64,000 nucleotides of DNA from Candidatus Latescibacterota bacterium (GCA_965206595.1 OZ242214.1:3392001-3456000), one strand, 5' to 3'. Positions 1-64,000 are shown, counted from the first letter of the stretch. Translations and numbers: made by a program. Notes: generated by a model from the sequence alone, not told the origin.

Positions 1-117
1 GCAGGCGGCAAGACCCAACAGTCCGGATAACAGCGCGCGCGCCGCCAGGGACAGCCCGGCAGGGCCTGTGGGGGGCGGCTCCGGTTCCGAATGCTCGGGG
101 GAGGAAGGTGTGGACAC
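1..117 (-). CDS. 5' part of a probable lipoprotein, running off the window edge
   Basis: Hand translation from GTG at 117 gives MSTPSSPEHSEPEPPPTGPAGLSLAARALLSGLLGLAAC: a hydrophobic stretch ending in lipobox LAAC at the edge. Confidence 0.4.
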   Translation of the reverse strand, partial: MSTPSSPEHSEPEPPPTGPAGLSLAARALLSGLLGLAAC

Positions 118-148
118 GGTGGCAACTCGAACAGCAGAGTGGGCGATC

Positions 149-177
149 AAGATAGAGGCCCCCCCGGCGGTGGTCAA
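149..177 (-). promoter_or_regulatory. putative sigma70 promoter for the edge lipoprotein gene
   Basis: Minus strand TTGACC-17 bp-TATCTT. Confidence 0.35.
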
Positions 178-205
178 GCTGTGGTCAGGGCTTGAGTTAG
201 GGCCC

Positions 206-3200
206 TCAGCGCAGGAGCAGCAGGCGCCGTACACGGGTTCCCCGCGCGGTCGCCAGGGCGGCGAAATAGACCCCCGAGGCGACCGTTTCCCCGGCGTCGT
301 TCTCCCCTCCCCAGACGGCGCGGTGGGGCCCGGGGGGCCGCGTGGCCGACACCAGGGAACGCACCTGCTGGCCAAAGAGATTGTAGATGACGAGTTCGAC
401 CCGCTGAGCGCCAGGCAGCTCGTACTCCAGCACGGTCTCCGCGTTGAAGGGATTGGGGCGGGGCGGGTGCAGACCGAGCTCGAACCCCGCGTAGAAGTCG
501 GCCAGGGCCTTGGCACCACTTTGCAGGTGCGCGGCCAGCGACTCGGCGTCGGCGATGTCGACCGCGCCGTCGCGGTTTATGTCGAAAGGGGTCGGCGCCG
601 GGTCCGGGGTTCCCCGCATGTGATCGGCGAGTGCGAAGAAGTCGTCGAGGTCGACCTTGCCGTCCCGGTTGAGGTCGCCGCGCAGCTCGAGCCGCAGGTC
701 GACGGACTCGGCCAGCTCGAGGGTATCGGCGAGGCCGGCGGCGAAGCGAAAAACCGCCTTCCTGAGCAGAACCCGCAGGTCGGTGACGCCGACCTGGCGG
801 CTAACCCGGAACTGTAGATCCCCCAGCGCGCCGTCGCCGCTGATGCCCGCCTGCAGAAGCGGTCCGGTTGGAGACACCGCCACCCTCGCCTTTCCCTCGG
901 CGATCTCGTCGCTGATGACCAGGGCCCCGTCCTCCGGCAGCAGGCCGCCGGGGGCGACGCGCAAGCCGGCAAACTCCAGGGCAGCGGCGGTGTAGGCGAC
1001 CTCGAGGACGATGCCCCGCACCTGGTGCGCCCCCTCGAGACGGACCGGAACCCCGAAGAGGTCACCGGGCCAGGCGTCGATCTCTCCCTCCTCGGCCGCC
1101 TGCAGGTGGAAGCGGGCCGAGACCGGGGCGCGGCCTGCGAGGCTGACCGGGGCGCGGCCTGCGAGGCTGACCGCGACGCTGCGCGCTTCGGCGAGGTCGG
1201 TCTCGATCAGCAGTTGCCCCCTCGAGTGTCCGAAGCCGCTGGGAGCGAACTCCACCCTCAGGGTCGCGGTCTCTCCGGGGGCGAGCCGCTGCGGGGGGTC
1301 GACGACGCGGAATTGAGGGTCGTTTGTGGTTGCGGACAGGATCCGCACGGCGCCGCTGTGGAAGTTGCCGAGCTCGAGCTCCCACACCGCGGTCCGCCCT
1401 ACCGCGGTCTCCGCGAACTCGTGGGCGTCGGCCCCGACCGTCAACAGCGAGCTGACCCCGAAGCCGCTGTACGGCAGCACCCACACCGGATTCGTCGGGT
1501 CGTTGGTGGAAAAGCGGAAAACTCCCTCGACCTCGCCGTGCTCCCTGGGGCGGAAGAGGACCTGAATGGTTGCGGTTTCTCCCGGCGCCAGGGTAAGCGA
1601 CCGCGGGGTGACGATCAGCTTCCGGTTCCCGGTGAGAATCTTCGAGATGCGCAGCTCCAGCTCGCCGCTGTTCGTCATCACCAGCTCTCTCGTCCCCAGG
1701 TCTCCGGCGCGCACCCTGCCCAGATCGAAGCGGGGCGGCAGGTCGAGCTCGGCGCGCCCTCCGGAGCCGCTGAGATCGACCCGGGCTTCGGGTAGCTCCG
1801 GATCGTCGGTGCTCAGGACCAGGCTGGCGGCGAAGCGACCGGCGGCGGAAGGCTCGAACAGCACCGGCAGCACCATCGCCCCACCCGGAGCGACGGCGCT
1901 CCGGGGTATTTCTCCGACCGCGAAGGCCGCCTCCCCCTCTCCTTCCACCCGCGCCTCCAGCAGCGTCAGAGGAACGGTCCCGGCGTTCTCGACGACGAGC
2001 TGGCGGTCGCGCCTGCCCCCGACCCACTCGGTGCCGAAATCAAGGCCCTCCGGGACGGCCACTTCCGGGGCGAGTCCGACTATCTCCACCTGCTGTCGCG
2101 CCAGGACGGCGCCGTCCGCCCCTAGCCAGCGCCACTCTACGGCCTGGGGCCCGCGCCGGACAGCCGAGAAGGGAACCGCTACCTCCCTGTGCTCCCCCGG
2201 CTCGAGCTCGAACGGCCCGACCTGCGAGCGGGGGCCTTCCAGGGTCACGTCGACCGCCAGCGGGCCGTCGTTCCGCACCACTGCGGTGCGCGTCGCCTTC
2301 ACGCCCAGCGGCTGGTCCCCGTAGGCCAGCACCTGCGGCCAGACCTCGATGGACGGCCGCGGCGACGCCACGCGGATCAGGCGACCGCCGCGGTCGTCCC
2401 CTTCGAGAACGAGGATGGCGCCCGACGCTTCCGCGGCGATGTCGAGTATCGACGGCGCGAACCCGGACGCTACCCTCTCGAGGGCTCCGTTCCGGAAGCG
2501 GTAGAGGCGGCCGGCCTCGGTCGCGGCGAACACCGTCTCTCCGCGCTGGTCGATGGCTGCCGGCCGCTCCGGCAGAATGGCGAGGAGCTGCCGCTCTTCC
2601 GGGCCGGCGACGGTGCTGTTCCCGTCGATATCCTCGAGCTGCCGCAGCTCCCGCGTCGGGCGGTGGGCGGCGAGCAGGACCCCCTCCCGGTTCGACGACA
2701 GGAACGCCTCGCCGGGTGGAAGGAGCGTAAACTCGACGACCTCCGGCTTCCCGCCGCCCCGGTAGTGTCCGGCTCGGCGATGCCGCGCACCGCCAGCACC
2801 TGGCCGCCGGGATGGTGGACGAACAGCTGGCCGGCCCCGTTCGCGGCCAACGCGTCGGCGCCGGCCAGCGCGAGCGGCAGCGGCAGGTAGAGGGGCGGGC
2901 CTTCGGGGTCGAAGGCGATCAGCGTCAGCGGGTTGGCGTCTCCGAAATCCGCCGGCGTCCCCACCACCAGCCCGCGTCCGGACGGACCGTCGACGACCGC
3001 GGTGGCGAAGCGGGAGGAGGCGAACTCGGCGAAGCGGCGCGAGCCGGCGCCGGGGGGCACCTCGAGCAGTCCGCCGTCGTGGCTGACCAGCACCCTGCCG
3101 TCGCCGTCGAATCCGAAGTCGCCGTTGCCGGCGACGGTGGCGATCGCTCCGTCGGCGGCGACCGCGCGGACCAGGTTGAAGCGCTCGTCCGCTATGTAGA

Positions 3201-3396
3201 GGAGGCCGTTCGCCGACAGGACGTCCAGCGGCAGCACACTGGCGTCCAGCGCCGGCCCTCCTTCACCGGAACCCCCTCCGGCGACGACCTGCAGCGGACC
3301 GATGTCGAACAGGTCGGCGGCGGCCGGCGCGGCGCTGCAGAAACTTGCGATCAGCGCCGCTGCCGGCAGCGTACGGGAGAGGCGGAACCTGCTCAT
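206..3396 (-). CDS. large secreted protein (~1063 aa if corrected): signal peptide, NHL-like propeller, ASH/choice-of-anchor-D Ig repeats, cohesin-like, dockerin/EF-hand, FlgD-Ig C-terminus; one frameshift near 2757-2760
   Basis: MSRFRLSRTLPAAALIASFCSAAPAAA signal at 3396. Adding one G to the G4 run at 2757-2760 joins it to ORF 206..2533. Repeats such as 'LDFG...V.N.G..PL', 'GDLNRDGKVDLDDFF', and 'PNPFNAET...GVYF'. Confidence 0.75.
1121..1173. repeat. 24-bp perfect tandem duplication (SLAGRAPV x2)
   Basis: gaccggggcgcggcctgcgaggct at 1121-1144 and 1145-1168. Confidence 0.9.
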
Positions 3397-3721
3397 GTGA
3401 CACCAGCCTGTCGGGGTAATGCACCGTATTCCGAATCTCACCGTCCGCCAGCGGAAAAACAACCAGTGCCCCCCGGCACGGGTAATCACCCCTGACCAAG
3501 GCTTCGGCCGACTTCGGGACCATCGCCCGGGCCGCCGACAACGCCGGGGACCGACGGCCGGCCGAAGACCTGGGGGCCGGATCCGGCGACGGCGCGGCCG
3601 CCTGCACGGCGAGCCGGCCTGCGTCCTCCGCACGGATGATCCGCAACTGGTGTTTGCGCGCCATTTCGCTGAATTCGCCCGCGCCCTGGCATCCTACCCG
3701 GCCTGCGCGCGAAGGTATCAA

Positions 3722-4996
3722 CTAGTCTTCCGCCGCAGCCGAAGAGACGGCCCCCCCGGAAGGCCGCGCGGCGCCGAGCACCGGCGCCGCCGCGGCGCTG
3801 ACCACGGCGCCGAAGCCCATGCGCTGCCGGATCTCGGTGATCGCCCGCCCGAGCCGGCGCTGCCTGCGCTCGGCCTCCTCCTCGAACAGGTCGAGCTGTC
3901 CCGAATCCCTGCCCGGCCGGCTCGCCGAGACCCGGATCGACCTGATCGCCGCGCGGCGCTGGTGCAGACCGGTGAAGAGCGCCACCGCGGCCGCGGCGAC
4001 GGCGGCGAAGTCGTCGCTGGCCGCGGGCATGGAGTGCGTGCGCTGCGCGGTGCGATTGTCGGTATAGCGCAGCTGCAGCGTCAGCCGCGAGGCGACGTAC
4101 CCGGCCCGGCGCAGCTGGTCGACGAGCTTGTCCGCGGTCAGGCGCACGGCCTGGACCAGCGTGAACTCGTCGTTGACGTCGCGCTCGAGAGTGGTCTCGG
4201 CGACGACGGCGCGGCTGCCGTGCCGTCCCGGCGCGCCGTCGATGCCGCGCACCAGTCCGTACAGCTGCTCCCCGGCGGCTCCCCCGAAGCGCCTGTGCAG
4301 CGCCGGGCGCTCGAGCGCGAGAACCTGCGCGGCCTGGTGCAGGCCGTAGCGGCGAGCGGTCTCGCGCACTCCGGCGGGAAGCGGCAGCTCGTCCAGCTCC
4401 AGGTTCGCGAGCAGCTCCGCCTCCTGGTCCGGAGCGCAGACCTCAACGCCGTCCGGCCTGGCGCGCTCGGCCAGCAGCCCGGCCAGCAGGCGGCTGCGGC
4501 TGACCGCGGCGGCGATCTCCTGCAGCCCGGTGCGCCGCCGCAGGTGGCGGGCGAGGCGCTCCCCCAGCCCGGCCCGGTCGAGATCGCCCCGGTCGAGGGC
4601 GCGCTGCGCCGGCGTTCCGGAGAGGGCGAGCGTACAGCGGGCCAGCTCGTCCAGCCGGTAGTCCGGGGTCCAGGCCGCCAGGGCGGCGAGAAGCCGCTCG
4701 AGCACGCGCTGCTCCGCTTCCTCGTCCCGCTCGAAAACCAGCGCGCGCCGCCCCAGCCGGCGGCGCAGGACGAACACCGGCTCCCCCGGCGCGACCCCGA
4801 GCTCGCGGGCCGCCGGAGAACGGGCGAACACCGAGGCGCGGTGACTCTCCTGGTTCTGGCGCACGACGACGAACGCCTTGCCGAGCAGTTCGCGGCGCAC
4901 CGCGGCGACCGCCTGGGCGGCGAACTGGTCCGCGGCGACCGCCGCGAACAGCGGCTCGGGCCGGGGCCGGGCGGCCCTAGGGGCTGCGCGCGCCAT
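3722..4996 (-). CDS. imuB: Y-family DNA polymerase-like protein (ImuB/DinB-like), probably catalytically inactive
   Basis: IMS-like fold ('SPAARELGVAPG', little-finger 'LTLQLRYTD', clamp motif 'QLDLF'). Catalytic DMD and SIDE motifs are degenerate (AADQF; LARCTL). Directly downstream of dnaE2. Confidence 0.75.
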   Translation of the reverse strand: MARAAPRAARPRPEPLFAAVAADQFAAQAVAAVRRELLGKAFVVVRQNQESHRASVFARSPAARELGVAPGEPVFVLRRRLGRRALVFERDEEAEQRVLERLLAALAAWTPDYRLDELARCTLALSGTPAQRALDRGDLDRAGLGERLARHLRRRTGLQEIAAAVSRSRLLAGLLAERARPDGVEVCAPDQEAELLANLELDELPLPAGVRETARRYGLHQAAQVLALERPALHRRFGGAAGEQLYGLVRGIDGAPGRHGSRAVVAETTLERDVNDEFTLVQAVRLTADKLVDQLRRAGYVASRLTLQLRYTDNRTAQRTHSMPAASDDFAAVAAAAVALFTGLHQRRAAIRSIRVSASRPGRDSGQLDLFEEEAERRQRRLGRAITEIRQRMGFGAVVSAAAAPVLGAARPSGGAVSSAAAED

Positions 4997-4998
4997 TC

Positions 4999-7900
4999 CT
5001 AGGCGGCCGCCGTGGCCACGTCCCCATACCTGCGCACCCCTTCCACCGACTCAGCGAGCTTTCGCGACGCCAGCTCGAAATCGATCTCGTTCGGCGACCA
5101 GTCGACCGCCCTGATCGAGTCCGCCTCGACGGTGAACGTGCCCCAGTCCTCGGTGACCCGGCCCCGGACCTCGAACGGCCCCGGCCCCGCCACGACGTCG
5201 GTACAGCGCTCGAACACGTCGGGCCAGAGCACGACGTCGGCGCTCTCCGACTTGTCCTCGATGGTCAGGAACATCATCGCCTCGCCGCGGCGCTGAACCT
5301 GGTGGACGCGGTCGGTGACGCGGCGCCCGAACAGCTTGATCCGCCGGCCGGCGTGGCGCCCGATGTCGGCCGCCGGCACCGCCCCCGCGGCCGCCGGGTG
5401 CATGTCGAGGATCTCCAGGATCTCCCCCGAGATCATGTAGCCGAGCAGCTCGAGCTCGTTGAGGCACTTCTCGGCGAGGCTGTAGTCGCGCAGCCCCTCC
5501 GGCACCGGGGGGCGCAGGGCGAGGCCGTCGAGGAGCGGCGCCGCGGCGGACGCAGCGCCACCCCGCGCCGCGGCGACATCGTCGAGCTGCCACAGCAGCT
5601 CGGGCTGAGTGAGGCCGAAGCCGTCGAGCGCCCCGACGAGGATCAGGCGCTCGATCTCCTTCTTGTGCAGGCCGGGAACGCGGTGGGAGAAATCCGGCAG
5701 ATCGCGAAAGCGGCCGCCGGCCCGCCGCTCCGCGACGACCGCCTCGAGCGCCTTCTCCCGCACCCCGCGCAGGTGCATCATCCCGGGCCGCATCAGGGCG
5801 CCGCGGCCCCGGTACCTGACGCCGGACTCGTTGACGTCCGTCGGCAGGACGCGGATGCCCCAGCGCCGCGCTTCGTTGAGGTAGACGTCGCGGCGGTAGA
5901 AACCGTGGCCGTTGCTGATCACCGCGGCGAGGAACTGCGCCGGGAAATGGGCCTTGAGGTAGGCGCACTGGAACGACAGCTGCGCGTACGTGGCGCTGTG
6001 CGACTTGCAGAAGCTGAACCCCGTGAACGAGCTGACGCGCTTCCAGAGCTCGCGCGCCTGCTCCCCGGAGAGCCCGGCGTGGTCTCCGCAGCCCTGCAGG
6101 AAGGCGCGCTCCGTGGCCCTCCAGGTGCCGTCGTCGGGCGCTCCCTCGTGCTGGCTGTTCATCATCTTGCGGATCATGTCCGCCTGCCTGAAAGAAAGGC
6201 CGGCGACCTGGTGGCAGATCTTGGTCACGTCCTCCTGGAAGGCGCAGACATCGTGCGTCTCCCGCAGGATCGGCTCCAGCGCCGGGTGCACGAACTCCCA
6301 GTCCCTGATCCCCATCTTGCGTTTGCGCTCGCGCTCGACGTAGAGCTGCGTGTACGCCGAGCCGGCCGGGCGCACGAGACTGGAGGTGATCGCGATCTCC
6401 TCGAAGGTCTCGGCCTGCGCCTTCTGGTTGAGGCGCCGCTGCGCCGGGCTCTCGATGTAGAAGACCCCCTTGGTGCGGCCCTTGCGGATGATCTCCCTGA
6501 CCCGCGGCTCGGCGTAGCACTTCTCGAGGTCCCAGACCCCGGGGTCCTCGATCCCCTGCTCGTCGATCTGGGCCAGCGCGTCGCGCAGCACCGACAGCGA
6601 GCCGTTGCCGAGGATGTCGAACTTGATCAGCCCGAGATCGTCGATGCCGTTGTGCATGTCGATCTGGGTGACGGCGCGGTTCTTCGCGCCCCCGGAGGGC
6701 TCGCAGGCGACGTGGCGGCTGATCGGGCCGTTGGTGATCAGCACCCCGCCGGGATGCTGCCCGAGGTAGCGCGGCTTGCCCTCGAGACGCCGCGCCAGCT
6801 TCCACAGCATCGCGATCTCGCCGTCCTCGATGCGCTGCGTCCGCGTCTTGCGGCTCTCGAGAATGGCGGTGACCTGGTCGTCGGTGTAGCCGAACACCTT
6901 GGCCGTCTCGCGGAAGGCGGCGCGGGCGCGGAAGTGGATGGTCGTGCCGGTGACGGCGACGCGCTCCGCTCCCCAGCGGTCGACGATGAAATCGTACACC
7001 AGCTCGCGCTCGTCCCAGCCGAAGTCGAGGTCGGCGTCGGGAGGCGAGGCCCGGTCCTCGTTGAGGAAGCGCTGGAAGTAGAGGTCGTAGCGGATCGGGT
7101 CGAGGTCGCTGACCCCGATGTTGTAGAAGGTGATCGAGTTGGCGGCGCTGCCGCGCAGGATGGTGCAGTCCGCGGGCCGGCGGTAGCCGCCGCGGAAGCG
7201 CTCGTTGGCCCAGTCGCGAATCTCCTTGACGATCAGGAAATAGGAGGCGTAGCCGAGCTTGGCGATCACCTCGAGCTCCATCGCCTGGAGCTGCCGCGCC
7301 TTTTCGCGGACCGCCGCGGAGTGGCCGCCGTAGTTGGCCTCGAGGCCGTCGGCGGCGAGCTCGGCCAGGCGGCTTTCCGGGGTGTGCCCGGAAGGGACCG
7401 CGGCGCGCGGCATGATCCACCGGTTCAGCTCGAGCTCGACGTCGCAGCCGGCGGCGATCTCCCGCGTGTTGGCCAGGGCCTCGGGGCAGTCGGCGAACAG
7501 CTCCTCCATGCGCGCCGGCGAGGCGAGCACCGCGGCGCGCGGGGCCGCCTCTCCTGGGCGGAGCCTCGAGAGGGTCGAGTTGAGGCCGATCGCGGTGAGA
7601 ACGCGGTGGATCTGCCAGTCGCCGGGGTCGAGGAAGAAGCTGTCGTTCGACGCCGTCAGCGACAGGCCCAGGGAGCCGGCGGCAGCGGCGAGCTCGGCGC
7701 TGCGCGCCCTCGTGAAGGCCGAGTTGCGGACCAGCTCCCCGAAAAGGCGGCCGCGGTTCGGCCCCGCGGCCAGGACCCGCAGCACTCCGGGGTCGGCGGT
7801 CAGCAGGAACAGGTTCGGCCACGCGCGCGCGAAGGTGCGGGCGAAGGTGAAGTCCGCGGCGGCGAGGTGGCGGTCGCTGACGATCCGGCAGAGGTCGCCG

Positions 7901-8247
7901 TACCCTTCCGCGTTCCGGGCCAGCAGCAGGACCTTGGGCCACTGCGTCTTGCCCGCGGCGCCGCGCGCCCGGTGCGCCGGGACCGGAACGCCGGAAGCCC
8001 CGCCGCGGCCGCGAACCGGCTCCCGCTCACCGGGGTCCGGCTCGGTCAGCTCGACCCCGAGCAGCGGCTTGATCCCCGCCTTCCGGCACTCGAGGTAATG
8101 CAGGATCAGGCCGCTCATGCGGTCGGTGTCGGTGAGCGCCACGGCCGGCAGCCCCAGGCTCCCGGCTCTCTCCGCGATTTCCCCGACGCCGGGAACGCCG
8201 GCGTGGAAGGAGAACATCGAGTGGCAATGAAGGGGAGCGTAGGTCAC
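4999..8247 (-). CDS. dnaE2: error-prone DNA polymerase III alpha subunit (DnaE2-like)
   Basis: PHP domain (LHCHSMFS), RGSAANS, FQRFLNEDR..PPDADLDF, KFDILG, FCKSHSATYA, C-terminal OB fold. 1082 aa and paired with an ImuB-like gene. Confidence 0.9.
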   Translation of the reverse strand: MTYAPLHCHSMFSFHAGVPGVGEIAERAGSLGLPAVALTDTDRMSGLILHYLECRKAGIKPLLGVELTEPDPGEREPVRGRGGASGVPVPAHRARGAAGKTQWPKVLLLARNAEGYGDLCRIVSDRHLAAADFTFARTFARAWPNLFLLTADPGVLRVLAAGPNRGRLFGELVRNSAFTRARSAELAAAAGSLGLSLTASNDSFFLDPGDWQIHRVLTAIGLNSTLSRLRPGEAAPRAAVLASPARMEELFADCPEALANTREIAAGCDVELELNRWIMPRAAVPSGHTPESRLAELAADGLEANYGGHSAAVREKARQLQAMELEVIAKLGYASYFLIVKEIRDWANERFRGGYRRPADCTILRGSAANSITFYNIGVSDLDPIRYDLYFQRFLNEDRASPPDADLDFGWDERELVYDFIVDRWGAERVAVTGTTIHFRARAAFRETAKVFGYTDDQVTAILESRKTRTQRIEDGEIAMLWKLARRLEGKPRYLGQHPGGVLITNGPISRHVACEPSGGAKNRAVTQIDMHNGIDDLGLIKFDILGNGSLSVLRDALAQIDEQGIEDPGVWDLEKCYAEPRVREIIRKGRTKGVFYIESPAQRRLNQKAQAETFEEIAITSSLVRPAGSAYTQLYVERERKRKMGIRDWEFVHPALEPILRETHDVCAFQEDVTKICHQVAGLSFRQADMIRKMMNSQHEGAPDDGTWRATERAFLQGCGDHAGLSGEQARELWKRVSSFTGFSFCKSHSATYAQLSFQCAYLKAHFPAQFLAAVISNGHGFYRRDVYLNEARRWGIRVLPTDVNESGVRYRGRGALMRPGMMHLRGVREKALEAVVAERRAGGRFRDLPDFSHRVPGLHKKEIERLILVGALDGFGLTQPELLWQLDDVAAARGGAASAAAPLLDGLALRPPVPEGLRDYSLAEKCLNELELLGYMISGEILEILDMHPAAAGAVPAADIGRHAGRRIKLFGRRVTDRVHQVQRRGEAMMFLTIEDKSESADVVLWPDVFERCTDVVAGPGPFEVRGRVTEDWGTFTVEADSIRAVDWSPNEIDFELASRKLAESVEGVRRYGDVATAAA

Positions 8248-8293
8248 TTGATTCAGGTGGACGGGAAGAGGGGAGACGGCCGGTGACGGTCGA

Positions 8294-8322
8294 TTGACAC
8301 ATTAAGTGCACATATGTATAGT
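8294..8322 (+). promoter_or_regulatory. near-consensus sigma70 promoter facing the HD gene
   Basis: TTGACA (8294-8299), 17 bp, TATAGT (8317-8322). An opposing TTGACA on the minus strand at 8339-8344 faces dnaE2. Confidence 0.65.
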
Positions 8323-8525
8323 TGTCTCAGTGAGGCCGTGTCAACGGAAAAAACGGCCGCTTGGTAGTTTTGACGGAATCCCCCGCGTTGGATTTCCTTA
8401 CGATGCTTTGAAGGAGTACAGGGACTTTCTCCACACCCTGGGCAACGGAAAGAGCTTGTCGCGATGGATACCGTTACCGAGGTATTCGACTGCATTGGGC
8501 AGCACGGTAGACCATACGGAAGCTG

Positions 8526-9873
8526 ATGAGCGATAAAGAGACGCAACGCATCCGCGATCCGGTCCATGGTCTTATCGTGTTCGGTGGCGGGAACGACGCA
8601 CACCAGAACGAGACGGACCGAATCGCGTGGCGTCTGCTCAATACCCGGGAATTCCAGAGGCTGCGCCGGATTCGCCAGTTGGGCTTCTCCGACCTGGTAT
8701 ATCCCGGCGCGACACACAGCCGCCTGGCGCACGCCATCGGTGTCTATCACACCGCGCGCCGGCTCATCGAGGTGATTCGCCGACGGCAGGGGAAAACGCA
8801 CGAGGACAAGGAACGGGCGCGAGTCGTACTGTTGGCGACCCTGCTGCACGACATCGGACACGGACCCTTCAGTCACGTCTTCGAGCACGCGCCCTATGCC
8901 GCGAAACGCCATGAAGATTGGGGCGCGGAGATCGTCCAGGGCGAAACCGAGGTCAACCAGGTGTTGCGAGAAGTGGACGAAGTGTTGCCTGAGCACATCG
9001 GCGCGCTGCTGAAAGAGGAAATTCCCAAGGATTTCTACGCTACCGTTGTCTCCAGTCAGTTCGACGCCGACCGGCTCGATTACGTGCAGCGGGATCGCCT
9101 GATGACCGGAGTCGAGTTCGCGCATCTCGATTTTGACTGGCTGCTCGATTGCCTCGAGGTCGGAACGATCACTATCGATCAGGACGAGCCGGTCGAGGTG
9201 CCGTGCCTGTATCTCAATTTCAAGGGAGTGCAGGTGGCGGAGGAGTACCTGCAAGCGCGCTTTCGCCTCTACACAATGGGTCTACATGCACAAGACCACG
9301 CGGGCCGCGGAGAAGATGCTCGACGCTCTGCTGAAGACAGTTACGAAGGATTTGAGAAACTGCGAATTGGCGCGCCGGGATCCGATTTTACGCTACTTTA
9401 CGTCTGAATCGCCGTCGTTGGGTTCGTATCTCGATCTCGACGATGCCGCGGTTTGGGCAACCTTGGCGGCCCTTGCCGAATCACCATCACACCCACTGGC
9501 TTCGGATCTGGCACGCCGTCTGCGAGAGCGCCGTCTTTACAAATGCTTTGATATCGGTATACAGGACAGTTCAGGCGGCAATTTGTACAACCGCTTCAGG
9601 CGCAAATTGCGTGAAAGTCATACTGAGAAGTACAACACCCTTTTATTCGACGACGCGAAGATCGCGCTCTACAAATGGTACGACTTTGCAGATTCCTCGG
9701 TGCTTAATAAGGTTCTGGTAAAAACACGCGCCGAGGATCAAAAACCAAGGGACATTGCAGATGTATCGAGCATCGTCCCTGCGCTTCGAGAAGAGGAGCG
9801 GATTCAGAGGGTTTACGCGCCAGACCAGAACCAGATAGTAGAAGTCAGGCAAATAATGGAGGAGGTCGGATGA
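8526..9873 (+). CDS. HD-domain phosphohydrolase, SAMHD1/YwfO-like dNTP triphosphohydrolase (448 aa if corrected); +1 frameshift in GGG at 9278-9280
   Basis: IRDPVHG, FQRLRRIRQLG..YPGATHSR..H, LLHDIGHGPFSH, DADRLDY..RD. Removing one G gives ARFRLYTMVYMHKTTR and joins ORFs 8526..9407 and 9133..9873. Confidence 0.85.
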
Positions 9874-10406
9874 AGGCTGAAGACATCGTGGTCAATCTGA
9901 TCATATTGAATGGCGGCGAACTGATCGGCAGGACGCGGCTGCAGAAGGAGGCATATCTTCTGGACCGCTGCGGGGCAAAATTCGGGTTGTCGTTCACTTA
10001 CTACAACTACGGCCCTTACTCCTTCGAGCTGACCGATGGATGGGAGGACGCACGGGCCGAAGGTCGGATTGAGATCGACGAAGAGCCTGGCCGCTACGGT
10101 GTCCCGTATTCGATCTTCAAACTGAAGGAATCCGGCGGCGACCCGGACGACCTGGGTGACATGTCGGCTGCGGCTGCCCGTGCGCGGCTGAGTAAGATGG
10201 CGAGGGTTTCGGACATTGTTCTGGAGCTCGCCGCCACCATCGTCTATCTGAAGAAAGATTACCGCGAGCGGACCATCGAAGAGTTGAAAATTCGCAAACC
10301 TCTCAAGGCGACAGACCCCCTGATCAAAAAAGCCACCGATCTGCTGGACGACCTCGGATTGCCGACTGACGGTACCGAGGATTCTGCAGGACCGCTTACC
10401 CACTGA
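9870..10406 (+). CDS. YwgA / Panacea (DUF4065) / DarG C-terminal-like protein
   Basis: GRTRLQKEAYLL...FTYYNYGPYS...LELAATIVYL. ATGA overlap with the HD gene. Confidence 0.7.
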   Translation: MKAEDIVVNLIILNGGELIGRTRLQKEAYLLDRCGAKFGLSFTYYNYGPYSFELTDGWEDARAEGRIEIDEEPGRYGVPYSIFKLKESGGDPDDLGDMSAAAARARLSKMARVSDIVLELAATIVYLKKDYRERTIEELKIRKPLKATDPLIKKATDLLDDLGLPTDGTEDSAGPLTH

Positions 10407-10639
10407 GAGGACTTCATCCGGCCGGCGAACCTCTTCAGGGAGGCGGCATGGCCGGACTGGAGAGCTTCTACGATCCGACCACCTGGGATCAGGAGCGGCT
10501 CGGACGGCTGGGTCGCCATCCGAGGCCTATGCGCCGCGCCGGATTTCCGAAATGCCTTCCCTGCAGGTGAGATGAGGCAGCAAGACGTTTCCTGCTACTC
10601 ACGCCTTTGAGTATCTCACGAGCCCGAAACCCGAACCGA

Positions 10640-11845
10640 ATGATCCTTCCGCCTGCCCTTCTTCTGGCCGCGGCTCTCGCCGCCGCGGTTGCCGGGTGCA
10701 GCCACACCGCCCCGTACTACCGGGCCGATGTCGCCGCCGGGAGCGCCGGCCCGGCTCTGCCCGCAGAAGACCTCGCTTTCCGCGTAATCCTGATCGGCGA
10801 CGCCGGCGCCCCGGGTCCCGGGGAACCGGTGCTGGCGACCCTGAAGGCGTGGGCGCGCAGGGACTCCGACCGGACCCTGGTCGCCTTCCTGGGGGACAAC
10901 GTCTACGAGGACGGCTTCTCGGGGGCGGACCGGAGGGACGAGGAGCGCCGCCTCGACCGCCAGCTCGACGCCCTCGAAGGGTCACCCGGGCTGCGCGGGC
11001 TGTTCATCCCCGGCAACCACGACTGGGCCGGGGGCTCGGAAGCGGGGCTGGCAGCGGTGAAGGCGCAGCAGGCGTACGTCGAAGGCCGCCTGTCGCCGGG
11101 GAGCTTTCGGCCCCGGGACGGCCGCCCGGGGCCGGTGAAGATCGACCTGCCCGACTCCGCCGGCGCCGTGCTGCGGCTCGTCGCCATCGACACCCAGTGG
11201 TGGCTGCACGAGGAACCGCAGCCGGCCTCCGACCGGGACGGGTTCGTCGCCGGGCTCGTGCGCTGCCTGACGACGGACCTGCCGGTGGTGGTGCTCGCCC
11301 ATCACCCGCTGGAGTCCGCCGGCAACCACGGCGGCTTCTTCGACTGGCGCGACTACCTGTTCCCGGCGACCCGGGCCACCGATGCCCCGTGGGCCTGGCT
11401 GATCCCGGCGCCCCTGGTCTATCCGCTGGCGCGGAGGTTCACGCCGCTGGGGACGGAGCAGGACATCTTCGCGCCGGCCTACCGGGAGATGAAGGAGGAT
11501 CTCAAACGCGCCTCGCGGACGCGAGACGCCGACGGCAGTCTCCTCAAACCGCTCGCTTACGCCGCGGGGCACGACCACAACCTGCAGGTGATGGAGGGAG
11601 GGGAGTTCGCCGACTACCTCGTCGTCAGCGGCGCCGGATCGGCGGTGAAGGCGCGCCCCGTCGGCGACCGGCCGCAGACCCTGTTCGCCCACGAGCACCC
11701 CGGATTCATCCTCGTCGACGTGCTGGCCGACGGGTCGGTCTGGCTGCGGGTCGTCGAGCCCGTCTTCGACGAGGCGGGGCGGCAGCTCGATCCGGGAAGC
11801 GAGCCGGTGCTTTTCACCCTGCGGCTGCGGGCGGGGGAGCAGTAG
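10640..11845 (+). CDS. calcineurin-like metallophosphoesterase lipoprotein
   Basis: Lipobox VAGC; GDAG, GDNVY, GNHDW, HHP and GHDH motifs. Confidence 0.85.
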   Translation: MILPPALLLAAALAAAVAGCSHTAPYYRADVAAGSAGPALPAEDLAFRVILIGDAGAPGPGEPVLATLKAWARRDSDRTLVAFLGDNVYEDGFSGADRRDEERRLDRQLDALEGSPGLRGLFIPGNHDWAGGSEAGLAAVKAQQAYVEGRLSPGSFRPRDGRPGPVKIDLPDSAGAVLRLVAIDTQWWLHEEPQPASDRDGFVAGLVRCLTTDLPVVVLAHHPLESAGNHGGFFDWRDYLFPATRATDAPWAWLIPAPLVYPLARRFTPLGTEQDIFAPAYREMKEDLKRASRTRDADGSLLKPLAYAAGHDHNLQVMEGGEFADYLVVSGAGSAVKARPVGDRPQTLFAHEHPGFILVDVLADGSVWLRVVEPVFDEAGRQLDPGSEPVLFTLRLRAGEQ

Positions 11846-11852
11846 CCCTTTC

Positions 11853-12860
11853 TCAGACAGGTTCTTCCGCGGTCTTCATCCAGGCCTTGATGCGCTCGTG
11901 CCCGAGCACTCCGGTGTTGAGCAGGTGCCGCGGCCGTCTGCCGACGATGGCGTCGGTAATCTGGGAGAAGGTCATGGCGTCGAGACGCATCACCGACTGG
12001 ACGGTGATGCCGCCGTTGTGGTTGGTGCAGATGATGCGCGGGTGATCCTTGTGGCGCTCGCGCGGGCCGTTGACCGGGTCGTCCACCACGTAGTAGAACA
12101 GCTTCTCCTCGCTGACCGCCCGGTTCACGGCCTCGTCGTCGACGAGGTTTCCCCGCGACGGGTTGATGAGGGAGGCGTGGGGCTGCATGGCGCAGAGCAG
12201 GTCCCAGGTGACGATGCAGTCGTCGCCGGCGACGTGAAGGGACACGGTGTCGCACTCCTCGAACAGCCGGCGCGGTTCCTCCACGGCCTCGGCGCCGAAC
12301 TGCGCAGCGAGGTCTGCGATGTCGGGACGGATGTCGTACACCAGCAGTTTCCCGGTGTCGCCGAGCAGGGGCCTGGCGCGCAGCGCGACCTGCTGCCCGA
12401 TGCGGCCGAACCCGTACAGCCCGAGGGTCGATCCCTGCGCCTCGAAGGTCCGGATGATCGAGAAGTCGCCGCGGTGGGAAAGGCGGTTCAGGGTGTAGGT
12501 GCGCTTGAGAGTCGCCATCCACTGGGCAATCGCGTACTCCGCCACGGTATCCATGTGCACGGGAGTGACGGTGACGGCTACTCCGAGCTCGGTGGCGACG
12601 TCGATCTGCACCTTGTCGAAGCCGACCCCCCAGCGCGCGATCAGGCGCAGGTCCTCCCCCTGCTCGTAGAACTCCCGGTGCACGAGAGCGGAGTCGGCGA
12701 TCACGCCGATCACCCCGTTGACCTTGTCCGCGGTGAGGTCGCCGGTGTAGTCCTCGAGCTCGGCGATTTCGGCGAGCTTCTCCAGTCCCCGGCGGCGGGT
12801 ATCGGAAGCGAACGCGTCGTTCCTGAAGATCTTGCTCAACAGCACTTTCTTCCTTGCCAT
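11853..12860 (-). CDS. D-isomer-specific 2-hydroxyacid dehydrogenase
   Basis: RWGVGFDKV, VAEY, GFGRIG, SLHV, INPSRG, NHNGG. Start placed at MARKK after a GGAG RBS. Confidence 0.85.
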   Translation of the reverse strand: MARKKVLLSKIFRNDAFASDTRRRGLEKLAEIAELEDYTGDLTADKVNGVIGVIADSALVHREFYEQGEDLRLIARWGVGFDKVQIDVATELGVAVTVTPVHMDTVAEYAIAQWMATLKRTYTLNRLSHRGDFSIIRTFEAQGSTLGLYGFGRIGQQVALRARPLLGDTGKLLVYDIRPDIADLAAQFGAEAVEEPRRLFEECDTVSLHVAGDDCIVTWDLLCAMQPHASLINPSRGNLVDDEAVNRAVSEEKLFYYVVDDPVNGPRERHKDHPRIICTNHNGGITVQSVMRLDAMTFSQITDAIVGRRPRHLLNTGVLGHERIKAWMKTAEEPV

Positions 12861-13077
12861 GAGTCTCCCTTTGGTATTGCGCCTTTGGTTGCAGGTTGCA
12901 TACGCTAAACGGCCGGTGAAATTCGCCCTGCGGGCGAGGCCGGGCAACAGCATCCGGTCACCCGAACCGCCCTTTCGGAGAGGCAGCCAGGGGCCGGACG
13001 CCGGCAGGATGGAAGGCCCGTCGCTCTGAGAGGGGCGCAGGCAATCCCGCCACTCAACCCGAACCGAGGATGACGAC

Positions 13078-14172
13078 ATGACTGCCGAAACCCGCGGCAC
13101 CGCTTTCGTATACGTCGGCACCTACACCAACGGCGACGACGGCATCTACCGCTATCGCATGGACCTGAAGACCGGGGCCCTCGAGCCCGCCGGCACCACG
13201 CCGGCCTACAACCCCTTCTTCCTCCTGGCGGACCGGACCGGGAAGCTCCTCTACGCGACAGTCTCGCGGGATGGCGGGGAAGACGGAGCCTACATCGAGG
13301 GAGAGGTCGCCGCCTACGCCATCGAGCCGTCCGGCGAGCTGACCCTGCTCAACACGGAGCGCGCCCACGGCGCCTTCCCCTGCTACCTCGAACTCGACCG
13401 CGCGCAGCGCCACCTGCTCGTCGGCAACTACAACTCCGGCAGCGTCGCCGTGCTGCCGGTGGCCGAGGACGGGCGTCTGGGCGCGGCCACCGACGTCGTT
13501 CAGCACAGCGGCTCCAGCGTCAACGAGGAGCGCCAGGAGGGACCGCACGTCCATTGCGTCGTCCTCGACCCGGCCGAGCGCTTCGCGTACGCCGCCGACC
13601 TCGGCATCGACAGGCACATGATCTACGCCTTCGACGCCGGCGCGGGGAAGCTGACGCCGGCGTCCCAGCCCTGGGCGGAGACCGTTCCCGGAGCGGGCCC
13701 GCGGCACTTCGCCTTCGACCCGGACGGAGCGCGCGCCTACCTGCTCAACGAGCTCGACGGCACCGTGACCCTCTTCGACTTCGACGCCGACAGCGGCGGC
13801 CTGAGCGAACGCCAGACGATCTCCGCGCTGCCGGCGGATTTCTCGGACGAGAACTACGCCGCGGACCTGAGCATTCCGCCGCCGGGCGACTTCTTCTACT
13901 GCACCAACCGCGGCCACGACAGCATCGCCGTTTTCGCCATCGACCGGGAGAGCGGGCTGCTGACCTTCATCGCCCACGAGCCGGCGCAGGGGAGCTGGCC
14001 GTGGAACCTCGAGATCGACCCGGCGGGCCGATTCATGCTGGCGGCGAACTACGAGAGCGACAGCGTCGCGGTGTGGCGGATCGAGGCCGGGACCGGGAGG
14101 CTGACCCCGGCCGGGCACGGGGCGGAGGCGCCGAAGCCTACGGGCGTGGTCATGGCCCCGAGGAGGGGGTAG
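13078..14172 (+). CDS. pgl: 6-phosphogluconolactonase-family lactonase (7-bladed propeller)
   Basis: YVGTYT, GNYNSGSV, RQEGPHVH, DLGID, GAGPRH, NRGHDSIAVF. Confidence 0.85.
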   Translation: MTAETRGTAFVYVGTYTNGDDGIYRYRMDLKTGALEPAGTTPAYNPFFLLADRTGKLLYATVSRDGGEDGAYIEGEVAAYAIEPSGELTLLNTERAHGAFPCYLELDRAQRHLLVGNYNSGSVAVLPVAEDGRLGAATDVVQHSGSSVNEERQEGPHVHCVVLDPAERFAYAADLGIDRHMIYAFDAGAGKLTPASQPWAETVPGAGPRHFAFDPDGARAYLLNELDGTVTLFDFDADSGGLSERQTISALPADFSDENYAADLSIPPPGDFFYCTNRGHDSIAVFAIDRESGLLTFIAHEPAQGSWPWNLEIDPAGRFMLAANYESDSVAVWRIEAGTGRLTPAGHGAEAPKPTGVVMAPRRG

Positions 14173-15383
14173 GTGGAGAGGGCGGCAGTCGCGAAGGGCT
14201 TGGTTTTGCGGGGGCTATTGCGGCAATGATTGAGTTCGTCTGAATTGAGGATTGAGGGTAGAAGACTGAATCGTGAGCACAGGACGTGGAAAATACTCGG
14301 CAGCCTCGTCTTCACTGGGCTACTTCTATCAGTGCCGGTACGCGCTGCTTGAGGCGTTGCGTCGTTTGTCCGAGGGCAACCCTATCAGCATCAGCATCGA
14401 GACGCTCGATGATGTCGTGTTCGAGACGGACGATTCTGCCGTCGAGGTTCTCCAGACCAAGCATCACATTAATGCTCATGCCAATCTTACCGACGCATCG
14501 CCTGATTTGTGGAAAACACTACGGATCTGGATAGAGGGACAATCTGACGGGAACATTCCCCAGGACGCCCGGTTCTTCCTCATCACTACGGCGGTGTGCA
14601 ACAACGGCACTGCGGCCGCCTATCTCCGCCCGGGGGTTCGGGACGAGAAGAAAGCGTTGGAACGTCTGGCCGCCGCGGCTTCCACGTCCACCAGTGAAAC
14701 CAATTCCCCGGCCTATCGGGCCTTTCGTTCACTGAAGGCGGAGGACCGCGAACTCCTTGTGACATCCATAACGGTCCTCGACGATTCGCCATCAATCGGC
14801 CAGTTGGACGACCAATTGCAACAGGCTGTGTTCTACGCTGTCGAGCGGCAGTTCCTGAGCTCTTACCTTCAGCGTCTCGAAGGTTGGTGGTTCGGACGAG
14901 TCGTGAAGCATCTCCTAGACGACAACGCACTCCCGATAATCGGTGAGGAACTTGAGGCGGAAGCAAGCCGCATTCGGGAGCAGTTCAAAGAAGACAATCT
15001 TCCCATTGACGACGACATCATGTGGGCGACCGTTGACGCGAGCGGGTATATGGGAAGGACCTTTGTGGAGCAGCTCAATCTGATTGACGTAAATCAAGAC
15101 AGAGTGGTCCACGCTATCAGGAACTACTACCGAGCCTTTGAGCAGCGTTCCCGCTGGGTGCGCGAGGATCTCTTATATGTGGGGGACCTTGAACGCTACG
15201 AGGAGCAGCTAATCGAGGAGTGGGACCTCATATTCCAGCAGATGCGCGACGCGCTTGGCGAGGACGCTGCCGAAGAGGCAAAAATCCGTGCTGCACAGGA
15301 TCTCTATAAGTGGGTGGAGACGGGGGGTACACACCGTGTGATCAAGCCCGCTGTCACGGAGCCTGCCATTGCCCGCGGAACGT

Positions 15384-16237
15384 GAACCTATCTCAAAATA
15401 GGCAAACTTAAACTTGTTTTCGAAATGACAGTGATGTACCATTGGTGTATGGTCAACCTGACCGACATGCAATGGCAACGAATCCGCCATCACTTTCCTG
15501 AAGAACTTCGTCCCAAGAGCCATCCGGGTCGCAAACCGGTTTGCACCCGTGATGTTTTTGAAGCCGTCCTTTGGATTCTAAACACCGGGGCTCAATGGCA
15601 TATGTTGCCGCCGTGCTATCCGAACTACAAAACCGTGCATCGCCGTTTTCAAAACGGGTGTCGTCAAGGGGTGGTACGCGAAGTTCTCATGGACTTGGCC
15701 CAGACACTTCACGAGCAAGGGGGCCTGGACGAATCGGAGGCTTTCATCGACGGCATGTTCTCGGCGGCCAAGGGTGGAGGTGCCGATATCGGCCACACCA
15801 GGCGAGGTAAGGGGGTGCGGGTCATGGGGATCGTGGACGGCAATGGGCCTCCCTTGTCGGTGAGCACGCATGCAGCGAACCATCATGAAGTGACGCTGGT
15901 TCAGTTGACCTTTGACTTTTACCTCATCGAAGACCAACCTGACAACTTGATCGGCGACAAGGCGTACGACAGCGATTCGTTGGATGAAGAGCTTAAGAAA
16001 GACGGGATCGAGATGATCGCCCCGCATCGCCAGAATCGGACCAAGAAAAAGACTCAGGACGGACGGCGATTGCGGCGTTATGTGCGGCGTTGGATGGTTG
16101 AGAGATTCTTTGCTTGGCTTCAATGGCAGCGTCGAGTGATCACTCGCTGGGAATTGTATCCGGAGAATTTTCTTGGCTTCGTCCAACTTGCATCCATTTT
16201 GATTTTGCTTAAACAATTTCAATTTTGAGATAGGTTC
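15384..16237 (+). mobile_element. IS5-family element, 854 bp
   Basis: Perfect 16-bp terminal IRs GAACCTATCTCAAAAT / ATTTTGAGATAGGTTC; 2-bp GT duplication. Confidence 0.92.
15449..16228 (+). CDS. IS5-family transposase
   Basis: LTDMQW, TGAQWHMLP..YP.YKTVHRRF, IDG, GDKAYDS, RWMVERFFAWL. Confidence 0.92.
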   Translation: MVNLTDMQWQRIRHHFPEELRPKSHPGRKPVCTRDVFEAVLWILNTGAQWHMLPPCYPNYKTVHRRFQNGCRQGVVREVLMDLAQTLHEQGGLDESEAFIDGMFSAAKGGGADIGHTRRGKGVRVMGIVDGNGPPLSVSTHAANHHEVTLVQLTFDFYLIEDQPDNLIGDKAYDSDSLDEELKKDGIEMIAPHRQNRTKKKTQDGRRLRRYVRRWMVERFFAWLQWQRRVITRWELYPENFLGFVQLASILILLKQFQF

Positions 16238-16330
16238 GTACCAGATGCTGGCGGACGATCTCCGCGTCGGATGGCATCTGGAATTCTGCAAACGTCTCCT
16301 GGCTCTTCTGGCAGGAACGGAGGCCAGCCG

Positions 16331-16837
16331 ATGAAACCGTGGGCAGAACGAACTCGTGAAGAAGCGTACCTGCTGAACCCCGCCTTCTGCTGCGCGACCA
16401 TCACCTCGGCGTGTGCTGGCTACGGTGAATCAAGTGATCAATCGTTGCCGTTCGCTTTGGCTTTTTTGGCTTTCATGGTCCTTCCAATCACTTTGCACAA
16501 ATACACGAGGGGGTCTCTACCCCGCACTATACGCACCTCAATACCCGCCTGGTTGCAGGAGCATCCCGAAGCTAGGCTTGGATTCCATGAACGACTTATG
16601 GCACTACAACCCCACACCCGAGAGTCTATACGCTATGGACTGGCCTTCGACTGGATTGCTATGGGTAACTCAGGGGGCATCCGATGCGTTGCTACGAACG
16701 CGTTAATTAACCGGACGATCCAGTCGCTGGACGGAGATGCCCGAGACTGTGTGTCCCGCGCTCGATTCTTGGGCAGATGGCTCGGCAACACGGCTTCTGC
16801 AGAAACAACTATGGCACTTTGGGGGATTCGCCCTTGA
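16331..16837 (+). CDS. lmuC: Lamassu/ABC-3C middle component
   Basis: [25 protein letters not shown], 'GRWLG...LWGIRP' end; sits between the effector and the ATPase. Confidence 0.8.
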
Positions 16838-18810
16838 GCTTTCAGATCAGAGACATAGTCCTCTATGGACACAACGGTGAGATGCGACGACTGGAGTTTG
16901 CTCCCGGCAGGCTCAACATCATCACCGGGGCGTCCAAGACGGGCAAGACGGCGCTAATTGCGATTATCGAATACTGCTTCGGTTCCACCGAGTGCCAAAT
17001 CCCAGATGGCATCATGCGTCGCGCTGTCGCCTGGGCAGGTGTGAGGCTGGCGGTTCCGGAGGGAGATGTCTTTATCGCTAGACGCCTTCCCGCTCCAGGG
17101 CGTAATTCGTCGTTCGAGGTTCACTACACCGTGGGAAGCCAAATCGCTTTGCCGGGCACGGATCAGCTCATGCAGACGACCAACCCGGAAAGTCTCCAAG
17201 GATTGCTTGCAGCCCACGCGGGAATTAGACAGAACCGCCATGACCCCCCTCATGGACAGACACGCCCTCCCTTGCAGGCCGGAATTGCCCATGCGCTGAT
17301 CTACTGCTTCCAGCATCAGACGGAGATTGACAGCAATCGACACCTGTTTCACAGGCAAAGTGAACAATGGCTGCCGCAGGCTATTAAGGACACGATGCCC
17401 TATTTCCTCGGGGCCGTAACTGACGAGTATGTGGCGCGCATGGACGAGCTGCGCCGTCTCCGCCGCGAACTTCAAAGAAGCCGGCGCAAACTGGAAGAAT
17501 ATGAGGCGGTAAGAGGGCAGGGCGTCACCGTGGCACAGGGGCTTCTTGCGGAGGCAACTGACCTCGGTTTGGTCACCGGCCTGTCCTCCCCTGAAACGTG
17601 GGAGGCCTGTCTCGAAGCACTCCGGAGGCTTGCAAATTACGGTGCGAGGTCTATCCTGGAGGAAGAAGAGGTTGCGGCCGAAGGGGATGAGTTCCGTCGG
17701 CTACAGGAGGAACGAGACGAGATCACACACGAGCTTCGCATCGTCCGAGATCAGCTTGACGCTTCAAAAGCACTGACTGCCGACCGCCACGGATTCTCAC
17801 AGGAAGCACAGGCCCAGAGCCTCCGTCTGAAAAGCATTGCGCTGTTTACCTCCCATGACGACCATGAACACAGTAGGACCAGTTGCCCGTTGTGTCAGTC
17901 CTCGCTTCCAAGCAGTGAAGTAACTCCCTCTGTCCAGGAAATCCAAGACTCGCTGGAAAGGCTCGACGACCAGATTCGTCAGGTCGAGGATCGGACTCCG
18001 CAAATGGAGGCAGTCGTGGGTTCGCTTGAAGCCAAGCAGGCCGATATCAAGTCTCGTCTGCGGGACAACCGGGAGAAACTCGAAGCAATCCAACGGGGAA
18101 ACGCCAGGCTGCAGGAGTACAGAGACCGCAACGCCAGAAGGGCCCACATCTCCGGCAGAATCAGCCTGTACCTCGAGAGTGTCCCTCACCTTGATGACGG
18201 CAGTGACTTGCAGCGACAGATTGCCGATCTGCAGGCACAGGTAACCAGACTGGAAGAGGAATTGAGCGACGATGCGGTTCAGGAACGCGTTCAATCGGCG
18301 CTGTCGATCATCTCCCGTAACATGAGCGGTTGGGCTTCGCAACTCGAACTCGAACACGCGGAATTCCCGCTACGCTTGGATCTCCGGCGGCTAACCGTGG
18401 TTGCCGACGGCACCGATGGCCCGATCCCGATGGAGCGCATGGGAAGCGGCGAGAACTGGGTTGGGTATCATCTCATCGCACACTTCGGACTGCACCGCTG
18501 GTTTGTCGAACGGCACCGTCCTGTCCCGGGTTTCATCTTCATTGACCAGCCATCCCAGGTCTACTTCCCGGAAGACGAGGACTGGCAGCGGCAGGGAAAT
18601 GGGACGGTGGAAATAGGCGAGGACAGGGAGAAAGTGAGGCGCATGTACCGATTAGCCCACGATTTTGTGCAGGGCCTCAACGGGCAGTTTCAGGTGATTG
18701 TTACGGACCACGCGAATATCAACGAACCGTGGTTTCAAGACTGTGTGGTTGAGCGCTGGCGAGAAGGAAGGAAATTGATACCACCTGAATGGGACGCTAT
18801 CCCTGAATGA
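16834..18810 (+). CDS. lmuB: Lamassu SMC/Rad50-like ABC ATPase (DUF3732-type)
   Basis: Walker A GASKTGKT, coiled coils with zinc-hook CPLC, signature GSGENW, Walker [22 protein letters not shown] start overlaps the lmuC stop. Confidence 0.88.
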
Positions 18811-18905
18811 AGATCAGCCCGACGGACAAAGTGCCTTCGCTCCTCATGCTGTACAAGGGCTCGGGACCATAACACAAAAACAGGAACTGCCGAAGGGCCC
18901 ATGAA

Positions 18906-21900
18906 ATGAATCAGAGCACCTCGGTCTATAATGCATTGCAGAACTTTGCCGCCGCGGTGACAGCCAAAATGACCCAGGTCACCCTTGGCGAGCCCGAGGA
19001 CCAAGTGCGCGGTCCGTTCGAAATCTTCATGGCCGCTACCGCCCGCGCTTTCGGCTGGGAAGTCGTCTGCACCGGTGAAACTTCCCTTCCGGACCGACTC
19101 GGCCGCCCGGATTACGCCGTTCATCGCAACCAGTTGCTCGCCGGATATGTCGAGCTCAAGGCCCCTGGCACCGGGGCGACAGCCACCCGTTTCAGAGGCC
19201 GCAACCGCGATCAGTTCAAGCGCTTCTCTGCTACGCCCAACATCCTCTACACGGATGGCAACGAGTGGGCGCTCTACCGCAACGGCGATCTGATCGACAA
19301 GGTCGTTCGACTGGGAGGCGATGTCGCCGCTGACGGCAGGAAGGCCGCCGCGTTCCAGGACGCCCGGGCCGTCGAGCGTCTCTTGCGCGATTTCCTCTCT
19401 TGGGAACCGATCATTCCCAGGGACCGCAACGGCAAGATCGACCTCAGGGGATTCGCCGCGCTGCTGGCGCCTCTGTGCCGCATGTTGCGCGACGACGTGA
19501 CGGACGCGCTCAAAGACCCGGCGTCTCCGCTCGTGCAGCTTGCGGAAGACTGGCGGCAATTGCTCTTCCCGGATGCCTCGGACGAGCAATTCGCCGACGC
19601 GTACGCCCAGACTGTGACCTTTGCCTTGCTGCTAGGCCGAAGCGAAGGAGCCGATCCGCTTACCCTAGATAGCGCCGAGACGGCCCTCGCCGTCCAGCAC
19701 AACCTGCTGTCGCGGGCACTACAAGTGCTGACGGACCCCGGCGCGCGTGCCGATATCGCCGCTTCCCTCGACCTGCTGCTGCGCGTGATCGATGTCGTGA
19801 CGCCGGCCACGCTCACCGGTCCCGAGGATCCCTGGCTCTATTTCTACGAAGACTTCCTCGCGGTCTACGATCCCAGGCTGCGCAAGGACGCCGGGGCCTA
19901 CTACACCCCGGTCGAGGTCGTCCGCGCCCAGGTGCGCCTGATCGACGATCTGCTCGTCCGCCGTCTCGGCAAACCGCTCGGTTTCGCCGATCCCGGCGTC
20001 GTCACGCTCGATCCCGCCGTGGGAACCGGAACCTATCTGCTCGGCGTCATCGAACACGCCCTCGGCCGCGTCAAAGAAGAGCAAGGCGCCGGAGCGGTCG
20101 CCGGACAAGCCACCGCGCTGGCTCAAAATCTCTACGGTTTCGAGCTACTGGTCGGCCCTTACGCGGTGAGCGAGCTGCGTGTCAGCCGTGCCCTGCGCGA
20201 TGACGGCGCGGCACTGCCCGCCGACGGTACGCACATCTACCTGACCGACACCCTCGAAAGCCCCGACGCGGAACCTCCGCAGATGCCGTTCATTCTGCGG
20301 CCCATCGCCGAGCAACACAGAAAGGCGCTCGCAATCAAGAGCGCGGTCCCGGTCATCGTCTGCCTGGGCAATCCCCCCTACGACCGGCACGATGCGGTGG
20401 ATACGGAAAACGAGGCCAATCTTTCCCAGTATGGCGGATGGGTTCGATTCGGTGACCCTTTGCCTGACAACGTGGTCAAGGATAGAAGGGGCAGAGACAG
20501 GGAGCTCAGGACCGCCGAGGCCAGGCTGGAAAGAAGACAGCAACTCGCTATTCTGAAGGATTTCCTCGACCCTGCCACCGCCGCCGGCCACGGCGTCCAC
20601 GTCAAGAACCTCTACAACCTCTACGTCTATTTCTGGCGCTGGGCGCTGTGGAAGGTCTTCGAGCACGAGACCGCCAGCGGTCCCGGCATCGTCAGCTTCA
20701 TCAGCGCCTCGAGCTACCTCGACGGCGACGCTTTCTCTGGAATGCGCGAACACATACGTCGGCAGTGCGACGAAATCTGGATCCTCGATCTCGGAGGCGA
20801 GGGACGCGGCACGCGCCAGGATGACAATGTCTTTGCGATCCAGACGCCCGTCGCCATTTCCGTGGCTTTCCGTGCGAAGGAGGCGGAAACAGATAAACCC
20901 GCGAAAGTTCACCATGCCCGCATCGAGGGGACGCGCGCTGAGAAACTCGCCGTGCTTGACGCTGTCGAGGGCTTTGCGAATACGAAAGTGAAATGGCAGG
21001 ATTGCCCGGACGCTTGGCAGGCTCCGTTTCGCCCGGCGGGCAAGGGGCATTACTTCGATTGGCCGTTGCTTACTGATCTGATGCCGTGGCAGCATTCGGG
21101 TGTGCAACTCAAACGGACTTGGCCGATTGCACCGGACGCGGAAGTACTGGAGCATCGTTGGCGCAGTCTGCTAAATGCTGAGGATAGATCAAAGGCATTC
21201 CGCGAAACCGGAGACCGTACTGTCGATGGGACGTATCGCGTCGCCCTAACAGAGCGGAGCGACTCGACGCCGATCACCGAACTGCCCGACAGCACCTCCA
21301 TTCCGGAAGTGCAGCAATACGCTTATCGCTCTTTAGACCGCCATTACATCATCGTGGACGGGCGCTTAATGTCCCGTCCGCGCCCCGACCTGTGGCGCGC
21401 CCACGGCGAACGGCAGGTGTATTTGACGAGCCTGCTCAACCATCCGCTCGGTGATGGGCCTGCGGCAACGGCCTGCTCGCACCTTCCCGATCTCCACCAT
21501 TTCCGTGGATCGTACGGGGCAAAAGAGGTCTTCCCCCTCTATCGCACCGCCGACGCTTCGCAGGCGAACATTATCCCTGGCCTGCTCGAAATCCTTGCCA
21601 CAGAATACGAGCGCAACGTCACCCCCGAAGATTTCCTCGGCTACATTTACGGCGTAATAGCCCAACCACCCTTCACAACACGGTTTAAAACCGAACTGGG
21701 AACTCGTGAACTACGCGTACCAATCACAAAGGATGTCGAACTGTTCGAGCAAATCCTTGAGGCGGGTTCACTCCTTCTGTGGCTCCACACCTACGGGGAG
21801 CGTTTCATCCCCACCGGACAGACGCGCGGTCGTGTTCCGCTCGGTGCAGCTAAGTGCGTCAAGGCCGTTCCCGGTGACGCCGACGACTATCCAGAGGCAT

Positions 21901-22298
21901 TCGCTTACAACGACGCGACCCGGACGCTTCGCGTCGGCGAAGGCGAGTTCGCACCCGTCGCACCCGAGGTTTACGAATTCGAGGTCTCCGGCCTCAAGAT
22001 CCTGCAGTCCTGGCTCAAGTACCGCATGAAGAAAGGGGCCGGCAAGAAATCCTCGCCCCTTGACGACATCCGTCCCGAACGCTGGACTAGCCAGTTCACC
22101 ACTGAACTACTGGATTTGCTCCGGGTGCTGGAGGCGACGTTGAAGTGCTACCCCGAACAGTCGCGGCTGCTCAAAGCCGTCGTCGCGAGCGACTGCTTCC
22201 GAGCCGACGAACTACCGCGGGTTCCGGAGGTAATGCGCAAGCCGCCCAAGACACAGACCATCAATAGCGGCTTGTTTGACACGGAGTACGGCCTTTAA
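18906..22298 (+). CDS. single-chain restriction-modification enzyme (type IIG/ISP-like without helicase): nuclease, N6-adenine MTase, target recognition domain
   Basis: RPDY...YVELK nuclease motif, GAYYTP, DPAVGTG (motif I), GNPPY (motif IV), long C-terminal specificity region. Confidence 0.88.
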   Translation: MNQSTSVYNALQNFAAAVTAKMTQVTLGEPEDQVRGPFEIFMAATARAFGWEVVCTGETSLPDRLGRPDYAVHRNQLLAGYVELKAPGTGATATRFRGRNRDQFKRFSATPNILYTDGNEWALYRNGDLIDKVVRLGGDVAADGRKAAAFQDARAVERLLRDFLSWEPIIPRDRNGKIDLRGFAALLAPLCRMLRDDVTDALKDPASPLVQLAEDWRQLLFPDASDEQFADAYAQTVTFALLLGRSEGADPLTLDSAETALAVQHNLLSRALQVLTDPGARADIAASLDLLLRVIDVVTPATLTGPEDPWLYFYEDFLAVYDPRLRKDAGAYYTPVEVVRAQVRLIDDLLVRRLGKPLGFADPGVVTLDPAVGTGTYLLGVIEHALGRVKEEQGAGAVAGQATALAQNLYGFELLVGPYAVSELRVSRALRDDGAALPADGTHIYLTDTLESPDAEPPQMPFILRPIAEQHRKALAIKSAVPVIVCLGNPPYDRHDAVDTENEANLSQYGGWVRFGDPLPDNVVKDRRGRDRELRTAEARLERRQQLAILKDFLDPATAAGHGVHVKNLYNLYVYFWRWALWKVFEHETASGPGIVSFISASSYLDGDAFSGMREHIRRQCDEIWILDLGGEGRGTRQDDNVFAIQTPVAISVAFRAKEAETDKPAKVHHARIEGTRAEKLAVLDAVEGFANTKVKWQDCPDAWQAPFRPAGKGHYFDWPLLTDLMPWQHSGVQLKRTWPIAPDAEVLEHRWRSLLNAEDRSKAFRETGDRTVDGTYRVALTERSDSTPITELPDSTSIPEVQQYAYRSLDRHYIIVDGRLMSRPRPDLWRAHGERQVYLTSLLNHPLGDGPAATACSHLPDLHHFRGSYGAKEVFPLYRTADASQANIIPGLLEILATEYERNVTPEDFLGYIYGVIAQPPFTTRFKTELGTRELRVPITKDVELFEQILEAGSLLLWLHTYGERFIPTGQTRGRVPLGAAKCVKAVPGDADDYPEAFAYNDATRTLRVGEGEFAPVAPEVYEFEVSGLKILQSWLKYRMKKGAGKKSSPLDDIRPERWTSQFTTELLDLLRVLEATLKCYPEQSRLLKAVVASDCFRADELPRVPEVMRKPPKTQTINSGLFDTEYGL

Positions 22299-22844
22299 GG
22301 GAATATGAACAATTCGATCGAGCAAGCCGTGGAGACCATTCTGAAGACTGCAAGAGCTTAGGACCAGTTTCAGATACGCACGAGAGAGCTTCACCACATC
22401 ACAAAGGCCCAGGTGGCGAAGGCCTTGGAGCGCGATTTGTCCAACGTCGAAGCTGAAGCGCGACTTTGGCTCAACACCGTTGATTTGGGGGAGGCTGCCG
22501 GACAACTCGACCCACCGTATCGTTTCTTCCTAAGGTCAAATGCGGTGGAAGGTGTTCACATTCGACGCTGGGGAGACGGATTGTATGACTCCGCGCTTGG
22601 GGAAATCAGCGCATGCATTGACGCCATACGCGAACGAGAAGGGCTCAATGAGGACGAGGATTGGCGCATTGGACAAGGACCGGAGGATAGGGAGGAGTTA
22701 AGTAAACGATACTCGCAGGTTCTCGACGCAAAATTCGAAGAGACACTGCGGGAATACGGCCTCGTTGACATGGCCGATCTATGCAGCCAAGACCGTAAAG
22801 CGTACGACGAACTTAGAGAGGAAGGCCGTCGCCTCGTCTTTGAG

Positions 22845-24705
22845 CCTTTGTTATTCATTCAACCCGCGCATAAGCGGACATAGGCGCTTCCGAGACCCCT
22901 TTGCTTAGCCTCAGAGGCTTGCGTCCCTTCTATAGTCGGCTTTTTGGGTAGAGCCGTCTCCTTATCTCTACCGACCTTGTTGAAATTGTACGCGCCTTCT
23001 CGAAGACGCTTGCCTTTGCGAGCCCATCATCCCGACCGACCCGGCCTGCGCTTACGCCATCGCCGCGTCCACCGGTTTGAGCGTGGCCAGAAATCTCCAC
23101 AGACGATCCCAGGCAGCCGCCGTCCCTTGGGTCAGGATGACGCCCACCCTGCGCCCATGCAAGGTGACGCGGGACGGCAGGCGCAGGTAGCGCCGTCGAA
23201 AACTGTCCAGGCTCAGGGCCGTCGTCGAGCGTCCGTATGTGCGGGGCCGCCCGCGTCGGGCCTCGGCGCGTTCGGCGGCCTGGCGGCCCAGGTGAAGCAG
23301 GTTGTAGGCCAGCAGGTTCAAGGTCAGAAGCGCCTGGTTGGCAGCGAAGGCATCCCGGGACGGGGTGCGCTGACGCGGCTCTCGACCCCGGTAGTGTTGC
23401 TTGCGACGGGTGGTAGAGGAGAGCTGAGGCTGGAGGGTGGAGCTCAACTCGCCGAGCATGCGCTCGAAAAGGCCGCGCTGACGATAAAAGGCGACCAGGT
23501 CGCGGCCGCTCATCGTCTGGGGACTCTGGTCGGTGATCAGGAAGAAGTGGCGGGCGATGGGCAGCTCTTCCGTCTCGGAAGGGACCAGGACCAACACCAC
23601 CCGCCGGGGCTGCGCCCAGGACCTGGCTTGATAGCGCAGCTCGCGACAGCGAAAACCCTCTTCCCGCAGCTCTTCCGGGTGCTGCGCCAGCTCCTGCTGA
23701 TAGCCTTCCACCCAGGCACGAGCCAGCTCCTCCAGGCGCGCATTCTTCTTGATGCGCGCCACGTACGAGGTGTCGGCCCGCGCTTCCAGCTCACTCAGGA
23801 AAGACCCGCTCACCGAGGCCGCGTCGAAGCGCAGGATGAGGCGCCGGGCCAGATGCGACTGAATCCAGTCCAAGCGCTTGCCGAGAGCCTCTGAGGCGCC
23901 CTCATGGGCGTGCACGTTGCCCGGCCGCAGCACGGCACCGAAGAAATCGCCCGTCTGCGCCGAGCCGAGGAGCAGGGGATGGTACCCCGAGGCGTGGAAG
24001 TAGCCGTTGTATTCGACCCCCGCCTGGTGCCCGTGCGCCGGCATCGGCAGGGCATCCATGTCGACGGCCAACTCCTCGTATTTCATCCGTCCTTCCAGCA
24101 GCCGGCAACGAGACCGGGCGCTGCGCAGGACGGCTTCCTCCAACACCTCGCGGTTATAGGCAGTCGAGGCTTGCTCGAGCAGGCGCGACAGCGTCGGCTG
24201 ACTGGCCAGTCCCTGCGGCCGGTCTTCGTCGCCGCTGCGCAACGGCGCCTGCCCTTTGCGATCGCTGACCGCCAGACGCAGGATCGGATCTTGGCGCAAC
24301 GCGTCGGCGTCGGCGGCGTGGGTCCAGCCCTGTGCCAGCAGCACGATCTGTGTGCGCAGCAGCTCCGGCAGCGGGTGCGTGATCTGGTCTTGGGTACGGA
24401 GATCCTCGAAGTGGGCGTCGACCCAATCCAGAACCCGGCTGTGTTCGAGCAGTTGACGCAACATCAGCGCACCGGTGTCGCTGCCAAGGTGGGTGGGGCG
24501 GGCTTCGATGTGGATGGAGCGGTTGAAAGACGGCTGAATCGGCCCGGCTTGCTCGGACTCGGTGTGTGACGGTAATTCACCCATTGGGTGTCCTACTGTG
24601 TGATGGGTTCAAAGGGCGATACTGCCTTGTGTTTCCCTCTGAAATCTAAGCATGGGAGGCACCCAGTACAGCCCTCTCCACTAAAATTCCATGAATAACA
24701 AGGGC
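22845..24705 (-). mobile_element. IS1380-family element, ~1861 bp
   Basis: IRs CCTTTGTTATTCAT (22845-22858) and ATGAATAACAAGGG (24691-24704); TGAG duplicated at 22841-22844 and 24706-24709. Confidence 0.88.
23052..24584 (-). CDS. IS1380-family transposase
   Basis: SDTGALML, LASQPTLSR, DMD, HGHQ..YNGYF...YHPL, LRPGN, FYRQRG..E, FAANQA. One catalytic region reads RFDAAS. Confidence 0.9.
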   Translation of the reverse strand: MGELPSHTESEQAGPIQPSFNRSIHIEARPTHLGSDTGALMLRQLLEHSRVLDWVDAHFEDLRTQDQITHPLPELLRTQIVLLAQGWTHAADADALRQDPILRLAVSDRKGQAPLRSGDEDRPQGLASQPTLSRLLEQASTAYNREVLEEAVLRSARSRCRLLEGRMKYEELAVDMDALPMPAHGHQAGVEYNGYFHASGYHPLLLGSAQTGDFFGAVLRPGNVHAHEGASEALGKRLDWIQSHLARRLILRFDAASVSGSFLSELEARADTSYVARIKKNARLEELARAWVEGYQQELAQHPEELREEGFRCRELRYQARSWAQPRRVVLVLVPSETEELPIARHFFLITDQSPQTMSGRDLVAFYRQRGLFERMLGELSSTLQPQLSSTTRRKQHYRGREPRQRTPSRDAFAANQALLTLNLLAYNLLHLGRQAAERAEARRGRPRTYGRSTTALSLDSFRRRYLRLPSRVTLHGRRVGVILTQGTAAAWDRLWRFLATLKPVDAAMA

Positions 24706-25182
24706 TGAGTATACCTCCGAGTTGGAACAAGTGAGGGCTGTCCAGAAACAATTCGAAGATGAGGCCGAAATCTGTGCCGAAAGTGGGGCCTATCATGCGG
24801 CAACCGTAATGATTGGCTCCGCCATTGAGTCCGCCTTTCTGTTCACCTGCTTGAAACACCGAGACGAAGCTTTGAACGCACGGGACTGCTTACCAAAACG
24901 CAAACGACCGAGAAGTGAAGATCCGAAAAGTTGGGGGTTTTCGGATTTCGTGCTAGTGGTAGACAAGGCGGGATGGTTATCAGACTTTCATTTCGAGGAC
25001 GGAACTCTGATCACTCGCGGGTTAGGGGACATGGCACGCAACCTGCGGAACTTGGTGCATCCTTCCCGACACCTAACCAAACAGAACCTCGATATAGCGC
25101 TTATGTATGGTAACGCACGAGCCGCCTACATTCTGCTCAAGCAGCGTTTGCCGGGACACTCTACGGAAGACGAGTAGTCTTC

Positions 25183-26445
25183 TTATTTTTTTGCCGCTCT
25201 ATTCCCGATAATTTTCCGCTTCGAGGCGGCCTTCTTTTTCTTCGGCGTCGCTTTCCTGGAGGCCGCTTTCTTTCCGGCGGCTTTTTTCGACGCAGCCTTC
25301 GTTACAGCGACCTTTCTCTTCAACGCCGCTTTCTTTACGGACGCTTTCTTCTTCGACGTCGTTTTCTTTGCAGCGACCTTCTTCTTTAGTGCTGCTTTCT
25401 TTCCGGCGGTTTTCTTCTTCAATGGGGCCTTCTTCAATGCCGCTTTTTTCCCGACAGTCTTCTTCTTCGACGCCGGCTTCTTTATGGAGGCCTTCCTCTT
25501 CAATGGGGCCTTCGTCAGCGCGGCTTTCTTTTTCGACCCCGCTTTCTTTCCGGCAACCTTCTTCTTCGCTGCGGCTTTCTTTCCAGCGGCTTTCTTCTTC
25601 AATACCGCCTTTTTCCCGGCCACCTTCTTTTTTGACGCCGTTTTCTTCCCGCCTGCCTTTTTCTTCGATGCCTTTCTTCCCGCAGCCTTCCTCTTCTCCA
25701 CCTCTTCTGCTGCCGGGGCGGGGTCTTCCGCGGCGGTGTCGATATCGATCCCGAAGACCGACGACAGATCGTCCGAGGCCAGCACCCGGCCCCTGGGCGC
25801 GCCAGCCCCGGGCTGCTGCTGGACTGCGGCTTCCACCATCTCCAAGGGATCGACCCCTCTCAGGGTGAACAGCTTCTCGGGCTCGTGATCGAGGCGCGCG
25901 CCGACCCCGTAGAGGGCGGCCGCCACGTGCTTGCACATCACTGCCCAGTCCGGGCAGGAGCAGCTCAGGGCAATCTCCCCGGGCGACGGGAACAGCCCCT
26001 CTCCCGGGCGGGTAACGACCTCCATCACCCCCTTGGAGAGGGAGCCGCGCAACAGCTCCACCAGGGAGTCGATCTCCCCCGCGCTGCGCCCCTTCACCTC
26101 GGTCCATCGCCCCTGGGGCAGAGGCTGGATCCGGATGTCGACGCGGTACAGATCCGTGCCCATGACGAGCGCCTGCACGCGCCCGGTTTCGACGCTCAGG
26201 TGGATGACGGACCCGTTGCGCACGTATGTGCGGCCGCGGGGCAGGCGATTGGCGAAATCGCTGTACGCCTCGAGGTTGTCGCACCACGCCTGGCCCCAGA
26301 AGGTGGCGGCGATCCTGCGCCCCTCGATCTCCACCGGCTCGACCTCCTGTCCGACCTTCATGACCGCGGCGATCGTCTTCGCAGTCTTGCGGCGGCGCTT
26401 GGCCACCGGCACGTGGGGCCGCCATCCATGGCGGTACCTGCTCAT
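25183..26445 (-). CDS. SWIM zinc-finger protein with Lys/Ala-rich histone-H1-like tail
   Basis: NRLPRGRTYVR, CSCPDWAVMCKHVAA; last ~170 aa are KKKAAGKKA-type repeats. Confidence 0.88.
   Translation of the reverse strand: MSRYRHGWRPHVPVAKRRRKTAKTIAAVMKVGQEVEPVEIEGRRIAATFWGQAWCDNLEAYSDFANRLPRGRTYVRNGSVIHLSVETGRVQALVMGTDLYRVDIRIQPLPQGRWTEVKGRSAGEIDSLVELLRGSLSKGVMEVVTRPGEGLFPSPGEIALSCSCPDWAVMCKHVAAALYGVGARLDHEPEKLFTLRGVDPLEMVEAAVQQQPGAGAPRGRVLASDDLSSVFGIDIDTAAEDPAPAAEEVEKRKAAGRKASKKKAGGKKTASKKKVAGKKAVLKKKAAGKKAAAKKKVAGKKAGSKKKAALTKAPLKRKASIKKPASKKKTVGKKAALKKAPLKKKTAGKKAALKKKVAAKKTTSKKKASVKKAALKRKVAVTKAASKKAAGKKAASRKATPKKKKAASKRKIIGNRAAKK
25186..25696 (-). repeat. low-complexity Lys/Ala repeat tail
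   Basis: Degenerate ~11-aa units such as KKKVAGKKAVL, KKKAAGKKAAA, KKKTAGKKAAL. Confidence 0.85.
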
Positions 26446-26706
26446 CGATTCCTCCTCCAGGTTTCAGTCTTCACGGCACGCCCCGGCGTTTTCCGGAACG
26501 TGCAAGCGGGGTCCGCCCTTCGCAGCCGCGGAAATCCCCGTTACAGCGGATTACCCGCACCGGTCCGCCAGCGGCCTCCTTCGCAGGGAGGATCCCCCCC
26601 CCTGTCCACGGCGGGGCCCTTGCCCCACTGCTTCACGGCAGATGCGAAAACCCACACGAGCTGCGGTGCACCCGGTAAGCCGCTGCACGCCGTCCCTGCT
26701 GCAGGC

Positions 26707-29448
26707 TCACGAGCCCGTTCCCTGCGCGGCGCTGTCGAGGTCGAGCGACACCATCGCGAGCAGCTCCTCGTCGCTCATCTCGGTCAGGGAGGACTCCGCT
26801 CCCTGCGACAGGATCTCGTCGGAGAGCCCCTGCTTGGCGGCGATCAGCTGGTCGATGCGCTCCTCCACCGTGCCGCGGCAGACGAACTTGTGGACGAGGA
26901 CGTTCTTCTTCTGGCCGATGCGGAAGGCACGGTCGGTGGCCTGGTTCTCCACGGCCGGGTTCCACCAGCGGTCGAAGTGGATGACGTGCGAGGCGGCGGT
27001 GAGATTGAGCCCGGTGCCGCCGGCCTTGAGCGAAAGCACCATGAACGGCACCCGGTCGTCCTCCTGGAAGCTCTTGACCAGCTGCTGGCGCCTGCGCACC
27101 GGGGTGCCGCCGTGCAGCACCAGGCCGTCCCGCCCGAAGACCTCGGCGAGGAAGCCGGCAAGCGGCGCCGTCATCTCGCGGAACTGGGTGAACACCAGCA
27201 GCTTGTCCTGGCGCGCCGCGATCGATTCGCACAGCTCCTCGAGGCGTTCGAACTTGCCGCTGCCGTCCGGCTCGAAGCTGCCGTCGCCGAGCCAGTGGGA
27301 CGGGTGGTTGCAGATCTGCTTGAAGCGTATCAGGAAGGCGAGGACCATGCCGCGGCGTTCGATGCCGTCCAGCACCTCGATCGCTTCCTCCATCTCGTCG
27401 ACCGCCTGCTGGTAGAGGGCGGCCTGTTGCCGGCTTAAAAGGCACCAGGCGTTGACCTCGGTCTTGTCGGGGAGGTCGGCGATGACGCTCCTGTCGGTCT
27501 TGAGCCGGCGCAGGATGTAGGGCCGCATGAGCTTTCGCAGCGGCGCGTACCCCCCACCCTGGCCCGAAGCCATCGACTTGCACAGCCGCCCGAACGCCTT
27601 CGCCGAGCCGAGGAGCCCGGGATTGAGGAAATCGAAGATCGACCACAGGTCGCCGAGCCGGTTCTCGACCGGGGTCCCGGTCAGGGCCAGTCGCCACCTG
27701 GAGGGCAGGGCCTTGACCGCCCGGGTCTGCTGGGCGGCCGGGTTCTTGATGGCCTGGGCCTCGTCCAGCACCACTGTGCGCCACGGATGCCTCTTCATCC
27801 AGTCCAACCGCAGGACGGTGCCGTAGGTGGATATCACCGCGTCGTGCGCCGCCACCTTGCGGCGCGAGAGCTTCTTCAGCTCCGCCGAGGGGAGGTGCGA
27901 CGGATGGGCGACCAGCACCTTCAGAAAGGGGGCGAAACGTTCGATCTCCTGGCGCCAGTTGTCGATGAGCGAAGCCGGGACCACCAGCAGGTCGGTCCCC
28001 TTGTCTCCCTGTTTCCGGCCGAGGGAGAGCACCGCCAGCACCTGAATGGTCTTGCCCAGGCCCATGTCGTCGGCCAGGCAGCCTCCGAGCTCCAGTCCGC
28101 GCAGGGTCCACAGCCACTGCACCCCAAGCTTCTGATAGGGACGCAGTTCGGCCTTCAAACCGGCCCCCGCGTCGATCTCGGCCCGCAGGCTCGAGGCGCG
28201 CAGGGCCTCGAGCTTTCCCGTGAGCCACTTGCCGGCGACGACCTGAGACCATTCCGGCAGCTCGCCACCCTCCCCGTCATCGTGGCCATCGAGCGTTACG
28301 CCGGCCAGCATGCGCATCGCCTCGCCGAAGCCGACGCCTTCGGCGCGGGCCTCGGTTTGCACCTCCCGCCACTGCGCGAGCACGGCCTCGAGCTTCTCCC
28401 GGTCCACCTCGACCCACTTCCCCCTGATCAGCGCCAGACCCTCGGTGGAGGCCAGCAGGGCCTCTATCTCCTTCCGCGACAGGTTCTCGCCGTCGAGGCT
28501 CAGGGCGACGTCGAAGTCGAGCAGTCCCTCCATGCCGAGCACCGAGGGCGGCTTGCCGCCCACGGTCACCGAGACCTTGGGGCGGGGCCGGCTGGCGGCG
28601 CTCCACCAGTCCGGGGTGCGCACGACGAGCCCGGCCTGCTCGTAGAGGGCCGTCTCGGTCAGGAAGCGGTGCGCCTGCGCCGAGGTCCAGGGCAGGGGGT
28701 GGTAGACATCGCCGGAGTCGACGAGGTCGCGGAGGAAGTCGCTCTCCTGCGCGGCGCGGGACAGGGGGGCGAGCAGGGCGAGCAGCTTCTGCCGGTTCCT
28801 CTCCCCGGCGTACTCCTCGAGGGCGCGTCCCAGCGGCAGGTGCGAGGGCGCCGCCCGCCGGGAGACCTTGTGGACGTAGGTGGCGATGAAGGCGAAGGGG
28901 TACTCCGGATCGCGCCTGTTCTCGGCCAGGTGCAGGCAGACCCTGCCGACGACGTTCCAGACCGGACTCTGCGCCTTCAGGTAGCCCTGGACGCCCCCCT
29001 TGGACTTCGCCGCAAGGACTGCCAGGGCCTTCCCGGTGTCGGACCAAACCGCGCCCAGCAGCGCGGGCGTGATCAGCTCGGCGCCCGGCATCGGAGGGGC
29101 CGCCTGGACGCAGGCGGCGATCTCTTCGGGATCCGGGTCGGGAACGACCAGGGAATCGGGGTCGGACGGGTCGAGCACACCGCACACCCGGGCAACGAAG
29201 GAGCGGCCGAAGTCGCGCCAGTACGCCAGCGAAGGGTGGAGATCGGCGCCGGGCGCGCCAGCGCCCAGATGGAGCACCCCGTGCCCGCGCCCGGACTCGA
29301 ACGCATTGAGGATGCGCCGAGCATCCGCCGGCGCCATACGCGGGCCCTCCTCCGGGGCAGCGGGCCTCACGTCGATGCGCCCGCCGGGGGTCAACCCGCA
29401 GACGAGGGTGTGCGGCGCACCGGGGACGGCATCGGAGGTACGGGGCAT
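26707..29448 (-). CDS. SNF2-family helicase/ATPase
   Basis: LRPYQ, LADDMGLGKT, LDEAQAIKN, LTGTPVEN, LRRLK, SGKF, GGTGLNL, WWNPAVENQATDRAFRIGQ. Confidence 0.93.
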   Translation of the reverse strand: MPRTSDAVPGAPHTLVCGLTPGGRIDVRPAAPEEGPRMAPADARRILNAFESGRGHGVLHLGAGAPGADLHPSLAYWRDFGRSFVARVCGVLDPSDPDSLVVPDPDPEEIAACVQAAPPMPGAELITPALLGAVWSDTGKALAVLAAKSKGGVQGYLKAQSPVWNVVGRVCLHLAENRRDPEYPFAFIATYVHKVSRRAAPSHLPLGRALEEYAGERNRQKLLALLAPLSRAAQESDFLRDLVDSGDVYHPLPWTSAQAHRFLTETALYEQAGLVVRTPDWWSAASRPRPKVSVTVGGKPPSVLGMEGLLDFDVALSLDGENLSRKEIEALLASTEGLALIRGKWVEVDREKLEAVLAQWREVQTEARAEGVGFGEAMRMLAGVTLDGHDDGEGGELPEWSQVVAGKWLTGKLEALRASSLRAEIDAGAGLKAELRPYQKLGVQWLWTLRGLELGGCLADDMGLGKTIQVLAVLSLGRKQGDKGTDLLVVPASLIDNWRQEIERFAPFLKVLVAHPSHLPSAELKKLSRRKVAAHDAVISTYGTVLRLDWMKRHPWRTVVLDEAQAIKNPAAQQTRAVKALPSRWRLALTGTPVENRLGDLWSIFDFLNPGLLGSAKAFGRLCKSMASGQGGGYAPLRKLMRPYILRRLKTDRSVIADLPDKTEVNAWCLLSRQQAALYQQAVDEMEEAIEVLDGIERRGMVLAFLIRFKQICNHPSHWLGDGSFEPDGSGKFERLEELCESIAARQDKLLVFTQFREMTAPLAGFLAEVFGRDGLVLHGGTPVRRRQQLVKSFQEDDRVPFMVLSLKAGGTGLNLTAASHVIHFDRWWNPAVENQATDRAFRIGQKKNVLVHKFVCRGTVEERIDQLIAAKQGLSDEILSQGAESSLTEMSDEELLAMVSLDLDSAAQGTGS

Positions 29449-29831
29449 CGGGGGTTATCTCGAGGCAGGGAGGGTGAAATGGGGGGCAGGGGGGAAGATG
29501 ACCGATCCTGCGGTTCCCGCAAGCAGGAAGGGGGAACAGGGGTGGGCGTCAGGTCGGAAGGGAACCAGGGGCCGTGCGCGGCTCTGACGAGGAAACGCTG
29601 GCTGGACCGACTCGCCGGCGCTGGCCTTGTTGCGGTGACCGGGTGATGTTGTCGCCCTTTTCTGGAGGGCGAGGGCTGCCGCTATGCAGCCGCACCATCC
29701 GGCTCTAGCGGCTGATGACGGATGGCTTTGGTTTGCCGACCTCTTGTCCTCGTTTTCTTAAGCGCGGCTTTAAATTTGCCAGGGTATTCTTCCCGCCGGA
29801 TCCACAGAATCGGTCGCCAATGCCTTGGGGC

Positions 29832-29903
29832 CGACAACCCGCGGTCGCCTTGATCAGGCCGCGTCAGGTTGGCGAGACCGCACTCGCTTACGAGATCGCG
29901 GGG
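29832..29903 (+). pseudogene. short remnant of an AAA+ ATPase N-terminus
   Basis: PAVALIRPRQVGETALAYEIA resembles a decayed Walker A region 'VALIGPRQVGKTTLA'. Confidence 0.45.
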
Positions 29904-29955
29904 CGGGCGGTTGGTCACCGGAGTCGATATCGGTCTTGTCGCCGGAAAGCGGATA

Positions 29956-30555
29956 GTGAGCCTCGACAAAACGCCGCCCAACAGCCTCGACGACGTGCGC
30001 TCCGCCCTCGGCAGCCGGCGCCTGAAAACCGTGCCGGGCTGCCGTGCCGCGGTGGCCGTCGTCTGCTGCGAGCAGGCCGGCTCGCTGCATCTGCTGTTCA
30101 TCAAAAGAGCGCAGAGAGCGGGAGATCCCTGGTCCGGGCACCTCGCCTTTCCCGGAGGCCGCCTCGATGCCGGCGACCCGGGGCCCCGGGCGGCTGCCGA
30201 ACGGGAGACGCGGGAGGAGGTCGGCCTCGACCTCGGCCCGGAGGAGTACCTCGGGCGCCTCGACGATCTCGCCACGGTGACCACCTCGATGCGGGTCGCC
30301 GCCTTCGTGTACGCAATCGCCGGACCGCGGCCGCTGCGGACCGGCGACGAGGTGGAGGAGGCGTTCTGGTATCCGTTCGCGGAACTGCTCGACCCGGAGC
30401 GGCAGGGGCTGCGGGAGTTCGAGCACCGCGGCGAGCGGGATTCCTGGCCGAGCATCGACCTGCGGCGCCCGGGCAGTCCCTATCTCTGGGGGGTGACCTA
30501 CCGTTTCGTCGCCCATCTGGCGGAGCTGCTCGGGCGCACTCTGCCCGGGGCTTAG
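29956..30555 (+). CDS. Nudix hydrolase, CoA pyrophosphatase-like
   Basis: AAVAV, WSGHLAFPGG, Nudix box AAERETREEVGL, LWGVTYR. Confidence 0.88.
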   Translation: MSLDKTPPNSLDDVRSALGSRRLKTVPGCRAAVAVVCCEQAGSLHLLFIKRAQRAGDPWSGHLAFPGGRLDAGDPGPRAAAERETREEVGLDLGPEEYLGRLDDLATVTTSMRVAAFVYAIAGPRPLRTGDEVEEAFWYPFAELLDPERQGLREFEHRGERDSWPSIDLRRPGSPYLWGVTYRFVAHLAELLGRTLPGA

Positions 30556-30719
30556 TGCATTCGCGAGCAAATCCGCCTTGGATTCGACCCCGCTCCATTT
30601 GAGGGAAATCGCGGTTCATCCAGAACCCGCTTGTGCGACTCATCCCCTCGATCCCGTCTCGACGACGTTGCCTCCCCCGGGGTCCTGCGGAACCAGGGCG
30701 GCCTCTGCCCGTGCCTGAC

Positions 30720-31364
30720 CTACTCGACCGCCAGCTCCTGAACCAGCAGGTATTGTCCCGGCAGCAGACGCGCGGTGACCTCCACCGGCTTGAAGTGGGA
30801 GCCGGCCCCGAGAAAGGCATCCTTGCCGGAGCCGAACTGCAGGTAGTTGTAGATGCGGCCGTCCTCCGCTTCGAGATGGTGCAGGTGGCCGAGCTCGCAG
30901 GAGTGCGGCAGGTCGGCGACGCTGAGGCCGCACTGGCACTTGTTCACCCCGGCGAGGGTGACCTGCTGCCCGGGATCGTTGCGGAAGGCGGCGAAGTCGA
31001 TCAGCGGCACCGTGGTCACCTTCTTCAGGGAATCGACGTGCACCAGGGCTCCCCGCTCCAGCAGCCTCCCCGACACCTGCACTACCGACCCGGGCTCCGT
31101 CTCTTCCAGGGCGCCGGCGTTCCCGGGGGTTTCGAGGAAGGCGTACACCCCCTCCTCGGTCACCAGGGCGCGGCCGGCGACCTCGTGCTCAGCCTGCAGC
31201 TGCGCGGGGGCGCCGCCCTCCGCGGCCGCGGTGAAGAAGCTGTGGATGTCGACGATTACCCCGTGCCCCTGGAAGGGGGCGCTCTGCTCTCCCTGCTGCT
31301 GCTGCTGGCCCGCCCACGCGGTGGTGGCCGCGGCGATCAGCAGTATCTGCGTTGCCGTTCTCAT
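30720..31364 (-). CDS. secreted hypothetical protein with Cys/His cluster
   Basis: Signal peptide, GGAG RBS, two similar halves, KCQC...SCELGHLHH. Confidence 0.65.
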   Translation of the reverse strand: MRTATQILLIAAATTAWAGQQQQQGEQSAPFQGHGVIVDIHSFFTAAAEGGAPAQLQAEHEVAGRALVTEEGVYAFLETPGNAGALEETEPGSVVQVSGRLLERGALVHVDSLKKVTTVPLIDFAAFRNDPGQQVTLAGVNKCQCGLSVADLPHSCELGHLHHLEAEDGRIYNYLQFGSGKDAFLGAGSHFKPVEVTARLLPGQYLLVQELAVE

Positions 31365-31551
31365 CGCTGTCTCTCCGGAATGAAGGTGTCGGTGTGACGA
31401 TGGTGCGGTCCGCCCGGCTCCCTTGCCGGAGACGGCCGCAGGTTCATGGGTGAAACTCTCTTTGCCGGACCGCGGCGCAAGGGCAGCCCTGCCCCGGCGG
31501 CTTCAACCTCGCGCCTCCGTGAACCGCCGCTCGAACCGGCCGTGGCCGGCC

Positions 31552-32352
31552 TCAATCGTAGTTGCTCCGCTTGTGGTCCCCCATGAGGCGCAGCTGCCGC
31601 GGCGTCGCCCGCGCGAGGATGTCGGGATCGAACTGGAAGCGGTTGAGGTAGGGCGGGTACTTCTGGGTGATCATGCGCTGCGCGTAATGCACCTGCAGCA
31701 GGTAGCGCACCTCGCCGCTGGTGTTGGCGGTGCCCTGGTGCCAGACCTCGCTACGGAAGATGACGACGTCCCCCGCCTTGCAGAAAATCCCCTTGGGCGG
31801 GGACCCCTTGTACCCGGTGTCCCCGTCCGGCGGGCGGCCGGCGCGGTGGCTGCCCGGCACGAACGCGGTCGGGCCGAGCTCCTCGTAGAGGTCGTCGAGG
31901 TAGAAATGGGCGGTGGTGATGTACACCGGGATGCGCAGGCGCGGATCGTCCATCAGGTCTTCGGGAACCGTCAGCGGCTGCCAGTCGGCGTGCAGGTTCT
32001 GCGCGGGCCGCCCGGGGCCGGTCAGCCACGCGGTCATGCCGATGCAGTGGCAGTCGGGACCGTGCAGGGCCTCGGCCAGCTCGATGACCCGCGGGCGGTC
32101 GAGGAAACCGGTGAACAGCGGGTCGCGATTGAAGACGTTGTTGATGGACTTGGAGAAAAAGCCTCCCTGCTCCGGGGTGCGGGTGCGGTCGAAGCTCTCC
32201 GGTAGCGCTTCCAGGGCGTCCATCGCCGCGCGCAGCCGCTGGATTTCCCCGGCGCCGACGACCCCGGGCAGATAGGCGTAGCCATCGCGGTGCACGGCTT
32301 CGACCTGCTCCTCCAGCTCGGGGTAGGCTACCAGCGGAATCGGCTCGATCAT
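31552..32352 (-). CDS. phytanoyl-CoA dioxygenase (PhyH) family Fe(II)/2OG oxygenase
   Basis: RDGY, LHADW, GPTAFVPGSH, AGDVVIF..WHQG..N. Confidence 0.85.
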   Translation of the reverse strand: MIEPIPLVAYPELEEQVEAVHRDGYAYLPGVVGAGEIQRLRAAMDALEALPESFDRTRTPEQGGFFSKSINNVFNRDPLFTGFLDRPRVIELAEALHGPDCHCIGMTAWLTGPGRPAQNLHADWQPLTVPEDLMDDPRLRIPVYITTAHFYLDDLYEELGPTAFVPGSHRAGRPPDGDTGYKGSPPKGIFCKAGDVVIFRSEVWHQGTANTSGEVRYLLQVHYAQRMITQKYPPYLNRFQFDPDILARATPRQLRLMGDHKRSNYD

Positions 32353-32356
32353 GGCC

Positions 32357-33442
32357 TCATCTCCTTTTCCCGTCGACGATCCGCTCTGCCTGCCACGGCC
32401 GTCTCTCCCCGTAGTACTCGTGGAGCGGACGCCGCGGTCCCGTCTCCGGGAGCTGCTTGCCGTACACGGCGACGCCGGTGAGGCCGTTGGAAGTCCGCAA
32501 ACGCCGTGGCAGCACCGCCTCGCGCTCGAATCCCGCCTGCTCCAGTGCCTCCCCGGCGCCCCCGTCACCTTCCGCGGCGTAGGCCTGCAAAACGGAGATG
32601 CCGATCCGGTGGGCGCGGGCGGCTGTGGCGTCGAGCAACTCCCCGGTCTGGGCGCCGTACTCCGGGGCGACGCGGAAGCTGAGCTGGGCGACGTGTTGCT
32701 GGTGGAAGGTCGGCAGGCGCTCGACAACGGCGCAGCCGACCACCCTCCGGCGCGGGTTCTCCAGCACCGCGATGAGGCCGCGGTCCTCCTCGACACGGCG
32801 CATCAGGCGCACGAAGTGACCCTCGAAACGGGTGTCGCGGAAGCAGTGGCTGAGGTACTCCTTGATCTCCCAGTCCGGCTGCGGGTGGCAGAACAGCACC
32901 GAGGCGCCCGGCAGGTCTCCCCAGTGCGCCTCCCGGACAGTCGCCTCACCGGCGTGCGCCAGGTATGCGGCATCGAAGTCGCCGGCCGCGGCCGACAGGC
33001 AGCGCATGCCGTCGCCGACGAAGTAGTCGAAGCCGCAGCTCTCGTACAGCCGCCCGGCTCCGGGATTGGTGGTGCAGAGGTACAGGGCGAGGCCGCCATT
33101 CGCTTCGAAGCGGACGATCAGCTGCCGCAGCAGGGCGGTGCCGACCCCCTTGCGCCGGTGCTCTTCCGAGGTGCTGACGAACTCGACCAGGCCGACCTCG
33201 GGATTGCGCGCCGGCGTCAGGCAGGTCATGTACCCCGCGACTTGACCGCCGATCTCGCCGATGTAGTAGGGGCTGCGAAGCCAGGGGGCGACGGCGCCGG
33301 ATAGCAGGTCCTCCTCGACCGCTTCCCACCAGCAGCCCACCTGGCCTGCCCAAGCGCCGAGAGGGGGCTCCACCTCGCTGACGAGGAGGGTTTCCCCCGA
33401 CTTCAGCTTCGCTTCGGTGGTGGCTCCGGCGTTGGCGGCGAT
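32357..33442 (-). CDS. tandem GNAT acetyltransferase (start uncertain)
   Basis: EEHRRKGVGTALL, AGRLYESCGF, second domain LEQAGFEREAVL. A GGAG is followed by ATC rather than ATG. Confidence 0.75.
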   Translation of the reverse strand: MAANAGATTEAKLKSGETLLVSEVEPPLGAWAGQVGCWWEAVEEDLLSGAVAPWLRSPYYIGEIGGQVAGYMTCLTPARNPEVGLVEFVSTSEEHRRKGVGTALLRQLIVRFEANGGLALYLCTTNPGAGRLYESCGFDYFVGDGMRCLSAAAGDFDAAYLAHAGEATVREAHWGDLPGASVLFCHPQPDWEIKEYLSHCFRDTRFEGHFVRLMRRVEEDRGLIAVLENPRRRVVGCAVVERLPTFHQQHVAQLSFRVAPEYGAQTGELLDATAARAHRIGISVLQAYAAEGDGGAGEALEQAGFEREAVLPRRLRTSNGLTGVAVYGKQLPETGPRRPLHEYYGERRPWQAERIVDGKRR

Positions 33443-33575
33443 GGCCCTGTCTCCGGTGGATGGACCCAATGAAAGGGTCAGCCGTGCATTGCGGGGTCGG
33501 GCCGGATATTGTAGCAGGTCCGCTCCCGGTTCGGCAACGCCGGCGCCAGGGGAGACAGGGTTTCGGGCGGCGCGG

Positions 33576-33959
33576 CTACGCCTGCACCGCCGGCCCGCCG
33601 GCACTCCCCCGGTTTCTATCCAGAATCCTCAGGAGTATCAATGCCGGCAACGCGGCCACGAGGACGAAGGCGACGACGCCGATCGGTCCGAGCAGCCCTC
33701 CGACGGTTGCTCCCCAGGCAGCCGCCAGCCCCAGTACCGCGGCGCAGGCGTACGCGAGGATGCGGGAGCGGCGGTGCAACAGGCGCACCGCCCAGGTCAG
33801 CGGAATCGCAGCCGGCCAGGTCAGGGCGAACAGCCACAGGATATCCGTCGCGCCGGGACCGTGTCCCATGCCGCCGGCGCCGAACCTGACCATGGAGATG
33901 ACCAGCACGAGTAGCGGCAGCCAGAGGGAGCCCAGGATTGTGGCGACAGTTCCTTTCAT
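33576..33959 (-). CDS. small integral membrane protein (~4 TM)
   Basis: GGAGG RBS; four hydrophobic segments. Confidence 0.6.
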   Translation of the reverse strand: MKGTVATILGSLWLPLLVLVISMVRFGAGGMGHGPGATDILWLFALTWPAAIPLTWAVRLLHRRSRILAYACAAVLGLAAAWGATVGGLLGPIGVVAFVLVAALPALILLRILDRNRGSAGGPAVQA

Positions 33960-34141
33960 GTCGAGACCTCCGGTTTCAGGAATGTGACAGAAGGGCGTTT
34001 CTTTTGACACCCGATAGACCGCCAGGCTTCAGCCGGGTTCCGCGGGCTGGAACCTCCGCGGTCTTCGGGGGCGTCCTAGTAACGGGAGGCCATCCCGGCC
34101 GGTAATCGGGCCTTGCCGCCCTTGAACCCAGGAGGACAACC

Positions 34142-35593
34142 ATGCTCGACACCAAGTCCGACCCTGCGGTACCCCGGACCGTGCTGCCGCTGCTGATCTT
34201 CCTCGTTGCCGCGGCCGCCTCCGGTCACCAGGAACCATTCCCCATCCTTGCACCCGACGACGCCCCCGACAGCCTCAACGTGGAACGTGTCGGCGAGATC
34301 GTCCTCCTCAGCCTTCCCCAGGAGGGCGAACTTCCCTTCGGGACCGACCTATATCTCACGGGGGACCACGCGCTGATGGGCGACTTCCGCGGCCTTGTCC
34401 ATATCGTCGACATCTCCGATCCCGCGGACATGCGCAAGGTAGCCGAGGTCCGCACCTCCGGATCCGCGGTGGACATCAAGATCTCGGGCGATCTCGCCGT
34501 AATCGGGGTACAGGAGTTCGACGCCGACTTCGGGTTGCTGATCCTCGACATTTCAGATCCGGCGAATCCCGTCGAGCTCTCGCGGCTCGAGGAGGTTGGC
34601 TGGGGGGGCGTCCACAATCTCTTCATCCACGGCGACCGCCTCTATCTCGCTCACATGTACAGTCCGGGCATGAGCATCGTCGACATATCCGATCCGGCCG
34701 CCCCCGTGGTTTCGGGTTTCTGGCAGCACGAAGGAAGCTTCAGCAATCTGGTACACGACGTCTTCATCCGCGACGGCGTCGCCGTCCTCAGCGATTACGG
34801 CTCCGGGCTGATCCTTCTCGACCTCACCGACCCGGACGCACCCGAGCTGCTCGCGGCGCTGCCTTTCCCCGAAGGCACCCACAGCGCCTGGGCAAAGGGG
34901 GGCTACGTCTACTGCAACCAGGAATTCGGCGGCTGGGAGCGGCGCCTCCACGTCGTCGATATCGCCGACCCCCGGCAGCCGCGGGTGGTGCACTCTTTCG
35001 GCAGCCGCCCACCGCCTCACGGGGACATCCTCGGCCCGCACAACCCCTGGGTCGACAACGGGCTGTTGTATTGGGCCTACTACGACGCCGGCTTCCGCGT
35101 CTTCGACCTGAGCGACCCGGCACGGCCGGTGGAAATCGGCTACCACACCTATCCGGGCTCCGCCTGGAGCGTGCAGCCGCACGACGACGGGCTGCTCTAC
35201 GTCGCCGACGGCACGGTGGGCATCCAGGCCTACCGGCTGAGCGAGGCCATTGCCGGCAGGTCCACGCCGCCGACGGAGACCGCGGTGTACGAGGAACAGG
35301 GGGACGCCCGACCAGCGGCTTTCCACCTCTCCCAGAACTACCCCAACCCCTTCAACCAGTCAACGGTGATCCATATCAACCTGGAAACCAGGGCCGACAT
35401 GGAGCTGGCGGTTTACAACATGACCGGACACAAGGTCGCAACGCTGGCCCGGGGGCCATATCCTGCCGGGAGCTATTCCTTCCTCTGGGAGGGACGCTCC
35501 ACCCTGGGGAGAGAACTGGCTTCAGGTGTCTATACCTGCCGGCTCAGTGCCAACGGGCAGGTGCGGACGCGCAAACTGATGCTCCTTCGCTGA
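34142..35593 (+). CDS. secreted LVIVD-repeat protein with FlgD-Ig C-terminal domain
   Basis: Repeated 'IVDISDPA' units; LSQNYPNPFN...ASGVYTCRL...RKLMLLR. Confidence 0.85.
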   Translation: MLDTKSDPAVPRTVLPLLIFLVAAAASGHQEPFPILAPDDAPDSLNVERVGEIVLLSLPQEGELPFGTDLYLTGDHALMGDFRGLVHIVDISDPADMRKVAEVRTSGSAVDIKISGDLAVIGVQEFDADFGLLILDISDPANPVELSRLEEVGWGGVHNLFIHGDRLYLAHMYSPGMSIVDISDPAAPVVSGFWQHEGSFSNLVHDVFIRDGVAVLSDYGSGLILLDLTDPDAPELLAALPFPEGTHSAWAKGGYVYCNQEFGGWERRLHVVDIADPRQPRVVHSFGSRPPPHGDILGPHNPWVDNGLLYWAYYDAGFRVFDLSDPARPVEIGYHTYPGSAWSVQPHDDGLLYVADGTVGIQAYRLSEAIAGRSTPPTETAVYEEQGDARPAAFHLSQNYPNPFNQSTVIHINLETRADMELAVYNMTGHKVATLARGPYPAGSYSFLWEGRSTLGRELASGVYTCRLSANGQVRTRKLMLLR

Positions 35594-35932
35594 ACGCCCG
35601 TCCGGAGAACAGCCGGAGGTTTCCGGGCCATCGCGGGTTGAAGTCACCTGTTCGCCCTTGGCGCCGGTAGATGTCCGCGGTCAACGGGTCGCGTCCGCCT
35701 GCCCGAGCCCGGGGATGGCGCCGCGGAATGAGATCCGGAAGGTTTTGGCACAGGCGCCACGAGCCCCTGGCTGGGGATGAAAGGCAGCAGGATTCGGTGC
35801 GCACGAGATGGCTCGTCTCATCCGCCCCCCGGGGAGCAGAGCCAGCCGGATCCGACTGATCCCCCGGGCCTCACCGGGCTCAGCTCCGAGATCCGTGCTC
35901 AAACCTCTAACACCCCAAGAGTGAGGGCATGT

Positions 35933-37315
35933 ATGACCGGAAACTCACCAGATATATCCATCCGCTCTCTGGGCGACGCCGACGTCGCCCAGATCCCCGC
36001 CTTCTTCGAGGGGGTTTCCGAGGCGAGCCGCAAATTCTTCCACCCCCATTCCTTCGATCGGGAAGCGGCTGCGTGGATCGCCCGGGAAATTCGCGATCCG
36101 GACTGCGTCCATGTCGGCGCTTTCAGCGACGACAAGCTGATCGGGCACGTCTGGTACGCGCGCCGCAGCGGAAAGCCCTGGCCCGGCCTGGGCATCGGCA
36201 TCGTCGATACCTTCCACGACCGGGGCATCGGCAAGAGGCTGATGCAACGGATCGAAGGTATCGCCCGCGAGCGCGGCGAGCCGGGACTCTCCCTGAGCTG
36301 TTACCCGGAGAATCACCGGGCCCTTCGCGTCTATGCGAAACAGGGATTCCGCCTCGCCGGCAGGACCGGGGACGGGGCCCAGTTCCGCATGGTCCGCAAC
36401 TTCGCCGACGATGAGACGCCCTTTGCAATACGCGGGTTCTACGCCTCGAGCATCCCCTGGAACATCGCACCGCTGACGACGGACACCTGGAGCTTCGACG
36501 ATTGGAAATGGTACCTCGAGCTGCTCAATGCCGCGGGCTGCAATCTGCTGAAGCTCTACATCTGGCCGACGCAGTATCACCACCCGGACGAGCCGGAACT
36601 CACCTCCAATGCGTGGCGATACCCGGTCTGGCGCCAGGCCCTGGCGTACGCCCGTGTCATGGGGATGGAAACGCAGGTCGGGTTTTCCACCGGGTGCGTG
36701 CCTCCCTTCGCCTTCTTCCTCGACCCGGAAGGGGGCTTCGAGTCGGCCAACATCCTGCCCGAGCCCAAGCTGCGGCAGGTCGACGCGTGGCTGGACAAGG
36801 GCCTCGAAGAAAGGCACACCGCCTCGCTGGCCTATCGCTTGACCCCCTATACGCAGTACCCGGGGGATTTCTATTTCTTCCGGCGGCAACTCAACCCCGC
36901 ACAGTCGAGGGAATCCGTGCTTGCCGGCCTGGGGGAGTACGTTTGCAATCCGCGCCAGGGATCAGGATGCGTTGACGGAACCCGGTTCGCCTCGGCAGTG
37001 GAGTCGCTCGAGCAATGGTGGGAAATGCGGCGGGAGCAGGATCTCGAGGAGGCAGCGTCAGGGCTGACCTCCCTGGCGGCAACCCACGACTCCGTCAGAG
37101 ACCTTGCGGATGCCGCGGCCCTTCTGCGGCTACTGCCGGGGGGACTGGGAAATCAGTCGTTGGAAGAGTTCAGCGAAGACCTGCGCCTTCGGATGAGCAC
37201 CATGCCGGTCTTTCGCGGCCTGACGCTGGACCATCTCTGGTCGGGCAGGGCGCGGGCATTCCTTCAACTGCGAGTGAAAAACTGGTTGCACCGGCTGCAG
37301 CAGCAGGCCGGTTGA
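35933..37315 (+). CDS. GNAT acetyltransferase fused to an unknown, possibly glycoside-hydrolase-like region
   Basis: LGIGIVDTFHDRGIGKRLM, NHRALRVYAKQGF, then 'WSFDDWKWYLELL..AGCN'. The second region looks internally shortened. Confidence 0.65.
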   Translation: MTGNSPDISIRSLGDADVAQIPAFFEGVSEASRKFFHPHSFDREAAAWIAREIRDPDCVHVGAFSDDKLIGHVWYARRSGKPWPGLGIGIVDTFHDRGIGKRLMQRIEGIARERGEPGLSLSCYPENHRALRVYAKQGFRLAGRTGDGAQFRMVRNFADDETPFAIRGFYASSIPWNIAPLTTDTWSFDDWKWYLELLNAAGCNLLKLYIWPTQYHHPDEPELTSNAWRYPVWRQALAYARVMGMETQVGFSTGCVPPFAFFLDPEGGFESANILPEPKLRQVDAWLDKGLEERHTASLAYRLTPYTQYPGDFYFFRRQLNPAQSRESVLAGLGEYVCNPRQGSGCVDGTRFASAVESLEQWWEMRREQDLEEAASGLTSLAATHDSVRDLADAAALLRLLPGGLGNQSLEEFSEDLRLRMSTMPVFRGLTLDHLWSGRARAFLQLRVKNWLHRLQQQAG

Positions 37316-37641
37316 GGAGTATGGGCCTCTGGCTCATCGGCCATGGCCATCGAGCCCCGGTTGCCTGAACCTGGCTGATGGCGGGGTGAGTCCTGGAGAT
37401 GCAGGCGGTTTTTCGACGGGATGAATCCCGGCCCCACCTGTTGCCGGGTGGCTTCCCCATCGAAACCTCGCCTGGCGCGGCTGCTCTGCGCGCTGTTCGC
37501 GGAGCCTGTGCCAGCTTGGCTTCGGCGGGCCTGGGGTGCGGGCTCGAGGGACACGGTATCCTCGGGGCGAGTCCTGTAGAAGCTGACGGTCCTTCGCGCG
37601 GGACAGATCCCGGCTCCCCCGATTCCCGGTGCCCTTTCCTG

Positions 37642-38790
37642 TCACCCGGCCGGGCCGCGGATGCCGCTCCCGGTTTCCTCGACCACGAGGTCCACCACGG
37701 CGCGCAGGGCTTCTTCCACCGAATCTCCTTCCAGCCGGCGCAGGCGGAAATGATCGATCTGCCGGTCGGCGCCGGTGCCGGTCCGCACGAGCTCCAGGGC
37801 GTGGCGCAGTTCCACTTCGCATCCGAGGGCCTGCGCATCCTCGGCGAGGCCCTCGACCATGTAAGTGGCGTACTCCTCGATGTCCATGCGCCCGGCTCCT
37901 CCGGTATTGCCGAGAAAGGCGAGGACGCCGTATCGCTGCGCCAGCCAGCAGTTCTCCTCGATCAGCTCCGTCGGCGGCTCCGCCGGGAGATCTCCCTGCA
38001 TGTCCCGGCGCGACAGATGGCGCACGAGGCAGGCATACAGCGCCACGACGCTCATGGCGTCGTCCACGGTGTGGCAGATGTCGCAGATACGCAGCTCCAC
38101 CGTGGGATAGATCCGCGAGGGGCGGATGTCCCACCACAGCTCGCTGCTGTCCTGGATGAAATCCATGCGGCGGTAGTCGTCCACGAGGCCGTCGAAATCT
38201 GCCCAGGAGCGCAGCGGACCCGGAAGGCCGGTGCGCGGCATGCTGCCGAAGAGGGTCAGCCTGTAGGACTTGAAGCCGGTCTCCCGGCCGCTGCTGAAGG
38301 GGGAGGCGGCGGAGAGCGCGTGCAGCAGCGGCAGGTGCCGGCGCAGCGCCGTCATGACCCGCACGCGGCTGTTGAGGTCGCCGAACCCGGCGTGAATGTG
38401 CATCCCGCCGACGAGCAGCTCCCGGACCGCCTGCTGGTAGGTCGTGGCGAACTGCTCGTAACGCTGGCCCGCGGTGACGACCTGGTTGGCCCAGGCCGCG
38501 AAGGGATGGGTCGAGGCGGCCAGGACCGCGGCCCCGTGCTTTGCGGCCGCGTCGATGACGAGGCGGCGGGTCTCGTTGAGGGCGGAGCGCACCTCCGCCA
38601 CGAATGCGCAGACCCTGGTGGTGGTTTCTATCTGGGAGCGCAGGAACTCCGCCACGACCTCGTGCGGCCCGCAGTTTCTCTCGCACTCCTCGAAGATGCC
38701 GCGGTCGGGGTCGGACAGGAGATCGCGGGTCTCCGGGTCGATCAGGAAGAACTCTTCCTCGACACCAAGCTTTATTGCGAGGGGGTCCAT
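37642..38790 (-). CDS. ybdK: carboxylate-amine ligase (GCS2/YbdK family)
   Basis: LGVEEEFFLID, SQIE, GMHIHAG, ALSAASPF, WWDIRP, TVELRICD. Confidence 0.9.
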   Translation of the reverse strand: MDPLAIKLGVEEEFFLIDPETRDLLSDPDRGIFEECERNCGPHEVVAEFLRSQIETTTRVCAFVAEVRSALNETRRLVIDAAAKHGAAVLAASTHPFAAWANQVVTAGQRYEQFATTYQQAVRELLVGGMHIHAGFGDLNSRVRVMTALRRHLPLLHALSAASPFSSGRETGFKSYRLTLFGSMPRTGLPGPLRSWADFDGLVDDYRRMDFIQDSSELWWDIRPSRIYPTVELRICDICHTVDDAMSVVALYACLVRHLSRRDMQGDLPAEPPTELIEENCWLAQRYGVLAFLGNTGGAGRMDIEEYATYMVEGLAEDAQALGCEVELRHALELVRTGTGADRQIDHFRLRRLEGDSVEEALRAVVDLVVEETGSGIRGPAG

Positions 38791-39033
38791 CGTCCTTTGC
38801 GCTCCCGGTTCAGCACAGCGGCAGCAGCGGCCGGGCCGGCTCCTACCAGGATTTCACAGGAGGACTTCCTCCCCCTGCTTTTCCGGGGGAAGAACCGGTT
38901 CTACCAGTTCCTCATCCCGGCGGGAACATGGAAGCCCAAGAGAAAACCTCCATATCAGGTTTGCCGTACAAAGGAGGAAAATTTCCGCCCAAGGGCGAAG
39001 GCGCCAAGCCGAGGAGACCGATTTTTCAGGCCG

Positions 39034-39250
39034 TCAAACAGTTGGAGTGACTTTCCTGACTTTGCCGATAGGCAGCGAGAGCGTCGTGGGCTCTGCAACG
39101 ACATACCCGCTGACCTCGGGGGTGAGCAGCACCAAGACGTGGCGATGACCAGTCTGGCCGTAGACCTCGCGCACCCGGGCGCGGACCGGTGGAGCTGGGA
39201 CCCCAGGGAATCTCGACTTCTTCGTCATACGCAAGCTCGGTGTTTTCCAT
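39034..39250 (-). CDS. small hypothetical protein (~71 aa), frameshifted near 39185
   Basis: AAGGAG RBS; MENTELAYDEEVEIPWG... continues in another frame as VRARVREVYGQTGHRHVLVLLTP...KVTPTV. Confidence 0.5.
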
Positions 39251-39262
39251 TCGAATGCTCCT

Positions 39263-39744
39263 TTACCATGGCCGGGGGATTTTCAAGCCGGCGGCGAGCT
39301 CGTCAGCCACCACAGTATCCATGTCACGCACAACCCTGTCGAGGATCTTTCTGAACCTGCGGTATGAGGACAAGATCACCCGGGTCTGGTTGTCTTTGAC
39401 CAGCGACTGGACCTCGCTTTCGTTGCCGTGGACGATAGCATTGCGGAAGAGGAACGCTGCGGGTTCTGGGTGTCCAGCTTGCGTCCCTGCTTCAGGAGAG
39501 TTTCCAGGACCGCGACTTGGCGCTCATTGGCGCTGGCGATGTACACGGAGATGGCTTCGTTGTGCAATTCGCGACAATACACCTGGAACTGACCGACGAG
39601 AGTGACGAACAGACTCCTTACCAACTGTTCGATGTCCCAGCGCCGTCCCCGCTTTCTTCCGCGGGCGTCGGCATGAATCTGCTCCAGTTGGTCGAGGCGC
39701 CCTGCATATTCGGTTTCCCACACGTCCTTCGCTCTCGACATCAC
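39263..39744 (-). pseudogene. HEPN-like protein with frameshift or internal deletion near 39445
   Basis: 'LVGQFQVYCRELHNEA', then in another frame 'FRNAIVHGN...IPRPW*'. Confidence 0.55.
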
Positions 39745-39862
39745 TGACTACTCCTTCAGACCCGTTGACCTGCGGAAATGGAAACCGTTTCCAGAAACGA
39801 TCCGCACGCTCGCGGTCCTCAAGATAACCATGTTCTTGCAAGAGAAGACCTCCGGCCCAGCC

Positions 39863-40676
39863 TCACACATAGGCGATCACCAGCTCGATCCCCACGATGC
39901 GCAGGCAGTCCTGGCCCTCTATGCGATCGAGCGCGACCCAAATGCGGTTCTCTCCCTGGACGACCGGTACGTCGCGCCAGGTCACCGTCGTGGTGGACGG
40001 CAGCTCGATGCGACGGCCTGAATCCAGGCGGCTGCCGTTCAAGGAGACCAATGCCTCCACCAGGGAGGGGTCGTACTCCCTGCAGGTGATCCGCAGCCAG
40101 GTATCGGCCACGGCCTGTTCCCGCCGCGCGGATTCGACGTCGTCCCCGACGACGATCCGGAACACCTGGCTCTGGCCCGGGTCCCCGATCTCGAAGGGGA
40201 GGGGCATCTCGCCCCCCTGCTCGGGGGTATTGAGCTGCATGTCCACGCTGACGGTGTAGCGCTTGTTCCTGCGGGCGATCCGCCGCGGGTCGTCAATCTC
40301 GCGCAGCAACTGGACCTCGTCCGGGGTGTAGGCATCGCTGCCGGTCTTCGGCAGCCGGGGGCAGTCGTAGTTGAACAGGTAGGGTGCTGTCGGCCATCCA
40401 GCGCACGTATTCCAGGCCCTCGGCCTGCGGCCACTCGGTGACGTTGGAGCCGTAGATCTCGCCGAACCCGGTGGGGTGGGAGAAGGTCTCGTCGCCGCGG
40501 CCCATCGAGTTGGTGAACACCTCGACGGCGGTGCCGGCGACTTCCTCGATGTCGCGGCAGGCCTGCTCCGGGGTGATCGGCGGCTCGAAGGCTATGTAGG
40601 TCGTCGAGTCGCCGTCGGAATTGAAGATCAGTCGGGGGCAGTCCGGGGGTTCCTTGGGGTCGGGGGTTTCGCTCAT
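39863..40676 (-). pseudogene. internally deleted glycoside-hydrolase-like gene
   Basis: RLIFNSDGD N-terminus joins out of frame near 40383 to YLFNY...LLREIDDP. The central part appears missing. Confidence 0.5.
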
Positions 40677-40750
40677 TTCAATGCTCCTTCTTCATCATTT
40701 CTCGGCCCACCGAGTCTGGTGCCGAGCCCGAAGATGAGCGCGAGTTCATT

Positions 40751-40780
40751 AATTGGGGGATCGAAAATTGGGGGATCGAA
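40751..40780. repeat. 15-bp perfect tandem duplication (FDPPI x2)
   Basis: aattgggggatcgaa x2. Confidence 0.9.
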
Positions 40781-40929
40781 CCATCGTCGATACCGCCCCT
40801 CCGACCGCAGAACAAATGAAGTTCCCTGGAACCACTGATAACCCAAACCGAACCCGGCGGAGTAATTGGAATAGCCGATATCGAGAGGAGCACCAGAATG
40901 AGCCGTGACTGCCCAAGCGCCTAGTCCTA

Positions 40930-42096
40930 GTGTCCTGTCGTATAATTAACTGTACAAACAATTGAAGGTGCCGTAGGTTTCTCTTATCCCCTTTCTGAAA
41001 GGAGAGACCTATGGTGACGGGGCGTCCATTACCGCCGTTAGAGCTGAGTCCGTCGGACCGGGAACGATTGGAATCGATGGCCAAATCCCGGAGCCTTTCC
41101 CACGGGTTGGTGCGGCGAGCCGAGATTAGTCTGCTGGCCGCAGAAGGCTGGCCCAATGAAGCCGTCGCCGCCGCCGTGGGTGTGACGCGTGCTACGGTCG
41201 GCAAGTGGCGCCGGCGCTTTCTCGAAAACGGGCTCCCGGGCTTGCATGATGAGCTGCGCTCAGGGGCGCCACGATCGAGTACGGATGAACAGGTAGCCGA
41301 GGTGGTATACAAGACCCTGAAGACCAAGCCCAAAGACGAAACACAGTGGTCGGTGCGCTCCATGGGCGAAGAAACCGGCTTGACCAAGGACGCGGTTCAT
41401 CGCATTTGGCGCACGTATGGTTTGCAGCCCCATCGACACAAGCACTTCACGCTTTCCACCGATCCTTTCTTTGTCGACAAAGTACGGGATATCGTCGGCT
41501 TGTACCTGAATCCCCCCGAGCACGCCCTGGTGCTGTGCGTCGACGAGAAGAGCCGGATCCAGGCGTTGGAACGAAGTCAGCCCATGCTGCCCCTGGGACT
41601 GGGATACGTGGAAGGGATTACGCACGACTACAAGCGCCATGGCACCACCACCCTGTTCGCCGCACTGGACGTAGCCACCGGGGAAGTGATGACCCAGTGC
41701 AAGCCCCGTCATCGTCACCAGGAGTTCCTTCAGTTCCTGCGCCACATCGAGGCCCACGTCCCCGCTGACCTCGATATTCATCTCGTCGTCGACAACTACG
41801 CCACGCATAAGCAGGCCAAGGTCAAGCGATGGCTGGCACGGCGTCCCCGATTTCACGTTCACTACACCCCCACCTATGCTTCGTGGCTCAATCAGGTGAA
41901 GATCTGGTTCAATATCCTTACCCGCCAGGCGGTTCGGCGCGATTCGTTCCGCAAGGTGTCGGAGCTCATCGAGCGCATCGAACGCTACACGGCCAAATGG
42001 AACGCCAACGCACACCCTTTCGTGTGGACGGCTACGGCCGATTCCATCCTCGCGAAAATCAAGAGACTTTGCGAACGAATCTCTGCGACACAACAC
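40930..42096 (+). mobile_element. IS630-family element copy A, 1167 bp
   Basis: Ends GTGTCCTGTCG / CGACACAACAC, TA on both sides; near-identical to 61741..62907. Confidence 0.92.
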
Positions 42097-42216
42097 TATC
42101 ATGTAAGGGCCAGGCATCGAGTTGCTTTTCGGAAAGAACGCACTCCGACATCCCAGATAGAAGGTGGTGTCGGACAAATCGTAATCATCATCGTCATCAT
42201 ACCCATAATCTATTGA
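41011..42216 (+). CDS. IS630 transposase, reading 39 codons past the element end
   Basis: [21 protein letters not shown]. The DDE catalytic Glu appears as Lys here, versus NQVEIWF in copy B. Confidence 0.9.
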
Positions 42217-42950
42217 AATTCGCCCAAAACTGAACTCGGGTCCGAGAGTTACTTTCTCACTCGGAAACCACGAAACCGACAGCGATGGAACAATGGAGGG
42301 GAAATAGATAATTGGTGGAACTGGCACTCCGATCATCGTGACACTTCCGCCGTCAGAAGAAAGGCGGGAGAGCCCGAACAGGGTTCCGATCTCAACCTCT
42401 TGAGTCGGTGCTTTCCTGTCACTGTCAGTGTCCAAGCGCTGTTCCCTGGTGCCCAATCCAAAGATAAGGGAGAAATCATGAACCTCTCCCTCAAACTGCC
42501 GTCGATACTGTCCTTCCACCCGCAGCGAAAAAGCAGGCCCCTGCCGCCACTGATTGCCTAGACCGAATCCGGCGATAAACTCAGTATGGGATCTTTCACC
42601 ATGTTTTGTGACTCCTATAGCCCCCAGTCCCAGAATGTAGAGACCGGACATTGAGCTGCCTTGCGGGAAAAATGCTCCCCGACCGGCAAGGTGGCTATAA
42701 GAAGCAACTTCACTATTTGAACTTCGTCCAATAGCGACTTCCGGGCCAAGTGCCAGCTGTTCAATGGGAGACCACGAAAGGTAAAGCGAAGAAATAGAAA
42801 TATTGAGGCCACGGTAACCTGGACTCGGTACCCCGAGCACATTGGCGCTCCAGCCAATATCATGGGAAAGGTGGGAGAACCCGAACAGCGTTCCAACCTC
42901 AATTTTCGGAGAAAGACCAACCGGGACCTGACTATAGCCCCGATGGGCTA

Positions 42951-44119
42951 GTGTCACGTCCCATGAATTAGCTTAAAAAGTCTGGTGATCTTTGCGAGAA
43001 TCGATTCGGCCGTCGCCGTCCACACAAACGGGTGTGAGTGGGCGTTATAGCGGTCGGTGAATTCCTGAATGCTGGCGACCAGGTCCTTCACCTTCTTGAA
43101 GGTCCCACGGCGGATGGCTTTCTGTGTGAGGATGCCGAACCAGATCTCCACCTGGTTGAGCCAAGAGGCGTAGGTCGGTGTATAGTGAACATGGTATCGC
43201 GGTCGCGCTGCGATCCACCGTTTGACCTTTTCGTGCGTGTGCGTGGCGTAGTTATCTACGACGAGATGAATGTCGAGGTCTTTCGGGACGTTTTGGTCTA
43301 TGTATTTGAGGAACTGCAGGAATTCCTGGTGCCGATGCCGGGGTTTGCATTGGGTCAGGACCTTGCCCGATGCGATTTCGAGCGCCGCGAACAAGGTCGT
43401 CGTGCCGTGCCGGATATAGCTGTGCGTAACGCCTTCCACATAGCCCAGGCCCAAAGGCAGAATCGGCTGCGTCCGTTCCAGGGCCTGGATCTGGCTCTTC
43501 TCGTCGACGCATAACACCATGGCCTTGTCCGGAGGGTTCAGGTAGAGGCCTACGATGTCTCTGACTTTGTCCACAAAAAAAAGGGTCGTTGGACAGCTTG
43601 AAGTGCTTCTGTCGATGCGGCTGCAGACCCAACGCTTTCCATACTCGTTGAACGGTGGACTTGGAGAGGTTGGCCTCGGCGGCGAGGGAACGGCACGTCC
43701 AGTGCGTGGCCCCCTTCGGTGGATGCTCGAGCGTCTTATGAATCAAAGCGGCGACCTTCTCATCGCTTATCGAGCGCGGACCCCCGGGGCGCAGCTCATC
43801 GTAGAGCCCCATCAGGCCTTGTTCGCAGAAACGACGGCGCCACTTGCCAACCGAAACGCCCGACAGCCCAAGATGCTGACCGATCTGTTGATTGGTGAGC
43901 CCCTCATCGCTCATCAAGACGATCTTGGCTCGCCGCACATGCGCATGAGGCAGGCTACGGGAACGGGCCATGGATTCGAGTTGGGCACGAACTTCGTCAC
44001 TGAGGGTGAGCGGCTTCAGGGGACGTCCCAGTGCCATTAGGTTCCTCCTTGCGGTATCCCTATAGGGGAAACCTAATGAGAAGATCACATTTTTACAAGA
44101 TATTCCTGGGACGGGACAC
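42951..44119 (-). mobile_element. IS630-family element, a different isoform, 1169 bp
   Basis: IRs GTGTCACGTCCC / GGGACGGGACAC; TA at 42949-42950 and 44120-44121. Confidence 0.9.
42954..44037 (-). CDS. IS630 transposase with frameshift in a T8 run (43575-43582)
   Basis: MALGRP...SNDPFF joins [11 protein letters not shown]...NQVEIWF if one T is removed. Confidence 0.85.
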
Positions 44120-45061
44120 TACGAGTATGCACTGGAACCCCAATTGGTAGCGGGCTGGACGGATAGGCGTGATTGCCGCCATTACATGCAAAGTTTCGAG
44201 TTTGGCCAAGGAAGGGTTGTCTCCCGGTACCCAAAGCGATGGAAAAGACTCGTGTGGGACGCCATTGAAACTACCGATGATTTAGCTCAAACCCGACTCG
44301 TGGAACTCCTCGCCCGGCTATCAGAACGAATGGTTCGGCGGAGCAATGTTCAGTGGGATGATTCCACAAGTTGGCGAGAGAACGCGGAGGGCGAGCACGA
44401 CGAGCGGCCTTTCCACGCTATCCTTGCCCGAACCAACCCGAACAGCCACGCTCAGGTGCTGACGGAGAGCGACCTGGATGACAGCGCTACAGAACATTGG
44501 GTCGTGAGTCGTGGGCTCACCGTGCCGAGGAAAGCTGCAGACATGGCGGAGGCTGTAGGGCCTATGCTCCGATGCAGCTCGGATGTGATCTTCGTCGACC
44601 CCCATTTTGGACCCCAAGAACCGCGTTATCGGCGTTATCTGCCCCCCTTTGAGGCCTTCCTTGAAGCAATGATTCGCCAGCGCCCGGGCCGGATGCCCAA
44701 GCGCATTGAGGTACATACTGCGGCTGAAAAAAAGGGGACCGAGGAGTTTTTTCGGGGAGAGTGCGAGAGGAGACTTCCCCGATGTGTCCCCGAGAAAATG
44801 CGAGTCCGGGTGCGCAGGTTGCGCCAGAAACAAGGAGGCGAGCAGCTCCACAACCGCTATATCCTATCTGATTTGGGCGGCGTCTCCTCTGGATACGGAC
44901 TCGATGAAGGCAACGAGGGTGAAACGGACGACATTACGCTGATGGATCGGGACCAGTACGAGCTTCGCTGGTCTCAATATTCCGGGGATCCACCTGCGGC
45001 CTTCGAGCAGGAAGAAACTCCTGTAGAGGTGGTAGGAACAAAAAGGTTGTCCATGCCGTAG
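44120..45061 (+). CDS. hypothetical protein with C-terminal MIT_C/PLD-like motif; 5' end abuts IS630
   Basis: Frame is open from the IS edge (YEYALEPQLVAGW); FVDPHF and LHNRYILSDLGGVSSGYGLD. Confidence 0.6.
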   Translation, partial: YEYALEPQLVAGWTDRRDCRHYMQSFEFGQGRVVSRYPKRWKRLVWDAIETTDDLAQTRLVELLARLSERMVRRSNVQWDDSTSWRENAEGEHDERPFHAILARTNPNSHAQVLTESDLDDSATEHWVVSRGLTVPRKAADMAEAVGPMLRCSSDVIFVDPHFGPQEPRYRRYLPPFEAFLEAMIRQRPGRMPKRIEVHTAAEKKGTEEFFRGECERRLPRCVPEKMRVRVRRLRQKQGGEQLHNRYILSDLGGVSSGYGLDEGNEGETDDITLMDRDQYELRWSQYSGDPPAAFEQEETPVEVVGTKRLSMP

Positions 45062-45264
45062 CCGCCCCCTGCGGTACGGCGGCGAACCACCCTCCGGTCG
45101 ATCCACCCCCGATCATGAAGATCACCGACATCCGCGTCGTCAGCCGCGGCTTCCCCCAGGACTTCCCCCTCGTCGAGGTCGAGCACCGCGAACAAACCGG
45201 GCATCTTTCCGCCGGGGTCACGCGTCGTACCTTGAGCGCCTCGCCTCTGTGAGAAAGGACCGCC

Positions 45265-46368
45265 ATGAAGCGCACCGCACTCGTTCTCCTCCTCCTGCTC
45301 GTCCGCGGAGCCGCCGCCCTGGAGTGGGTCCAGCTGCATCCTGAGGGGGAAGCCCCGGTGGCCCGCTCCAACTCCGCGGCGGTCTACGACCCGGCCGGCC
45401 ACCGCGTCGTCCTCTTCGGGGGGCTTCGAGCCGGCGGCGACCTCAACGACGTCTGGGAGCTCGACCTCGCCCCCCTGGCCTGGAAAAAAATCACCCCCGA
45501 CTCCGGCCCGGCCCCCGACACCCGCTGGTCACACAACGCCGTGTACGACCCGGCCGGCCACCAGATGCTCGTCTGGTCGGGCCGCCATCTCGGCGACTTC
45601 TTCAACGACGTCTGGGCCTTCGACCTCGACGAGCACACCTGGCGCCAGTTCACCCCCGAAACCCGGCCTGCCTCCCGCTATGGAACCGCAGCCGTCTTCG
45701 ACCCCCGCGATGGCCGCCTCGTCAGCTTCGCCGGCTTCACCGACCTCGGCCGCTTCGACGACACCTGGGCCTTCGACCCGGCCACATCGGCCTGGACCGA
45801 CATCAGCACAGACCCCAGGCCCCTGGCCCGCTGCCTGCACACCGCGGCCTACGATCCTGTCGGCTACCGCATGCTCATCTTCGGGGGCCAGGGGGGCGGC
45901 AACGCCCTGAACGACCTGTGGTCCCTCGACCTCGACACCGGCGCCTGGAGCGACATCACCCCTGAGAGCGGCCCCGGAGAGCGCACCTTCGCCGCGAGCG
46001 TGTACGATCCCTCGAGCCACCGGTTCGTCATTTTCGGGGGCGCCGGGAAAGGGGGCCTCGGAGCCAGAAGCGGCGATACCTGGGCTTTCGATCTCGCCAG
46101 CGGCGGCTGGATCTTGCTGCAACCGGAAGGCGCCGCGCCGGAACCGCGCAGCGGGGCCGCGGCGGTATACATCGAGGGTGAGAACCGCGCCCTGTTCATC
46201 GGGGGCGCCGCGGAGGTCGGCCTCTTCAACGAGGTCTGGGCCCTGGAAAGGCTGGACCCGACCGCGGTCGTGGGCCGGAGCTGGGGTCAGTTGAAACGGG
46301 GGATTCTCACCGGAGATCCCACAACGGCGGAGCCCGCCACCGGGCAGGAGCGAGTGAAGGGCCGATAG
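45265..46368 (+). CDS. secreted Kelch-repeat protein with C-terminal TAV..SWGQLK motif
   Basis: Signal peptide; six 'AVYDP...LFGG...NDVW' blades. Confidence 0.85.
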   Translation: MKRTALVLLLLLVRGAAALEWVQLHPEGEAPVARSNSAAVYDPAGHRVVLFGGLRAGGDLNDVWELDLAPLAWKKITPDSGPAPDTRWSHNAVYDPAGHQMLVWSGRHLGDFFNDVWAFDLDEHTWRQFTPETRPASRYGTAAVFDPRDGRLVSFAGFTDLGRFDDTWAFDPATSAWTDISTDPRPLARCLHTAAYDPVGYRMLIFGGQGGGNALNDLWSLDLDTGAWSDITPESGPGERTFAASVYDPSSHRFVIFGGAGKGGLGARSGDTWAFDLASGGWILLQPEGAAPEPRSGAAAVYIEGENRALFIGGAAEVGLFNEVWALERLDPTAVVGRSWGQLKRGILTGDPTTAEPATGQERVKGR

Positions 46369-46486
46369 CTCTTGCGGTGTCGGTGTCCTACGGGATTGAG
46401 GCCTCCGGCACCCGAGGAAGCCATCCGGGCTGCTGCGATACGGTACCATCCTCGCCCCTTTGTAGCTTCTGGGCTACATTCTCCTG

Positions 46487-46825
46487 ATGACCGAGGCGGT
46501 TCCAAACGATCTCGAGGTCTACCAGACAGAGGAAGGCCGCTCCCCTTTTTCGGAGTGGATTCACCGACTCGAAGACTGCGCCGCCAGAGCCCGAATTCGC
46601 GCTCGACTGGCGCGGTTACGGCTGGGAAACTTTGGTGACACCAACTCTCTCGGAGACGGTCTCCAAGAGCTGCGCATCCCCTACGGCCCGGGCTACCGTG
46701 TCTATTTCGGCCGGGCGGGTACCCGCCTTGTTTTATTACTTTGCGGCGGCACCAAGAGGACACAGTCACGGGACATTGAACAAGCGAGGTCATACTGGCG
46801 CGACTACAGGAGAAGGTCGTCATGA
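46487..46825 (+). CDS. RelE/ParE-like addiction module toxin
   Basis: PFSEW...RLRLGNFGD...ELRIPYGPGYRVYF...LLCGGTKRTQSRDI. Confidence 0.9.
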   Translation: MTEAVPNDLEVYQTEEGRSPFSEWIHRLEDCAARARIRARLARLRLGNFGDTNSLGDGLQELRIPYGPGYRVYFGRAGTRLVLLLCGGTKRTQSRDIEQARSYWRDYRRRSS

Positions 46826-47127
46826 ACAAAACATCTCGGTCCTACAAAGAAGAACTGCTGGAGGATCTCCGGGACCCCGGCGAAGCCGCCGAGTATCTGA
46901 CCGCTGCTCTCGAGGATGACTCCCCCGCCGTGTTTCTCCTCGCACTGCGCGACGTAGCCGAAGCCCACGGAATGAAGCGGTTGGCAGAGGGAGCCCGGCT
47001 CAACCGGGAGTCGATGTATCGCATGCTGTCCGATCAGGGCAATCCCCAGCTCTTCAGTTTGACCGCCGTCCTTCAGGAACTGGGTTTGCGCCTTGCAGTT
47101 GAAGTCAGCGATCCTGTTGCTGCCTGA
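46822..47127 (+). CDS. HTH addiction module antidote
   Basis: AAEYL, ALRDVAEAHGM, LNRESMYRMLS..GNP; ATGA overlap with the toxin gene. Confidence 0.9.
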   Translation: MNKTSRSYKEELLEDLRDPGEAAEYLTAALEDDSPAVFLLALRDVAEAHGMKRLAEGARLNRESMYRMLSDQGNPQLFSLTAVLQELGLRLAVEVSDPVAA

Positions 47128-47174
47128 AGGACTAAACACCGAACCGACCGGCCATTCCTGGAATCCCTGACCCG

Positions 47175-48206
47175 ATGGACGCATCCGCGGAAAAACTCTA
47201 CTTCACCGACGTGGGCAACCACTGCCTGCGCGCCGTCGATCTCGCCACCGGGATCATCTCCACGGTCGCCGGGGGCCGCCCGCCCGAGATGGGGGCCAGC
47301 CCCGCCGGGGACGGCGGACCGGCTGCGGAGGCGGCCTTCTCCACCCACCCGATGCGCGTCGCTCTCGACGCCGTCGGCCATCTCTACGTCACCGACGCCC
47401 ACCAGAACCGGGTGCGCCGCATCGACGCGGCGAGCGGCGTCATCACCACGGTCGCCGGCAACGGCGAGGAGGGCTTCGCCGGGGACGGAGGGCCCGCCAC
47501 CGAAGCGAGCCTCGCGGTGCCGCACGGATGCCGCTTCGACCGCAGCGGCAATTTCTACATCGCCGACACGCACAATCACCGCATCCGCCGGGTCGACGCC
47601 GCGACCGGCGTCATCACCACCTGCGCCGGCACCGGGGAGAAGGGGTACTCGCGGGAGGGCCTGCCGGCGCTGGAGTCGAAGCTGTACGCCCCCCTCGCAG
47701 TCGACGCCGCGGCCAACGGCGACCTCTACATCGCCGACACCGACAACCTGCGCTTCCGTCGCCTCGAGGCAGCCACCGGCATCCTGCGCACGATCGCCGG
47801 CTGCGGCGAGAGGGGACCGACCGCCGACGGCATCCCCGCCCTCGAGGCGAAGTTCGGACGCCCCCGGGACATCCGCGTGTGCGGCGACCAGGTCTATCTC
47901 GTCGACGGCAACAACTCGAGCGTCTTCCACCTCGACCTCGGCAGCGGGCTGCTGCACCGCGTCGCCGGGACCGGAAGCAGCGGCTACTCCGGCGACGGCG
48001 GCCCGGCCGCCGAGACGCAGCTCGACCAATGCTACAGCATGGCGATCGATCCGGCGGGGAACCTCTACGTCAAGGACAGCGGCAACGGGAGAATCCGCCG
48101 CATCGACGCGGAGAGCGGCCTGATCTCCACGGTGGCCGGCAGCGGCGAGCGCGGCTACTCCGGGGACGGCGGCCCGGCCCTCGAGGCGGCCCTGCGCATA
48201 GGCTGA
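47175..48206 (+). CDS. NHL-repeat protein (possibly 5'-truncated)
   Basis: Repeats of 'TVAG.G..G..GDGGPA..A....P...D..GNLYIAD..NHRIRRID'. Confidence 0.88.
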   Translation: MDASAEKLYFTDVGNHCLRAVDLATGIISTVAGGRPPEMGASPAGDGGPAAEAAFSTHPMRVALDAVGHLYVTDAHQNRVRRIDAASGVITTVAGNGEEGFAGDGGPATEASLAVPHGCRFDRSGNFYIADTHNHRIRRVDAATGVITTCAGTGEKGYSREGLPALESKLYAPLAVDAAANGDLYIADTDNLRFRRLEAATGILRTIAGCGERGPTADGIPALEAKFGRPRDIRVCGDQVYLVDGNNSSVFHLDLGSGLLHRVAGTGSSGYSGDGGPAAETQLDQCYSMAIDPAGNLYVKDSGNGRIRRIDAESGLISTVAGSGERGYSGDGGPALEAALRIG

Positions 48207-48216
48207 GGGGGGATCC

Positions 48217-49005
48217 GTGGAGCTGAGCGACTCGCAGGCAGCGGCGTTCGACACCCTGGGGTACCTCTTCTTTCCCGGACTGCTGTCCGCTGCGGAAGTG
48301 GTGCCCCTGCAGGCGGCGATCCCCGAAATACTGGCGCGCCAGGGGCCCGAGATCGTGCGCGAGAAGGACGACCCCACTGCCGCCCGCCTCGCCTTCGGCG
48401 CCCACATCTACTCCGAGCCGTTCCGGCGCCTCGCCCTGCTGCCGCGGCTGCTGAACCCGGTTCGCCGGCTGCTGCAGGACGAGGTGTACCTGCACCAGAG
48501 CCGCATGAATCCCAAGCAGGGGTTCGGCTCCGGGGCCTCCTGGACCTGGCACCAGGATTACCCGCCCTGGCACAGCATCGACGGCATGCCGGAGCCGCGC
48601 TGCATCATGGCCTCGGTCTTCGTCGACGACTGCACCGTGGCCAAGTCCCCGCTGCTGATCCTTCCCGGATCGCACCGCCGCGGCCGGCTCGACTCGAACC
48701 CGCACGAGGACTCCGTCGGCAAGGAGTACGAGCTCCACCACATCGGCCGCGAGGAGTTCGAGCGCCTCGCCGACGAGCACGGCATCGAGCCGCTGGTCGG
48801 CCCGGCCGGCTCCGTCTGCTTCGTCCACTGCAACGTCATCCACGGCTCCGCGGACAACGTCTCGCCCTGGCGGCGGGCGATCGTGTACCTGATCTACAAC
48901 GCCGTCAGCAACGCCTGCACCGGCAGCGGACGCGACTGGTACCACAACAACCGGGACTTCACGCCGCTGCGGGCGGTCTCCGACGACGCCCTGCTCACCC
49001 TGTAA
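48217..49005 (+). CDS. PhyH-family dioxygenase (ectoine-hydroxylase-like)
   Basis: HQSRMNPK, WTWHQDY, PGSH, IHGSADN. Confidence 0.85.
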   Translation: MELSDSQAAAFDTLGYLFFPGLLSAAEVVPLQAAIPEILARQGPEIVREKDDPTAARLAFGAHIYSEPFRRLALLPRLLNPVRRLLQDEVYLHQSRMNPKQGFGSGASWTWHQDYPPWHSIDGMPEPRCIMASVFVDDCTVAKSPLLILPGSHRRGRLDSNPHEDSVGKEYELHHIGREEFERLADEHGIEPLVGPAGSVCFVHCNVIHGSADNVSPWRRAIVYLIYNAVSNACTGSGRDWYHNNRDFTPLRAVSDDALLTL

Positions 49006-49096
49006 CGATCTGTCCAGAAAGATGGACTGAAATCCGGCCGACTGGGGACGCAGCGGCCCCGGTCGAACGCGGTTTCAGCGCGACAGGAAGCCGCCC

Positions 49097-50191
49097 TCAG
49101 CCCTCTCTCAGGTGCCTGCAATCCAGCCGCGCCACCTGCAGCGGACGCTTCCCCGACTTCGTCTTCAGCCTTCGGTCCGCCCCCAGGACGATGAGCACCT
49201 CGGCCGCTTCGAGCCTGCCCCCGTACACGGCCCTGTGGAGGGGCGTGCGCCCCTTCCGGTCCTGCGCGTCGAGATCGGCGTCGTTCTCCACCAGCAGCCA
49301 GACCGCCTCGACGTTCCCCCTCTCGGCCGCCAGGTGCAGCGGGGTTCGACCGGCGGCGGTTTCGGCATCGACCTCGGCGCCATGCCGCAGCAGCCATTGC
49401 ATACATCGGTTTGAACCGGCGCGGGCGGCCCAGTGCAGGGGCGTCATCTCCGCCTCTCCTCTCCGCATGACTACCGCCGCATCCTCCCGGGCCAGCTCGC
49501 GCGCCCGCTCGAGGTCGTTCATGCCGCACGCCGAGAAGATGTCGTAGTGCGCCCCGTGCTCGAGGAGAGCGCGGGGCGTATCGGCGACGTCGGAGCTCCA
49601 GCGCTCGGTGCCGAAACGCGCCGCGGCCTCCTGCAGCGGGGTGTTGCCGCGCTCCCCGTTGCCCGAGAACGGCGCTTCCGGGTCGGCCCCGTACGCCAGT
49701 GCGAACTCCGTGTACTCGACCGGCCTGCCGACCGCCCAGAACAGCAGAGAGGTGTTCGCCGGCCACCCCACGTGCGACGTGCTGATTACCGAGGCGTTGC
49801 TTACGCCGGCCTCGAATACCGTGCGCAGGGTTTTGAAGTTCCCGTGGTAGAAGGCCTTGGTCACCGGCTCGTGCTGGTGCTTCCTGTAGAGTCCGGTCTC
49901 GCAGTCGTAGAACTCGCGGATGCCGCGATCGAGAAGGAAGCGGACCGCGTCGCCGGTTCCGAAGTAGGAGACCGCCATCGACAGGGCGACGGAACCGACC
50001 GATTCGAGCAGGGCCGGCCGCTTCTGCAGCAGGGCTCCCATTCGCGGGACGTCGCAGCTGGCGTGGGACAGGTCGGTGGCGCCGTGCGCCGCCGCGGTCA
50101 GGAACTGCTTCTCGAGGGCGCTGAACTTCCTCCCCTCCCTCATCTCGAAGGCCCTGGCCATCTTCTGCATCAGGTAGTCGGTATCGTTCAC
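49097..50191 (-). CDS. ankyrin-repeat protein
   Basis: TPLHWAA, GRTPLHLAA, GRTPLHRAV. Confidence 0.88.
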   Translation of the reverse strand: MNDTDYLMQKMARAFEMREGRKFSALEKQFLTAAAHGATDLSHASCDVPRMGALLQKRPALLESVGSVALSMAVSYFGTGDAVRFLLDRGIREFYDCETGLYRKHQHEPVTKAFYHGNFKTLRTVFEAGVSNASVISTSHVGWPANTSLLFWAVGRPVEYTEFALAYGADPEAPFSGNGERGNTPLQEAAARFGTERWSSDVADTPRALLEHGAHYDIFSACGMNDLERARELAREDAAVVMRRGEAEMTPLHWAARAGSNRCMQWLLRHGAEVDAETAAGRTPLHLAAERGNVEAVWLLVENDADLDAQDRKGRTPLHRAVYGGRLEAAEVLIVLGADRRLKTKSGKRPLQVARLDCRHLREG

Positions 50192-50302
50192 GGCATCTCC
50201 TTGTCAATGCTGAGGCACCATCCGGTCCTTCTCACTCACTGACCAAAGGGGACCGCTGTTGCGGAAATGCGCCGCAAGGGTCGGCATCGAGACGACTGGA
50301 TA

Positions 50303-50345
50303 TGTCCATCATGGACAGAGAATAAGGAGTGTGTATTTTACACAC
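50303..50345. promoter_or_regulatory. two 7-bp palindromes, probable hicAB operator
   Basis: TGTCCAT-C-ATGGACA (50303-50317) and GTGTGTA-TTT-TACACAC (50329-50345), just before the hicA ATG. Confidence 0.6.
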
Positions 50346-50347
50346 CA

Positions 50348-50542
50348 ATGAAAAGCACGGACATCATCCGGAAATTGAAGCGGGACGGCTGGGTGCTGAG
50401 GAACACGCGGGGTAGCCACCATAATTTCACCCACCCCGAGAAGCCCGGACGGGTTACGGTAAAGCATCCGTGCAAGGACATTCCGATCGGGACGCTGCGC
50501 AACATTTACCGGCAGGCTCAATGGAAATGGGAGGATCGCTGA
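50348..50542 (+). CDS. hicA: HicA toxin
   Basis: LKRDGW...RGSHH.F.HP..PGRVTV.HP.KDIPIGTL. Confidence 0.92.
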   Translation: MKSTDIIRKLKRDGWVLRNTRGSHHNFTHPEKPGRVTVKHPCKDIPIGTLRNIYRQAQWKWEDR

Positions 50543-50949
50543 TGCGTTTTCCAGTTGTGATTCACAAAGACGAAGAAACCGGATATGGAGTTACCGTGCC
50601 GGATCTGCCCGGATGCTTCTCGGCCGGAGATACACTCGAAGAGGCTATCGAGTCCGCTCACGAGGCCATCGCCTGCCATATCGAGGGATTGCTCATGGAC
50701 GGCGAGCCGGTACCCGAGCAAGCGCCGCTCGAGGTACACCAAGCCAACGAGGACGGGGATGGGATCTGGGCGCTGGTTTCAGTCGACATCTCCAAGCTGT
50801 CGAGCAAGGCAAGGCGGATCAACATCACCGTGCCGGCCCGGGTGCTGGCCATCGTGGACGAGGCCGCGGCCCGGGAGGGGGAGACGCGGTCCGGGCTGCT
50901 CGCACGGGCTGCCCTCAGCTATGTGCAGCGGCGATCGACGGGCACTTAG
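50542..50949 (+). CDS. hicB: HicB antitoxin
   Basis: YGVTVPDLPGCFSAGDT.EEA; RINITVP ribbon-helix-helix; TRSGLL. Confidence 0.92.
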   Translation: MRFPVVIHKDEETGYGVTVPDLPGCFSAGDTLEEAIESAHEAIACHIEGLLMDGEPVPEQAPLEVHQANEDGDGIWALVSVDISKLSSKARRINITVPARVLAIVDEAAAREGETRSGLLARAALSYVQRRSTGT

Positions 50950-50970
50950 GCCGAAGGAGAACTGCCAGTA

Positions 50971-52083
50971 ATGAATGAAAAGCCGATTCGCTTCGGCATC
51001 ATCGGCGCGGTGCGCCGCGGCGGCAGCTTCGCCAACGGCCTTCAGGCCAACCCGGCCGCGGCCATCACCGCGCTCTGCGACATCGCCGAAGAGGAGCTTG
51101 CCGAGACCGCGTCCGGTCTCGGCGTCGAGCGGACCTTCACCGACGCCGAGGCGATGCTCGACGCCGGGCTCATCGACGCCGTGGTGATCGGCACCCCGAT
51201 GCCGCTCCACGCGCCCCAGGCGGTCATGGCCCTCGAGCGCGGCATCCACGTCCTCAGCGAGGTTACCGCCGGGGTCTCCCTGGAGGAGTGCGAGGGGCTC
51301 GTGCGCGCCGCCCGGCGCAGCAGCGCGGTCTACATGATGGGGGAGAATTTCACCTACATGAAGCCGAACGTCATCGTCCGGGAGATCGCTGTCCGCGGCC
51401 TGTTCGGCGACCTCTACTACGCCGAGGGGGCCTACATACACGAGCTCAAGCAGCTCAACGAGATCACCCGCTGGCGGCGGCGCTGGCAGACCGGCGTCAA
51501 CGCCTGCACCTATCCCACCCACAGCCTCGGTCCGGTGCTGCAGTGGTTCGCCCCGCACCGGGTGGTTTCGGTCTGCGCGGTCGGCAGCGGCCACCACCAC
51601 CGCGACCCGCGCGGCGATCAGTACGAGATGGAGGACTCCGTCACCATGATGTGCCGCCTGTCGAACGGCGGCCTCGCGCACATCCGGGTCGACATGCTCT
51701 CCGACCGGCCGCACAACATGACCCACTACGCCCTGCAGGGGACCGACGGCTCCTACGAGTCATCCGACGGGTTCAGGGGAGTCGGCAAAATCTGGCTGCG
51801 CAGCCGCAGCGAGACCCCCGTCTGGGAAGCCCTCGAGGACCTCGAGGAGGAGTTCCTGCCGGAGTTCTGGAAGCATCCCCCCGAAGAGGCGGTCCGGGCC
51901 GGACACGGCGGCGGCGACTACTGGCAGGTCCAGGACTTCGTCACCGCGGTCCGGGAGGGGAGCGAGCCCCCCATCGGCATCGATCAGGCGATGGACATGA
52001 CCCTGCCGGGCCTGGTGAGCCAGCAGTCGATCGCCGCGGGCTCCATCTGGGTCGACGTCCCGGATTCCCGGGACTGGAAATAG
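50971..52083 (+). CDS. Gfo/Idh/MocA oxidoreductase
   Basis: IRFGIIG, DAVVIGTP..LH, HVLSEV, YPTHSLGP, GHGGGD. Confidence 0.88.
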   Translation: MNEKPIRFGIIGAVRRGGSFANGLQANPAAAITALCDIAEEELAETASGLGVERTFTDAEAMLDAGLIDAVVIGTPMPLHAPQAVMALERGIHVLSEVTAGVSLEECEGLVRAARRSSAVYMMGENFTYMKPNVIVREIAVRGLFGDLYYAEGAYIHELKQLNEITRWRRRWQTGVNACTYPTHSLGPVLQWFAPHRVVSVCAVGSGHHHRDPRGDQYEMEDSVTMMCRLSNGGLAHIRVDMLSDRPHNMTHYALQGTDGSYESSDGFRGVGKIWLRSRSETPVWEALEDLEEEFLPEFWKHPPEEAVRAGHGGGDYWQVQDFVTAVREGSEPPIGIDQAMDMTLPGLVSQQSIAAGSIWVDVPDSRDWK

Positions 52084-52296
52084 GCATCCCAAACAGTTGA
52101 TGACGGTCGGAGAGGGGGGGTTCTGAGGCGGCAGGGGGAGGCCGATATACGCCGCGCGGCAGGAGGGCGGTACAGCCGCAGTTAGACCCCGTGAGAAAGG
52201 GTTTTACGAAAAAGGGAGATGGGATGTCTTGCCCTTACCCTCAAATGAAGGCCACTCCAAAATCGAAGTAAGGGTTTTCATCCCATCTCCCGATAC

Positions 52297-52334
52297 AAAA
52301 GGGACGGAGGGGGTAATCTGCCTCCCCTCCGTCC
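52297..52334 (-). terminator. intrinsic terminator of the giant FN3 gene
   Basis: 11-bp stem GGACGGAGGGG / CCCCTCCGTCC followed by a T tract on the minus strand. Confidence 0.7.
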
Positions 52335-55300
52335 GGTACCAACTACTTGAGCAACAGCATCTTTTTGACCTTACCAAAGTCTCCTGCCTGCAAGCGGTAC
52401 AGGTAGATCCCCGAAGACACCGCTTGGCCGCGGTCGTTGGTCGCGTCCCACGTGAAGGCATAACGACCTGCACTCTGACGCCCGGCCACCAGGGTTCGCA
52501 CCGCCTGGCCGAGTGCATTGTAGATAACCAGGTCCACATCCGACGCCCGGGGAAGCGCATATTTGATCGTGGTCTCCGGGTTGAACGGGTTCGGGTAGTT
52601 GAACGACAAGGCGTACGTCTCGGGCAGGGTCTCCAACTCCACCGGAGCCGGCAACACCATGTCGTTGACGGCAAAGGCCCCGTCGCGAACCTGGCCCTCG
52701 GTGATCTGGATGAAGCCGGTTTCAAACTCCCTCCGAGCACGCAGGACCAGATCCACCGCCACCGGGCCTTCGGACACGGGGTCCCCGTAGGCGACGATGG
52801 CACGTTTCCCGTCCTCTACGGCCAGCACCTGCGGCGCGGCCAGAGGCCCCTCGCCGAGGCGGTTGTCCGTTGCCACGGCGCGAACCAGCTCCAGCTCCTC
52901 GGCTCGGAACTCAAGCAGGAAGCCGAACCCCTTGAGCAGACCGAAGTCGCTCAGGTGCACGGTCAGGACGAACTCCTCGCCGACCCGCGGCAACGGGACG
53001 CCCCCCTGGAAATCCAGCCGCGTTTCCGGGTTGCCACCCGAGCGCAACGGGGTCGTCTTGGCCACGGCCCCGGTCTGACGACCGAAGTTCTCGGCGAAGA
53101 CGGTGAGCCCGTCGGCGTCCACGGCCTCCTTCGAGGCCAGATCGAACGCCGGTTCCCACTGGGCATTCGCTGCCGTGCTGCCGTAGTGATCGGCGAGGTG
53201 GAAGTAGTCGTCGAACCCGACGCGCTCATCGGCGCCGAACAAGCCCTGGATGGCCTGTCCGTTGACGTCTACAACCTCGTTGCGGATGGCCATGGCCGAG
53301 CGTTCCTCCGAGGCGGTCTCGTTGTCCTCATCGAAGGCGGCCACCGTGTAGGTGAACCGCTCCCCGTTGGCGACCGTCGAATCGACGAAGGCGGTGTCGC
53401 CGGCCACGACCGTCCCGAGGAGGGCAAACCTCTCCTCGGTTTCGGCCGGCTTGCGGTAGACGCGATAGCCCAACACCCCGGGGACCCGGTCAGAGACCAC
53501 CGGACCGATCGCACCGGTGACCCGGCGGCTGACCTGCTGGTCGGACGGCGAGGCCGTCCACGACAGGACAATGCGGCCCCCGTCGTCGTCGGCCGCGTCG
53601 AGCGCCTGGAAAGACGCCACCGCCTCCGGGGCGGTGTTGTCCACGGCGCGTACCGGCTCGGCCCGGGCAACCGAGGACCGCAGGATCACATCGGGCTGTT
53701 GCGGTTGAGGTTCCACCGACATCGGTGTGGTCACCTGGGCATCTCCGCCCAGGGTCAGCTCCAGGGAGATGCAGCCGCCCGGATTGAGTGGAATGCTGTT
53801 CCACTGGCCTACCACACTGCCGCCGGCGTCGAGGACGCGGGCCCGGTAAAAACCGCCGCGGCTGACCTCATTGGAGACGGTCAGCCTCACCTGCCCACTC
53901 GCGTCGGCTTCTCCCTTCCAGAGGAAATTGGACGAGCGCAGCTCGAACAGACCCCGGTACACCTCGACGGTCAGGCCGGCGGCCTGCTCGCCCAGGACCA
54001 CGATCCGGACACAACTCTCATCCTCCATGTCCTCGTCCATGTCCTCGTCGGCGGGGACCCCGCCGCGCTGGGCAACAATGCCCCAGCCGGTGGACACCGT
54101 GTCGAGCGTCGCCACCACGGCGCGGCCCTCCATGGCGTCCGGATCTGCACTCACCCAGGCCCACTCGGTGCCCGGCGAGGCGGCCTCGGCCTGCTCGCGG
54201 AAAATGCGGTAGCCATCCAGGATCGAATGATCCACCGACAGATCCCACGTCAGCAGAAGGAATCCGCCCTCGTCGTCGGGGTGGTCGGCTGCCACCAGTT
54301 GGTCGGGCGCATCCAGAGGACGCACGACAACCGACTCGGACTGGCTCAGGGTGCGTTGGGCATCCCGGAGGGTCACAACCAGCTCCTCCGCAGGCGAATC
54401 GGAGCGCACCCAGAACCGCCCCATACCCTCACTCAAGCGCACCGACGGCGACAAACCGACCCCTTCCTGATTGGCCGAAAGGCTCAGCGAAAGGTCGTCG
54501 CCGACGCGCACGTTGCCGTAGCGGTCGAGCACCGAGACGTCGCCCCAGTACAGCTGGCTCACCGTCAGGGTGTCGGGCAGGCCGGTGACCCGGAGACGGT
54601 CACGGACCTCCGGGTTGTAGACGATCCGGGGCGCCAGGGTGGCTACCGGCTCGCCTTCAGCATCCACAAGGGCCACCGACAGGGTGTCGATGCCCACCGT
54701 GTCCCTCAACACCACGGTGCGTTGCCCCTCCGACCAGGACTCGGCATCCAGCTGGGCCCGGCCTTCACCCTGATCGGTTACGCCTTGCCCGCTCAAGGTG
54801 ACTCCCCGACCTCCGGTTACCTGGAGGACATAGGAGACGGACTCGGTAACCGACAGGGTCAGGGTCACTTCCTGGCCGGCGTCCAGATGCGCGGCCGGGT
54901 CCAGACCCAGGCCCCCCTGCTGCGGCTGGCTGCCTCGCGGCTGCTGCGCATTGGCGCCGCGGGCTTCCCCTTTCAGGACACCCACGATCCTGTTGGGGGA
55001 CTGAACCGACACTACCACCGTGTCCGGCATCGAGCTCAGTTTACCGTCGCTGACCGTCAGGGAGAAGGAGACGACCCCCGGCGCGGTGGCCGTGAACGAG
55101 GGACCAATCGTCGCCAAATCGCTCAACGTCACCGAAGCCCCCGAAATCTGGCTCCAGGCGTATTCCAGCGAGCCCTTCTCCGGGTCCTGGCTGCCGCTGC
55201 CGTCCAGCGTCACCTCGGCTCCGGTGGTCACCGACTGGTCCGGGCCCGAATCGGCCGTCGGGGCCTCGTTGGGCATGGTCGGCTGAGGGGTACCGGTGAG

Positions 55301-56047
55301 CTCGTCGGAGGACGGGCCGTCGCCGTGCTCGTTGAAAGCGAGCACCCGCACCGTGTATTCGGTCTCGTGACTCAGGTCCGGGATGGTATGGAATATCCAC
55401 GTGAGCGGGCCGGTAGCGGTGTCTTCGCGGGCCGAGGCATACGACTCCGACCCGGATTTCCACTGCACTTTGTACCCGGTCACCGATCCCTTGTAGCCGG
55501 CTTTGGCCAGCGAGAGCCAGCGAACCTGAAGCCCGCCATCGACCGCATTCAGGCTGACATGGTTCACTATAGGCGGCGTCAAAACCGCAGGCGGTTTGGC
55601 GGCCGGGGGCTGCGTCGGCTGCGTGGGCTGCTGCGGCTGCGTGGGCTGCTGCCGAGGTGGCTGAGGCCGCGGCGTAGGCGCCCTCCGAGGAGTTCCCATA
55701 GCCTCTGAGGCCTCTCCCTTGAACTCATCCAAGGTAGCAGTCACTCGTACCATGTACTGTGTACCCGCTGTCAGGCTCGAAAGCGTGGTTCTCAGTCCGG
55801 AGGGGACCTCGCGGCTGCGGCTGGGATCCCAGGTCTGATCTCCCGACTTCCACTCGACCGTGTAGCCGGTGGCGTCAGGAACTGCGTCCCAGGATACCGT
55901 GAGGGCTCCTACGCTGGCAGCCGCCCGCACGTTGGCCACCTGACCCAGCGTCGGGCTGCCTGGTTTTTCTACTGAGGGCAGGCCGTCGAATGAAGCCACG
56001 ATAGCAATCACCTCCACCGTGTACTCGGTACCTGGCAGCAGATTCTT

Positions 56048-56429
56048 AATCGTATGACTTGTAGCGGTCGCCGGGTTCGGCGTGGCTTCGCGATTGTCCG
56101 TTGCGGCGTCATCGAACGTCTCCGATCCCGACTTCCACCGCACCTTATAGCTGTCGACCCCAGGAACCGCGGTCCACGATACCACGAGCTGCCGCGGGCC
56201 GGGAACCACCTCCACGTTCGCCACCTGGGGCGCCTGATCCATCGGCGTTCCGTAGGCCGGATCTGATGGCTCGGGGCCTTCCCCGGCCACGATAGCGATC
56301 ACCCGCACCGTGTACTCGGTGTCCGTCGTCAGAGGCCGAATCGTATGACTTGTTGCGGTCGCCGGGCTCGGCGTGGCTTCGCGATTGTCCGTTGCGGCGT
56401 CATCGAACGTCTCCGATCCCGACTTCCAC
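56048..56429. repeat. 91-bp direct repeat with 2 mismatches between adjacent FN3 domains
   Basis: 56048-56138 versus 56339-56429. Confidence 0.8.
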
Positions 56430-59400
56430 TGCACCTTGTAGCCGGTGGCCCCGGTGACCGTGACCGGGTCCCATGATACCGCCAACTGCTGCGGGCCGGG
56501 AGTCACCACCACGTTCGCTACCTGGCCCACAGCGAGTTCCTTCGGAGTGCCTTCTGCTTCCACTGAGGGCGTTCCGTCGCCGCTCGCGTTGTAGGCGATC
56601 ACTCGCACCGTGTACTCGGTGGCCGCCGTCAGGTCCTCAATCGTATACCTCGTCCCCGTAATCTCCGAGACTTCGCGGTCGTCGGTTGCAGCATTATCGA
56701 ACGTCTCCTCCGACCCCAACTTCCACTGCACCTTGTATTCGTCCGCCCCGTCTACCTCGGGCCACGACAGCAGGAGCTTCTTCACGCCTTCCATCACCGT
56801 CACCGGCCCCGCCTGACCTGGCCTGGTCAGACCTGTGAGGGGGGGGTCGGAAGGCATGCCGTCGTCCTCTTCCGCGTTGTTGAGGTTGCTATGGTCCAAG
56901 GTGGCGATCACCTGCACGTCGTACTCGGTGGCCGGGTCCAGCCCCATAATCGTATATGGAGGTTCGGCCGGCCTGGCTTCGCGGTCAGTACCGAACGTCG
57001 GCTCCGACTCCTTCTTCCACTGCACCTTGTATCCCAAGGCCCCGTCGACCAGGTCCCAGGTAACCGTGAGCTGGCCCGGGGCTTCGGCCGTAACCGACCT
57101 CAAGGTCGGCATGCCCGGCAAGGGTGTGCCGCTATCCTCAGCGGGCGGTCCCTCGCCGCCGTCGTTTGAACCCGCAACCTGAACCGAGTACTGCGTGCCG
57201 GCCGTCAAACCCGGAATCGGATACTCCAGCTCAGAAATCCCCGTGGCTTCGCGTCGGTCCCTTGCCGCCGTATCGAACGTCTCCTCCGTCCCCGACTTCC
57301 ACCGCACGATATAGTCCTTGGCCCCGGCTGCCTCTTTCCACGTCACCACGAGCTCCCCGGCGCCGGGCTTCACCATCAAGTCCGCTACCGCGCCCGGCTG
57401 GGGCGTGGTTGACTTTGTATCTGAGGGCTCGCCCTCAACCCCATTGATTTCGGCGAAAACCTGCACAGAGTACTCGGCGCCCGAATCCATCATCATGCCC
57501 GCGCTGGCACTCAGAAAATCCTCTTGAAATACAACGGTTATTCTTCCAGAGGGCTCGGTAGTTGTATACTCGCCGGTAGAACCCTGAAGATCTCCAGGGT
57601 TAGTACCATCTACAGCTGCTATACAGCGCTTGTCACTGTACTCCTGCGACCCCGACTTCCACTGCACCAAGTACTTTACTGTGGCACTGCTGGCCCCCTG
57701 CTCGGCAAGCCTCGGCCATTTTACCGTGAGCGTCGCCTCGCCGGGCTCCACATCCACCCCCGTCACCTGGGCGGGTACCGGCGTGCCGGAACCCCCCCTA
57801 GCGTCAGCATGCGAGGCTTTTCCGGTGCCCGCCGGCCGAGCAGAAAAACCTTCCGCAGCATCCATAACAGCAGGGAAATCACTCGCCTCGCCTACGGCGT
57901 ACACCCGAACCATGTGCTCGGTGCCAGGAACCAGGTTTTCAATCGTATACGTTCTCGAACTGCTGCTCACCCGGCGAGTGTTACCCGTCGTCTCGGGGTC
58001 ATCGGCCGACTGAGGGTCGTAAGCATCATTTCCTGATTTCCACTGCACATGGTAGTGTGTGGCATCCGAGACAGCGTTCCACGATACCTCGAGCTCCTCC
58101 ACACCGGGCGTCACCTCCACCATCGCCACCCGGGTGGCTTCCCGGGTCGGCGCAGTGATTTCCAATGGTGGATCTGAGGGGAGTCCATTGCCCCCGGCGT
58201 TGGTGGCGTACACCCGTACATGGACGTCACTACTCAGAGAGGGAAACGTGTAAGAGGTAGGAGACGAAGGCACATTGTCCTTTTCACTCCGGTCCCACAC
58301 CGACTGCAATTGCGGCTTCCACTCCACTATGTATTCATCCACCACCTCATCCTCATTCGTGGGCGCATTCCACGTTATTGTGACCTCCCCCTCACCGGGG
58401 CCAACGGTTACATCGCCCGGAGAAGAAGGAAATACAACTTGGGATGGCTTCGTCGTGCCGGTGGCTGGGTCTGAGGGAGTGCCATCGTCGGCGGCGGTAT
58501 TGTCGCTGGTGGGATCGTTCGTGGCGATCACCCTCACCATGTACTCGGTGCCCGCCGTCAGAGCACCATCCCCACTCGGGATCCCATCCCCAATCGTAAG
58601 GCTCGTTTCGGACGTTGTTTCTTGGCGGTCCGCTGCGAAGTTATCGGTCCCCGACTTCCACTGCACCTTGTAGCCAGTGGGAGCCCGGTCCGGCGCGGTC
58701 CACGATATCTGGAGCCTGCCCCCATCCGGCGGATTCGTCACCGTTGGCTCCCCCACCTGAGCCGGCTTAGGCGTTCCCATGGCCTCAACAGTACCAAGGT
58801 CTACAACGTTTGGAACGTCCGCCTCCGTGTCCTCCATGGGCGTTCTGTCGCGGTTCGCGTTCTCGGCGACCACCCGCACCGTGTACTGGGTGCCCGGGTC
58901 CAGAGGCTCAATCGTATAACAGGCTTCCTCCACTACAGCTTGGCGAGTCGAGCCGTAGTCCTGATTACCCGACTTCCATTGCACCACGTATTTCGCCGCC
59001 CCCACGACCTCTTCCGCGTCCTCATCATCGAGCAGGTCCGGGTCCCACACTACATCCAGCTTATTCGCCCCGGCGGTCACCGCCTCGTCAATTTCGGACA
59101 ATGGGATGTGTGCCGGCGCCGGCATGCCTGATACTTCATCGGCTTCGCCGTCGCCGCCGATTTCGTCCGTGTCCTTCTCGCTCGTGGCGACCACCCGCAC
59201 CGTGTACTCCTTGCGCGCATCCAGACCATCAAGGGTGGATGACGCAAAATTTGCTTTCTCGATCGTATAACTAGTCAGTGGTGGGTCACCTGTCACCAGG
59301 AATTCGCGGTGGGGGTCGTTCGCTTCCTCCGGGTCGTTCTTGAGGTAGTCCGGCTCGTCTTCCGACTTCCACTGTACCTTGTAACTCTCCGCCCCCAGGA

Positions 59401-61740
59401 CCGGGTTCCACACAACCCTAAGTTTCTCCTCCCAGGAAGCCACCTTCACGCCCATCACCTTGGCCGGCAAAAGGCGTTGGGAGACGCCCTCCGACGCAGT
59501 CCCCTTGACGTCCTTCGCGTTTTCAGCAGTCACCCGCACCCGGTAATCGGTGCCCACCTTCAACCCCGTCCGAATCGCATACTCCGTCCCAGACTGCGCC
59601 GGGGACTTACTGATTTTATTATCCGTATCTGGATCCGGGAAACTTGCTTCTTCAGCGATCCACTCCACCACGTATTTGGTGGCCCCAAGTGCCTCCTTCC
59701 AACTTACCACGAACTGCTCCACGCTGGGCACCACCTTCACTTCCATCACCTGGGCCGGAGTCGGCGTGCCTGTTGCGGTCGTTGAGGCCTCGCCGTCGCC
59801 GCCTTGGTTGGTGGCGATCACCCGCACCGTGTACTCGGCACCCGTCAGGTCGGGTATTTCATGGGTAAAGGAGGAGCTGCCGTCGTCATCCACCTCTGCT
59901 TCGCGTTCGTCGGTTGCCGCATTCTCGAAGCTCTTCGACCCCGACTTCCACTGGACCTTGTAGCCGGTGGCCCCCTCTACCTCGTTCCACGAGACGGTGA
60001 GCATCCCTCCTTCGCCGGCAGTCACGGGGGTGGCCCCGAGCGTCACCTGATCCGGCCTGGTCGTGCTCCTGACCGCCTCTGAGGGTTCGCCGTCGTCGCC
60101 GGCCAGCACCGCCACCCTGTACCCGGTGCCCCACTCCAGAACATCATCATCCGTAGCATCATCATCCGTCTTGGCGCGAATCCTATAACTCCTCCCAGCA
60201 ATACCCGAGGCTTCACCTATTTGGTCAGTCTCAGCTGCTTCGGCGTATGTCGCGGTGGTTCCCGTCCACCACTGCACCGTATAGCTCGTGGCCCCCAGGA
60301 CCGGGTCCCAGTTCACCCCAAGCTCGAGGCCGGAGCCGGAAGTCACCGTCACGCCCGTCACCTGGCCGACCTTCGGGGGTTGAGGGATTACAGGTCGCTC
60401 TGTTGAGGCCTGCCCAGGGCCCCCATCGCTTGAGGCGTACACCCGCACCCAGTACTGGGTGCCTACATCCTCAATCGGAATCCTCAAAGGATAGGTTGCC
60501 GTGTACAGTTCCGTCTCAATTCTCTGCTGGGTCGGCGGAATATCCGAGAACTGTTCCGAGTCCTTCCTCCACTCCACCGTGTACTCGTTGGCTCCCGGGA
60601 CCTCCGCCCACCATACCCGGAGCTCCTTCGGGCCGTCCGTCACGTTGATGGCGGGGAGGTTCACCTGGCCCGGAATTGGTGTTTCGGAGACCCCATCGTC
60701 CTCTTCATGCGAGGGCGTGCCGTCGCCCCCGTCGCCGGGGTCAGCGGCTTGGCCGCCATCGTTCGAGGCGATCACCCGCACCGTGTACTCCTTGTCCGCC
60801 GACAAAGAAGCCTGACCATCCCCAATCGTTAGACTCGTTCCAGACCTTGTTTCTTCTTCGCGGTCCTCTGCTGGGTTTGGCGGCTCAGACGCAGCCTCGA
60901 ACTCCTCCGACTCCGACCTCCACTGCACCTTGTACTTCGTTGCCCCGGGGACCCCCGTCCACCGTACCGTGAGCTGATTCGCCTCCTCATTGTTCACCGA
61001 CACGCTCGCCGGATTCACTTGGCCCGGTGCCGGCAGGTTGGCCGTATCCTCGTCCGAGAAATCTCCGTTGCCGTGGTCGTTTATTGCCCTCACCTGCACC
61101 GTGTACTGGCTGGCCGCCGATAGCTCGTCAATGTCCAAACTGGTTTCAGGTGCGTCCTCCTCCTGTCGGCGTTCCTGGTCGTACCGCTGCGTCCCTGTCT
61201 TCCACTCCACTTGGTATTTCGTGGCACCGTCTACCGGATCCCACGATACCTCAAGAGTATTCGGCTTCGACTTCACCGTCACATTCATCACTCGAGCCGG
61301 TGCCGGCGTGGCCATTTCCTCCCCCGAGGGCATTCCGAGCTGGGCTCCGCCAGGATAGCCACCATTTCTGGCGGTCACCCGCACGGTGTACTCGGTGTCG
61401 CCGCTCAGGCCATCCTCATCTGAAGCATCTGAACCAATTTCATACTCATATCGGGCAGGCTCAGGATCGGCCGTTAGCTCCAGGCGGTAACGCGAACTGG
61501 CAGAGGCAGACTCCTCCTTGTACTTCTGCACCCCCGACTTCCACTCCACTACGTAGTGCGTGGCCCCAGCTACCTTGTCCCACTCTACGGTGAGCTTCGC
61601 CGAGCCGGAAGTCAGCACCACATTCTCCACCTTGCCCGGATACGGCCGGAGGGGGGCCGCCTGCCCGTAGGGGGTGACGTAGTAGTCGCCGTTCTGGTCC
61701 TTGGCGAAAACCTGCACCTCGTACTCCTTGTCTCCCCCTA

Positions 61741-62907
61741 GTGTCATGTCGTGTAATTAACTGTACAAACAATTGAAAGTGCCGTAGGTTTCCCTTATCC
61801 CCCTTCTGAAAGGAGAGACCTATGGTGACGGGGCGTCCATTAACGCCGTTAGAGCTGAGTCCGTCGGACCGGGAACGACTGGAATCGATGGCCAAATCAC
61901 GAAGTCTTCCCCACGGATTGGTGCGGCGAGCCGAGATGGTGCTGCTGGCCGCCGATGGCTGGCCCAATGAAGCGGTCGCTTCCGCGGTGGGTGTGACGCG
62001 AGCTACGGTGGGCAAATGGCGCCGGCGTTTTCTCGACAACGGACTCAATGGCTTGTATGATGAACTACGTTCAGGGGCGCCGCGATCGATCACGGACGAG
62101 CAGGTAGCCGAGGTGGTATACAAGACCCTGAAGACCAAGCCCAAAGACGAAACACAGTGGTCGGTGCGCTCCATGGGCGAAGAAACCGGCCTGACCAAGG
62201 ACGCGGTTCATCGCATTTGGCGCACGTATGGTTTGCAGCCCCATCGACACAAGCGCTTCAAGCTTTCCACCGATCCTTTCTTTGTCGACAAAGTACGGGA
62301 TATCGTCGGCTTGTACCTGAATCCCCCCGAGCACGCCTTGGTGCTGTGCGTGGACGAGAAGAGCCAGATCCAGGCGTTGGAACGAAGTCAGCCCATGCTG
62401 CCCCTGGGACTGGGATACGTGGAAGGGATTACGCACGACTACAAGCGGCACGGCACCACCACCCTGTTTGCCGCCCTGGACATCGCCACCGGGGAAGTGA
62501 TGACCCAGTGCAAGCCCCGTCATCGTCACCAGGAGTTCCTCCAGTTCCTGCGCCACATCGAGGCCAACGTGCCCGCTGACCTCGATATTCATCTCGTCGT
62601 CGACAACTACGCCACGCATAAGCATGCCAAGGTCAAGCGATGGCTGGCACGGCGTCCCCGATTTCACCTTCACTACACTCCCACGTATGCTTCGTGGCTC
62701 AATCAGGTGGAGATCTGGTTCAATATCCTCACCCGCCAGGCGGTTCGGCGCGATTCGTTCCGCAAGGTGTCGGAGCTCATCGAGCGAATCGAACGCTACA
62801 CGGCCAAATGGAACGCCAACGCACACCCTTTCGTCTGGACGGCTACGGCGGATTCCATCCTCGCCAAAATCAAGAGACTTTGTGAACGAATCTCTGCGAC
62901 AGGACAC
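61741..62907 (+). mobile_element. IS630-family element copy B, 1167 bp
   Basis: Ends GTGTCATGTCG / CGACAGGACAC; TA at 61739-61740 and 62908-62909. Confidence 0.92.
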
Positions 62908-62910
62908 TAG
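61822..62910 (+). CDS. IS630 transposase, intact DDE
   Basis: VDEKS, DNYATH, NQVEIWF; the stop TAG uses the target TA. Confidence 0.92.
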
Positions 62911-64000
62911 GTCCCCAATCTCATATGTGGTTTCGGTTAGGTCCGTGATGTCGTGGGATTCCCACTCCTTAGGGTCCCCCGAATCGACTTTCTCCCTCCA
63001 CTCCACTTGGTATCCCACGGCCTCCCAACTTTCCGGAAGAGAATCCCACGATACCGTGAGCTTCGCCGAGCCGGGCGTTACCATAACGTTGGCAGGGCCG
63101 GTCTTCGTGCTAGGCTCCGCTCGGACACCGCCGGCGAACAACGACACGGCCAGTCCGGCGAGCATTCCTACGCGCAGCCATTTCATGGATTCTTGGTGGC
63201 AATTATTCATCGAGGCTTCTTCTCCCTTGGGAAACCGCGTTTCAGGCAGTTTTCGGATGGATCTGGCAGTTTCGATATGATCGGATATCGCTAGTAATCC
63301 GGGCCCCTGGAGGCGTCCATTTCCGACCCGGGGGACTTGGAAGGAACCGGGCCGCATGTGGCCAAATAGGCCATTTCCCGGGGGTCAATTCCGGGGGTGG
63401 GCAGGTCCCATAACTGGCGGGCGTCGGCCTCGGGCACCCTGGCGTCGATGAAGCTGCCGAAGGCGCGGTGCTCGGGTCGCCAGGTCGGCGCGGGCCAGTT
63501 CGGAGAGGTCGACCCGGATCTCGGGCCCGACCCTGGCCTGCCGTTCGACCTCCAGGCGGCGAGGCAACCCGGGGGGGGGCGGCGGCGTGGAAGTGGGCGC
63601 CAGCCGTCGCGGGTGTCGACGGCCTCAGTAACGCCGCAAACGGCCAGCAGGGTCCGCCCAGGCGGCGGTGCGCTGGGAAACCAGGGGATCGGACGGATGG
63701 GCGCAGAGGCGTTGCGGTACGCCGTGGACCCCGGAAGGGTCGCGGAGATACCACAGAATGGTCAGGCTGGGGGCCTTCCGGGCTTAACGCAGGAACCGGG
63801 TTTTGGCCGCTTTATCGTCGCCCTCGAAAGGTTGGGCCCTACCCACCAGTGGCCGCCCTGGCCGAGGACTTCGCTGCTGAGGTGGGGGCCTTCAGGCGCG
63901 AGGCCAGTTCGCCTGATATGGTTGCCCCCGGGCGGCGGTCGCCCTCTTCAGGGGGTTCGCCCCGGGTCCGATTCCCAGGTCAGGAGAACCAATACCAGCC

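Follow-up and report, generated by a model that had tools for sequence, protein, structure and literature searches.

EF1143, an enzyme of the SAMHD1 type, is a tetramer that requires dGTP as an activator in the presence of Mg2+ (PMC3190883, available part). The bacterial dNTP-depletion defences known so far belong to the dGTPase subfamily, and other SAMHD1-like bacterial proteins may hold unrecognised defence roles (PMC13276650, available part). The anti-phage dGTPase, described with a dCTP deaminase (Tal et al. 2022, via the same part of PMC13276650), depletes dNTPs with an HD enzyme, the activity predicted here. Among antitoxin domains, the C-terminal domain of DarG inhibits DarT by direct binding, mimicking single-stranded DNA (PMC11481870, in part), DUF4065 is homologous to this domain (PMC13621843, in part), and a GPV motif is the Panacea signature (PMC8832971, in part). 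For the ywfO-ywgA pair of Bacillales, the accessible text of PMC4993169 offers only a guess at the role of YwfO, and that of PMC9503650 contains nothing relevant to the pair. No functional study of the ywfO-ywgA (COG1078-COG3465) pair was found in the literature searched, which covered subscription papers poorly.

The gene pair analysed here lies in a 64,000-nt stretch of the genome of a Candidatus Latescibacterota bacterium (GCA_965206595.1, OZ242214.1:3392001-3456000), the whole of which is termed the window. An earlier reading of this sequence alone (the sequence-only reading) had proposed the pair as a candidate nucleotide-depleting toxin-antitoxin or defence system. The two genes are co-oriented on the plus strand: gene 1 (8526-9873) is a pseudogene of an EF1143/SAMHD1-type HD dNTPase, and gene 2 (9870-10406) is intact and encodes a YwgA-like partner of 178 aa with a predicted DarG C-terminal-domain (winged-helix-based) fold. 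They share the ATGA at 9870-9873, and gene 2 is preceded by a GGAGGAGG ribosome site. The translational coupling proposed earlier agrees with this layout, but cannot operate in the window copy because gene 1 is frameshifted. The pair occupies an insert of ca. 2.3 kb (8359-10638, plus strand), whose GC content of 57.4% (8382-10638) contrasts with 70.7% in the flanking dnaE2 and 72.8% in the flanking metallophosphoesterase gene, as the sequence-only reading had remarked. On the left are the gene for a DnaE2-type polymerase III alpha subunit (4999-8247, minus strand) and, next after it, an ImuB-like gene (3722-4996); on the right is a calcineurin-like metallophosphoesterase gene (10639-11845, plus strand) native to the locus. 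Gene 2 is followed by the degraded 5′ end of a type III res gene (10439-10608, plus strand), located by local DNA alignment to res starts. Lamassu and type IIG genes are present 4-12 kb downstream, separated from the insert by native genes, and no evidence joined them to the pair in a pathway.

The closest solved relative of gene 1 is EF1143 (E 2.5e-49). The Pfam domain HD is found in the 5′ part of gene 1 and HD_assoc_2 in the 3′ part, in different frames, and the AlphaFold model of the intact copy from another genus (G020; pLDDT 89.7) gave TM scores of 0.77-0.80 to EF1143 and ~0.7 to SAMHD1; the earlier assignment of gene 1 to the SAMHD1/YwfO type was thus upheld. Gene 1 has the H...HD...D metal site, the His-Glu dyad and the deoxyribose residues. 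When the metal and catalytic residues of EF1143 were mapped onto 33 aligned rows, H69, H108, D109, D182, H112 and E120 were invariant or nearly so, as were H129, Q51, H64, R66, D190 and Y254; all of these except E120 were rechecked in 16 further enzyme copies. The dGTP-site residues N36, Q41, R44, R326 and K330 of EF1143 have counterparts in N39, Q44, R47, R336 and K340, and all metal, catalytic and dGTP-site residues that the available part of PMC3190883 names map to conserved positions here. Gene 1 thus resembles the EF1143/SAMHD1-type enzymes (PDB 2O6I, 3IRH, 4LRL) in fold, metal site, His-Glu dyad and dGTP-site residues, and is of that type, its product being a predicted dNTPase. It differs from EF1143 in its identity of only ~28%, in a mobile clade that nearly always carries a coupled partner gene, in the frameshift of the window copy, and at the counterpart of EF1143 Phe-64, which is Leu67 in the window and G020 and Phe in most relatives. 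The anti-phage dGTPase, in contrast, belongs to a different subfamily, its model NF041026 scoring gene 1 at only 23.5 bits where the cut-off is 400, and the system here has two genes. The PADLOC dGTPase model reached 29.8 bits over 99 residues of gene 1, and neither gene gave a strong match to a PADLOC or NCBIfam defence model.

Compared with the intact G020 copy, the window carries one extra G at 9278-9280, and translation of gene 1 stops at 9407. The G020 orthologue is an intact ORF of 449 aa with 96% identity to the window gene over the N-terminal part. An assembly artefact was ruled out, since short-read contigs carry the same extra base. This check drew on contigs of four runs (X1, X3, X4 and X6). 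Contigs of X1 and X3, which derive from one sample that is possibly the source of the window, covered 9050-10800 with 0 gaps. In X4, from another study, one contig spanned 9050-9308 with 0 gaps and contained the extra base, and a minor contig lacked it; X6 lacked the extra base, but had a separate 1-nt deletion at 8951. Gene 1 of the window is therefore a pseudogene beside an intact gene 2. The sequence-only reading, in referring to a frame-corrected HD gene, had touched on the frame problem, which is one extra G, without dwelling on it. At the same site in the congener G001, gene 1 has a deletion of ~420 bp and gene 2 has insertions, and the locus is in decay within this lineage. The window cassette is likely dead, with its partner left orphaned, and the window copy adds little on its own because it is a pseudogene.

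The motifs LQK..YL, YGPYS and LEL.AT reported earlier for gene 2 were conserved throughout a 55-row alignment. With the structure model of gene 2 (pLDDT 92.3), Foldseek found just two hits below E 0.001, both chains of the DarG C-terminal domain (E 8.5e-4), and VIA-align superposed the model on this domain with a Z score of 12.5 (151 residues, rmsd 3.3), against 6.5 for the next chain. Profile hits to DarG were weak and limited to model positions 177-298. The suggested resemblance to the DarG C-terminal domain is therefore well founded in the fold, and the likeness to DarTG (PDB 7YK3) extends over the whole domain; gene 2, in contrast to DarTG, has neither a macrodomain nor a DarT neighbour, and its partner enzyme is of the HD type. 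Membership in Panacea (SocA, DUF4065, PF13274), which had also been suggested, was not borne out. Pfam returned no family for gene 2, and PF13274 matched neither gene 2 nor any of 90 homologues at E<=0.05 (88 from among the 150 matches listed and two paralogues), although 13% of the members of one atlas cluster, at 0.91, carried PF13274. A resemblance persists in the strands at 43-45 and 48-50, which follow the central helix at 21-36, and in a GPY motif in place of GPV, with G48 and P49 invariant and Y50 nearly so. On its model, gene 2 is most aptly placed in the DarG-C-terminal/Panacea fold group, as a remote, stand-alone member. The main text of two Panacea papers mentions no HD partner. The charge of the partner is not conserved, with pI values of 4.8-9.3 over 44 proteins, and a DNA-mimic reading is therefore weakened. 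The family is large, with 3,091 representatives at E<=0.001.

A similar pair is present in Bacillales, as the sequence-only reading had pointed out. In Priestia, an HD gene 31% identical to the enzyme considered here is followed, in the same order, by a homologue of gene 2 (HHalign 97.7%, E 1.9e-12); we take these genes, by their position, to be ywfO and ywgA. JGI labels two gene 2 homologues as 'uncharacterized protein YwgA', and databases already list the pair as ywfO-ywgA-like. The Priestia pair lies between a DUF1450 gene and tautomerase/ywhD genes, a core-like chromosomal neighbourhood, whereas the window clade is patchy and often embedded in restriction-modification (RM) genes.

The insertion is visible in a blastn comparison with a genome of the same genus (G002), in which dnaE2 and the metallophosphoesterase gene are adjacent with no module between them. 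The intergenic DNA of G002 matches the window as far as ~8358 and the similarity resumes at ~10639. A sigma-70-like promoter (TTGACA-17-TATAGT, 8294-8322, plus strand, 11/12 match) lies just outside the insert; a scan under a looser rule found 1 site against 0.6 +/- 0.9 in shuffles. The near-consensus promoter noted earlier is thus real, but it is not the module's own, and because the similarity to module-free G002 extends to 8358 it must be native flank DNA, which would drive the inserted genes. Over the promoter lies a 14-bp imperfect palindrome (8307-8320), which overlaps both the insert-side promoter and that of the divergent dnaE2, is similar to the boxes that precede lexA and recA, and recurs upstream of dnaE2 in most of 14 loci. 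Assigning the promoter to the module, or reading the palindrome as an operator of gene 2, was discarded, as the site is also present where the module is absent and, in relatives, stands ahead of dnaE2. When lexA, recA and the relatives' dnaE2 sites were combined in one matrix, it also found a site ahead of a gene that, from its N-terminal sequence, we take to be ssb-like. With a matrix of the genome's own lexA, recA and ssb sites, the window box ranked 19th of 7.05 million positions, a partly circular figure given that the ssb site came from the first matrix. The palindrome is accordingly annotated as a putative LexA-type SOS operator, and SOS control of the window cassette would be a product of its landing place. 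The link to DNA damage suggested earlier holds insofar as a LexA-type box is present at the locus, but in this clade it arises solely through the insertion site. LexA-type boxes were also present upstream of 3/3 loci in a distant paralogous clade of pairs.

The res fragment behind gene 2 is a relic of the former RM operon of the cassette: alignment scores to the res starts of five loci were 81 (L039), 77 (L041), 69 (L045), 43 (L046) and 54 (L047), each reached by 0/300 shuffles. A candidate mod-gene relic in the leader was not significant, its score being reached by 29-150 of 300 shuffles. Between the window and G020, only ~8240-11500 is common, at ~90% identity, which points to a recent transfer at a time when gene 1 would still have been intact.

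When GTDB genomes were scanned with the alignment of gene 2, 110 stretches were confirmed and 78 loci retained (79 with the window), distributed over Latescibacterota, Pseudomonadota, Acidobacteriota, Spirochaetota, Rhodothermales and Chloroflexota. The enzyme gene lay directly upstream of the partner in 70/78 loci (tblastn), and the 4-base overlap was found in 33/46 pairs scored as intact. In a FastTree phylogeny of 157 enzymes, whose deep forks are limited by long branches, the window clade formed 66 rows with a support of 100, of which 63 were paired, two lay at contig edges and one was a pair split by an IS; many other YwfO-like clades were solo. Searching whole genomes with the enzyme first, close copies were detected in 11/168 genomes of the phylum and in 13/78, 3/251, 3/201 and 2/251 genomes of other groups. 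The cassette is thus patchy across six phyla and horizontally acquired, with transfer between phyla. The genome of the window itself has two further pairs, both more distantly related, and a single solo HD gene, and a separate solo HD gene was present in 40/41 genomes with a match. No match to gene 2 was found in the phage and plasmid collections IMG/VR, PLSDB and INPHARED. An enzyme hit on a Labrenzia plasmid, the only one examined outside Bacillales, belonged to a different operon without a partner. Intact copies are carried by the cultured, non-pathogenic Methylocystis borbori (L099) and Caldovatus aquaticus (L114).

RM genes flanked the pair on both sides within 600 bp in 22/79 loci, with 14 arranged as hsdM-[pair]-hsdS and eight as mod-[pair]-res, and on one side in a further 11, three of which stood behind a type IIG/DrmMI-like methyltransferase; 46/79 had no RM gene within this distance. 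Of 20,000 points drawn at random from the window's genome, 1.0% and 2.1% had RM genes on both sides and on one side, respectively, although the enrichment is overstated because the RM queries came from the same loci and only about three insertion events are represented. Among loci chosen for showing RM fragments, the ends of RM genes were duplicated around the pair in 4/4, comprising the hsdM 3′ end (169 bp at 97% and 197 bp at 79%) and the res 5′ end (36 and 29 bp), which looks like insertion of a cassette. PADLOC was run on cluster representatives within 3 kb (289/306). Intact pairs were found beside truncated RM genes (L041, L044, L045 and L050) and, in 22 loci, with no RM gene within 600 bp, and therefore the link to RM is not obligate; full-length RM genes surrounded broken enzymes in two loci (L039 and L072). 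The enzyme was intact in 26/33 RM-linked and 22/40 unlinked loci (Fisher p 0.047, with loci that are not independent). Altogether 33/79 loci were RM-linked; several deep-branching members were placed amid varied housekeeping genes such as parC, anmK, rpoC and rnd.

Loss of either gene was unevenly distributed. In the set found with gene 2 first, 48/79 loci had intact pairs, four lacked the enzyme, two were broken in both genes and three were edge cases, while 22 were scored as a broken enzyme with an intact partner (19 after removal of three contig edges) and none of the 79 as an intact enzyme beside a broken partner; this asymmetry is biased because the loci were found with gene 2. The overlapping enzyme-first set from whole genomes, 34 loci after two duplicate pieces were dropped, contained 21 intact pairs, three broken enzymes, one locus broken in both and nine intact enzymes with no partner (eight called by script and one on inspection). 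All nine solo enzymes retained the 25 residues checked, and in eight of the nine genomes no partner homologue was found anywhere in the assembly, which may be incomplete. Seven of the nine, all from a single alphaproteobacterial group whose congeners retain the pair, preceded an rRNA operon, and the tree implied at least four partner losses. The dN/dS ratios were 0.20-0.39 among seven solo enzymes against 0.06-0.17 among four pairs, and GC3 was 0.86-0.94 in the partner-less rRNA-operon copies against 0.72-0.80 in paired copies of the same group. Judging from these substitution patterns, the solo enzymes are under purifying selection; their persistence in intact form indicates that the enzyme is tolerated and retained alone, which argues against a lethal toxin, and that the partner is dispensable. 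The obligately toxic dNTPase restrained by an antitoxin that had been envisaged earlier is contradicted by these nine loci, and the cassette is probably not a classic toxin-antitoxin pair. Positions T216, N353, T259 and E407, conserved in pairs, relax in the partner-less copies (T216 in 8/9, N353 in 6/9), which hints at most at an interface that has been lost.

We tentatively propose, as a possibility that falls somewhat short of probable, that the intact pair is an accessory defence cassette that drains dNTPs and whose inhibitory partner is non-essential. By extension from EF1143, a dGTP-activated tetramer would split dNTPs into nucleoside and triphosphate and, depending on dGTP, would be self-limiting and hence tolerated alone. 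From the DarG C-terminal domain and Panacea, we infer an inhibitory role for the partner, which would bind the enzyme directly and lower its resting activity. Infection would remove or displace the partner, and the ensuing loss of dNTPs would stall phage replication. The cassette would move as cargo of RM operons, independently of the RM enzymes. By analogy, the intact relatives are likely to provide a back-up anti-phage defence. In favour of this proposal are the EF1143-like enzyme, the partner fold, the consistent pairing within the clade, the patchy distribution, the RM association and the pattern of decay. Against it count the dispensable partner, the 46/79 loci with no RM gene nearby, the deep-branching members amid housekeeping genes, the core-like setting of the Bacillales relative and the lack of a strong match to any PADLOC or NCBIfam defence model. 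An unlikely elaboration is a SAMHD1-subfamily anti-phage system in which an EF1143-type dNTPase is gated by a stand-alone DarG-C-terminal-domain protein, encoded by an excisable cassette in adenine-methylating RM operons (types I, III and IIG/DISARM-like), and fires when restriction fails, through loss of the partner, its displacement by single-stranded DNA (ssDNA) or methylated nucleotides from degraded DNA. SAMHD1 reportedly binds ssDNA, and the methylated-nucleotide trigger leans on what is said in a bioRxiv preprint; both are leads only.

Other explanations were weighed against the same observations. In the leading alternative, the enzyme could trim or sanitise dNTP pools as a helper in nucleotide-pool maintenance or the DNA-damage (SOS) response, a role that the Bacillales ywfO-ywgA pair may also have, with the partner as an optional regulatory subunit and the RM link reflecting hitchhiking at a cassette hotspot. 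The core-like surroundings of the Priestia pair, the deep members beside housekeeping genes, the purifying selection and elevated GC3 of the partner-less rRNA-operon copies, and the LexA-type boxes upstream of the window copy and of the three distant paralogous loci would all suit such a role, which nevertheless appears doubtful given the very patchy distribution with cross-phylum transfer, the frequent loss of the enzyme gene, the solo HD gene already present in nearly all genomes with a match, and the recurrent association with three unrelated RM types. Transcriptional regulation of the cassette by gene 2, as a PadR-like winged-helix protein making no contact with the enzyme, would explain why its N-terminal ~100 residues match winged-helix proteins (Z 5-6.5) and PadR proteins (E 0.03-0.08). 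We regard it as very improbable, as the whole-length match is to the DarG C-terminal domain and stands well above the winged-helix matches, the window leader shares no upstream element with the other contexts, and many pairs are located within operons, downstream of an RM gene.

A type II toxin-antitoxin or addiction module of the classic kind, with an enzyme that kills when alone and is neutralised by gene 2, is improbable on the evidence of the eight genomes that have an intact enzyme with all checked residues and no detected partner homologue. The larger gene comes first, EF1143 depends on dGTP activation in Mg2+ (PMC3190883, available part), and the terms 'HD domain' and 'phosphohydrolase' are absent from the available text of the NetFlax and Panacea papers (PMC10440598, PMC8832971). 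These points have to be set against the overlapping bicistron of the window and most intact pairs, the antitoxin-domain fold of gene 2 and, in the gene-2-first set, the 23 orphan partners and the lack of any broken partner next to an intact enzyme. The position inside type I RM operons recalls PrrC and Ronin, RM-linked abortive effectors, and the pair might similarly be caged by, or monitor, an RM complex and fire upon an anti-restriction block by phage. Precedents for such a guard exist (bioRxiv 2023.04.06.535777, available part), and both its placement between hsdM and hsdS or mod and res in 22/79 loci and the more frequently intact enzymes of RM-linked loci would be expected of it. However, Ronin homologues are always RM-linked according to the same part of that preprint, whereas the cassette is not obligately so, occurs also in type III and type IIG/DISARM-like loci and has a predicted dNTPase as effector; the intact pairs with truncated or no RM genes and the broken enzymes between full-length ones further render a guard quite improbable.

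The accessory defence cassette is thus the reading under which we consider the wider meaning of the pair. New here are the DarG-C-terminal fold for the partner family, the RM-embedded form of the cassette and the evidence for an optional partner. The window pair is closer to SAMHD1 and EF1143 than to the defences of the dGTPase subfamily, and PADLOC makes no assignment for it. Cultured bacteria carry intact copies, and the pair is therefore directly testable. It could show whether the DarG C-terminal/Panacea fold controls enzymes other than lethal toxins. If the proposal is true, it would give a function to the unstudied ywfO-ywgA pair and extend this fold to the regulation of nucleotide-degrading enzymes.

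The window contains several further gene systems around its pair of an HD gene (a predicted dNTPase of the EF1143/SAMHD1 type) and its YwgA-like partner gene. On the reverse strand, dnaE2 followed by an ImuB-like gene occupies positions 3722-8247. A Lamassu/ABC-three-component system (LmuA, LmuC, LmuB) lies at 14273-18810, with lmuA interrupted close to its 3' end by an IS5-family transposase, and a type IIG/ISP-like restriction-methyltransferase of 1130 aa is encoded at 18906-22298. These are followed by a SWIM/SNF2 cassette (25186-29091, reverse strand), an addiction-module antidote gene (46822-47124), a HicB-like gene (50521-50946) and an ORF of 3134 aa (52346-61747, reverse strand).

The arrangement of the HD gene and its partner varied among relatives. 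In one alphaproteobacterial group (L213, L216-L221), an rRNA operon lies immediately downstream of the HD gene; some species retain the partner, whereas others show its clean deletion, and third-codon-position GC was higher in the solo HD genes than in the pairs. Two metagenome loci carried the reversed order, partner then HD (L158:7419-9311 and L186:7390-9260), and in L078:9977-13233 a single HD gene is followed by two tandem copies of both its partner and a portion of hsdS. A related HD gene on Labrenzia/Roseibium plasmids (L260:3788-7407) belongs to an operon of radical SAM, 3'-5' exonuclease, AAA ATPase and HD genes, in which the annotation shows no partner gene downstream of HD.

Two further HD-plus-partner pairs were found in the window's own genome. 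One (L024, G000:C1:4872667-4874527) has an intact partner and an HD gene that, like that of the window's pair, is split, here into two frames of 311 and 149 aa; its orthologue in the congener G001 (L026) is a single frame of 426 aa. The other, L025 (G000:C1:4623262-4626085), is an intact, distant paralogue; a DUF5131 gene precedes it, as does a LexA-type box.

The candidate LexA box of this Latescibacterota lineage approximates TRWAC-N4-GTKCA. On the window's contig (G000:C1), such boxes precede lexA (164970), ssb (1570135), recA (3624875), dnaE2 (3400307), the DUF5131 gene (4623262) and a DNA methyltransferase gene (3956824). Within the paralogous clade of L025, L028 carries a LexA-type box 332 bp upstream of the pair, and L031 a near-perfect one 55 bp upstream. 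Because a LexA-type box thus lies upstream of all three loci, this paralogous clade of pairs may be natively SOS-regulated.
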